Assembly: GCA_964016885.1 (NCBI GenBank)
Contig: OZ024754.1
Span: 37,696,001-37,760,000, forward strand
Direction of reading: 5' to 3'
Origin: Eledone cirrhosa
Lineage: Eukaryota
DNA: 64,000 nt
Both the position numbers and the translations under genes were made by a program. Positions 1 through 64,000 of this stretch are shown piece after piece; position 1 is the stretch's first letter, and the number at the start of each line of letters is the position of its first letter. The notes under the pieces were generated by a model, which saw only the letters and a program-made list of their open reading frames with translations, was not told where the DNA came from and made no database searches.

Positions 1-41
1 AGCTAAACAAAATTTACATAAATACATACATACATACATAC

Positions 42-624
42 ATGGTGCCTGCCAACTTGTTTTCGAGTACGGCCACTACTTTATAACCATGTCGGAGAAC
101 CCCTAGCGATGCGCTGAACAAGTGTGATTTTTTAGTCCAGCCAGCGACTTGATCACTCTGGTACAAACACTACACTTGTGACAATTATTGACACATAGTG
201 CTGGGCCCATGGTACCTTGTGATGACAAGTGCAGAGAGATCTCCAGATATAAAGCAATGCCTGTGCTATGAAGCTTTTATAGTGAGCAAAGGCACTGCAC
301 AAAGCCAGTCCCACTCTCTTAACCAAGATGTCTCATGGTCGGGTCGTTGGCGACTAAACTGGCAACCACCAGGGTTTCTTGGTGAGGAGGGTGACTTTGG
401 ACATCCTGCAGGACTAAAAACAAAACCTGTCAAAGGGCAAAGGAGCTCTTAAGAGTCAATGGCCATCCAAAATCACCGGGATAGATGACCCCTTAGCCTT
501 TGTCAAGGCAGAATTCTAGGAGAAGGAAAACTCTGATATAACACCTGCAACCCTGATGGTATCCAATGATGTTGACTTGTTCTTCTTTTTGGTAAATATC
601 ATCTTGGTTAAGAGAGTGGGACTG
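42..624 (-). mobile_element. Non-autonomous RTE-LINE-derived element with (TATG)n tail and inverted 5' part; copies at ~2446-3028, 6268-6852, 9058-9642, 12048-12632, 14833-15417, 17175-17759
   Basis: In the intact copies (e.g. 6268-6852) the minus strand ends in a C2H2-like CSVCTRVFKSLAGLKNHTCSAHR*, a short UTR and (ATGT)n, as in RTE ORF C-termini. The other half is the inverted version of 45085-45357. Confidence 0.7.
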
Positions 625-1633
625 ACATACATACATACATACATACATACATACATACATACATACATACATACATACATACATACATAAAACTTTATTC
701 GAATTCGTAGAGATGTCTGACTAAATACATATTTCATTTTACAAGAATCTGTAATAAGCAGCAAGGCTGAACACAAGGGCAGAAAAATCATTAAGGAAGT
801 CCCGAAGAAAAACGACGAGAAAGGTAAACAAAATTTACATACATACATCTTTTATTCGAATTCATAGAGATACCCGACTAAATACATAATTCATTTTACA
901 AGGATTTGCTACAAAGAGCCTGGCTGAACACATCCCCAGCAACATTATCGAAGTACCGAACGAAAACAATGAAAAAGGTAAACAAAATGTACATACATAC
1001 ATACATCTTTTAATCGAATTCGTAGAGGTATCCGACTAAATAGATTATTCATTTTACAAGGATTTGCTACAAAGAGCCAGGCAGAACACACCATCAACAA
1101 CATTATGGAAGTACCGATCGAAAATGATGAGAAAGGTAAACAAAATATACATACATACATACAAACATCTTTTATTCGAATTTGAAGAGATACCCGACTA
1201 AATACATAATTTATTTTACAAGGATTTGCTACAAACGTCATGGCTGAACACAACATCAACAACATTATTGAAGTACCGAACGAAAGCAATGAGAAAGGTA
1301 AACAAAATGTACATATATACATACATACATCTTTTATACGAATTCGTAGAGATACACGACTAAATACATTATTTATTTTACAAGGATTTGCCACAAGCAG
1401 CAAGGCTGAAGACAAGGGCACCAAAATCATTAAGGAAGTACCGAAGAAAAAGGACAAGAAAGGTAAACAAAATTTAAATGCATACATACATACATCTTTT
1501 ATTCGAATTCGTAGAGATACCCGACTAAATACTTAATTCATTATACAAGGATTTGCTACAAAGAGCCTGGCTGAACACATCCTCAGCAATTTTATCGAAG
1601 TACCGAACGAAAACAATGAGAAAGGTAAACAAA

Positions 1634-1666
<33 letters not shown>

Positions 1667-3899
1667 CATACATACATACATACATACATACATACATACA
1701 TACATACATCTTTTATTCGAATTCGTAGAGGTATCCAACTAAATACATTATTCATTTTACAAGGATTTGCTACAAACAACATGGCTGAACACAGCAAGAC
1801 CAGCAACATTAAGGAAGCAATGAAGAAAATCAGCGAGAAAGGTAAACAAAATTTACATACATACATACATACAAATATCTTTTCGAATTCGTAGAGATAT
1901 CTGACTAAATACATAATTCATTTTACAAGAATCTGCTATAATCAGCAAGGCTGAACACAAGGGCAGCAAAATCATTAAAGAAGTAGCGAAGAAAAACGAC
2001 AAGAAAGCTAAACAAAATTTACATAAATACATACAAAAATACATACATACATACATACATACATACATACATACATACATACATACAGATATACATACAT
2101 CTTTTATTCGAATTCGTAGAGGTATCCAACTAAATACATTATTCATTTTACAAGGATTTGCTACAAACAACATGGCTGAACACAGCAAGACCAGCAACAT
2201 TAAGGAAGCAATGAAGAAAATCAGCGAGAAAGGTAAACAAAATTTACATACATACATACATACAAAGATCTTTTCGAATTCGTAGAGATATCTGACTAAA
2301 TACATAATTCATTTTACAAGAATCTGCTATAATCAGCAAGGCTGAACACAAGGGCACCAAAATCATTAAAGGATTACCGAAGAAAAACGACAAGAAAGCT
2401 AAACAAAATTTACATAAATACATACATACATACATACATACATACATGGTGGCTGCCAACTCGTTTTCGAGTACGGCCACTACTTTATAACCATGTCGGA
2501 GAACCCCTAGCGATGCGCTGAACAAGTGTGATTTTTTAGTCCAGCCAGCGACTTGAACACTCTGGTACAAATACTACACTTGTGACAATTATTGACACAT
2601 AGTGCTGGGCCCATGGTACCTTGTGATGACAAGTGCAGAGAGATCTCCAGATATAAAGCAATGCCTGTGCTATGAAGCTTTTATAGTGAGCAAAGGCACT
2701 GCACAAAGCCAGTCCCACTCTCTTAACCAAGATGTCTCATGGTCGGGTCGTTGGTGACTAAACTGGCAACCCCACCAGGGTTTCTTGGTGAGGAGGGTGA
2801 CTTTGGACATCCTGCAGGACTAAAAACAAAACCTGTCAAAGGGCAAAGGAGCTCTTAAGAGTCAATGGCCATCCAAAATCACCGGGATAGATGACCCCTT
2901 AGCCTTTGTAAATGCAGAATTCTAGGAGAAGGAAAACTCTGATATAACACCTGCAACCCTGATGGTATCCAATGATGTTGACTTGTTCTTCTTTTTGGTA
3001 AATATCATCTTGGTTAAGAGAGTGGGACATACATACATACATACATACATACATACATACATACATACATACATACATACATACATACATACATACATAA
3101 AACTTTATTCGAATTCGTAGAGATGTTTGACTAAATACATATTTCATTTTACAAGAATCTGTAATAAGCAGCAAGGCTGAACACAAGGGCAGAAAAATCA
3201 TTAAGGAAGTCCCGAAGAAAAACGACGAGAAAGGTAAACAAACTTTACATACATACATCTTTTATTCGAATTCATAGAGATACCCGACTAAATACATAAT
3301 TCATTTTACAAGGATTTGCTACAAAGAGCATGGCTGAACACATCCCCAGCAACATTATCGAAGTACCGAACGAAAACAATGAGAAAGGTAAACAAAATGT
3401 ACATACATACATACATCTTTTAATCGAATTCGTAGAGGTATCCGACTAAATAGATTATTCATTTTAGAAGGATTTGCTACAAAGAGCCAGGCAGAACACA
3501 CCCTCAACAACATTATGGAAGTAGCGATCGAAAATAATGAGAAAGGTAAACAAAATATACATACATACATACATACATCTTTTATTCGAATTTGAAGAGA
3601 TACCCGACTAAATACATAATTTATTTTACAAGGGTTTGCTACAAACGTCATGGCTGAACACAACATCAACAACATTATTGAAGTACCGAACGAAAGCAAT
3701 GAGAAAGGTAAACAAAATGTACATATTTACATACATAGATCTTTTATACGAATTCGTAGAGATACACGACTAAATACATTATTTATTTTACAAGGATTTG
3801 CTACAAACGTCATGGCTGAACACAACATCAACAACATTATGGAAGTACCGCAGGAAAGCAATGAGAAAGGTAAACAAAATGTACATATATACATACATA

Positions 3900-4989
3900 T
3901 ATAATCAACAACAAAGAACGCTTAGAGCATAGGTATATCTTTACTTGCTGACAGTGTTTCGTCCACACTATAAGTGGGACTCATCAGAGCATAAAGAGTG
4001 ATTACATATTACACAAGCAATAACAAAACCAAGACAGAAGAATATAATGGGGATGCAATAAGTTGGGAGGGGTTTAAAGAGTAGAGTAAATAGAGTGTAG
4101 AAAATAAAATTGGAGGATAAAGAATAGTGAAATGTAAAAAAAATAAATAATAAACATTGAAGAAATAAAAAATAAACATTGAAAAATAAGCATTGAAAAA
4201 TAAGAGGTGCTATCAGTCACAGTTGGGCAGGGTGCTGTTAACAAACAGTTACATACAAGCATACGCATAAGCATGAGCACCCGCATGCAACCACACAATA
4301 AGCAGCCATATGCAACACATATAGTATAGACTAATACAAATAACATATCATGGACGAGTATGCAAAAGCTAAGCGATAAATGGTGGATATACAATGGGTA
4401 AAAATACAATGGGTAAAAGTAAGATAAACAAAGGATAAAAATAGATTAACCATAGATAAAAAATAGATTAACCATGGATAAGAGATAGAGAATAGATAAG
4501 GAATAGAAAGAAATAGATAAGATAGATAAGAGTAGATAAAAATAGATAAAAAATAGATAAAAAATAGATAAAAATAGATAAAAAATAGATAAAAAATAGA
4601 TAAAAAATAGATAAAAAATACATAAAAAATAGATTAAAAATAGATAAAAAATAGACAAATAATATATATAAAAAATATAAAATATAAAAAATATATATAT
4701 AAAATATACAGATAATAAAGATAAAGGGTAAAGAATAAATAAAATAGAATTATATAAAATAATATACAATGAAATAAAATAAAATAAAGTAAAGTGAGAT
4801 AGGATATATATTTTTTGAATATATTTCTTGAATATATCAGGGGCACACGAACGCCTTAAGTGTTACAGTCAGCCATATCACAACAATCAATGTTGATTAT
4901 ATTACGGCTCTGCCCTCAGACATCGAGCTAACCTTATACTGCCTATTGGATAAGTGGAGTGTTACACACTCCTAATCCCCTCCCTTATA
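3900..4989 (-). mobile_element. Penelope-like non-autonomous insertion into a (CATA)n tract of the array
   Basis: Unique ~1.09-kb AT-rich segment flanked by a duplicated TACATATATACATACATA (3882-3899 / 4990-5007). Carries a hammerhead motif and a short inverted TATAATCAACA...TGTTGATTATA. Confidence 0.6.
3946..3991 (-). ncRNA. Minimal type I hammerhead ribozyme motif
   Basis: Minus strand: UGCU-CUGAUGA-GUCC(CACUUAUAGUGU)GGAC-GAAAC-ACU-GUC-AGCA. Full catalytic core, stem I UGCU/AGCA, stem II GUCC/GGAC, GUC cleavage triplet. Confidence 0.75.
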
Positions 4990-5475
4990 TACATATATAC
5001 ATACATACATCTTTTATACGAATTCGTAGAGATACACGACTAAATACATTATTTATTTTACAAGGATTTGCTACAAACGTCATGGCTGAACACAACATCA
5101 ACAACATTATGGAAGTACCGAACGAAAGCAATGAGAAAGGTAAACAAAATGTACATATATACATACATACATATTTTATTCGAATTCGTAGAGGTATCCG
5201 ACTAAATACATAATTCATTTTACAAGGATTTGCTACAAGCAGCAAGGCTGAAGACAAGGGCACCAAAATCATTAAGGAAGTACCGAAGAAAAAGGACAAG
5301 AAAGGTAAACAAAATTTAAATGCATACATACATACATCTTTTATTCGAATTCGTAGAGATACCCGACTAAATACTTAATTCATTATACAAGGATTTGCTA
5401 CAAAGAGCCTGGCTGAACACATCCTCAGCAATTTTATCGAGGTACCGAACGAAAACAGTGAGAAAGGTAAACAAA

Positions 5476-5508
<33 letters not shown>

Positions 5509-8225
5509 CATACATACATACATACATACATCTTTTATTCGAATTCGTAGAGGTATCCAACTAAATACATTATTCATTTTACAAGGATTTGCTACAAACA
5601 ACATGGCTGAACACAGCAAGACCAGCAACATTAAGGAAGCAATGAAGAAAATCAGCGAGAAAGGTAAACAAAATTTACATACATACATACATACATACAA
5701 ACATCTTTTCGAATTCGTAGAGATATCTGACTAAATACATGATTCATTTTACAAGAATCTGCTATAATCAGCAAGGCTGAACACAAGGGCAGCAAAATCA
5801 TTAAAGAAGTAGCGAAGAAAAACGACAAGAAAGCTAAACAAAATTTACATAAATACATACAAAAATACATACATACATACATACATACATACATACATAC
5901 ATACATACATACATACATACATACATACATCTTTTATTCGAATTCGTAGAGGTATTCAACTAAATACATTATTCATTTTACAAGGATTTGCTACAAACAA
6001 CATGGCTGAACACAGCAAGACCAGCAACATTAAGGAAGCAATGAAGAAAATCAGCGAGAAAGGTAAACAAAATTTACATACATACATACAAACATCTTTT
6101 CGAATTCGTAGAGATATCTGACTAAATACATAATTCATTTTACAAGAATCTGCTATAATCAGCAAGGCTGAACACAAGGGCACCAAAATCATTAAAGGAT
6201 TACCGAAGAAAAACGACAAGAAAGCTAAACAAAATTTACATAAATACATACATACATACATACATACATGGTGGCTGCCAACTCGTTTTCGAGTACGGCC
6301 ACTACTTGATAACCATGTCGGAGAACCCCTAGCGATGCGCTGAACAAGTGTGATTTTTTAGTCCAGCCAGCGACTTGAACACTCTGGTACAAACACTACA
6401 CTTGTGACAATTATTGACACATAGTGCTGGGCCCATGGTACCTTGTGATGACAAGTGCAGAGAGATCTCCAGATATAAAGCAATGCCTGTGCTATGAAGC
6501 TTTTATAGTGAGCAAAGGCACTGCACAAAGCCAGTCCCATTCTCTTAACCAAGATGTCTTATGGTCGGGTCGTTGGCGACTAAACTGGCAACCCCACCAG
6601 GGTTTCTTGGTGAGGAGGGTGACTTTGGACATCCTGCAGGACTAAAAACAAAACCTGTCAAAGGGCAAAGGAGCTCTTAAGAGTCAATGGCCATCCAAAA
6701 TCACCGGGATAGATGACCCCTTAGCCTTTGTCAAGGCAGAATTGTAGGAGAAGGAAAACTCTGATATAACACCTGCAACCCTGATGGTATCCAATGATGT
6801 TGACTTGTTCTTCTTTTTGGTAAATATCGTCTTGGTTAAGAGAGTAGGACTGACATACATACATACATACATACATACATACATACATACATACATACAT
6901 ACATACATACATACATACATACATACATACATACATACATACATACATACATACATAAAACTTTATTCGAATTCGTAGAGATGTTTGACTTAATACATAT
7001 TTCATTTTACAAGAATCTGTAATAAGCAGCAAGGCTGAACACAAGGGCAGAAAAATCATTAAGGAAGTACCGAAGAAAAACGACGAGAAAGGTAAACAAA
7101 ATTTACATACATACATCTTTTATTCGAATTCATAGAGATACCCGACTAAATACATAATTCATTTTACAAGGATTTGCTACAAAGAGCATGGCTGAACACA
7201 TCCCCAGCAACATTATCGAAGTACCGAACGAAAACAATGAGAAAGGTAAACAAAATGTACATACATACATACATCTTTTAATCGAATTCGTAGAGGTATC
7301 CGACTAAATAGATTATTCATTTTACAAGGATTTGCTAAAAAGAGCCAGGCAGAACACACCCTCAACAACATTATGGAAGTACCGATCGAAAATAATGAGA
7401 AAGGTAAACAAAATATACATTCATACATACAAACATCTTTTATTCGAATTTGAAGAGATACCCGACTAAATAAATAATTTATTTTACAAGGATTTGCTAC
7501 AAACGTCATGGCTGAACACAACATCAACAACATTATTGAAGTACCGAACGAAAGCAATGAGAAAGGTAAACAAAATGTACATATATACATACATACATCT
7601 TTTATACGAATTCGTAGAGATACACGACTAAATACATTATTTATTTTACAAGGATTTGCCACAAACGTCATGGCTGAACACAACATCAACAACATTATGG
7701 AAGTACCGAACGAAAGCAATGAGAAAGGTAAACAAAATGTACATATATACATACATACATCTTTTATACGAATTCGTAAAGATACACGACTAAATACATT
7801 ATTTATTTTACAAGGATTTGCTACAAACGTCATGGCTGAACACAACATCAGCAACATTATGGAAGTACCGAACGAAAGCAATGAGAAAGGTAAACAAAAT
7901 GTACATATATACATACATACATATTTTATTCGAATTCGTAGAGGTATCCGACTAAATACATAATTCATTTTACAAGGATTTGCCACAAGCAGCAAGGCTG
8001 AAGACAAGGGCACCAAAATCATTAAGGAAGTACCGAAGAAAAAGGACAAGAAAGGTAAACAAAATTTAAATGCATACATACATACATCTTTTATTCGAAT
8101 TCGTAGAGATACCCGACTAAATACTTAATTCATTATACAAGGATTTGCTACAAAGAGCCTGGCTGAACACATCCTCAGCAATTTTATCGAAGTACCGAAC
8201 GAAAACAATGAGAAAGGTAAACAAA

Positions 8226-8258
<33 letters not shown>

Positions 8259-9022
8259 CATACATACATACATACATACATACATACATACATACATACA
8301 TCTTTTATTCGAATTCGTAGAGGTATCCAACTAAATACATTATTCATTTTACAAGGATTTGCTACAAACAACATGGCTGAACACAGCAAGACCAGCAACA
8401 TTAAGGAAGCAATGAAGAAAATCAGCGAGAAAGGTAAACAAAATTTACATACATACATACATACAAAGATCTTTTCGAATTCGTAGAGATATCTGACTAA
8501 ATACATAATTCATTTTACAAGAATCTGCTATAATCAGCAAGGCTGAACACAAGGGCAGCAAAATCATTAAAGAAGTAGCGAAGAAAAACGACTAGAAAGC
8601 TAAACAAAATTTACATAAATACATACAAAAATACATACATACATACATACATACATACATACATACATACATACATACATACATACAGATATACATACAT
8701 CTTTTATTCGAATTCGTAGAGGTATCCAACTAAATACATTATTCATTTTACAAGGATTTGCTACAAACAACATGGCTGAACACAGCAAGACCAGCAACAT
8801 TAAGGAAGCAATGAAGAAAATCAGCGAGAAAGGTAAACAAAATTTACATACATACATACAAAGATCTTTTCGAATTCGTAGAGATATCTGACTAAATACA
8901 TAATTCATTTTACAAGAATCTGCTATAATCAGCAAGGCTGAACACAAGGGCACCAAAATCATTAAAGGATTACCGAAGAAAAACGACAAGAAAGCTAAAC
9001 AAAATTTACATAAATACATACA

Positions 9023-9056
<34 letters not shown>

Positions 9057-11165
9057 CATGGTGGCTGCCCACTCGTTTTCGAGTACGGCCACTACTTTAT
9101 AACCATGTCGGAGAACCCCTAGCGATGCGCTGAACAAGTGTGATTTTTTAGTCCAGCCAGCGACTTGAACACTCTGGTACAAACACTACACTTGTGACAA
9201 TTATTGACACATAGTGCTGGGCCCATGGTACCTTGTGATGACAAGTGCAGAGAGATCTCCAGATATAAAGCAATGCCTGTGCTATGAAGCTTTTATAGTG
9301 AGCAAAGTCACTGCACAAAGCCAGTCCCACTCTCTTAAACAAGATGTCTCATGGTCGGGTCGTTGGCGACTAAACTGGCAACCCCACCAGGGTTTCTTGG
9401 TGAGGAGGGTGACTTTGGACATACTGAAGGACTAAAAACAAAACCTGTCAAAGGGCAAAGGAGCTCTTAAGAGTCAATGGCCATCCAAAATCACCGGGAT
9501 AGATGACCCCTTAGCCTTTGTCAAGGCAGAATTCTAGGAGTAGGAAAACTCTGATATAACACCTGCAACCCTGATGGTATCCAATGATGTTGACTTGTTC
9601 TTCTTTTTGGTAAATATCATCTTGGTTAAGAGAGTGGGACTGACATACATACATACATACATACATACATACATACATACATACATACATACATACATAC
9701 ATACATACATACATACATACATACATACATACATAAAACTTTATTCGAATTCGTAGAGATGTCTGACTAAATACATATTTCATTTTACAAGAATCTGTAA
9801 TAAGCAGCAAGGCTGAACACAAGGACAGAAAAATCATTAAGGAAGTACCGGAGAAAAACGACGAGATAGGTAAACAAAATTTACATACATACATCTTTTA
9901 TTCGAATACATAGAGATACCCGACTAAATACATAATTCATTTTACAAGGATTTGCTACAAAGAGCATGGCTGAACACATCCCCAGCAACATTATCGAAGT
10001 ACCGAACGAAAACAATGAGAAAGGTAAACAAAATGTACATACATACATACATACATCTTTTAATCGAATTCGTAGAGGTATCCGACTAAATAGATTATTC
10101 ATTTTACAAGGATTTGCTACAAAGAGCCAGGCAGAACACACCCTCAACAACATTATGGAAGTACCGATCGAAAATAATGAGAAAGGTAAACAAAATATAC
10201 ATACATACATACGTACATCTTTTATTCGAATTTGAAGAGATACCCGACTAAATACATAATTTATTTTACAAGGATTTGCTACAAACGTCATGGCTGAACA
10301 CAACATCAACAACATTATTGAAATACCGAACGAAAGCAATGAGAAAGGTAATCAAAATGTACATATATACATACATACATCTTTTATACGAATTCGTAGA
10401 GATACACGACTAAATACATTATTTATTTTACAAGGATTTGCTACAAACGTCATGGCTGAACACAACATCAACAACATTATGGAAGTACCGAACGAAAGCA
10501 ATGAGAAAGGTAAACAAAATGTACATATATACATACATACATCTTTTATACGAATTCGTAGAGATACACGACTAAATACATTATTTATTTTACAAGGATT
10601 TGCTACAAACGTCATGGCTGAACACAACATCAATAACATTATGGAAGTACCGAACGAAAGCAATGAGAAAGGTAAACAAAATGTACATATATACATACAT
10701 ACATCTTTTATACGAATTCGTAGAGATACACGACTAAATACATTATTTATTTTACAAGGATTTGCTACAAACGTCATGGCTGAACACAACATCAACAACA
10801 TTATGGAAGTACCGAACGAAAGCAATGAGAAAGGTAAACAAAATGTACATACATACATACATATTTTATTCGAATTCGTAGAGGTATCCGACTAAATAAA
10901 TAATTCATTTTACAAGGATTTGCTACAAGCAGCAAGGCTGAAGACAAGGGCACCAAAATCATTAAGGAAGTACCGAAGAAAAAGGACGAGAAAGGTAAAC
11001 AAAATTTAAATGCATACATACATACATCTTTTATTCGAATTCGTAGAGATACCCGACTAAATACTTAATTCATTATACAAGGATTTGTTACAAAGAGCCT
11101 GGCTGAACACATCCTCAGCAATTTTATCGAAGTACCGAACGAAAACAATGAGAAAGGTAAACAAA

Positions 11166-11198
<33 letters not shown>

Positions 11199-11584
11199 CA
11201 TCTTTTATTCGAATTCGTAGAGGTATCCAACTAAATACATTATTCATTTTACAAGCATACTTACATTTTACATGCATACTTACATTTTACAAGGATTTGC
11301 TACAAACAACATGGCTGAACACAGCAAGACCAGCAACATTAAGGAAGCAATGAAGAAAATCAGCGAGAAAGGTAAACAAAATTTACATACATACATACAT
11401 ACATACAAAGATCTTTTCGAATTCGTAGAGATATCTGACTAAATACATAATTCATTTCACAAGAATCTGCTATAATCAGCAAGGCTGAACACAAGGGCAG
11501 CAAAATCATTAAAGAAGTAGCGAAGAAAAACGACAAGAAAGCTAAACAAAATTTACATAAATACATACAAAAATACATACATAC

Positions 11585-11615
<31 letters not shown>

Positions 11616-13613
11616 CATACATACATACATACATACATACATACATGCATACATACATACAGATATACATACATCTTTTATTCGAATTCGTAGAGGTATC
11701 CAACTAAATACATTATTCATTTTACAAGGATTTGCTACAAACAACATGGCTGAACACAGCAAGACCAGCAACATTAAGGAAGCAATGAAGAAAATCAGTG
11801 AGAAAGGTAAACAAAATTTACATACATACATACATACAAAGATCTTTTCGAATTCGTAGAGATATCTGACTAAATACATAATTCATTTTACAAGAATCTG
11901 CTATAATCAGCAAGGCTGAACACAAGGGCACCATAATCATTAAAGGATTACCGAAGAAAAACGACAAGAAAGCTAAACAAAATTTACATAAATACATACA
12001 TACATACATACATACATACATACATACATACATACATACATACATACATGGTGGCTGCCAACTCGTTTTCGAGTACGGCTACTACTTTATAACCATGTCG
12101 GAGAACCCCTAGCGATGCGCTGAACAAGTGTGATTTTTTAGTCCAGCCAGCGACTTGAACACTCTGGTACAAACACTACACTTGTGACAATTATTGACAC
12201 ATAGTGCTGGGCCCATGGTACCTTGTGATGACAAGTGCAGAGAGATCTCCAGATATAAAGCAATGCCTGTGCTATGAAGCTTTTATAGTGAGCAAAGGCA
12301 CTGCACAAAGCCAGTCCCACTCTCTTAACCAAGATGTCTCATGGTCGGGTCGTTGGCGACTAAACTGGCAACCCCACCAGGGTTTCTTGGTGAGGAGGGT
12401 GACTTTGGACATCCTGCAGGACTAAAAACAAAACCTGTCAAAGGGCAAAGGAGCTCTTAAGAGTCAATGGCCATCCAAAATCACCGGGATAGATGACCCC
12501 TTAGCCTTTGTCAAGGCAGAATTCTAGGAGAAGGAAAACTCTGATATAACACCTGCAACCCTGATGGTATCCAATGATGTTGACTTGTTCTTCTTTTTGG
12601 TAAATATCATCTTGGTTAAGAGAGTGGGACTGACATACATACATACATACATACATACATACATACATAAAACTTTATTCGAATTCGTAGAGATGTTTGA
12701 CTAAATACATATTTCATTTTACAAGAATCTGTAATAAGTAGCAAGGCTGAACACAAGGGCAGAAAAATCATTAAGGAAGTACCGAAGAAAAACGACGAGA
12801 AAGGTAAACAAAATTTACATACATACATCTTTTATTCGAATTCATAGAGATACCCGACTAAATACATAATTCATTTTACAAGGATTTGCTACAAAGAGCA
12901 TGGCTGAACACATCCCCAGCAACATTATCGAAGTACCGAACGAAAACAATGAGAAAGGTAAACAAAATGTACATACATACATACATCTTTTAATCGAATT
13001 CGTAGAGGTATCCGACTAAATAGATTATTCATTTTACAAGGATTTGCTACAAAGAGCCAGGCAGAACACACCCTCAACAACATTATGGAAGTACCGATCG
13101 AAAATAATGAGAAAGGTAAACAAAATATACATACATACATACAAACATCTTTTATTCGAATTTGAAGAGATACCCGACTAAATACATAATTTATTTTACA
13201 AGGATTTGCTACAAACGTCATGGCTGAACACAACATCAACAACATTATTGAAGTACCGAACGAAAGCAATGAGAAAGGTAAACAAAATGTACATATATAC
13301 ATACATACATATTTTATTCGAATTCGTAGAGGTATCCGACTAAATACATAATTCAATTTACAAGGATTTGCTACAAGCAGCAAGGCTGAAGACAAGGGCA
13401 CCAAAATCATTAAGGAAGTACCGAAGAAAAAGGACAAGAAAGGTAAACAAAATTTAAATGCATACATACATACATCTTTTATTCGAATTCGTAGAGATAC
13501 CCGACTAAATACTTAATTCATTATACAAGGATTTGCTACAAAGAGCCTGGCTGAACACATCCTCAGCAATTTTATCGAAGTACCGAACGAAAACAATGAG
13601 AAAGGTAAACAAA

Positions 13614-13645
<32 letters not shown>

Positions 13646-14369
13646 CTTTTATTCGAATTCGTAGAGGTATCCAACTAAATACATTATTCATTTTACAAGG
13701 ATTTGCTACAAACAACATGGCTGAACACAGCAAGACCAGCAACATTAAGGAAGCAATGAAGAAAATCAGCGAGAAAGGTAAACAAAATTTGCATACATAC
13801 ATACATACAAACATCTTTTCGAATTCGTAGAGATATCTGACTAAAAACATAATTCATTTTACAAGAATCTGCTATAATCAGCAAGGCTGAACACAAGGGC
13901 AGCAAAATCATTAAAGATGTAGCGAAGAAAAACGACAAGAAAGCTAAACAAAATTTACATAAATACATACAAAAATACATACATACATACATACATACAT
14001 ACATACATACATACATACATACATCTTTTATTCGAATTCGTAGAGGTATTCAACTAAATACATTATTCATTTTACAAGGATTTGCTACAAACAACATGGC
14101 TGAACACAGCAAGACCAGCAACATTAAGGAAGCAATGAAGAAAATCAGCGAGAAAGGTAAACAAAATTTACATACATACATACATACATACAAAGATCTT
14201 TTCGAATTCGTAGAGATATCTGACTAAATACATAATTCATTTCACAAGAATCTGCTATAATCAGCAAGGCTGAACACAAGGGCAGCAAAATCATTAAAGA
14301 AGTAGCGAAGAAAAACGACAAGAAAGCTAAACAAAATTTACATAAATACATACAAAAATACATACATAC

Positions 14370-14400
<31 letters not shown>

Positions 14401-16398
14401 CATACATACATACATACATACATACATACATGCATACATACATACAGATATACATACATCTTTTATTCGAATTCGTAGAGGTATCCAACTAAATACATTA
14501 TTCATTTTACAAGGATTTGCTACAAACAACATGGCTGAACACAGCAAGACCAGCAACATTAAGGAAGCAATGAAGAAAATCAGTGAGAAAGGTAAACAAA
14601 ATTTACATACATACATACATACAAAGATCTTTTCGAATTCGTAGAGATATCTGACTAAATACATAATTCATTTTACAAGAATCTGCTATAATCAGCAAGG
14701 CTGAACACAAGGGCACCATAATCATTAAAGGATTACCGAAGAAAAACGACAAGAAAGCTAAACAAAATTTACATAAATACATACATACATACATACATAC
14801 ATACATACATACATACATACATACATACATACATGGTGGCTGCCAACTCGTTTTCGAGTACGGCTACTACTTTATAACCATGTCGGAGAACCCCTAGCGA
14901 TGCGCTGAACAAGTGTGATTTTTTAGTCCAGCCAGCGACTTGAACACTCTGGTACAAACACTACACTTGTGACAATTATTGACACATAGTGCTGGGCCCA
15001 TGGTACCTTGTGATGACAAGTGCAGAGAGATCTCCAGATATAAAGCAATGCCTGTGCTATGAAGCTTTTATAGTGAGCAAAGGCACTGCACAAAGCCAGT
15101 CCCACTCTCTTAACCAAGATGTCTCATGGTCGGGTCGTTGGCGACTAAACTGGCAACCCCACCAGGGTTTCTTGGTGAGGAGGGTGACTTTGGACATCCT
15201 GCAGGACTAAAAACAAAACCTGTCAAAGGGCAAAGGAGCTCTTAAGAGTCAATGGCCATCCAAAATCACCGGGATAGATGACCCCTTAGCCTTTGTCAAG
15301 GCAGAATTCTAGGAGAAGGAAAACTCTGATATAACACCTGCAACCCTGATGGTATCCAATGATGTTGACTTGTTCTTCTTTTTGGTAAATATCATCTTGG
15401 TTAAGAGAGTGGGACTGACATACATACATACATACATACATACATACATACATAAAACTTTATTCGAATTCGTAGAGATGTTTGACTAAATACATATTTC
15501 ATTTTACAAGAATCTGTAATAAGTAGCAAGGCTGAACACAAGGGCAGAAAAATCATTAAGGAAGTACCGAAGAAAAACGACGAGAAAGGTAAACAAAATT
15601 TACATACATACATCTTTTATTCGAATTCATAGAGATACCCGACTAAATACATAATTCATTTTACAAGGATTTGCTACAAAGAGCATGGCTGAACACATCC
15701 CCAGCAACATTATCGAAGTACCGAACGAAAACAATGAGAAAGGTAAACAAAATGTACATACATACATACATCTTTTAATCGAATTCGTAGAGGTATCCGA
15801 CTAAATAGATTATTCATTTTACAAGGATTTGCTACAAAGAGCCAGGCAGAACACACCCTCAACAACATTATGGAAGTACCGATCGAAAATAATGAGAAAG
15901 GTAAACAAAATATACATACATACATACAAACATCTTTTATTCGAATTTGAAGAGATACCCGACTAAATACATAATTTATTTTACAAGGATTTGCTACAAA
16001 CGTCATGGCTGAACACAACATCAACAACATTATTGAAGTACCGAACGAAAGCAATGAGAAAGGTAAACAAAATGTACATATATACATACATACATATTTT
16101 ATTCGAATTCGTAGAGGTATCCGACTAAATACATAATTCAATTTACAAGGATTTGCTACAAGCAGCAAGGCTGAAGACAAGGGCACCAAAATCATTAAGG
16201 AAGTACCGAAGAAAAAGGACAAGAAAGGTAAACAAAATTTAAATGCATACATACATACATCTTTTATTCGAATTCGTAGAGATACCCGACTAAATACTTA
16301 ATTCATTATACAAGGATTTGCTACAAAGAGCCTGGCTGAACACATCCTCAGCAATTTTATCGAAGTACCGAACGAAAACAATGAGAAAGGTAAACAAA

Positions 16399-16430
<32 letters not shown>

Positions 16431-19400
16431 CTTTTATTCGAATTCGTAGAGGTATCCAACTAAATACATTATTCATTTTACAAGGATTTGCTACAAACAA
16501 CATGGCTGAACACAGCAAGACCAGCAACATTAAGGAAGCAATGAAGAAAATCAGCGAGAAAGGTAAACAAAATTTGCATACATACATACATACAAACATC
16601 TTTTCGAATTCGTAGAGATATCTGACTAAAAACATAATTCATTTTACAAGAATCTGCTATAATCAGCAAGGCTGAACACAAGGGCAGCAAAATCATTAAA
16701 GATGTAGCGAAGAAAAACGACAAGAAAGCTAAACAAAATTTACATAAATACATACAAAAATACATACATACATACATACATACATACATACATACATACA
16801 TACATACATCTTTTATTCGAATTCGTAGAGGTATTCAACTAAATACATTATTCATTTTACAAGGATTTGCTACAAACAACATGGCTGAACACAGCAAGAC
16901 CAGCAACATTAAGGAAGCAATGAAGAAAATCAGCGAGAAAGGTAAACAAAATTTACATACATACATACATACAAACATCTTTTCGAATTCGTAGAGATAT
17001 CTGACTAAATACATAATTCATTTTACAAGAATCTGCTATAATCAGCAAGGCTGAACACAAGGGCACCAAAATCATTAAAGGATTACCGAAGAAAAACGAC
17101 AAGAAAGCTAAACAAAATTTACATAAATACATACATACATACATACATACATACATACATACATACATACATACATGGTGGCTGCCAACTCGTTTTCGAG
17201 TACGGCCACTACTTTATAACCATGTCGGAGAACCCCTAGCGATGCGCTGAACAAGTGTGATTTTTTAGTCCAGCCAGCGACTTGAACACTCTGGTACAAA
17301 CACTACACTTGTGACAATTATTGACACATAGTGCTGGGCCCATGGTACCTTGTGATGACAAGTGCAGAGAGATCTCCAGATATAAAGCAATGCCTGTGCT
17401 ATGAAGCTTTTATAGTGAGCAAAGGCACTGCACAAAGCCAGTCCCACTCTCTTAACCAAGACGTCTCATGGTCGGGTCGTTGGCGACTAAACTGGCAACC
17501 CCACCAGGGTTTCTTGGTGAGGAGGGTGACTTTGGACATCCTGCAGGACTAAAAACAAAACCTGTCAAAGGGCAAAGGAGCTCTTAAGAGTCAATGGCCA
17601 TCCAAAATCACCGGGATAGATGACCCCTTAGCCTTTGTCAAGGCAGAATTCTAGGAGAAGGAAAACTCTGATATAACACCTGCAACCCTGATGGTATCCA
17701 ATGATGTTGACTTGTTCTTCTTTTTGGTAAATATCATCTTGGTTAAGAGAGTGGGACTGACATACATACATACATACATACATACATACATACATACATA
17801 CATACATACATACATACATACATACATACATACATACATACATACATACATAAAACTTTATTCGAATTCGTAGAGATGTCTGACTAAATACATATTTCAT
17901 TTTACAAGAATCTGTAATAAGCAGCAAGGCTGAACACAAGGGCAGAAAAATCATTAAGGAAGTACCGAAGAAAAACGACGAGAAAGGTAAACAAAATTTA
18001 CATGCATACATCTTTTATTCGAATTCATAGAGATACCCGACTAAATACATAATTCATTTTACAAGGATTTGCTACAAACGTCATGGCTGAACACAACATC
18101 AACAACATTATGGAAGTACCGAACGAAAGCAATGAGAAAGGTAAACAAAATGTACATATATACATACATACATCTTTTATACGAATTCGTAGAGATACAC
18201 GACTAAATACATTATTTATTTTACAAGGATTTGCTACAAGCAGCAAGGCTGAACACAAAGACACCAAAATGATTGAGGAAGTACCGAAGAAAAAGGACAA
18301 GAAAGGTAAACAAAATTTACATACATACACACATAACATCTTTTATTCGAATTCGTAGAGATACCCGACTAAATAACTAATTCATTTTACAAGGATTTGC
18401 TACAAAGAGCCTGGCTGAACACATCCTCTACAACACTATGGAAGTACCGAACGAAAACAACGAGAAAGGTAAACAAAATGTACATACATACATACATCTT
18501 TTATTCAAATTCGTAGACATAACCGACTAAATACATTATTAATTTTACAAGGATTTGCTACAAGCAGCAAGGTTGAAGACAGGGGCACCAAAATGATTAA
18601 GGAAGTACCGAAGAAAAAGGACAAAAAAGGTAAACCAAATTTATATACATACATACTTACATCTTTTATTCGAATTCGTAGAGGTATCCGACTAAATACA
18701 TTATTCATTTTACAAGGATTTGCTACAAGCAGCAAGGCTGAACACAAGAGCACCAAAATCATTAAGGAAGTACCGAAGAAAAAGGACAAGAAAGGTAAAC
18801 AAAATTTACATACATACATACATACATCTTTTATTGGAATTCGTAGAGATACCCGACTAAATACATAACTCATTTTACAAGGATTTGCTACAAGGAGCAT
18901 GGCTGAACACACCCTCACCAACACTATGGAAGTACCGAACGAAAACAATGAGAGAGGTAAACAAAATGTAGATATATACATATATACATCTTTTATTCGA
19001 ATTCTTAGAGATACCCGACTAAATACATAATTACATTTACAAGGATTTGCGACAAAGAGTCTGGCTGAGCACATCCTCAATAACACTATGGAAGTACCGA
19101 ACGAAAACAATGAGAGAGGTTAACAAAATGTACATATATACATACATACATCTTTTATTCGAATTCGTAGAGATACACGACTAAATACATAATTTATTTT
19201 ACAAGGATTTCCTACAAACGTCATGGCTGAACACAACATCAACAACATTATGGAAGTACCGAACGCAAGCAATGAGAAAGGTAAACAAAATGTACATATA
19301 TACATTCATCTTTTATACGAATTCGCAGAGATACACGACTAAATACATTATTTATTTTACAAGGGTTTGCTACAAGCAGCAAGGCTGAAGACAAGGGCAC

Positions 19401-21451
19401 CGAAATCATTAAGGAAGTACCGAAGAAAAAGGACAAGAAAGGTAAACAAAATTTACATACATACACACATAACATCTTTTATACGAATTCGTAGAGATAC
19501 CCGACTAAATACATAATTCATTTTACAAGGATTTGCTACAAAGAGACTGGTTAAAGACATCCTCAACAACACTATGGAAGTACCGAACGAAAACAATGAG
19601 AAAGGTAAACAAAATGTACATACATACATACATCTTTTATTCGAATTCGTAGAGGTATCCGACTAAATACATTATTCATTTTACAAGGATTTGCTACAAG
19701 CAGCAAGGCTGAACACAAGGACACCAAAATGATTGAGGAAGTACCGAAGAAAAAGGACAAGAAAGGTAAACAAAATTTACATACATACACACATAACATC
19801 TTTTATTCGAATTCGTAGAGATACCCGACTAAATAACTAATTCATTTTACAAGGATTTGCTACAAGGAGCATGGCTGAACACATCCTCTACAACACTATG
19901 GAAGTACGGAACGAAAACAACGAGAAAGGTAAACAAAATGTACATACATACATACATCTTTTATTCAAATTCGTAGAGGTAACCGACTAAATACATTATT
20001 AATTTTACAAGGATTTGCTACAAGCAGCAAGGTTGAAGGCAGGGGCACCAAAATGATTAAGGAAGTACCGAAGAAAAAGGACAAGAAAGGTAAACAAAAT
20101 TTACATACATACATACATCTTTTATTGGAATTCGTAGAGATACCCGACTAAATACATAACTCATTTTACAAGGATTTGCTACAAGGAGCATGGCTGAACA
20201 CATCCTCACCAACACTATGGAAGTACCGAACGAAAACAATGAGAGAGGTAAACAAAATGTAGATATATACATATATACATCTTTTATTCGAATTCGTAGA
20301 GATACCCGACTAAATACATAATTACTTTTACAAGGATTTTCTACAAAGAGTCTGGCTGAGCACATCCTCAATAACACTATGGAAGTACCGAACGAAAACA
20401 ATGAGAAAGGTTAACAAAATGTACATATATACATACATACATCTTTTATTCGAATTCGTAGAGATACACGACTAAATACATTATTTATTTTACAAGGATT
20501 TGCTACAAACGGCATGGCTGAACACAACATCAACAACATTATGGAAGTACCGAACGAAAACAATGAGAAAGGTAAACAAAATGTACATACATACATCCTT
20601 TATTCGAATTCGTAGAGCTATCCGACTAAATACATTATTAATTTTACAAGGAATATCTACAAGCAGCAAGGCTGAACACAAGGACACCAAAATAATTGAG
20701 GAAGTACCGATGAAAAAGGACAAGAAAGGTAAACAAATTTACATACATACATACATACATCTTTTATTCGAATTCGTAGAGATAGCCGACTAAATACATA
20801 ATTCATTTTACAAGGATTTGCTACAAAGAGCCTGGCTGAACACATCCTCAACAACACTATGGAAGTACCGAACGAAAACAATGAGAAAGGTAAATAAAAT
20901 GTACATGCATACATACATCTTTTATTCGAATTCGTAGAGGTATCCGACTAAACACATTATTCATTTTACAAGGATTTGCTACAAGCAGCAATGCTGAACA
21001 CAAGGACACCAATATAATTGAGGAAGTACCGAAGAAAAAGGACAAGAAATGTAAACAAAATTTACATACATCCATACATACATCTTTTATTCGAATTCGT
21101 AGAGATACCCGATTAATACATAATTCATTTTACAAGGATTTGCTACAAAGAGCCTGGCTGAACAAATCCTCAACAACATTATGGAAGTACCGATGGAAAA
21201 CAATGAGAAAGTTAAACAAAATGTACATACATATATACATCTTTTATTCGAATTCGTAGAGGTATCCGACTAAATACATTATTCATTTTACAAGGATTTG
21301 CTACAAGCAGCGAGGCTGAACCCAACAACACCAACATCATTAAGGATGTACCGAAGAAAAATGACGAGAAAGGTAATCAAAATTTACATACATACATCTT
21401 TTATTCGAATTCGTAGAGATATCCGACTAAACACATTATTCATTTTAGAAG

Positions 21452-21795
21452 GATTTGCTACAAACCGGATGATTGAAGACAACGACACTAACAAGATTAA
21501 GGAAGTACCGATGGATAACAACGAGAAAGGTAAACGAAATTTATTCCGTTGTAGCTACAGACGAAACCGAAATTACAAATCGCATTTCTCTTGGAGTTGC
21601 GAACTCAATGATGATTTATTTAATTGTAATAAAATGGCAAGAAAAAAACCCCTCCGTTAGCTACATGAACAGAATGAAGCTACTCTGGGACGAAATACAT
21701 CCGGAGATAAATCATTTCACAGCCAAACAAATACGCCAACAAGCGATGTTTGTTGAACGTAAAAATAAGATAAATATTATTAATTGTAAGTCCCC
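21452..21795 (+). pseudogene. Frameshifted 5' ORF fragment resembling R4/Dong-clade (RLE-type) non-LTR retrotransposon N-terminus, continuous with the last array monomer
   Basis: Reads ...SWSCELNDDLFNCNKMARK / NPSVSYMNRMKLLWDEIHPEINHFTAKQIRQQAMFVERK. Fits the recalled W-x-x-E-x-N...CY...GYM-x-RMK-x-LW...P...T-x-x-x-LR-x-Q motif. No database search done. Confidence 0.5.
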
Positions 21796-21796
21796 C

Positions 21797-22160
21797 TAAT
21801 CTGATCAGCTAGGTACCGGAAGCTATCAACCACTTCTATAGAACCCACCTGCATTGGAAAAATGCGATTACTACTGCCAACTTTCCCTGTACATCTACTG
21901 CATACGTAGTTTACCCTACCTGTTAGTTTGCCTGCTATCCCCCTACATTTCTTGTGTACCCAAGATCTGCAATGCGTACATCTTATGGAATTTATGTCAG
22001 TTCCTTTCTTACTTATCGAACATGGCCATTTCACCGATGGAATCAGAGTTTTGTCCTCTTATCTACTTATCAACACTTTTGTTTTAGCTATGTTCACTCT
22101 CAGTCCTCTTGATTCCAACTGCTGTTTCCATAGCCAGAATTTTTTCTCTACTGATTCTGC
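21797..22160 (-). mobile_element. RTE-clade LINE fragment (RT C-terminal region with Cys/His finger), truncated by a deletion
   Basis: KWPCSISKKGTDINSIRCTHCRSWVHKKCRGI...CSRC...VVDSFRYL; same sequence as 55010-55380. Confidence 0.85.
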
Positions 22161-22168
22161 TATAAGAA

Positions 22169-22199
<31 letters not shown>

Positions 22200-22202
<3 letters not shown>

Positions 22203-22766
22203 CAAACAAATAGTTTATCACTACTCTACATGGCTGAATATAATAAATATAATCTGTGTTTTTCGAATATTAATAATAATATTCGATTCGTTTACAATTC
22301 TGCAAACAGCCTCTTTAAAGCCATGTCAGTAGACTGACACCGTCATTCTTGCTCTTGTGTTGGCATGTCAACAGAACTGCAGACACTAATGTTTCTGGGT
22401 GATTACTCGTCATCAGTACAGTTCACTGTTCACCTGCCAACTGTCAGAGCTAGTGAAAATATATGATATATTCTAAAATATACAGTGACTGATCGGCCTG
22501 ATTTGCATATTAGGAGACTGCTTGATCAGTCAGATCTTCATATTAGCAGATCCACTGATCAGCCAGATCCGCATATCAGCAGATAGGCCACTCAGTCTCA
22601 TGTATACGAGCGATTAATGGCCGGCTTTGCCATATTCAAATAACAAAAAAATATAGTTTATCGCTGTTTACATGCCAACACAAGAGAACGAATGACGTGG
22701 TCATTCTACTGACATGGCTTTAAAGCGGCTGTTTGCAGAATTGCAAACGAATCGAATATTATTATA
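22200..22766. mobile_element. Fold-back element with ~100-bp inverted arms and an internal hammerhead motif (Penelope-derived); copies at ~55450-56010 and inverted partial ~41455-41690
   Basis: 22273-22375 is the inverse complement of 22663-22765. Minus-strand 22374-22424 reads GAACUGUA-CUGAUGA...GAAAC-AUUAGU-GUC-UGCAGUUC. Confidence 0.65.
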
Positions 22767-22860
22767 AGGCAAAGTTAACCTCCCGCCAAGGTTAACTTTG
22801 CCTTTAATCCTTACGGGGTTTATAAAATAAAGTACCAGTAAAACACTGGTGAATTGCTGG

Positions 22861-22961
<101 letters not shown>

Positions 22962-23528
22962 GGAAGTTGCGTTTCGCTAATTTCTACCCGCCAAAATGCG
23001 AATCTGGCTAAATTCATATTTGTATTAATCTCCCAAGTCTAGCGATTAACCAGTTAATTTGGGGGGCTTTTTTAGTTAATTCTATTGACTGATTAATCAC
23101 TTACGTTTATTTTAAAAACCACTTTGTCGAGAGCTTAATTCGTTTTGTGCTAGCTTTGCAAATTTTTGCAATAACTACACACTGGCCAAAATATGTGTTT
23201 TCATACCCTGTGAGAATCTGGCGCACGAAGAACAAATTGCCTGTTGAGAAAGTGATTCCTTGATCGATCATTATACCAAAAGCTTATTATTTTTTATAAG
23301 CAGACAGTATTATTGATTTAGGTGTCGCAGAAACCCTATATCGGAGTATACCATCTTCCCCGAGGGTCCGGGTAACTAATTCAACCATCATCTCAGTTTT
23401 GTATGTCCTTTTTAACTTATGTTTATAGCTCTGGTAACTTCATATCCATAGAGCGCTTGTCAACACAATTCGGAAGTTGCGTTTCGCTAATTTCTACCCA
23501 CCAAAATGCTATTCTCGCTAAATTTATA

Positions 23529-23889
23529 TTTACACTTTTTTCCTAATATCTTGTCCGTATGTGGTTGACGGCTGAGAAGAAAGAGTAATCATATTCATAT
23601 ATTCATTCACTTTTCAGAAATTGCAATGTCTGAAGAAGATCAAGGCGGAAAGAAGGAACAGAAGAAAGTAACAATCCGCTGGTTTGAACGCTCAGAATTG
23701 CCATTAATTTTCTTCACCCCTGTGATGCCCTTGTCCCAGATACTCTTGCATTACTACGTGGACTGGCGAATAGGAAAGAATTACTATCGAAAGCAAAATA
23801 CCGTCTTCTCTACGTCTTGTAACCGTCGCTTCCAGTTCTCAAAAAATCAACATAAGGTAAGATGAAAGATATTAGGAAAAAAGTGTAAA
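23529..23889. repeat. Perfect 24-bp inverted repeat bracketing the first coding exon
   Basis: TTTACACTTTTTTCCTAATATCTT (23529-23552) / AAGATATTAGGAAAAAAGTGTAAA (23866-23889); also present in copy 2 (~56930 / ~57264). Confidence 0.9.
23626..23856 (+). CDS. SLC46/PCFT-like MFS transporter, copy 1, first coding exon
   Basis: ttttcag acceptor at 23617, ATG at 23626, MSEEDQGG...ELPLIFF...LLHYYVDWRI...C...NQHK, then AAG|GTAAGA (phase 0). Joins VQ of the next exon, giving the SLC46-typical 'xVQ' after TM1/loop 1. Confidence 0.8.
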
Positions 23890-23929
23890 CCATAGCCAGA
23901 ATCAGTTCTGTATGAACAAGACACGGTCA

Positions 23930-24085
23930 TCTGATCTGGCTTGTCACACAACGGGCCAACTCGTCTAACCCATGCTAGTATGGAAAAATGGACATTAAAC
24001 GGTCACAACGTCGACAATGATGATGATGATGATGATGATGATGACGACGACGACGACCACGATGATGATGATGATGAGGATGATA
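23930..24085 (+). mobile_element. SINE/RTE-type 3' tail ending in (GAT)n/(GAC)n; related tails at 27625-27720(-), 39830-40045(+), 40605-40715(-), 41170-41225(+)
   Basis: CGTCTAACCCATGCTAGYATGGAAAA..GGACRTTAAA followed by a trinucleotide tail, resembling the 3' end of the RTE at 26040-26100. Confidence 0.65.
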
Positions 24086-25036
24086 ACTGTGTGGTTAAGT
24101 AGTTCACTTTGCAATAATATGATACCGGGATAACAAATGTTATGCGCTGACGTTCTCATTCAAGCCCCCTTATATCTACTTGGTAGAAGGAGTTATCCTC
24201 CTTGACCATTGAAATGCCATGATGGACACAGTCAAACGTCTAGATTGGCACCCCAGCGACTAGCTGCACCAGTTACGAGAGAACTTGGTTAATAAAAAAG
24301 CACACGTGCGTATTCAGTGAGCCATTTTTGAGATGTTCTGGTCAAGGGGTGTCTCACGCGTTAGAGAGGTTTAGAAAGGGAGGTAATTATTGATGAAGAT
24401 GTATGTGTGTGTGTGTTTGTGAATTTATATAGCTTGTATTCAATACATGTGTGGATGTGACGTCCGAACGAGTATCCCCCACCACCAACTAACTTACCCT
24501 CCGCTTCTAGGTCCCGGCCGACCGGATGGAGAATGCATTGCTCTGCAGGGTGGTGATGGGGACGCGCTGAAACAGCCACTCCACCTCGCGGGACTTGCAT
24601 TGATTGTATTTGTGTAGTTTAAGTCGGTATTTTTTCAGCAGGTCTAAGTCGAGCAGTTAACCTCTGTCTGAGTACTTCTTTGTCTGATCTGGTGAATTAT
24701 TTACTCTTATGCTTTCATTTCATCGTTTCCTGTCCTTATTTTCACACACTCAAACAATTCCTCATTTCTTCTCTTTCTTTATTCTTTACTCTGCTTTTTT
24801 TTTTCTTAATCAAAATCTGCCTCAAATTATTATTTTCTATTTTCACTGTCTTCCACTAATACCATAATTCGGAATCATACCCCACCTCTCTCTCTCTCCA
24901 TCGCTCCCCCCTCTCTCTCTCTCTTTATATATATATATATATATGTAGAAGAGATATTTAATTTGTTGGAAATCCAACAAATATAGATGTTTATAACTGA
25001 TTCAGAGCACTCGACAATTTTCTGGAGTAAGTATTC

Positions 25037-25272
25037 AATGATATTAAATAAATGGAAACTATATTTATAAAACCATATTTATTCTATTATATATATTTCA
25101 AGGGTACCAACATTTTGGTACACTATCTTCAGATAAAATACAAAATGTTTTATAAATATTTGACATGACCATTATCTGAAGATAGCGTACCAAAATGTTG
25201 GTACCCTTGAAATATATATAATAGAATATATATGGTTTTATAAATATAGTTTCCATTTATTTAATATCATTG
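25037..25272. repeat. Fold-back with ~100-bp arms, each with a degenerate hammerhead core; copy at ~57948-58185
   Basis: 25037-25137 is the inverse complement of ~25172-25272. The arm contains TTAT-CTGAAGA-stem(GTACCAA/TTGGTAC)-GAAA-TATAT-ATA-ATAG. Confidence 0.8.
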
Positions 25273-25464
25273 TATTTATATATATATTAGAAAATGTGTG
25301 AGATCCTTGGTACAGCTAGATATACTCAAAATCCCTCAGTAATTAAACCCGAGATATGTAAAAACTCCAGAGTCTTTCAGTCGGACATGAAAAATAAAAA
25401 AATATATGTATATATGTATATATGTATATATGTATATATATATATGTACATATTTATATATGAA

Positions 25465-25523
<59 letters not shown>

Positions 25524-25534
25524 GTATATATATA

Positions 25535-26098
25535 GTATCTAGAATAGTATCTAGAATAAGGACGGGTTGGAAGCAGTTTAGGGAGCTGCTTCCTCTGTTG
25601 ACGAAGAAGGGTTTCTCCCTGCGTACGAAAGGCCGGTTATATTATGCCTGTGTGAGACCCGCGATGCTGCATGTAGTGAGACATGGGCAGCAACTGCAGA
25701 GGATATGCGACAGCTGGAGAGAAATGAAGCAAGCATGCTCCGTTGGATGTGCAATGTCAATGTGCGTGAACGACCAAGCATAGATGATTTGAGTGAGAAA
25801 CTGTATAAGAGGGATAAGTTGTGGTGTACGGGGGGAAAACTGAGATGGTATGGACATGTGATGCGCATGGAGGATGACCGCTGGGTAAAGAAGTGCCAAG
25901 AAATCCCAGTAGAAGGAAGATGCGGTAGAGGTAGACCACGAAAAACATGGGCGGAGGTGGTGAGAGCAGAACTCAGATCGCTGAAGCTCACGGAGGAGAT
26001 GATGAAGGACCGTAACAAGTGGAGAGATGCTGTGCTGAATAGGACTCGTCCCACCCTTGCAAGCAGGGAAAAGCGGACGTAAAATGATGATGATGATA
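25535..26098 (+). mobile_element. RTE-clade LINE 3' fragment with (ATG)n tail; duplicate at ~58410-58972
   Basis: [18 protein letters not shown]...KGRLY.ACVR..MLH / SETWA...[13 protein letters not shown]...LRWYGHVMRM...GRGRPRKTW, frameshifted, then GATGATGAT. Confidence 0.92.
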
Positions 26099-26131
26099 TT
26101 TCTTGGTTGTTTTTATGTTCATATATGTGTT

Positions 26132-26221
<90 letters not shown>

Positions 26222-26944
26222 GTGATACATATGATATATAGCTGTATAGATGAGTGTTGAATGTGTGTGTCTATAAGTGTGTATGTATACGTAATTTCCT
26301 GTATGGGTTAGCCGTATAGATTTGTATATTGCTCCATCTGGTTCCTTACCTCACTTCCTTCGTGGTAAATAAGAACTTTTGGATTAGGACAATGGGATTG
26401 ATGAGTTAATATCTGTATACAACAACTACAACGGTACGCGATGGGCCCCACCCATAGCCCCGGCGGACAGAATGGAGAAGGCGTTTCCCCGGAGGACGGC
26501 AAGGGAGATGCGCTGGAAGAGCCACTCCAACTCGCGGAGCTCACACCTGCGGTTGGCCAGCTCAGCGCCTATTGTGATGAGGGAAGATGGTCATGCCATC
26601 TGGCCTTTTGCCGTCCCCTCGATCCAGCCCCACCGGCTCGAGCTGGGAAGGGAAGCCTGCATCGACCAAGCCATGCTTAATGACCTCGTTGAGGGCAGCA
26701 TGGGGTTACATTCACGGCTTGTTACGCAACGCTGAGATTTTTATGATGAAAAATGCTGTGTTAGGAGATGGTCATTTCCTTTCACACCCACTCGCCCTAC
26801 CTCCACCACATACACTATACATGCCTGACGTTGTATGCTAACCACTCCCTTGTGCATATAAGATAGAGAAGATACGGGGCAGACGGATGTACCGTAAACC
26901 GTATTGTAGGCAACCCGTCTAGGAGAGCTACCACTAAGTCCCCT

Positions 26945-27245
26945 AAGTCCTGTAAGACAACTTCACTAGTGCTGGTTGCACGAATAAAAGCACCTGCTCC
27001 ATGCTGTAAAATGGGGGTGGGGTGGGGGTGGAGAGGGCGCCTGAGTCCAGTAAGACAAACTCTCTAGTGCTGGTGGCACGAATATAAGCACCCAGTCCAT
27101 GCTGTAAAGTGGGAGTAGGGTGTGGTGGGGGTGGAGAGGGCCCCTGAGTCCAGTAAGACAAACTCTCTAGTACTGGTGGCGCGAATAAAAGCACCCAGTC
27201 CATGCTGTAAAGTGGTGCTGGTGTTAGGAAGGGCATCCAACCATT
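26945..27245 (+). repeat. Three ~100-bp tandem copies of a SINE-like domain; duplicate at ~59835-60135
   Basis: GTAAGACAA.CT...CTAGT.CTGGT.GC.CGAATA.AAGCACC..GTCCATGCTGTAAA x3, ending in GTTAGGAAGGGCATCCA (motif also at ~39878). Confidence 0.75.
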
Positions 27246-27416
27246 ATGTATTAATGCCAAACCAATTATGAGCACAACAAATAAGTATCGCAATAACTGC
27301 GTAAACAGTAATAACACTAACCAAGTTAGGGCTGCGTACGGTAGTGGGGTGGCTGGTGCGGCCATGTGCAAGAACACCCCGACCCTCATCAAGCAATCAC
27401 ACAACAAGAACATAAT

Positions 27417-27593
27417 TGTTTCTACTTTAGGCACAAGGTCAGCAATTACCCAGTGCATTACTGGTACTTTATTTTATCGAACCCGTAAGGATGAAAGGCA
27501 AAGTCAACCTCGGCGGGATTTGAACTCAGATCGTAAAGGGACGTAACTATGCTGGAAAGCATGGCGTCCGACCCTCTACCGATACTGCCAATC
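27417..27593 (-). mobile_element. Young tRNA-derived SINE with 17-bp target-site duplication
   Basis: Minus strand has A-box-like TGGCAGTATCGG, B-box GAGTTCAAATCC and central CCGAGGTTGACTTTGCCTTTCATCC...GATAAAATAAAGTACCAG. TSD CACAACAAGAACATAAT (27400-27416 / 27594-27610). Empty site in the duplicate at ~60300. Confidence 0.9.
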
Positions 27594-27814
27594 CACAACA
27601 AGAACATAATGATGATATATATATATATCATCATCATCATCGTCATCATCATCATCATCCTCAGTAACGTCTATCCTCCGAACTAGCATGGGTTGGACGG
27701 GTTTGTCCCACTTGAGGCAAGATTGTTCAATTAAAGATATTTAGAATCAGCCGACTTTTATATAACAGATGTCAAGCACTCAACGGTATTTGTTCATCTG
27801 GAGTTTTGTTATAA

Positions 27815-27990
27815 TAATTGTTTCTACATTTGGCACAAGGCCAGCAATTACACAGTACATTACTGGTATTTTATTTTATCGACAAGGCAAAGTTAACCTC
27901 GGCGGGATTAGAACTCAGAATGGCAAGGACCGTAACTCAATGCGTCAAAGCATGGTTCCCGAATCTCTACCGATACTGCCAATCCACTGC
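27815..27990 (-). mobile_element. Older copy of the same SINE family; also ~60505-60690, 42340-42490 and fragments at 22767-22860, 56010-56108, 43385-43480
   Basis: Diverged matches to 27417-27593. Confidence 0.8.
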
Positions 27991-27995
27991 CCTAC

Positions 27996-28165
27996 TTTAG
28001 TCCATCCCTATTTATTTTACTATACGTATTTCGAAAACGTATGGCTTGTGTACAACATAAGATTAAAACATGTTCTCTTCAGATAAAATCCACAGGGGAT
28101 TTATGTTATACATATGCCATACATCTTCGAAATTCGTACAGCAAAATAAATAGGGATGGACTAAA
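27996..28165. repeat. Fold-back with ~65-bp imperfect arms; copy at ~60698-60870
   Basis: TTTAGTCCATCCCTATTTATTTT... / ...AAAATAAATAGGGATGGACTAAA. Confidence 0.8.
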
Positions 28166-28183
28166 ATAATTGTCTGTTTTGTT

Positions 28184-28251
<68 letters not shown>

Positions 28252-28528
28252 GTGAGGGTTTTTTTACAAAATGAAAAATAACCGAGGTGTCCTACACGAG
28301 TGAAAGTATAAAGAAAAAGAGATGAAATCGAAAATGCAACTGGAGTCTTATTTTTTTTTAAAATATATATATTTATTTGGTTCCTTTACCGGTTTCGCAG
28401 TTCTTCTGCTTTTCAAAAGAATTAGTATATCTACCAACATATATATACAGATGCATACCTATGCTAGCAAATATATAGGTTTTGTCTTAGTAACTTTGTG
28501 GTTCAATGCAAGGGGATGCAGAACAATA

Positions 28529-29118
<590 letters not shown>

Positions 29119-29671
29119 GGAAGATGCTAAATTGTCGGTCGTCCTCGGGCCTATGATTTTCAGCACCATGGATTTAATCTGTTACATTCATTTATTATAT
29201 TTCGAATACCTGATGATATCACCGGATTCATACGGAACCCGGTCATTGAAATGATCATAGTATAATAAACCTTTCAAGGATTTACACAAGTCCAGCCTCC
29301 TGTTACTTTATTATAATATTTAACTCCGTACTCGCACCACCAACTACACAAACGAAGACGGTTGAACTGCTTTACGTTGAGTACTCTCCATATTATTACA
29401 TCAAGATTGACGATACGGAATTGACCAGCTCTATCCAGTGGTGAACCTTCAAAATTAAATAAATATATATATATATATATATATTTGAAGTATTTCCGTA
29501 GGAAAGGTAAAGGAAAACAGAGTACTCTGTGTAGGCTACAGAGCTTTTTAGTTATGCAATAAGCAACATAAGATAATTATTTCGTTTACCAAAGGTTTCA
29601 CGAAAACAGACAAGCTTGGCACATACGTCTGCCTTCAATCGTCAGAACGAAATGAATTTTATTAAAATGGA

Positions 29672-30010
29672 AGTGAGGTATGGATGTCAAAACAGCGTCT
29701 AGGTCCACCAGTGATACCATTGATAGCGTTGGCTACAAATAAAACCTCCAATGGAAGTGTATAGTAGATCGTCACTGCACTTAAAACAATTTTCATGATA
29801 GTGCCGGTCAAAGACCGTAATACATTCACTGAGCGAAGTATATGGTTGCAAATTCGGCATGCTGGTGTCTTCGACCGGCACTATCATGAAAATCATTTTA
29901 AGTGCAGTGACGATCTACTATACACTTCCATTGGAGGTCTTATTTGTAGCCAACGCTATCAATGGCATCACTGGTGGACCTAGATTCTGTTTTGAAATCC
30001 ATACCACACC
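29672..30010. other. Intronic hairpin made from a duplicated piece of the transporter's exon 2; copy at ~62593-62916
   Basis: 29816-29981 matches exon 2 (30989-31154) in sense. 29672-29815 is the inverse complement of 29867-30010. Confidence 0.92.
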
Positions 30011-30018
30011 AGAGACTA

Positions 30019-30070
<52 letters not shown>

Positions 30071-30085
30071 ATGTTTGTGTGTATG

Positions 30086-30116
<31 letters not shown>

Positions 30117-30146
30117 TTAGTTCAAGGAGATAAACATATATATATA

Positions 30147-30727
30147 TCTATATACTACTAAAACTCTCCGATTGCTTGCTTGTCTGTAATGTAATACAGC
30201 CAAAAAGGCGCATAATGGGAAAATACTTTGGAAGAAAGTTGCCCCTGAAATGGGAATACAAATGGAATAAAATAAGATATGGGGTTTTCCCGAGATATGG
30301 GGTTTTTCCCGGTACCTTCATAAACAGAGTGAGAGAGAGAGAGAGAGAGAGGGGGGGGGAGAGAAAGATAGAAAGAAAGAGATAGTGGTTGTGAGAGAGT
30401 AGATTGAAAGTGAGAGGGAGAGGAGACAGAGAAAGAAAATGTAAGAGAAAGAGAGAATCCGTGTTGTTGTGTATATATATATGTGTGTGTGTGTGTGTGT
30501 CTATGACCAGTGTATATAGATCACAGGCACCCATATATATATATAAACACACATGCATGTATATATATGTCTACATACACACACGTATATATATGGTCCT
30601 TCCAGTTTCATTTTACATTATATACATGTCTGTATATTTTAATTATTTAAACATTATTTTTAAGTGAACATGATTTAAAAAAAATATTCTGAACCAAGCG
30701 TGACCCAACAGGTCACGTGTAGTCTAG
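30147..30727 (+). mobile_element. Non-autonomous Helitron; copy at ~63045-63619
   Basis: 5' a|TCTATATACTACTAAAACTC followed by TTGC/TTGT simple repeats. 3' hairpin CGTGACC-caaca-GGTCACG six nt before CTAG|t. No TSD. Confidence 0.75.
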
Positions 30728-30914
30728 TATCTATTATTCTCTGTTATTCACCAACTCTCCAAATACCACTGGTATTTTATCAAGTTACCTCTTCAATTTC
30801 CCCTCTCTATTGAAGAGCTCTATACATCCACTTCCCATTACCGTCCCTGACATTATTTCACACTTGTGTTCTTTCTTCCACTCTCACATTTATTTTTTGT
30901 TTTATCTTTTTTAG

Positions 30915-31764
30915 GTGCAACGTTTGACAGCTTTATGGATAACAGATATGTTAGCTTTGGAATCCTTTCTGAGATTTTTTACAATAGTCGTAATACATTT
31001 ACTGAGCGAAGTATATGGTCGCAAATTCGGCATGCTGGTGTCTTTAAGCGGCACTATCATGAAAATCGTTTTAAGTGCAATGACGATCTACTATATACTT
31101 CCATTGGAGGTCTTATTTGTAGCCAGCGCTATTAATGGCATCACTGGTGGACCTGCGAGCTTTATCACTTGTGCTGTGTCACAGATTACCGATACGTACC
31201 CGCACGAGGAAAATAGTTGCCGTCAATTTATAAAAGCTCAAAATCTTTCATTTGGAATAGCCGGCCTTTTTACAATTTATTTCGGCTTAATCATAGAAAT
31301 CTTTGGCTATTTCTCCGCTTGCGTATTTTTGCTCCCTTTAGCTGTACTCAATATAGTCATCATTCTACACCTTCCAGATAACTCTACACAGAAGGAAGTC
31401 GATTGGAACTTTTCTAAAATTAAAACGTCGTTTATAAAGATATGGAGCGTAATGACTATTAGGAAACGGTTGTTGTTGTTCTTTTTCATATCAGCCTCAC
31501 CCATTAGTTATATGCCTCTTGGAGGACAGACTTTCTATACCACACAATTACTTATTAACAGACCATTTTGCACCAGCATTTTCTTCACTGGATTTACTTT
31601 GGCTATTTCCGCTTTCACTTTTTTAACACCAAATTACTACTCAGACCGACTGAATAAACCAGGTTTTTCGGTCAATACTATAATTGCTGGAAATCTGTTT
31701 GTCGGATTCCTTAGCAGTCTTATCATTACAATAGCAGCAAAAAGAAATACATATTATGATGCAG
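30915..31764 (+). CDS. SLC46/PCFT-like MFS transporter, copy 1, coding exon 2 (850 nt)
   Basis: Polypyrimidine ttttttag| acceptor and GCAG|GTATAA donor. Multi-TM ORF with SEVYGRK (MFS motif A-like), LPL..L...GITGG, ITDT, LPD. Size close to the large exon 2 of vertebrate SLC46A1. Confidence 0.88.
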
Positions 31765-32120
31765 GTATAACTTTTTTTATTTCTTTTTTTGTGTTTCTTT
31801 ATCATAAAAGGCACCTCAATTTGGGGAGGTATTAAAAAAAACTAATAAATGGGTTTAAACTACGAATGTCAGGTGAAGGGTATAAAGTTAGTACATCGTA
31901 TTCTTTTATAATCCTTCTAAATTGTAATTCTATTTGTAATATTTTAGTACATTTTTAAACACAAGAAGAGTTTGCGGTTTAATTTTAGGGCCACTGCAGC
32001 TCTTGAACTCCTCTGGCCACTGCAGCACTAGAATTTCTTTAACCTGTAACACAAATTGACGTAGGGAGAATTTCTGGGACATTTTTTGGAAAACAATGCA
32101 TCTTATAAGCCGTAAAATAC

Positions 32121-32207
<87 letters not shown>

Positions 32208-32547
32208 GAATAATCGAGTATCGAAAAATTGGCGCACGAGTTCACGATAAACAAAATTCGAAATGAGTGGCAGAGGGCTCAATAATTCAGATAAATCAGA
32301 GCTATAACTATCGTTAAAATACCAACACACATAGATAATGTCTAAAATCAACCATACGACCGAAAAATTACGATCTGGAAGATTCGGGTCACTCAGATAA
32401 AATATCAATAAATCAATCAAATGAATATATATATAGGTGTTTGCATAGCTACGGCTTCCTAAATGTTTCTTGTAAACATACCATGTTTCTTTAGAAATAC
32501 GACATTTCTATACATATTTGTATAAATGTATGCTTGAGGCAAAATCC

Positions 32548-32712
<165 letters not shown>

Positions 32713-32819
32713 TTATTAATGTTATAGTTATAATATTAATGATAGTAGTTATACTGATTTACAGGTTGGTATATAGCTTAATGCAATGGCGGAGGGTGGG
32801 GTCACGCAGAGCTGTAATA

Positions 32820-33007
32820 CACATGTTTCATCAGAGTTTATTAAAACGCTTAATAGTAATTCACATAGAAAATATTAGGAACATCTAATACATAAAATCA
32901 CTTCACAAAATGCAAAAGTTTCAAAAGATTTTATCTATTAGATGTTCCTAATATTTTCTGTGTGAATTACTATTAAGTGTTTTAATAAACTCTGATGAAA
33001 CATGTGG
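32820..33007. repeat. Fold-back with ~70-bp arms; second ~20-bp-arm inverted repeat at ~33094-33163
   Basis: CACATGTTTCATCAGAGTTTATTAAAAC... / ...GTTTTAATAAACTCTGATGAAACATGTG. Confidence 0.8.
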
Positions 33008-33353
33008 CTCAGTACAGGTAGAAATGGCTGTCAGTTAAAAATGTTTTAAATCTTTGGTGTTGTTAAAATGTTAATGTGTATATATCATGTTTGATATAGA
33101 AATGGCTTCTACATTCATTCAAAAGATGAAACAGTTCAAGTCCTGTAGAAGCCATTTCTATATTAAATATGTTGTTTACACTCTACTAATGTATTGAGAA
33201 CCTCGATGGTATTAATTGAATGTTCTAGCTCATTCAATGAATCTGCCGAATTGCAGTAATGCAATCAGCTGTTCAGAGTGCACACATTTAATTAATAGTA
33301 GAAACGGTGGCTGTGTTTTGGTAGAGATAAAACTAGAAATCTCATTATATACA

Positions 33354-33430
33354 CAGGGTGACCAAAATTGTATACACACTTTAACACCATTCTAATCAAA
33401 GTGTGTATACATTTTGGGACACACCCTCTG
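33354..33430. mobile_element. Tiny Tc1/mariner-like MITE remnant
   Basis: CAGGGTG..CAAAATTGTATACACACTTT ... AAAGTGTGTATACATTTTGG..CACCCT inverted termini. Confidence 0.4.
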
Positions 33431-33495
33431 TGCGTGTGCGTCTGTGCTTACGTATTTTATCTTTCAATTTCTCTCATTTTTACTAACCTATCTAG

Positions 33496-33579
33496 TTTTG
33501 GTCAACAACAACGCTGTCTTTCTGATATTGTATCTGACCATCAGAACCATGTTACCTTCTCTTGAAATTAAATTGCACG
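33496..33579 (+). CDS. SLC46/PCFT-like transporter, coding exon 3 (84 nt)
   Basis: TACTAAC at 33481, tctag| acceptor, G|GTAAAG donor, phase 1-1. Encodes VLVNNNAVFLILYLTIRTMLPSLEIKLHG (SLC46 'IRS..S......QG' region). Same 28-codon length as SLC46A1 exon 3. Confidence 0.75.
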
Positions 33580-34565
33580 GTAAAGTTATCTTTATGAAAA
33601 ATCTGAATCACTTGCTCCAATCTCTCTCACTCACTCACTCACTCACTCACTCACTCACTCACTCACTCACTCACTCACTCACTCTCTCTGTCTCTCTCTC
33701 TCCCCTCTCTCTCTCCTCTCTCTCTCTCAGTCACTCTCTTTCACTTCTTTTGTCTAATGTTCATTCACTGGTGTATGTCTCTCTGTCTCCACATCACTCT
33801 CACTCCCTCACCCCCTCTCTCTCCCCTCTCTCTCAGTCACTCTCTCTCACTTCTTTTGTCTAATGTTCTTTCACCGACTGTATGTCTCTCCGTTTTTTTC
33901 TTTCGTTTTCTCTCTATTTTTTTCTCTCATTCTCTTTCGTTCTTTCACTGTCTATTTGTATCTCATCCCCCCCTCTCTATCTATGTATATATTTATCTCT
34001 ATATATCTATCTATCTTTCACTGACTGCGTACATGCACATATACGTATCTGATATTTTGTTAAGTTTGTGTCTAAATCTAACCTTGGAGAGACATGCTAC
34101 CTCCTCCTTCAAGCAAATGCTTACATGAGTGAACTCTACTAAAAGTATCCAAGAAGTCCAGTTGGGGACTGTTCACCCGGGGACACTGGATTAATAGTCT
34201 GGAAACATTATTAATTTACATTCTGTCCCCTATTTTAGTGGTCTCCAATCTTTTTTATACCACGGGCCGGCTTGATGCCAGACACTCTTTCCGTGGTCGG
34301 TCCAGTAGTTGCTCATATGTGTTATTTAAGTACATTTCGATAAAGAGAGCAATAATAAAAACAGAAATTTATTAAAGTAGATGATTATTGAATATTTAAA
34401 CAAATCTTTTAAATTTAAAGTCCAATATTCAATTCATCTATTATATAATATATAATTTTAAACAAGTTAATTATTTCTTTGTGGCCCCGTAGCAAATGAT
34501 CTGTGACCTGGTGGTTCCCCTATTTTACATAAGTTATATGTTTCTTTTGTCTCTTTATTCTTTAG

Positions 34566-34719
34566 GTTATCTCTATGCCTTGTTCACTATGAATTCATTT
34601 GGTACAACACTAATGTTACCTCTACTCAATACGATATATTTGAAAACATTCACATACTTTCCTGGTGCTGTATTTTGCCCCTATGCCGCAATCCTTTTTA
34701 TTGCTACAGTCATTCAAAT
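34566..34719 (+). CDS. SLC46/PCFT-like transporter, coding exon 4 (final exon not located)
   Basis: ctttag| acceptor, AT|GTAAGT donor. GYLYALFTMNSFGTTLMLPLLNTIYLKTFTYFPGAVF... matches SLC46 'N.IY..T....PG..F'. Confidence 0.85.
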
Positions 34720-34741
34720 GTAAGTAGACAATTCTTTTGTT

Positions 34742-34920
34742 ATTGGCAGTATCGGTAGAGGGTCGGACGCCATGCTTTCCAGCATAGTTACGTCCCTTTA
34801 CGATCTGAGTTCAAATCCCGCCGAGGTTGACTTTGCCTTTCATCCTTACGGGGTCGATAAAATAAAGTACCAGTAATGCACTGGATAATTGCTGGCCTTG
34901 TGCCTAAAGTAGAAACAATT
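34742..34920 (+). mobile_element. Young tRNA-derived SINE, about 3 differences from the inverted copy at 27417-27593
   Basis: Direct comparison by eye; B-box GAGTTCAAATCC at ~34807. Confidence 0.9.
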
Positions 34921-35064
34921 ATATATGTTTACTTAATGGTATCAATTTTAGGAAAAGATAGTTGTAAGAAGGAAAGTAAAATTATGTAGTTCATCAGTAG
35001 TAGAATATTAATTATAGGTTAACTAAATTAAAAATTGTTTTTATATTAATTTCTAAAATGTATA

Positions 35065-35205
35065 TTAATTAGGTTTATAATATTTAAAGGTTTTTCTCAG
35101 TTTATGATTACACGATATTATTAATTCCTGTCGCTTATTTAATAGGATATCCTTAGATTTCATTATTTCAAAAAGTTCTTGGGAACATAATCTACATTCA
35201 TATCT
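35065..35205 (-). mobile_element. C-terminal fragment of a Penelope-like GIY-YIG ORF
   Basis: CRLCSQELFEIMKSKDILLNKRQELIISCNH fits the PLE terminal C-x-LC-x-x-E...LNKR-x-EL...C-x-H motif. Confidence 0.7.
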
Positions 35206-35239
35206 ATTCATATATATATATATATATACATATATATAT

Positions 35240-36191
35240 AGACGAGAGAGCCCAAATTCTCCACTCACACTATGCTAAACCCATGGCCTCTAAATACCTG
35301 ATACTCAAAAACTCAGTGTCCAGTAGTGCTAAGTTTAATATTCTGATCGCAGATTTGGTACGAGTGATGAAGAATGTGTCCCGCATGTGCGACCCAACAG
35401 AAATGGAAAGACACATCCAACACTTCATCAACCGCATGCAGCTCTCTGGCTACAACCAAAGAGACAGAGTCAGAGTATACGAAGGAGCCATGGAGAAGTA
35501 TAAGACCCTCATAGAACTGGACATGAAAGGAATTTGCCCATTATACAAATCATGGAATAGCTTAGATAGGGCTAGACATAAGATAGGGAAAGCCACGTCA
35601 TGGTACGACAACCAGAGATACCAGAGTGTCATGTTTGTGGACGCTACCCCTGGAGGGAAATTAGCTAACCAGTGTAGAAAGGCTCTGAGAAAGACCCACT
35701 TGAAAATAAAGGTGGTAGAAAAGCCAGGAACCACCATAAAATCCCTGATCAGCAAAACCTACCCTTTTAAGAAAACCCACTGTACCAATAGGAAATGTAT
35801 CATATGTAAGGTGAACCCCCGGATAAACTGTAAAACTAGAAACGTAGTCTATAGCATAAGATGTGCAGAGAGTACTTGCAGAAACATGACAACAACATAC
35901 ATAGGTGAGACAGCTCGTAGCATAGGTGAAAGGATAGACCAACACTGGGGGAGAACTAAAAGGACGAAAAAACGGGTCAGTACTATACGAACATGCTAGA
36001 CAACAACATGACGGTAACATAGACAACGTAGAAATTAGAATAATATCCAAACATAGAAATGACCCAGCAGATAGGCAAATCAGAGAGGCCAGTGAAATAG
36101 AAATTAGAAGACCAAGGCTAAACAGAATGAATGAATGGAATAACAACAACACCCAAACAAACAACACTGACCTAAGAGAAGTATAAATAAG

Positions 36192-36226
<35 letters not shown>

Positions 36227-36671
36227 ATACATACACAAGCACAATAACAAGCACATAAACACACACTAGTCACCCATCACACAGGAAACAAAACACTATA
36301 CACACACGCAAACGCATGCGCAAAGAAGACAAAATAAAATAAACAAACAAGCAAATAAATAAATGAATATATAGACAGACTGAATAAAAATGGCGTAGAC
36401 ATACAATACAACAGGAGGAAAATATAGCACCACTGACGATGTTGCAGATGTGCAACGAAAGATTTATGATAAACTATATATATGTGTTTGTGTCTATATT
36501 GTATCTGTATTATTTTTGACCGTCGGTCAGTCAATGGCAACATTGAGGACCGAGTAAGTTAGATTACCGATATAAAAGACACAGAAGCGAGAAGCGAAAA
36601 TCAACCATACAGTGAGTGTGTTCTGTTATTAATTCTGGCAATATTACACAAATATGACCCTCCCCAAGTAT

Positions 36672-36680
<9 letters not shown>
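35240..36680 (+). mobile_element. 5'-truncated Penelope-like retroelement (RT thumb, Cys-rich linker, GIY-YIG endonuclease, 3' region with hammerhead); Naiad-like
   Basis: HYAKPMAS...MQLSGY...FVDATPGGKL...KVVEKPG...C..C.IC...C..RNVVYSIRC...YIGETARS...H. One frameshift in the G-run at ~35947, then LYEHARQQH...RQIREASEI...LNRMNEW, stop at 36186. Confidence 0.88.
36429..36470 (+). ncRNA. Minimal hammerhead ribozyme motif downstream of the Penelope ORF
   Basis: ACCA-CTGACGA-T-GTTGCA(GATG)TGCAAC-GAAA-GAT-TTA-TGAT, in the position expected for a PLE pseudo-LTR ribozyme. Confidence 0.6.
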
Positions 36681-36728
<48 letters not shown>

Positions 36729-36962
36729 CGAACCATGGGTTATTTTTATTTGTTTTAACAGTGGACTGCGGTTTTCAGAAGTTTGGAAGAAAATATGGAG
36801 TCATTAAGGAGAAGCGGTGATAAAAACAGTGATGCTAATAATTTCAAGATTTATTTACTGCTGCAACTTGATCATCTACGAGATGAATAAAACTTCGCTA
36901 AAATGGCAATGCGGTTTCGTTTTTATTGTAGTATATGTATGTGCCTGTGTGTGTGTGGTTGC

Positions 36963-36997
<35 letters not shown>

Positions 36998-37510
36998 GTG
37001 TATGTATGTGAGAGGGATACAGAGAGAGAGAGGGGAAAAGAGAGGGAAAGAGATATAGAGAAATATATATATATATATAGTTTAAAATATTCTTTAAACT
37101 AGACTACGAGACCCCTGAATTATAAGGCAGCCGACATAGCCCTGCAGCCGACATAGTCTATATGTAAATCCAGTACTACCTTTTGGTAGTTTGGCACTTA
37201 CTTCATCGGTTTCCTTTTGTCGAACCGCTAGTTTACGTGGATATAAACAAACAGTAAACGCAAAGGGCACACACTGCTTCGACCGACCTTATTATTCAAC
37301 CAGAGGCTACAGTAGAAGATACTTGTTCAAGGTGTTATGTAATGTGACTGAGCTTGACCACAATGACAATCTCTCTGTCTCTCATATATATTTACACACA
37401 TACACTCATATGTGCGTAAGTATACATATATATATATATTTATATGTGTGTACTTACAAAGATATATGTATAATATATACACAAATATATATATATATAA
37501 ACCATTATCA

Positions 37511-37604
<94 letters not shown>

Positions 37605-37789
37605 AGATCAAAAGATGGTTAAAGGAGTTCCATGTATTTTATTATGCGCATTTCAAAAACAAACATCATCATGCAATAATATTTGTGTTTTCATCAGATA
37701 AAAAAGGAGAACATGATATGAAGGCTAAAAAACACTTGTGGATAGTGCAGTTTTAAATCAACATATGAAAAGTGGCTTTAGATTGATGT

Positions 37790-39620
37790 GTGATATTGGG
37801 AAAAATATTTTATTTAGAGAGGTGGGGGGTGGAAAGGATGAAAAAGGGGAGGAGATGAGAGTGAAGGTGGAGAGGGAGAGATGGGTGATAGAGAGAAAGA
37901 GATAGTTTTTATAACTGAGAGAAGATATATTGTTTTACATAGAGAGATTGAAAACCGTTGGAAGATAATGTATAAATTAAAAGAATTTGAAAATTAACGA
38001 AGGGAAAAATATGTACGAGGAAAAAATATTTTATTTAGGGAGGGGGGGTGGAAAGGATGAAAAAAGGGGAGGAGATGAGAGTGAAGGTGGAGAGGGAGAG
38101 ATGGGTGATATAGAGAAAGAGATAGTTTTTATAACTGAGAAAAGATATATTGTTTTACATAGAGAGGTTGAGAACCATTGGAAGATAATGTATAAATTAA
38201 AAGAATTTGAAAATTAACGAAGGGAAAAATATGTACGAGGAAAGAGAGGTAGTCTATGTATGAAGATAGAGAGAAAAAATAATAATTGCGGATGAATATT
38301 CTAACGTCAAAAAGGTGTATGTTGATAAGTATTGTGGCAATTTCAAAATTAACGAAGAGAAAAAATTATTAAGGTTTGTGTGTAGAAGGATTTGAGAAAA
38401 ATAATGTGAAGTTAAAGTTTGTATATTGAAGGAATTGATAATATGTGCGAAGAAAGAGTTAATATGTATTAAAAAATTATTAAGGTTTGTGTATTAGATG
38501 ATTTGAGAAAAATAATGTGAAGTTAAGGTTTGTATATTGAAGGAGTTGATAATATGTGCGAAGAAAGAGTTAATATGTATTAAGAATGAGTTCGTTGATG
38601 GGGAGAAAAAAATAATAAATTAAGGATGAAATTGAGATTAAAAAGTTTTATGATAGAGAGAAAAAATAATAATAATTGCGGATGAATATTCTAACGTCAA
38701 ATAACAAATGTATATGTTATGAAGGATTTTACAAGGTGAAGATAGAATGAGGGTAATGAGTAAACAAGTATTATAGAGTGTAGGAAGATGGGTATATTTT
38801 AAAGAGGTGTATGTATATGTGCCTTTGAGAAAAGATTCTAAATTGATAAAGAATTGAATATTAGCTGTATACTTTGTGAAAAGTCCTATGGAATTTATGC
38901 AGGTAGATAGAAAACAAATCTGTACGTCTATTTATTATAGAATCTAGATTAGAGATAATGGTAAATTTTTTATTTAGGCAGAGATTACAGATTTTAGATA
39001 GAGAGCTGTTCAAGAGGATGCAGAAGAAACCTTCTTCCAAAAGATGGTATATTTAATGTTTTTGTCTTTCAAGCACCATATGAGTTCTGAGAGAGCCGTG
39101 TTGGTTCTTTTAAGTTTGTATTTAAAAGATGAATGGTGATTATAGAGACGAGCTTTAAAAGAGGTGGAAGTGGAGCCAAAATAGGTGAAGGAATTGGTGC
39201 TAGTTATAACTTTACATTCATAAATTAAGTTTTTATCAAGACAATGGTTGTTGAGAGGACATTTATTTTTAATGCGGCAGTTGCAATTAGAGAGATTATT
39301 AATGAGTGATCTAGTGTTATCTATAGAAGGAATTGGATTGGAGAAGTTGTTTGCGATAGGAATAATAGGAATAATGGTTTCTTGATTTAGAGTTGGATTA
39401 TGAACATTTAGCGAAGTTGTGTTTGACGTTGTATTTGGGTTTACAGAAGTTAGCCTAGGGTTTACAATGACGTCGGGAGTACTATTACTGTTATTATGAA
39501 ATTCAATGTTGGAAGGAAGAGATTTAGTATTTAGTATTTTATTAGAGATGATGTTGGAAATATTGGAGGATGTAGAATAAGAAAATTTGATGGTGTGTTT
39601 GTTAAATATTTTACTATAGA
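37790..39620 (-). mobile_element. Degenerate Penelope-like element (GIY-YIG domain ~38860-39620 plus 3' region with internal tandem duplications)
   Basis: Minus strand: IFNKHTIKFSYS...CNCRIKNKCPLNNHCLDKNLIYECKV...YFGSTSTSFKARLYNHHSSF...TALSELIWCLKD...ICL...INRRTDL. ~221-bp and ~110-bp tandem duplications at 37800-38240 and 38360-38582. Confidence 0.8.
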
Positions 39621-39623
39621 TTT

Positions 39624-39673
<50 letters not shown>

Positions 39674-39732
39674 ACTTACTAAGATATATGTATAATATTT
39701 ACACAAATATATATATATAAACCATTATCATG

Positions 39733-39780
<48 letters not shown>

Positions 39781-40073
39781 TATGTCGGTACCACAAAACA
39801 TCCAGCCCACACTAAAGTGGTTGTGTAGGTGACATGACATAAAGCAACCAGCACACACTGTAAATGTGGTTGGCTCTAGGAAGGGCATCCAGCCGTAGAA
39901 AACCAGCCAGAAACTGTCGTATATGAGCGAGACACGGTTACCCGACTCAATTTGCCTCTAAATGGGACAAACCTGACTAACCCATGCTAGCGTGGAAGAA
40001 AGACTTTAAACGACGAAGACGACGATGATGATGATGATGATGATGTATAAATATATATATATATATATATATA

Positions 40074-40570
40074 TAAATAATTTTGAAAACCGTACAATGC
40101 TTTAGAAAATTAAAAGTGATAAGATAATAAAATTTTACCGTAGCAAATTTTATAATCCCAAATATTTTCGCATTTAAAAATTTACTAAGGTAAGATTCTA
40201 TTGTTATCTTATCACTTTTGATTTTCTAATGCATTGTATGGTTTTCAAAATTATTTAAATTTGTGTTTCCTATTCAACAATGCCTCAATCAAACTACAAC
40301 ACTGGGTTTTTTACAAAATGAAAAATAACCGGTGTCCTACACGAGTGAAAGTGTAAGGAAAAAAGATGAAATCGAAAATGCAACTGGAGTCTTATTTTTA
40401 AAAATATATATATATTTATTTGGTTCCTTTACCGGTTTCGCAGTTATTCTGCTTTTCAAAAGTAGAGTTGAGATGGAGGGTCTGTAGTTTTTCTCTTATC
40501 TGGAACTAAATAAATATATATATTTTTTAAAAAATAAGACTCCAGTTGCATTTACGATTTCATCTTTTTT

Positions 40571-40580
<10 letters not shown>
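40074..40580. repeat. Two adjacent fold-backs (40074-40258; 40354-40576); the second has a UUGAAAA-variant hammerhead-like motif also at 28384-28419 and ~61220-61255
   Basis: Inverse-complementary arms of ~55 and ~70 bp. Minus strand CTT-TTGAAAA-GCAG(n5)CTGC-GAAAC-CG-GTA-AAG. Confidence 0.7.
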
Positions 40581-40605
<25 letters not shown>

Positions 40606-41235
40606 ATCATCATCATCATCATCTTCGTTTAACGTCCATCTTCCACGCTAGCATGGGTTAGACGGGAGTTGTCCCACTTGCGGCAAGGTTGGTCGGGTGA
40701 CTGTGTCTCGTTCGATATATATATCCTAGAACTTTAGTCTTTGTCACGTTTACTTTTAGATCTATCAATTCTAGATTTTACTTTCATATCTGGAATTTTG
40801 CCTGTAACTCTTCTACAAGTTTGGCCATCAGAAAACAGTAGATCCCATGGATAGCCAGTTTTAAACTCCCCTTTTTATGGCATGGAGAACAATCTATTGT
40901 AAATTAATAATATTTAATTGTTAATTTAAGAAAAGTACATTTAAAGGAAAGACAATGTCATTAAAAGGATTTAACAAAACTTTATTTTTTAGAAACAAAT
41001 ACAATTGATAGAGTGACCAACGATCTAAAAAGATATTTCCTACTTTTACTCCTAATATGATAGGTAGATAATTCGAAACAAAATTAAAGAAACACACATA
41101 TATATAATCAGGGAAAAGCGGACGCAAAATGATGATGATGATGATATATATATATATATATAAGCAGACCTGTCTAACCCATGCAAGAATGGAAAATAGA
41201 CATTAAACAGTGATGATGATGATATATATATAGAT

Positions 41236-41301
<66 letters not shown>

Positions 41302-41934
41302 TATACAGTTGTAAGGTTGCAAGTAAATGCGTCCGTATGCGGTATGCCGGTTGAGCACTCGATGCTCGCACAGAGCAGAGTATAATACTATAAAGAACGA
41401 GGAATCAGTGTTGCATCATGTCACATTATATTGTCACTGGATATTTTAGATAATATCATATATTTTCACTAGCTCTGACAGTTGGCAGGTGATCAGTGAG
41501 CTGTATTGATGAAGGGTAATCACCCAGAAACATTAGTATCTGCAGTGCTGTTTACATGCCAACACAAGAGCAAGAACGAGGGGCTCATTCTACTGATATG
41601 GCTTAAAAAAAGAGGCTATTTGCATAATTGCAAACGAATCGAATATTGTTATTAATATTTGAAAAACTGTATTCAGCCAAATAGAGCGATCATTTTTTTT
41701 TTAATATTTCAAAAAGATTTCTTTTATTTCACAAAATGTGGAAACATTTAATTTCATTCCAAAGTTTGGATCATCAACATTTATAACACGAGTAACTTGG
41801 GTTTAACCTCTATCAGTTGCAGGGTTCACAAATTCCGTTGCATGGTTTTGTTGTATGACAACAACACCTACCTGTAGTTGTAAACATAGGTTTAAATATA
41901 TCAAATGTCTATAGAAGTAAAAAAAAATGTTAGT

Positions 41935-42335
41935 TGATGATGATGACGATGGTGGGGGTGGCGGTGGTGGTGGTGGTGGTGGTGGTGGCGGTGGCGGCGA
42001 CTTTGGCGGTGATGGTGGTGATGATGATGACGACGATAAGAGAAGAAAAGATGATGATGGTGGTGGTGGTGGTGGTGGTGGTGGTGGTGGTGGTGGTGTT
42101 GATAATGGTAATGTTGGCGGTGGTGGTGACGGCGATGATGGTGGTGATGATGATGATGATGACGGTCATGATGATAATGGCGATGGCGATAAGAAGAGAT
42201 GATGATGGTGGTGGAGGTGGTAGCGTTGATGGTGATGACGATGGTGGTGGTGGTGGTGGTGGTGGTGTTGATTGTGGTGATGATAAAAATGGTGGTGGTG
42301 GTGGCGGTGGTGATGATGGTGATGATGATGATTAT
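41935..42335. repeat. Compound (GGT)n/(GAT)n trinucleotide low-complexity tract
   Basis: Direct reading; open in several frames on both strands. Confidence 0.95.
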
Positions 42336-42689
42336 GAGGCCAACCATATTTTGGGAAGTGCACTTTATCGACTCCGTAAGGATGAAAGGCAAAGCTAACC
42401 TCGGCGAGATTTGAACTCAGAACGTAAAGGGCCATAATTCTATAACGCTAAGCATGTTGTCCGACGCTCTACTGATTCTGCCAATCCATCACCCTAGCTA
42501 AAAATAATTAAGAATTAAGTAAAGCTTGTACAGTTACACTGGTAAGCTCGTGATTAAAGAACGAATGATGTTTTTTCTTTCTTTTAATTTACGTGTTTAC
42601 CGTGTCATTTATATCTCAAGTATTGTCATTTAGTACCCAGTAAGGGTAATTACACTTGCTTTTTCTTCTTCTTGTCCCACTTATTCCTG

Positions 42690-42942
42690 AGAGGGTCGTG
42701 TGAGCAGAGTCCTCAAACACTCCTTCCAGCGGGTTTGTCAGAAGCAACCGTCTCCAACTGGTCTGGATGAAACCCCAAGCGTGACGAGCGAAGCTCAAGG
42801 ATGTTATCAACCATGTTGCTCGGGGTCTACCCCGGAGTCTCCTACCTGTTGGTTTTGCCCATAAAATTTGTCCAACGATTCATTCCTGAGACATTCTAAC
42901 CACATGTCCATATTATCGGAACTATGATCTCTCAATTCGGAG
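42690..42942 (-). mobile_element. Degenerate RTE-LINE 3' fragment
   Basis: Minus strand LRIERS*FR*YGHVVRMSQE...WAKPTGRRLRGRPRATW, with stops. Confidence 0.75.
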
Positions 42943-43159
42943 AAAAAAAAAGAAACAAAAAACAAAACAAAAGGAATCCTAGTTCAAATTTTGTCATTAA
43001 CAAAAGAAAAAAAAAAAGTTAATGAATCAGATCTAAACAGATTCTTAGTATTTTTCTTTCCGCCATTTTTTTGCGACAGTTAGATCAAGAACAACGCTAT
43101 TGCTCGAGAATTTACGTTTCAATTTTTTTTCCAATTGAAAACGCAACAAGTCACACATA

Positions 43160-43214
<55 letters not shown>

Positions 43215-43709
43215 GCGCACCGCACACATACACACACACACACACATATACATACACACATACACACACACACGCACACATGCACACATATATACACACA
43301 CACGCACACACATAGATATATACACCATCTCCTCCAATTGGTAAAATAATATTGACGAAAGGTAATTCCGTCAATATTATTTTACCAATTGCTGGCCTTG
43401 TGCCAAAAGTAGAAATAATTATTTTACCAAACAATGGACTGGGGTAATTGCTGTCCTTGTGCCAAAAGTAGAAATATTATTTTACCAAACATCTCAGCAA
43501 GCAGCTGTATGTAAGAAAATCAATGGAGAAGGTACGCAACTGACATATTATTTCGCTAACTAAACATTTCCTTCGATGCGAATTAAAATTCCCAATATAC
43601 AAAGAAAGGAAATAGAAAAATAATAGAAAATAAAACCAAAATTCGGATAATTTTCGTCCATGCTGACCGTCTACAATTAATATAATTTTAAAAGAATTTT
43701 ACAGAACTG

Positions 43710-44169
<460 letters not shown>

Positions 44170-44170
<1 letters not shown>

Positions 44171-44390
44171 AATTTATGCGAATTTGTAGGGATATCCGAC
44201 TAAATACATAATTCATTTTACAAGGATTTGCTACAAACAACATAGCTGAACGCAACAACACCAACAACATTAAGGAAGTAGAGAAGGAAAACAACAAGAA
44301 AGGTAAACAAAATTTACATACAAACATACATACATACATACATACATACATACATACATACATACATACATACATACATACATACATACA

Positions 44391-44421
<31 letters not shown>

Positions 44422-44560
44422 TTTATTCGAATTCGTAGAGGGATCTGACTAAATACATTATACATTTTACAAGGATTTGCTACAAACAACATGGCTGAAC
44501 ACAGCAAGACCAGCAACATTAAGGAAGCAGCGAAGAAAATCAGCGAGAAAGGTAAACAAA

Positions 44561-44593
<33 letters not shown>

Positions 44594-44742
44594 CAAACAA
44601 ACATCTTTTCGAATTCGTAGAGATATCTGACTAAATACATAATTCATTTTACACGAATCTGCTATAATCAGCAAGGCTGAACACAAGGGCACCAAAATCA
44701 TTAAAGAAGTACCGAAGAAAAACGACAAGAAAGCTAAACAAA

Positions 44743-44775
<33 letters not shown>

Positions 44776-45409
44776 CATACATACATACATACATACATGG
44801 TGGCTGCCAACTCGTTTTCGAGTACGGCCACTACTTTATATCCATGTAGGAGAACCCCTACTGATGCGCTAAACGAGTGTGACTTTTCAGTCCAGCCAGC
44901 GACTTGAAAACTCGGGTACAAACACTACACTTGTGACAATTATTGACACATAGTGCTGGGCCAATGGTACCATGTCACGACAAGTGCAGAGGGATCTCCA
45001 GATATAAAGCAATGCCTGTGCCGTGAAGCTTTTATAGTGAGCAAAGGCACTGCACAAAGCCAGTCCCACTCTCTTAACCAAGATGATATTTACCAAAAAG
45101 AAGAACAAGTCAACATCATTGGATACCATCAGAGTTGCAGGTGTTATATCAGAGTTTTCCTTCTCCTAGAATTCTGCCTTGACAAACGCTAAGGGGTCAT
45201 CTCTCACGGTGATTTTGGATGGCCATTGACTCTTAAGAGCTCCTTTGCCCTTTGACAGGTTTTGTTTTTAGTCCTGCAGGATGTCCAAAGTCACCCTCCT
45301 CACCAAGCAACCTTGGTGGGGTTGCCAGTTTAGTCGCCAACGCCCCGACCATGAGACAGGTTGTACTGGGATACATGTTACCAGTAGCACCAACAGGTGA
45401 CCTGACATA

Positions 45410-45440
<31 letters not shown>

Positions 45441-46471
45441 CATGGTGGCTGCCAACTCGTTTTCGAGTACGGCCACTACTTTATATCCATGTAGGAGAAC
45501 CCCTACCGATGCGCTGAACGAGTGTGACTTTTTAGTCCAGCCAGCGACTTGAAAACTCTGGTACAAACACTACACTTGTGACAATTATTGACACATAGTG
45601 CTTTACTTTTGGTACCATGTGATGACAAGTGCAGAGAGATCTCCAGATACAAAGCAATGCCTGTGCCGTGAAGCATTTATAGTGAGAAAAGGCACTGCAC
45701 AAAGCCAGTCCTACTCTCTTAACCAAGATGATATTTACCAAAAAGAAGAACAAGTCAACATCATTGGATACCATCAGGGTTGCAGGTGTTATATCAGAGT
45801 TTTCCTTCTCCTAGAATTCTGCCTTGACAAAGGCTAAGGGGTCATCTCTCCCAGTGATTTTGGATGGCCATTGACTCTTAAGAGCTCCTTTACCCTGTCA
45901 AATGAGCTCTGAAGAGCCAATTGCCATCCAAAATCACTGGGAGAGATGACCCCTTAGCCTTTGTCAGGGCAGAATTCTAGGAGAAGGAAAACTCTGGTAT
46001 AACACCTGCAACCCTCATGGTATCCAATGATGTTGACTTGTTCTTCTTTTTGGTAAATATCATCTTGGTTAAGAGAGTGGGACTGGCTTTGTGTAGTGCC
46101 TTTGCTCACATACATACATACATACATACATACATACATACATACATACATACATAAATACATACATACATACATACATACATACATACATACATACATA
46201 CATACATACATAATACATACATAAATCTTTATTCGAATTCGTAGAGATGTCTGACTAAATACATATTTCATTTTACAAGAATCTGCTATAAGCAGCAAGG
46301 CTGAAGACAAGGGCACCAAAATAATTGAGGAAGTACCGAAGAAAAGGGACAAGAAAGGTAAACAAAATTTACATATATGCATACGTACATCTTTTATTCG
46401 AATTCGTTTGGATTTTATATTAATATTTCGAGATAAGTAAGCAGATCTCTTCTTTCAAATGTTAATTACAT

Positions 46472-46555
<84 letters not shown>

Positions 46556-46748
46556 ACACGCACACACACAGATACATACATACATGCGTGCATGTATGCA
46601 TGCATGCATACATACATAAATACATACATACATACATACATACATAGAGTGTAAGTGTGTGTGTGTGTACATACATGCATACATGCATACACACCCATAC
46701 ACACACAGACGCACACACATACAGACACACACAGACACACGCACATGC

Positions 46749-46806
<58 letters not shown>

Positions 46807-47164
46807 ACACACACACACACACACGCGCGCACAGACACACACACAGACACTCAAATTTATGCGAATTTGTAGAGATATCCGACTAAATACATAATTCATT
46901 TTACAAGGATTTGCTACAAACAACATGGCTGAACACAGCAAGACCAGAAACATTAAGGAAGCAGCGAAGAAAAGCAGCGAGAAAGGTAAACAAAATTTAC
47001 ATACATACATACATACATACAAACATCTTTTCGAATTCGTAGAGATATCTGACTAAATACATAATTCATTTTACACGAATCTGCTATAATCAGCAAGGCT
47101 GAACACAAGGGCACCAAAATCATTAAAGAAGTACCGAAGAAAAACGACAAGAAAACTAAACAAA

Positions 47165-47197
<33 letters not shown>

Positions 47198-48209
47198 CAT
47201 ACATACATACATACATACATACATACATACATACATACATACATACATACATCTTTATTCGAATTCGTAGAGATGTCTGACTAAATACATATTTCATTTT
47301 ACAAGAATCTGCTATAAGCAGCAAGGCTGAAGACAAGGGCACCAAAATAATTGAGGAAGTACCGAAGAAAAAGGACGAGAAAGGTAAACAAAATTTACAT
47401 ATATGCATACATACATCTTTTATTCGAATTCGTAGAGATACCCAAGTAGTACCTAATTCATTTTACAAGGATTTGCTACAAAGAGCCTGGCTGAACACAG
47501 CCTCAACAACATTATGGAAATACCGATCGAAAACAATGAGAAAGGTAAACAAAATGTACATACATACATACATCTTTTATTCGAATTCGTAGAGGTATCC
47601 GACTAAATACATTATTCATTTTACAAGGATTTGCTACAAGCAGCAAGGCTGAACACAAGGACACCAAAATAATTGAGGAAGTACCGACGGAAAAGCACAA
47701 GAAAGGTAAACAAAATTTACATACATACATGAATACATACATACATCTTTTATTCGAGTTCGTAGAGATACCCGACTAATACATAACTCATTTTACAAGG
47801 ACTTGCTATAAAGAGCCTGGCTGAACAAATCCTCAACACCATTATGGATGTACCAATCGAAATCAATGAGAAAGGTAAACAAAATGTACATACATACATA
47901 CATCTTTTATTCAAATTCGTAGAGGTATCCGACTAAATACATTATTCATTTTACAAGGATTTGCTACAAGCAGCAAGGATGAACACAAGGACACCAAAAT
48001 AATTGAGGAAGTACCGACGAAAAAGGACAAGAAAGGTAAATAAAATTTACATACATACATCTTTTATTCGAATTCGTAGAGATACCCGACTAAATACATA
48101 ATTCACTTTACAAGGATTTGCTACAAAGAGCCTGGCTGAACACATCCTCAACACCACTATGGAAGTACCGAACGAAAACAATGAGAAAGGTAAACAAAAT
48201 GTACATACA

Positions 48210-48240
<31 letters not shown>

Positions 48241-51200
48241 TTTATTCGAATTCTTAGAGATACACGACTAAATACATTATTATTTTACAAGGATTTGCTA
48301 CAAACGGCATGGCCGAACACAACATCAACAACATTATGGAAGTACCGAACGAAAACAATGAAAAAGGTAATCAAAATTTACATACATACATATATCTTTT
48401 ATTCGAATTCGTAGAGGTATCCGACTAAATACATTATTCATTTTACAAGGATTTGCTACAAGCAGCAAGGCTGAACACAAGGACACCAAAATAATTGAGG
48501 AAGTACCGAAGAAAAAGGACAAGAAAGGTAAACAAAATTTACATACATACATACATACATCTTTTATTCGAATTCGTAGAGATATCCGACTAAATACATT
48601 ATTAATTTTACAAGGATTTGCTACGAAAAGCCTAGCTGAACACATCCTCAACACCACTATGGAAGTACCGAACGAAAACAATGAGAAAGGTAAACAAAAT
48701 GTACATACATACATACATCTTTTATTCGAATTCGTAGAGATACCCGACTAAATACATAATTCATTTTACAAGGATTTGCTACAAAGAGCCTGGGTGAACA
48801 CATCCTCAACAACACTATGGAAGTACCGAACGAAAACAATGAGAAAGGTAAACAAAATGTACATACATACATACATACATACATCTTTTATTCGAATTCG
48901 TAGAGATACCCGACTAAATACATTATTCATTTTACAAGGATTTGCTACAAAGAGCCTGGCTGAACACATCCACAACACCACTATGGAAGTACCGAACGAA
49001 AACAATGAGAAAGGTAAACAAAATGTACATACATACATACATCTTTTATTCGAATTCGTAGAGGTATCCGACTAAATACATTATTCATTTTACAAGGATT
49101 TCCTACAAGCAGCAAGGCTGAACACAAGGACACCAAAATAATTGAGGAAGTACCGAAGCAAAAGGACAAGAAAGGTACACAAAATTTACATACATACATA
49201 CATACATCTTTTATTCGAATTCGTAGAGATACCCGACTAAATACATAATTCATTTTACAAGGATTTGCTACAAAGAGCCTGGCTGAACACATCCTCAACA
49301 CCACCATGGAAGTACCGAACGAAAACAATGAGAAAGGTAAACAAAATGTACATACATACATACATCTTTTATTCGAATTCGTAGAGGTATCCGACTAAAT
49401 AGATTATTCATTTTACAAGGATTTGCTACAAAGAGCCTGGCTGAACACATCCTCAACACCACTATGGAAGTACCGAACGAAAACAATGAAAAAGGTAAAC
49501 AGAATGAACATACATACATACATCTTTTATTCGAATTCGTAGAGATACCCGACTAAATACATAATTCATTTTACAAGGATTAGCTACAAGCAGCAAGGCT
49601 GAACACAAGGACACCAAAATAATTGAGGAAGTACCGAAGAAAAAGGACAAGAAAGGTAAACAAAATTTACATACATACATACATACATCTTTTATTCTAA
49701 TTCGTAGAGATACCCGACTAAATACATAATTCATTTTACAAGGATTTGCTACAAAGAGCCTGGCTGAACACATCCTCAACACCACTATGGAAGTACCGAA
49801 CGAAAACAATGAGAAAGGTAAACAAAATGTACATACATACATATATCTTTTATTCGAATTTGAAGAGGTATCCGACTAAATACATTATTCATTTTACAAG
49901 GATTTGCTACAAGCAGCAAGGCTAAAGACAAGGGCAACAAAATCATTAAGGAAGTACCGAAGAAAAAGGACAAGAAAGGTAAACAAAATTTACATACATA
50001 CATACATCTTTTATTCGAATTCGTAGAGATACCCGACTAAATACATAATTCATTTTACAAGGATTTGCTACAAAGAGCCTGGCTGAACACATCCTCAACA
50101 CCACTATGGAAGAACCGAACGAAAACAATGAGAAAGGTAAACAAAATGTACATACATACATACATCTTTTATTCGAATTCGTAGAGGTATCCGACTAAAT
50201 ACATTATTCATTTTACAAGGATTTGCTACAAGCAGCATGGTTGAACACAAGGACACCAAAATAATTGAGGATGTACCGAAGAAAAAGGACCAGAAAGGTA
50301 AACACAATTTACATACATACATCTTTTATTCGAATTCGTAGAGATACCCGACTAAATACATAATTCATTTTACAAGGATTTGCTACAAAGAGCCTGGCTG
50401 AACACATCCTCAACACCACTATGGAAGTACCGAACGAAAACAATGAGAAAGGTAAACAAAATGTACATACATACATACATCTTTTATTCGAATTCGTAGA
50501 GGTATCCGACTAAATACATTATTCATTTTCCAAGGATTTGCTACAAGCAGCATGGTTGAACACAAGGACACCAAAATAATTGATGATGTACCGAAGAAAA
50601 AGGATCAGAAAGGTAAACACAATTTACATACATACATCTTTTATTCGAATTCGTAGAGATACCCGACTAAATACATTATTCATTTTACAAGGATTTGCTA
50701 CAAAGAGCCTGGCTGAACACATCCTCAACACCACTATGGAAGTACCGAACGAAAACAATGAGAAAGGTAAACAAAATGTACATACATACATATATCTTTT
50801 ATTCGAATTCGTAGAGTTATCCGACTAAATACATTATTCATTTTACAAGGATTTGCTACAAGCAGCAAGGCTGAACACAAGGACACCAAAATAATTGAGG
50901 AAGTACCGAAGAAAAAGGACAAGGAAGGTAAACAAAATTTAAATACATACATACATCTTTTATTCGAATTCGTAGAGATACCCGACTAAATTCATAATTC
51001 ATTTTACAAGGATTTGCTACAAAGAGCCTGGCTGAACACATCCTCAACACCACTATGGAAGTACCGAACGAAAAGAATGAGAAAGGTAAACAAAATGTAC
51101 ATACATACATATATCTTTTATTTGAATTCGTAGAGGTATCCGACTAAATACATTATTCATTTTACAAGGATTTGCTACAAGCAGCAAGGCTGAACATAAG

Positions 51201-53340
51201 GACACCAAAATAATTGAGGAAGTACCGAAGAAAAAGGACAAGAAAGGTAAACAAAATTTACATACATACATACATCTTTTATTCGAATTCGTAGAGATAC
51301 CCGACTAAATACATTATTCATTTTACAAGGATTTGCTACAAAGAGCCTGGCTGAACACATCCTCAACACCACTATGGAAGTACCGAACGAAAACAATGAG
51401 AAAGGTAAACAAAATGTACATACATACATATATCTTTTATTCGAATTCGTAGAGGTATCCGACTAAATACATTATTCATTTTACAAGGATTTGCTACAAG
51501 CAGCAAGGATGAACACAAGGACACGAAAATAATTGAGGAAGTACCGAATAAAAAGGACAAGGAAGGTAAACAAAATTTACATACATACATACATCTTTTA
51601 TTCGAATTCGTAGAGATACCCGACTAAATACATAATTCACTTTACAAGGATTTGCTACAAAGAGCCTGGCTGAACACATCCTCAACACCACTATGGAAGT
51701 ACCGAACGAAAACAATGAGAAAGGTAAACAAAATGTACATACATACATATATCTTTTATTCGAATTCGTAGAGGTATCCGACTAAATACATTATTCATTT
51801 TACAAGGATTTGCTACAAGCAGCAAGGCTGAACACATGGACACCAAAATAATTGAGGAAGTACCGAAGAAAAAGGACAAGAAAGGTAAACAAAATTTACA
51901 TACATACATACATACATCTTTTATTCGAATTCGTAGAGATACCCGACTAAATACATAATTCATTTTACAAGGATTTGCTACAAAGAGCCTTGCTGAACAC
52001 ATCCTCAACACCACTATGGAAGTACCGAACGAAAACAATGAGAAAGGTAAACAAAATGTACATACATACATATATCTTTTATTCGAATTCGTAGAGGTAT
52101 CCGACTAAATACATTATTCATTTTACAAGGATTTGCTACAAGCAGCAAGGCTGAACACAAGGACACCAAAATAATTGAGGAAGTACCGAAGAAAAAGGAC
52201 AAGAAAGGTAAACAAAATTTACATACATACATACATCTTTTATTCGAATTCGTAGAGATACCCGACTAAATACATAATTCACTTTACAAGGATTTGCTAC
52301 AAAGAACCTGGCTGAACACATCCTCAACACCACTATGGAAGTACCGAACGAAAACAATGAGAAAGGTAAACAAAATGTACATACATACATATATCTTTTA
52401 TTCGAATTCGTAGAGGTATCCGACTAAATACATTATTCATTTTACAAGGATTTGCTACAAGCAGCAAGGCTGAACACAAGGACACCAAAATAATTGAGGA
52501 AGTACCGAAGAAAAAGGGCAAGAAAGGTAAACAAAATTTACATACATACATACATACATCTTTAATTCGAATTCGTAGAGGTATCCGACTAAATACATTA
52601 TTCATTTTACAAGGATTTGCTACAAAGAGCCTGGCTGAACACAAGGACACCAAAATAATTGAGGAAGTACCGAAGAAAAAGGACCAGAAAGGTAAACACA
52701 ATTTACATACATACAACTTCTATTCGAATTCGTAGAGATACCCGACTAAATACATAATTCATTTTACAAGGATTTGCTACAAAGAGCCCGGCTGAACACA
52801 TCCTCAACACCACTATGGAAGTACCGAACGAAAACATTGAGAAAGGTAAACAAAATGTACATACATACATATATCTTTTATTCGAATTCGTAGAGGTATC
52901 CGACTAAATACATTATTCATTTTACAAGGATTTGCTACAAGGAGCCTGGCTGAACAAATCCTCAACAACATTATGCAAGTACTGATCGAAGACAATGAGA
53001 AAGGTAAACAAAATGTACATACATATATACATCTTTTATTCGAATTCGTAGAGGTATCCGACTAAATACATTATTCATTTTACAAGGATTTGCTGCAAGC
53101 AGTGAGGCTGAACCCAACAACACCAACATCATTAAGGATGCACCGAAGAAAAATGACGAGAAAGGTAATCAAAATTTACATACATACATACATATTTTAT
53201 TCGAATTCGTAGAGATATCCGACTAAACACATTATTCATTTTAGAAGGATTTGCTACAAACCGGATGATTGAAGACAACGACACTAACAAGATTAAGGAA
53301 GTACCGATGGATAACAACGAGAAAGGTAAACGAAATTTAT
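44170..53340 (+). repeat. Second array of the same monomer; mostly an alternating 158+161 = 319 bp dimer from ~47.4 kb
   Basis: Same conserved core. Artefactual ORFs recur at 319-323 bp spacing (50734, 51053, 51372, 51691, 52014, 52333). Confidence 0.97.
44799..45411 (-). mobile_element. Un-inverted copy of the (TATG)n-tailed RTE-derived element, followed by a fold-back copy at 45444-46109
   Basis: Minus strand: 5'-UTR-like GGCGACTAAACTGGCAACCCC...TCTAGGAGAAGGAAAACTCTG, then CSVCTRVFKSLAGLKSHTRLAHQ*, then (ATGT)n. In the second copy 45682-45887 pairs with 45904-46109. Confidence 0.72.
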
Positions 53341-53775
53341 TCCGTTGTAGCTACAGACGAAACCGAAATTACAAATCGCATTTCTTTTGGAGTTGCGAAC
53401 GCAATCATGATTTATTTAATTGTTATAAAATGGCAAGAAAAAAATCCTTCCGTTAGCTACATGAACAGAATGAAGCTACTCTGGGACGAAATACATCCGG
53501 AGATAAATCATTTCACAGCCAAACAAATACGCCAACAAGCGATGTTTGTTGAACGTAAAAATAAGATAAATATTATTAATTGTAAGTCCCCCAGAACAAA
53601 CATGGACTCGACAACACGTGCTACAGTTCGCCATGCTACTAGACTTCCTAGCAGCCAGGTCAAACAGTGCCTTGAAACAACTATGCCTGTAAGAAAATTG
53701 ACACTCCGTGTACCATCTGAGTCTACCTCGACTGTTGTGGAAAACACTATCGATAATAGCACAATCGTTCGGCTA
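53248..53775 (+). pseudogene. Longer copy of the R4/Dong-like N-terminal ORF fragment after the last monomer
   Basis: FFWSCERNHDLFNCYKMARK / NPSVSYMNRMKLLWDEIHPE..., then an S/T-rich linker; same A-run frameshift as copy 1. Confidence 0.5.
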
Positions 53776-54366
53776 CCTGCCCAGGCTCTGCTGCCTGCCA
53801 AACCGAAGAGGGCAAACTATGCAAATATCCGCCGCTCTTGTATATGTTTGTGCTAGAGCCTGTATCAGTGGAGACTTCCAGCATTCTCGGCCCCTGGACC
53901 ACATCCCTACTCACTGCTATCGGAGAAGAGTTGGCTGCCCGCCTAAGCGAGCCCCCGAAGTAAAAAGGTCGTTCTAGCTTGTCTCCCTCATCGTACTCTG
54001 GGACAATGCATGCATTCTCCATCCTGCCTGTCGGGACCCATAGGTGGAGTATAAGTTAGTTGGTGGTAGAGGATACTTGTTCGGACTTCACTTTTACACG
54101 TGTTTTGAGTGCCTTTTTGTATCCATTCATTTCATATAATATATCAACAATAAAATCAATACACAAACACACTAAGACATTAACCTCTCCGATGTCAAAT
54201 GACGAAAAGGCCATAATATGAGCAAAGGCGAGCAGAATCCCTACTTGACATTACAAACCTGCTGTTCATGGAACAAATAGTGCTCTATCCAACAAAGGTT
54301 TAAAATGTCATAGACCTCTAGTTCTAATTTTACTTTTGTATCTATATTTATACATACATATATATA

Positions 54367-54502
<136 letters not shown>

Positions 54503-54516
54503 CATATATATATATA

Positions 54517-55385
54517 TCATCATCCTCATTTTACGTCCCCTTTTCCTTGCTTGCAAGGGTTGGACGGGTCCTATTCAGCATCTCTCCACTTGTCACGGTC
54601 CTTCGTCATCTCGGTGAGTTCCAGCGATCTGAAGTCTGCTCTCACCACCTCCACCCATGTTTTTTGTGGTCTACCTCTACTGCGTCTTCCTTCTACTGGA
54701 ATTTCTTGGCACTTCTTTACCCAGCTTTCATCCTCCATGTGCATATACCCAGTTTCTCTCTCAACTTGACATTGCACATCCAACGGAGCATACTAGCTTT
54801 ATTTCTCTCCAGCCGTCGCATATCTTCTGCAGTTGCTGCCCATGTCTCACTACCATGCAGTATCGCGCATCTCACACAGGCATCATATAACCGTCCTTTC
54901 GTACGCAGGGAGAAATCCTTCTTTGTCAAAAGAGGAAGCAGCTCCCTAAACTTCTTCCAACCCGTCCTCATTCTAGATACTATGGCCTCGAAACACCTCC
55001 TCCCATGCTAATCTGATCACCTAGGTACCGGAAGCTATCAACCACTTCTATAGAACCCACCTGCATTGGAAAAATGCGTTTACTACTGCCAACTTTCCCT
55101 GTACATCTACTGCATACGTAGTTTACCCTACCTGTTAGTTTGCCTGCTATCCCCCTACATTTCTTGTGTACCCAAGATCTGCAATGCGTACATCTTATGG
55201 AATTTATGTCAGTTCCTTTCCTACATATCGAACATGGCCATTTCACCGATGGAATCAGAGTTTTGTCCTCTTATCTACTTATCAACACTTTTGTTTTAGC
55301 TATGTTCACTCTCAGTCCTCTTGATTCCAACTGCTGTTTCCATAGCCAGAATTTTTTCTCTAGCTCCTCTACTGATTCTGCTATA
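54517..55385 (-). mobile_element. RTE-clade LINE 3' fragment with Cys/His finger
   Basis: KWPCSICRKG..NSIRCTHCRSWVHKKC...FRYLGD...[15 protein letters not shown]...LHGSETWA...GRPQKTW, (GAT)n tail. Confidence 0.92.
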
Positions 55386-55389
55386 AGAA

Positions 55390-55451
<62 letters not shown>

Positions 55452-57026
55452 CAAATAGTTTATCACTACTCTACATGGCTGAATATAATAAATATAATCT
55501 GTGTTTTTCGAATATAAATAATAATATTTGATTCGTTTACAATTCTGCAAACAGCCTCTTTAAAGCCATGTCAGTAGACTGACACCGTCATTCTTGCTCT
55601 TGTGTTGGCATGTCAACAGAACTGCAGACACTAATGTTTCTGGGTGATTACTCGTCATCAGTACAGTTCACTGTTCACCTGCCAACTGTCAGAGCTAGTG
55701 AAAATATATGATATATTCTAAAATATACAGTGACTGATCGGCCTGATTTGCATATTAGGAGACTTCTTGATCAGTCAGATCTTCATATTAGCAGATCCAC
55801 TGATCAGCCAGATCCGCATATCAGCAGATAGGCCACTCAGTCTCATGTATACGAGCGATTAATGGCCGGCTTTGCCATATTCAAATAACAAAAAAATATA
55901 GTTTATCGCTGTTTACATGCCAACACAAGAGAACGAATGACGTCGTCATTCTACTGACATGGCTTTAAAGCGGCTGTTTGCAGAATTGCAAACGAATCGA
56001 ATATTATTATAAGGCAAAGTTAACCTCCCGCCAAGGTTAACTTTGCCTTTAATCCTTCCGGGGTTTATAAAATAAAGTACCAGTAATACACAGGGTAATT
56101 GCTGGCTTATATATATATATATATAAATGAACTTTTTTTGTTTAATATAAGGAACTGTTTCATTGTTTTATTCATTATTTTTTTAATATTTTATCTTGAC
56201 TCTGTATTCCGTTTATCTTTCACCGAAAGTGATTTTTGAATGCATCTCTTCTTTCCATGATATCCGGATTACATTGAGTTCTTCATACGGATTGGACACT
56301 ACCGTAAACTCTTGGTAGATTTATCTACATATATATATATATATATATATTCGGAAGTTGCGTTTCGCTAATTTCTACCCGCCGAAATGCGAATCTGGCT
56401 AAATTTATATTTGTATTAATCTCCCAAGTCTAGCGATTAACCAGTTAATTTGGGGGGGGGGGGGGGGCTTTTTTAGTTAATTCTATTGACTGATTAATCA
56501 CTTACGTTTATTTTAAAAACCACTTTGTCGAGAGCTTAATTCGTTTTGTGCTAGTTTTGCAAATTTTTGCAATAACTACACACTGGCCAAAATATGTGTT
56601 TTCATACCCTGTGAGAATCTGGCGCACGAAGAACAAATTGCCTGTTGAGAAAGTGATTCCTTTTTCGATCATTATACCAAAAGCTTATTATTTTTTATAA
56701 GCAGACAGTATTATTGACTTAGGTGTCGCAGAAACCCTATATCGGAGTATACCATCTTCCCCGAGGGTCCGGGTAACTAATTCAACCATCGTCTCAGTTT
56801 TGTATGACCTTTTTAACTTATGTTTATAGCTCTGGTAACTTCATATCCATAGAGCGCTTGTCAACACAATTCGGAAGTTGCGTTTCGCTAATTTCTACTC
56901 ACCAAAATGCTATTCTCGCTAAATTTATATTTACACTTTTTTCCTAATATCTTGTCCGTATGTGGTTGACGGCTGAGAAGAAAGAGTAATCATATTCATA
57001 TATTCATTCACTTTTCAGAAATTGCA

Positions 57027-57254
57027 ATGTCTGAAGGTCAAGGCGGAAAGAAGGAACAGAAGAAAGTAACAATCCGCTGGTTTGAACGCTCAGAATTGCC
57101 ATTAATTTTCTTCACCCCTGTGATGCTCTTGTCCCAGACACTCTTGCATTACTACGTGGACTGGCGAATAGGAAAGAATTACTATCGAAAGCAAAATACC
57201 GTCTTCTCTACGTCTTGTAACCGTCGCTTCCAGTTCTCAAAAAATCAACATAAG
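57027..57254 (+). CDS. SLC46/PCFT-like transporter, copy 2, first coding exon
   Basis: Near-identical to 23626-23856 with one in-frame codon deletion; donor AAG|GTAAGA intact. Confidence 0.78.
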
Positions 57255-59006
57255 GTAAGATGAAAGATATTAGGAAAAAAGTGTAAACCATAGCCAGAAT
57301 CAGTTCTGTATGAACAAGACACGGTCATCTGATCTGGCTTGTCACACAACGGGCCAACTCGTCTAACCCATGCTAGTATGGAAAAATGGACATTAAACGG
57401 TCACAACGTCGACAATGATGATTATGATGAGGAGGATGAGGAAGAGGAGGAAGAGGATATGATGATGATGATGATGATGATAACTGTGTAGTTAAGTAGT
57501 TCGCTTTCCAATAATATGATACCGGGATAACAAATGTTATGCGCTGACGTTCTCATTCAAGCCCCCTTATATCTACTTGGTAGAAGGAGTTATTCTCCTT
57601 GACCATTGAAATGCCATGACGGACACAGTCAAACGTCTAGATTGGCACCCCAGCGACTAGCTGCACCAGTTACGAGAGAACTTGGTTAATAAAAAAGCAC
57701 ACGTGCGTATTCAGTGAGCCACTTTTGAGATGTTCTGGTCAAGGGGTGTCTCACGCGTTAGAGAGGTTTAAAAAGGGAGGTAATTATTGATAAAGATGTA
57801 TGTGTGTGTGTTTGTGAAATTATATAGCTTGTATTCAATACATGTGTGAATGTGACGTCCGAAGAGATATTTAATTTGTTGGAAATCCAACAAATATAGA
57901 TGTTTATAACTGATTCAGAGCACTCGACAATTTTCTGGAGTAAGTATTCAATGATATTAAATAAATGGAAACTATATTTATAAAACCATATTTATTCTAT
58001 TATATATATTTCAAGGGTACCAACATTTTGGTACACTATCTTCAGATAAAATACAAAATGTTTCATAAATATTTGACATGACCATTATCTGAAGATAGTG
58101 TACCAAAATGTTGGTACCCTTGAAATATATATAATAGAATATATATGGTTTTATAAATATAGTTTCCATTTATTTAATATCATTGTATTTATATATATAT
58201 TAGAAAATGTGTGAGATCCTTGGTACAGCTAGATATACTCAAAATCCCTCAATAATTAAACCCGAGATATGTAAAAGCTCCAGAGTCTTTCAGTCGGACA
58301 TGAAAAATAAAAAAATATATGTATATATGTATATATGTATATATGTATATATATATATGTACATATTTATATGAATATATGTATATATATATATGTATAT
58401 GTATATATATAGTATCTAGAATAGTATCTAGAATAAGGACGGGTTGGAAGCAGTTTAGGGAGCTGCTTCCTCTGTTGACGAAGAAGGGTTTCTCCCTGCG
58501 TACGAAAGGCCGGTTATATTATGCCTGTGTGAGACCCGCGATGCTGCATGTAGTGAGACATGGGCAGCAACTGCAGAGGATATGCGACAGCTGGAGAGAA
58601 ATGAAGCAAGCATGCTCCGTTGGATGTGCAATGTCAATGTGCGTGAACGACCAAGCATAGATGATTTGAGTGAGAAACTGTATAAGAGGGATAAGTTGTG
58701 GTGTACGGGGGGAAAACTGAGATGGTATGGACATGTGATGCATGGAGGATGACCGCTGGGTAAAGAAGTGCCAAGAAATCCCAGTAGAAGGAAGATGCGG
58801 TAGAGGTAGACCACGAAAAACATGGGCGGAGGTGGTTAGAGCAGAACTCAGATCGCTGAAGCTCACGGAGGAGATGATGAAGGACCGTAACAAATGGAGA
58901 GATGATGTGCTGAATAGGACCCGTCCCACCCTTGCAAGCAGGGAAAAGCGGACGTAAAATGATGATGATGATATTTCTTGGTTGTTTTTATGTTCATATA
59001 TGTGTT

Positions 59007-59112
<106 letters not shown>

Positions 59113-60886
59113 GTGATACATATGATATATAGCTGTATAGATGAGTGTTGAATGTGTGTGTCTATAAGTGTGTATGTATACGTAATTTCCTGTATGGGTT
59201 AGCCGTATATATTTGTATATTGCTCCATCTGGTTCTTTAACACACTTCCTTCGTGGTAAATAAGAACTTTTGGATTAGGACAATGGGATTGATGAGTTAA
59301 TATCTGTATACAACAACTACAACGGTACGCGATGGGGCCCACCCATAGTCCCGGCGGACAGAATGGAAAAGGCGTTTCCCCGGAGGACGGGAAGGGAGAT
59401 GCGCTGGAAGAGCCACTCCAACTCGCGGAGCTCACACCTGCGGTTGGCCAGCTCAGCGCCTATTGTGGTGCGGGAAGATGGTCATGCCATCTGGCCTTTT
59501 GCCGTCCCCTCGATCCAGCCCCACCGTCTCGAGCTGGGAAGGGAATCCTGCATCGATCAAGCCATGCTTAATGACCTCGTTGAGGGCAGCATGGGGTTAC
59601 ATTCACGGCTTGTTACGCAACGCTGAGATTTTTATGATGAAATATGCTGTGTTAGGAGATGGTCATTTCCTTTCACACCCACTCGCCCTACCTCCACCAC
59701 ATACACTATACATGCCTGACGTTGTATGCTAACCACTCCCTTGTGCATATAAGATAGAGAAGATACGGGGCAGACGGATGTACCGTAAACCGTATTGTAG
59801 GCAACCCGTCTAGGAGAGCTACCACTAAGTCCCCTAAGTCCTGTAAGACAACTTCCCTAGTGCTGGTTGCACGAATAAAAGCACCTGGTCCATGCTATAA
59901 AATGGGGGTGGGGTGGGGGTGGAGAGGGCGCCTGAGTCCAGTAAGACAAACTCTCTAGTGCTGGTGGCACGAATATAAGCACCCAGTCCATGCTGTAAAG
60001 TGGGAGTAGGGTGTGGTGGGAGTGGAGAGGGCCCCTGAGTCCAGTAAGACAAACTCTCTAGTACTGGTGGCGCGAATAAAAGCACCCAGTCCATGCTGTA
60101 AAGTGGTGCTGGTGTTAGGAAGGGCATCCAACCATTATGTATTAATGCCAAATCAATTATGAGCACAACAAATAAGTATCGCAATAACTGCGTAAACAGT
60201 AATAACACTAACCAAGTTAGGGCTGCGTACGGTAGTGGGGTGGCTGGTGCGGCCATGTGCAAGAACACCCCGACCCTCATCAAGCAATCACACAACAAGA
60301 ACATAATGATATATATATATATATATATCATCATCATCATCATCATCATCATCAGTAATGTCTATCCTCCGAACTAGCATGGGTTGGACGGGTTTGTCCC
60401 ACTTGAGGCAAGATTGTTCAATTAAAGATATTTAGAATCAGCCGACTTTTATATAACAGATGTCAAGCACTCAACGGTATTTGTTCATCTGGAGTTTTGT
60501 TATAATAATTGTTTCTACATTTGGCACAAGGCCAGCAATTACTCAGTACATTACTGGTACTTTATTTTATCGACCCCGTAAGGATGAAAGGCAAAGTTAA
60601 CCTCGGCGGGATTAGAACTCAGAATGGCAAGGACCGTAACTCACTGCGTCAAAGCATGGTTCCCGAATCTCTACCGATACTGCCAATCCACTGCCCTACT
60701 TTAGTCCATCCCTATTTATTTTACTATACGTATTTCGAAGACGTATGGCTTGTTTACAACATAAGACAAAACATGTTCTCTTCAGATAAAATCCACAGGA
60801 GATTTATGTTATACATATGCCATACATCTTCGAAATACGTACAGCAAAATAAATAGGGATGGACTAAAGTAACTGTCTCTTTTGTT

Positions 60887-61087
<201 letters not shown>

Positions 61088-61287
61088 GTGAGGGTTTTTT
61101 TACAAAATGAAAAATAACCGAGGTGTCCTACACGAGTGAAAGTATAAAGAAAAAGAGATGAAATCGAAAATGCAACTGGAGTCTTATTTTTTTTTTAAAT
61201 ATATATATTTATTTGGTTCCTTTACCGGTTTCGCAGTTCTTCTGCTTTTCAAAAGGTGAGTTGAGATGGAGGGTTTGTGGTTTTTCT

Positions 61288-61364
<77 letters not shown>

Positions 61365-61967
61365 AATTAGTATATCTACCAACATATATATACAGATGTA
61401 TACCTATGCTAGCAAATATATAGGTTTTGTCTTAGTAACTTTGTGATTCAATGCAAGGGGATACAGAACAATAATATGAAAGACGTAAAATAAGAAAATT
61501 ATAAAAATTAACTTACTAAAATTTCACTCCAACTAATTAGTTTCTGAAAGGGAATAAACATGGTTTCCGAATGGAACAACATGGAGAAATCCTTTCGTCA
61601 TCAGATAAGTCTATTCTCAGCTAAGTTTCCAGGCAATGCGTGGACACAGGGAACTTATACAAAAATAATTCAGTGGATGGAAAAAAGCAAAGCGTTAGTA
61701 AGTAAGTTAATTTTTATAATTTTCTTATCTTAAGTCTTTCAACTTAGTCCACGCTTTGCTTTTTTCCATCCACTGAATTATTTTTGTATAAGTTCCCTGT
61801 GTCCACGCATTGCCTGGGAACTTAGCTGAGAATAGACTTCCCTGATGACGAAAGGATTTCTCCATGTTGTCCATTCGGAAACCATGTTTATTCCCTTTCA
61901 GAAACTAATTAGTTTGAGTGAAATTTTAGTAAGTAAGTTAATTTTTATAATTTTCTTATTTTACGTC

Positions 61968-62044
<77 letters not shown>

Positions 62045-62929
62045 GGAAGATGCTAAATTGTCGGTTGTCCTCGGGCCTATGATTTTCAGCACCATGGATT
62101 TTATCTGTTACATTCATTTATTATATTTCGAATACCTGGTGATATCACCGGATTCATACGGAACCCGGTCATTGAAATGATCATAGTATAATAAACCTTT
62201 CAAGGATTTACACAAGTCCAGCCTCCTGTTACTTTATTATAATATTTAACTCCGTACTCGCACCACCAACTACACAAACGAAGACGGTTGAACTGCTTTA
62301 CGTTGAGTACTCTCCATATTATTACATCAAGATTGACGATACGGAATTGACCAGCTCTATCCAGTGGTGAACCTTCAAAACTAAATAAATATATATATAT
62401 ATATTTGAAGTATTTCCGTAGGAAAGGTAAAGGAAAAGAGAGTGCTCTGTGTAGGCTACAGAGCTTTTTAGTTATGCAATAAACAACATAAGATAATTAT
62501 TTCGTTTACCAAAGGTTTCACGAAAACAGACAAGCTTGGCACATACGTCTGCCTTCAATCGTCAGAACGAAATGAATTTTATTAAAATGGAAGTGAGGTA
62601 TGGATGTCAAAACAGCGTCTAGGTCCACCAGTGATGCCATTGATAGCGTTGGCTACAAATAAAACCCCCAATGGAAGTGTATTATAGATCGTCACTGCAC
62701 TTAAAACAATTTTCATGATATTGCCGTAATACATTCACTGAGCGAAGTATCTGGTTGCAAATACGGCATGCTGGTGTCTTCGACCGGCACTATCATGAAA
62801 ATCGTTTTAAGTGCAGTGACGATCTACTATACACTTCCATTGGAGGTCTTATTTGTAGCCAACGCTATCAATGGCATCACTGGTGGACCTAGATTCTGTT
62901 TTGAAATCCATACCTCAGCAGAGTCTAGC

Positions 62930-62969
<40 letters not shown>

Positions 62970-62980
62970 TTGTGTGTATG

Positions 62981-63011
<31 letters not shown>

Positions 63012-63808
63012 TTAGTTCAAGGAGATAAACATATATATATATATATATATATACTACTAAAACTCTCCGATTGCTTGCTTGTCTGTAATGTAATACAGCC
63101 AAAAAGGCGCATAATGGGAAAATACTTTGGAAGAAAGTTGACCCTGAAATGGGAATACAAATGGAATAAAATAAGATATGGGGTTTTCCCGAGATATGGG
63201 GTTTTTCCCGGTACCTTCATAAACAGAGTGAGAGAGAGGGGGGCGGGGAGAAAGATAGAAAGAAAGAGATAGTGGTTGTGAGAGAGTAGATTGAAAGTGA
63301 GAGGGAGAGGAGACAGAGAAAGAAAATGTAAGAGAAAGAGAGAATTCGTGTTGTTGTTGTGTATATATGTGTGTGTGTGTGTGTGTGTCTATGACCAGTG
63401 TATATAGATCACAGGCACCCATATATATATACATATACACACACATGCATGTATATATATGTCTACATACACACACGTATATATATGGTCCTTCCAGTTT
63501 CATTTTACATTATATACATGTCTGTATATTTTAATTATTTAAAAATTATTTTTAAGTGAACATGATTTAAAAAAAATATTCTGAACCAAGCGTGACCCAA
63601 CAGGTCACGTGTAGTCTAGTATCTATTATTCTCTCTGTTATTCACCAACTCTCCAAATACCACTGGTATTTTATCAAGTTACCTCTTCAATTTCCCCTCT
63701 CTATTGAAGAGCTCTATACATCCACTTCCCATTACCGTCCCTGACATTATTTCACACTTGTGTTCTTTCTTCCTCTCTCACATTTATTTTTTGTTTTATC
63801 TTTATTAG

Positions 63809-64000
63809 GTGCAACGTTTGACAGCTTTATGGATAACAGATATGTTAGCTTTGGAATCCTTTCTGAGCTTTTTTACAATAGTCGTAATACATTTACTGAG
63901 CGAAGTATATGGTCGCAAATTCGGCATGCTGGTGTCTTTGAGCGGCACTATCATGAAAATCGTTTTAAGTGCAATGACGATCTACTATACACTTCCATTG
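63809..64000 (+). CDS. SLC46/PCFT-like transporter, copy 2, start of coding exon 2 (runs off window)
   Basis: ttattag|GTGCAACGTTTG..., near-identical to 30915 onward, frame open. Confidence 0.85.
   Translation, partial: MQRLTALWITDMLALESFLSFFTIVVIHLLSEVYGRKFGMLVSLSGTIMKIVLSAMTIYYTLPL

Follow-up and report, generated by a model that had tools for sequence, protein, structure and literature searches.

Genes with many short, symmetric exons in tandem are known from titin PEVK, NBPF/Olduvai and the Dscam clusters, and transposon-derived satellites are known as transposon fragments amplified head to tail, with higher-order structure but non-coding. MFS transporters have a cytosolic N-terminus. 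Two further systems are described in the literature. Lyosin is presented as an exonised LINE orf fusion, joining L1 ORF1 to MYL4 (PMC12129022), and R4/Dong elements are described as having a single orf with reverse transcriptase and inserting in microsatellites, with (TAA)n given as the target in most insects, molluscs and cnidarians (PMC7998251); a Dong element is reported in Octopus bimaculoides (PMC9115989).

The locus described here shares features with each of these. The units of its arrays derive from an element that, like R4/Dong, has a single orf with reverse transcriptase and sits in a microsatellite, although the target is (CATA)n rather than (TAA)n (PMC7998251) and the arrays keep only the first ~20 codons of the element orf. 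As in Lyosin, part of the orf of a non-LTR retrotransposon would be joined in frame to a host gene by splicing; Lyosin, however, is described as a single domain-sized exon under purifying selection (PMC12129022), whereas here the piece is 25–26 codons long, includes the start codon of the element, is present as 6–240 exons per gene, and shows an excess of amino-acid change. The tandem symmetric exons, the copy numbers that vary among paralogs and the higher-order repeats recall titin PEVK, NBPF/Olduvai and Dscam, but the units there are host exons and here are the 5′ end of a mobile element, with the element's own target microsatellite as the intron. The head-to-tail transposon fragment and its higher-order structure are also those of a transposon-derived satellite, except that this array is under frame-specific selection.

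The window (the whole 64,000-nt stretch of DNA analysed) contains parts of a larger locus; coordinates of its features are shown in Table 1. In the 424-kb region around the window there are 366 profile matches to the cassette unit, of which 360 were parsed, all on a single strand and distributed over six tandem paralogous genes, S1 to S6, with 6–240 cassettes per gene. Cassettes of 78 nt (205) and 75 nt (154) account for all but one, which is 77 nt; the acceptor is AAG, an uncommon one, in 355/360, and the donor is GT in 318, CT in 39 and other in three. All cassettes are symmetric (phase 1-1), 182/360 include an in-frame ATG, and 196 distinct peptides are encoded. Spacers shorter than 250 nt have a minimum of 78 nt and a median of 87 nt, and 246 of these 325 share one class modulo 4, corresponding to CATA steps. 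Within the window, positions 1–21540 hold 92 cassettes (49 of 78 nt and 43 of 75 nt; 78 GT, 13 CT and 1 TT donors) and the second array holds 44, every one 75 or 78 nt long; the cassette at 20651 is an addition to the 135 of the first parse. The first-pass annotation, made from the letters of the window, had estimated roughly 140 units of these two lengths, had quoted peptides that recur in our parse, and had recognised the 4-nt length steps, the AAG acceptor, the CT-donor class and a single internal stop near 8593, all of which are borne out. The array that it placed at 1–21540 is real, but the S2 array begins ~38 kb upstream of the window, at contig position 37658223. A 27-mer of the array junction has 171 matches in the genome, 171/171 inside this locus. 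A 591-nt repeat in the spacers marks higher-order repeats of 2.4–3.9 kb, and the alternation of acidic and basic cassettes is regular in S3 and S4.

Table 1. Features of the locus within the window (positions are those of the window).
Feature	Position	Strand
591-nt repeat inserted in CATA spacer; seven times in window, 98–100% identity	40..630	
S2 array, downstream part (92/240 cassettes)	746..21529	+
Example 75-nt phase 1-1 cassette, AAG acceptor, GTAAAC donor	903..977	+
Example CT-donor cassette	1930..2007	+
TAG, sole internal stop among 360 cassettes; in a CT-donor cassette	8593..8595	+
Cassette ending in T; stop codon at any junction (next cassette or exon A)	20973..21050	+
Cassette with donor lost (TT)	21137..21211	+
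Retained retrotransposon body behind last S2 cassette, 91–92% identical to dispersed copies	21530..21798	+
S2 transporter exon A, phase-1 acceptor, in frame with cassettes, open	23618..23856	+
S2 transporter exon B, 283 aa, MFS/SLC46-like helices	30915..31764	+
S2 transporter exon C	34566..34719	+
S2 transporter exon D up to stop codon; AATAAA at 36886	36762..36807	+
CCGCCATTTT motif, upstream of 6/6 arrays; candidate promoter element	43060..43069	+
Candidate 35-nt non-coding leader exon (AG...GTAAG), upstream of 6/6 arrays	43705..43739	+
S3 array, 44 cassettes, mostly acidic 75-nt / basic 78-nt alternation	44225..53325	+
Retained retrotransposon body behind S3 array, 90% to dispersed copies over 433 nt	53326..53758	+
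S3 transporter exon A	57019..57254	+
S3 transporter exon B start; continues beyond window end	63809..64000	+

By sequence comparison, every unit derives from the 5′ end of a Dong/R4-like non-LTR retrotransposon that is dispersed in the genome and inserts in (CATA)n, the clade label being assigned by resemblance. The last array unit and its 3′ flank match dispersed copies on many contigs (88–90% over the whole 402–406 nt), an element-specific 26-mer has 632 exact dispersed matches in the genome, and a CATA run precedes 26/30 sampled dispersed copies, with (CATA)n within 200 nt. The element orf begins in the cassette frame and contains RVT_1, above cut-off in three of four orf pieces; zf-RVT is below cut-off in these pieces, CxxC...H...C and RHD/RPD-like motifs, read by eye, are candidates for the C-terminal CCHC and restriction-like endonuclease, no LTRs were seen, and single-orf relatives are 1142 and 1151 aa long. 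The cassette comprises the final 17 nt of the element 5′ leader together with ~20 codons from the start of the orf, bounded by a cryptic AG 17 nt before the ATG and a GT ~60 nt after it, and 69/90 neutral dispersed copies pass a test for AG, GT and an open frame. The splice-like motifs and open frame previously offered as a hint of exons are therefore present but, together with the ATG, inherited from the element, and alone they prove nothing; openness, AG/GT and length in threes were rejected as stand-alone evidence, being ancestral. Openness of the cassette frame is also weak evidence because two minus-strand frames are nearly open (a stop in 16/360 and 22/360).

The mutations within the cassettes are more informative. 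A tree of 288 unique units has 560 changes in the exons, and 2 of these create stops, where the same mutation types would predict 18.5 (P 1.7e-6) and intron rates 24.6–29; class-based counts are 2 against 10.7–16.2 expected. Stop counts in four of the five other frames give P values of 0.07–0.99, and one control frame is likewise deficient (29 vs 44.4, P 0.009). Dispersed copies treated with the same tree method have 5 stop-making changes vs 3.3 expected. Frameshifts are present in 1/360 cassettes vs 9/85 parsed dispersed copies (P 2e-6, or P 4e-4 when scaled per substitution), splice-dinucleotide changes number 5 vs 25.7 expected, and the rearranged exons (51, 126 and 129 nt) are 3/3 in frame and open. 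In the 106 unique cassettes compared with the closest dispersed copy, pN is 0.19 and pS 0.065—amino-acid change at three times the synonymous rate—and pS matches the intron divergence of ~6.5%. Taken one gene at a time, the deficit of stops is modest (S2, 1 vs 5.7, P 0.023; S6, P 0.045; other genes non-significant), terminal branches inside 1–21540 have stops at only 1 vs 1.8, and tree events are non-independent as a consequence of gene conversion. Overall, the mutation pattern in the sequences shows selection for an intact reading frame, and with such frame-specific selection the cassettes are likely to be spliced as small coding exons. The neutral test of stops and frameshifts that the first-pass annotation had proposed thus comes out in favour of its coding mini-exons, cassettes being depleted relative to both spacers and dispersed copies, although the retrotransposon origin of the units had been missed.

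No internal stops or frameshifts are present in the GT-donor class (n = 318), whereas the CT-donor class (n = 39) has one of each as well as all three ACG acceptors. Since the sole internal stop and the sole frameshift both fall in the CT class, these cassettes are best read as dead exons, likely carried along in the higher-order repeats; the possibility that they are exons extended to the next donor was rejected, as only 3/39 are open. Near the end of the S2 array, the junction stop at 20973 and the lost donor at 21137 run counter to a full-length tail in that gene, and judged by its sequence the first of these cassettes must be skipped if S2 is not to be truncated. Junction stops are absent from the S1, S3, S4, S5 and S6 arrays.

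Each array lies on the same strand as a transporter gene, flanked upstream by a shared 5′ block and downstream by exon A, and was duplicated jointly with the transporter exons. In four of the six genes the array precedes an intact set of four exons encoding an SLC46/PCFT-like MFS transporter, and the remaining two copies are partly altered or gapped. Exon A is open with a phase-1 acceptor and has its own ATG in S1, S2, S3 and S6; S4 has lost this ATG and retains the in-frame phase-1 AAG acceptor. The in-frame link between array and exon A rests on the 8 nt preceding exon A's own ATG. Indels among exon A and exon C paralogs are multiples of 3. A homolog profile of exon B matches the proton-coupled folate transporter PCFT (PDB 7bc6) with an E-value of 2.8e-120 (next MFS, 1.2e-12), the Atlas score of exon B for MFS is 0.98, and a model of exon B alone (pLDDT 89) has 7bc6 as its top Foldseek match (E 1.1e-3); the single-sequence fold model of P0001 has a pLDDT of 41. 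The best protein match to exon B in a full HMMER scan is O. bimaculoides XP_014771056 (40%), a word-based protein search with exon B gave no match, and Pfam returned nothing significant for exons A–C or one cassette. Profile and fold model agree that the transporter is of MFS fold and closest to PCFT, and it is SLC46-like by resemblance. It differs from SLC46/PCFT in its high divergence (without a Pfam match), its six tandem paralogs and its predicted giant N-terminal repeat tail. Some of the genes may be decaying, since dN/dS among exon B paralogs is near 1 (30 non-synonymous and 11 synonymous changes vs 28.7 and 11.0 expected), S4 is terminated by a stop 9 codons early, and exons A–B are missing from S5, next to an assembly gap.

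Five genes have their first in-frame ATG in cassette 1 and S3 has it in cassette 2, with an A/G-nn-ATG-G context. The earlier statement that no start exon was seen is thus superseded, and downstream partner exons are also present. The CCGCCATTTT motif upstream of the arrays may be YY1-like. An upstream ATGGAGAAG-GT was rejected as a start exon, being in phase 0 with the ATG absent in S4 and S6, and a secreted or surface repeat protein was rejected as no signal exon was seen.

We consider it somewhat more probable than the alternatives combined that tandem retrotransposon 5′ ends are spliced in runs as coding exons and provide the transporter with a charged cytosolic N-terminal tail, with cassette splicing and translation deduced from sequence. 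The history begins with an insertion of the element in sense orientation ahead of exon A, where its remains are seen, and the host would then have spliced the 78-nt piece as a phase 1-1 exon bringing its own start codon. The (CATA)n-flanked piece would have been amplified head to tail—the outcome is visible in the arrays, and unequal exchange is the presumed means—with the microsatellite turned into each intron and the whole gene duplicated six times. Selection, evident statistically, has removed stops, frameshifts and splice-site losses, favoured amino-acid change, and given rise to acidic 75-nt and basic 78-nt cassette types, and copies with dead sites would be skipped with the frame unbroken. 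The MFS topology predicts a disordered polyampholyte tail in the cytosol, with lengths of about 150, 5,100, 1,070, 815, 310 and 670 aa across the six genes; rather than being an enzyme, it would serve as a spacer or as a trafficking or condensate/binding module. In its fullest form, to which we give an even chance, the retrotransposon would have contributed an exon module complete in itself, with its own start codon and a pair of cryptic splice sites, and the target microsatellite would have made the number of copies adjustable. Each gene would then have up to 200 exons for a cytosolic tail on an SLC46 transporter, patterned in charge, under positive selection and reaching about 5,000 residues, so that a giant repeat domain would have arisen de novo from nothing but the 5′ end of a mobile element.

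A peptide repertoire generated by combinatorial splicing, suggested in the first-pass annotation, is possible but less favoured. Each mRNA would take one or a few cassettes, yielding short N-terminal transporter variants, Dscam-like in effect; symmetric phase means that any subset keeps the frame, an in-frame ATG in 182/360 allows a cassette to bring its own start, the 196 peptides and excess amino-acid change would furnish diversity, and the dead copies and the cassette at 20973 need skipping in any case. We nevertheless regard it as doubtful, because stops are strongly depleted although nearly free in one of many optional exons, introns of at least 78 nt would not force exclusion, and acidic and basic types alternate regularly in S3 and S4, which suggests that the cassettes work as a chain. 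The near-total lack of stops would instead place most copies in most transcripts, a stop in an optional exon being cheap.

The repeat protein that had also been suggested is supported as regards its coding repeats, but a transporter tail is likelier than a free repeat protein, since the arrays sit before SLC46-like exons in six tandem genes. A separate soluble charged protein, ending at a stop (in S2, the one at 20973) or after reading through into what is retained of the element, with the transporter starting at the exon A ATG, would account for that ATG in S1, S2, S3 and S6 and for the S2 junction stop, which would close the repeat orf ahead of exon A; yet five genes are without a junction stop, S4 keeps its in-frame acceptor having no ATG, and arrays and exons were duplicated as one, so we judge it improbable. 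Little more credence is given to a non-coding retrotransposon-derived satellite in the first intron, its splice motifs and frame being fossils kept by homogenisation. Every exon-like feature is ancestral, higher-order repeats and further spacer insertions are typical of satellites, and the transporter dN/dS is near 1, but the one-frame preference in stops and frameshifts goes beyond homogenisation, splice sites are conserved, rearranged exons stay in frame, and pN is three times a pS that matches the introns. Neutral decay without frame preference, as in a non-coding transposon-derived satellite, is not the pattern of the cassettes.

Contigs from 3 runs of one study (type unrecorded), which may be the source sample, cross the cassette-spacer borders over 21090–22160 unspliced and cover the flank, with no GT..AG joints among them in this interval; they thus behave as DNA and are uninformative on expression or splicing. 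A 15-row cassette alignment gave no match to longer proteins at E 10 in what is a weak search, and the literature searched describes neither this locus nor any amplified exon array of retrotransposon origin.

If the preferred reading, of cassettes spliced in runs into a transporter tail, is true, mobile DNA can become a giant new protein domain in few steps, and the birth and selection of exons along this route are directly measurable, because the neutral source copies persist in the genome and serve as a control. Since such arrays would be hidden from repeat maskers and gene finders, repeat-rich genomes of other animals may contain similar ones that have gone unnoticed. Charged N-terminal repeats are not confined to the arrays: an outgroup paralog without an array has an in-exon ENGKE-repeat charged tail of its own at the same position, and the O. 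bimaculoides relative also has in-exon repeats, which raises the question of why this transporter lineage repeatedly gains them.

The array itself is real, and the first-pass observation of an array of exon-like cassettes holds. Two arrays of a ~162-nt unit lie within the window (genome size 3.0 Gb), and parsing yields 92 cassettes in 1-21540, the downstream part of the S2 array, and 44 in 44225-53325, every one 75 or 78 nt, with a single internal stop, as originally described; the spacers, putative introns bearing (CATA)n, change length mainly by multiples of 4 nt (of 325 short spacers, 246 fall in one modulo-4 class). A profile search of 424 kb around the window identified 366 units in six groups, all on the + strand, belonging to six tandem paralogous genes (S1-S6), each an array upstream of all or some of exons A-D of an SLC46/PCFT-like transporter. 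Six of the profile matches are unparsed: one is a partial intron duplication and five make up three rearranged exons (51, 126 and 129 nt, open). The inter-array stretches are segmental duplicates with 90-98% identity, and all 171 genome-wide matches to an array-specific junction 27-mer are within the six-array locus.

Features of the six-array locus (plain positions, window coordinates; G000:C14, contig coordinates)
Feature	Position	Strand	Detail
S1 array		+	6 parsed cassettes
S2 array	starts ~38 kb before window	+	240 parsed cassettes
S3 array		+	44 parsed cassettes
S4 array		+	32 parsed cassettes
S5 array		+	12 parsed cassettes
S6 array		+	26 parsed cassettes
Internal stop	8593-8595		TAG
Partial intron duplication	11211
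S2 cassette	20973		creates stop at any junction
S2 cassette	21137		no donor
Unrelated repeat	3899-4985		1.1 kb, AT-rich tandem tail; breaks array
Leader-region copy in S3 array	46408-46870		end of candidate 35-nt exon plus donor
Inverted hairpin-like duplicate of part of exon B	29701-29981		~1 kb upstream of exon B; S1-S4
Further long palindromes nearby	25032-25290, 28416-28990
Retrotransposon copies in S2 array	G000:C14 ~37679580-37683080		L022
Retrotransposon copies in S6 array	G000:C14 ~37848100-37850080		L032-L033
Assembly gap	G000:C14 ~37812066-37812266		immediately after S5 array
Diverged paralog, head-to-head	L017:540-1160	minus	exon B G000:C14:37625155-37625949
Transporter remnant	G000:C14:37997144-37997882	minus	broken, several stops

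A query made of the last unit plus its 3' flank finds dispersed copies on numerous contigs, matching at 88-90% over its full length, and an element-specific 26-mer occurs 632 times. The element starts ~200 nt upstream of the unit, follows a (CATA)n run in 26 of the 30 copies sampled, and carries one long ORF with RVT_1 whose start is the ATG within the cassette; its database relatives have single ORFs of 1,142-1,151 aa. R4/Dong elements combine a reverse transcriptase with a REL endonuclease, and their insertion sites are rDNA or microsatellites (PMC7998251), and a Dong element is noted in Octopus bimaculoides (PMC9115989); the source element fits this type, the clade label being given by resemblance. 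Since the ORF starts in the cassette, and the same acceptor, donor and open-frame test is passed by 69 of 90 dispersed copies chosen with an upstream pattern that takes no account of the cassette, the cassette acceptor, donor, ATG and frame are all inherited from the element. Acceptor position -15 reads TTA in 149 of 360 array units and TAA in 81 of 85 dispersed copies, the change being a move to a stronger pyrimidine tract. Long related retrotransposon copies, found by tblastn with the query P0149, lie inside the S2 and S6 arrays, so the CATA spacers evidently still serve as landing sites.

The scarcity of stops, initially read as a sign of coding, is upheld when changes are counted on a parsimony tree built from 288 unique units. 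The tree holds 560 exon changes, of which 464 are non-synonymous, 94 synonymous and only two stop-making, against 18.5 expected from the same within-exon mutation types (P 1.7e-6) and 24.6-29 from intron rates; a tree-free class-based count gives 2 versus 10.7-16.2. A significant deficit is absent in four of five control frames, with a milder one in the fifth (29 against 44.4, P 0.009), and dispersed copies (61 of the 65 of 78 nt) have 5 stop-making changes versus 3.3 expected (Fisher, dispersed versus array, P 0.014). Frameshifts occur in 1 of 360 array cassettes versus 9 of 85 parsed dispersed copies, a count that leaves out five of the 90 that are visibly deleted or truncated. Splice-dinucleotide changes number 5 against 25.7 expected, and cassettes with a CT instead of a GT donor contain the internal stop, the frameshift and all three ACG acceptors. 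On S2-only branches there is 1 stop versus 5.7 expected (P 0.023); the youngest changes within 1-21540 lack statistical power for this test. Synonymous-site changes are 0.9 of the intron-rate expectation, non-synonymous sites are faster (1.3 overall, 1.8 on internal branches), and cassettes differ from their closest dispersed copy by pN 0.19 and pS 0.065; the positive-selection figure is only indicative because the copies are non-independent and tree counts are inflated by gene conversion.

The four exons behind the arrays have compatible phases, encode a membrane protein when joined, and are complete in S1, S2, S3 and S6. In S4 the beginning of exon A is missing and a stop comes 9 codons early; only C and D were found in S5, whose array size and absence of exons A-B may be artefacts of the adjoining assembly gap. 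Exon B scores 0.98 against MFS clusters; its best match is an O. bimaculoides protein (40%), and other named matches are PCFT- and SLC46A3-like. A profile from 83 exon B homologs hits PCFT (E 2.8e-120; next MFS 1.2e-12), and the exon B model (pLDDT 89) has PCFT as its top, weak fold match (E 1.1e-3). The exon A acceptor is in phase 1, the same as the phase 1-1 cassettes, with the frame open through exon A's own ATG; S4 lacks that ATG, yet retains an in-frame phase-1 AAG acceptor. Upstream, all six arrays share a block that contains both the motif CCGCCATTTT and a 35-nt candidate leader exon. The diverged opposite-strand paralog (43% identical) has no array and carries a charged N-tail of ~20 ENGKE-like repeats within exon A; in P0001, an O. 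bimaculoides relative, a short DVPKDED repeat occupies the equivalent position.

We infer from sequence that the cassettes are spliced. Summed over the three coding readings, it is very likely that they code, and they are probably fused to the transporter. Against this, exon B paralogs have dN/dS near 1, although exon B is free of stops and frameshifts in five copies and indels in exons A and C are all in-frame; a weak search with the cassette alignment also found the repeats in no database protein. The junction stop and the donor loss in two S2 cassettes imply that S2 requires skipping or is decaying. The first-pass annotation offered either a charged repeat protein or a combinatorial repertoire. 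Because stops are nearly absent, the sequence favours most cassettes being present in most transcripts over a choice of one among many, so that a charged K/E/N-rich repeat tail is the likelier product and the repertoire is less favoured.

Transposon-derived satellites and tandem-exon proteins are already known. A literature search covering few subscription papers found no report on this locus, nor of hundreds of selected exons built by amplifying the start of a retrotransposon. Exonised LINE pieces are known as well, an example being Lyosin (PMC12129022).

The element inserted sense-strand ahead of exon A, and a cryptic AG and GT flanking its start codon would make a symmetric 78-nt exon; a truncated copy with CATA on both sides was then probably amplified head-to-tail, so that every microsatellite came to lie within a putative intron of 78-190 nt. 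The element body still terminates the S2, S3 and S6 arrays. A mildly basic ancestor diverged into acidic 75-nt and basic 78-nt types, and these alternate in S3 and S4. If every AG-GT cassette were joined, the predicted tails would be 154 to 5,094 aa, K/E/N-rich and, from MFS topology, cytosolic; the net charge of the large arrays is near zero.
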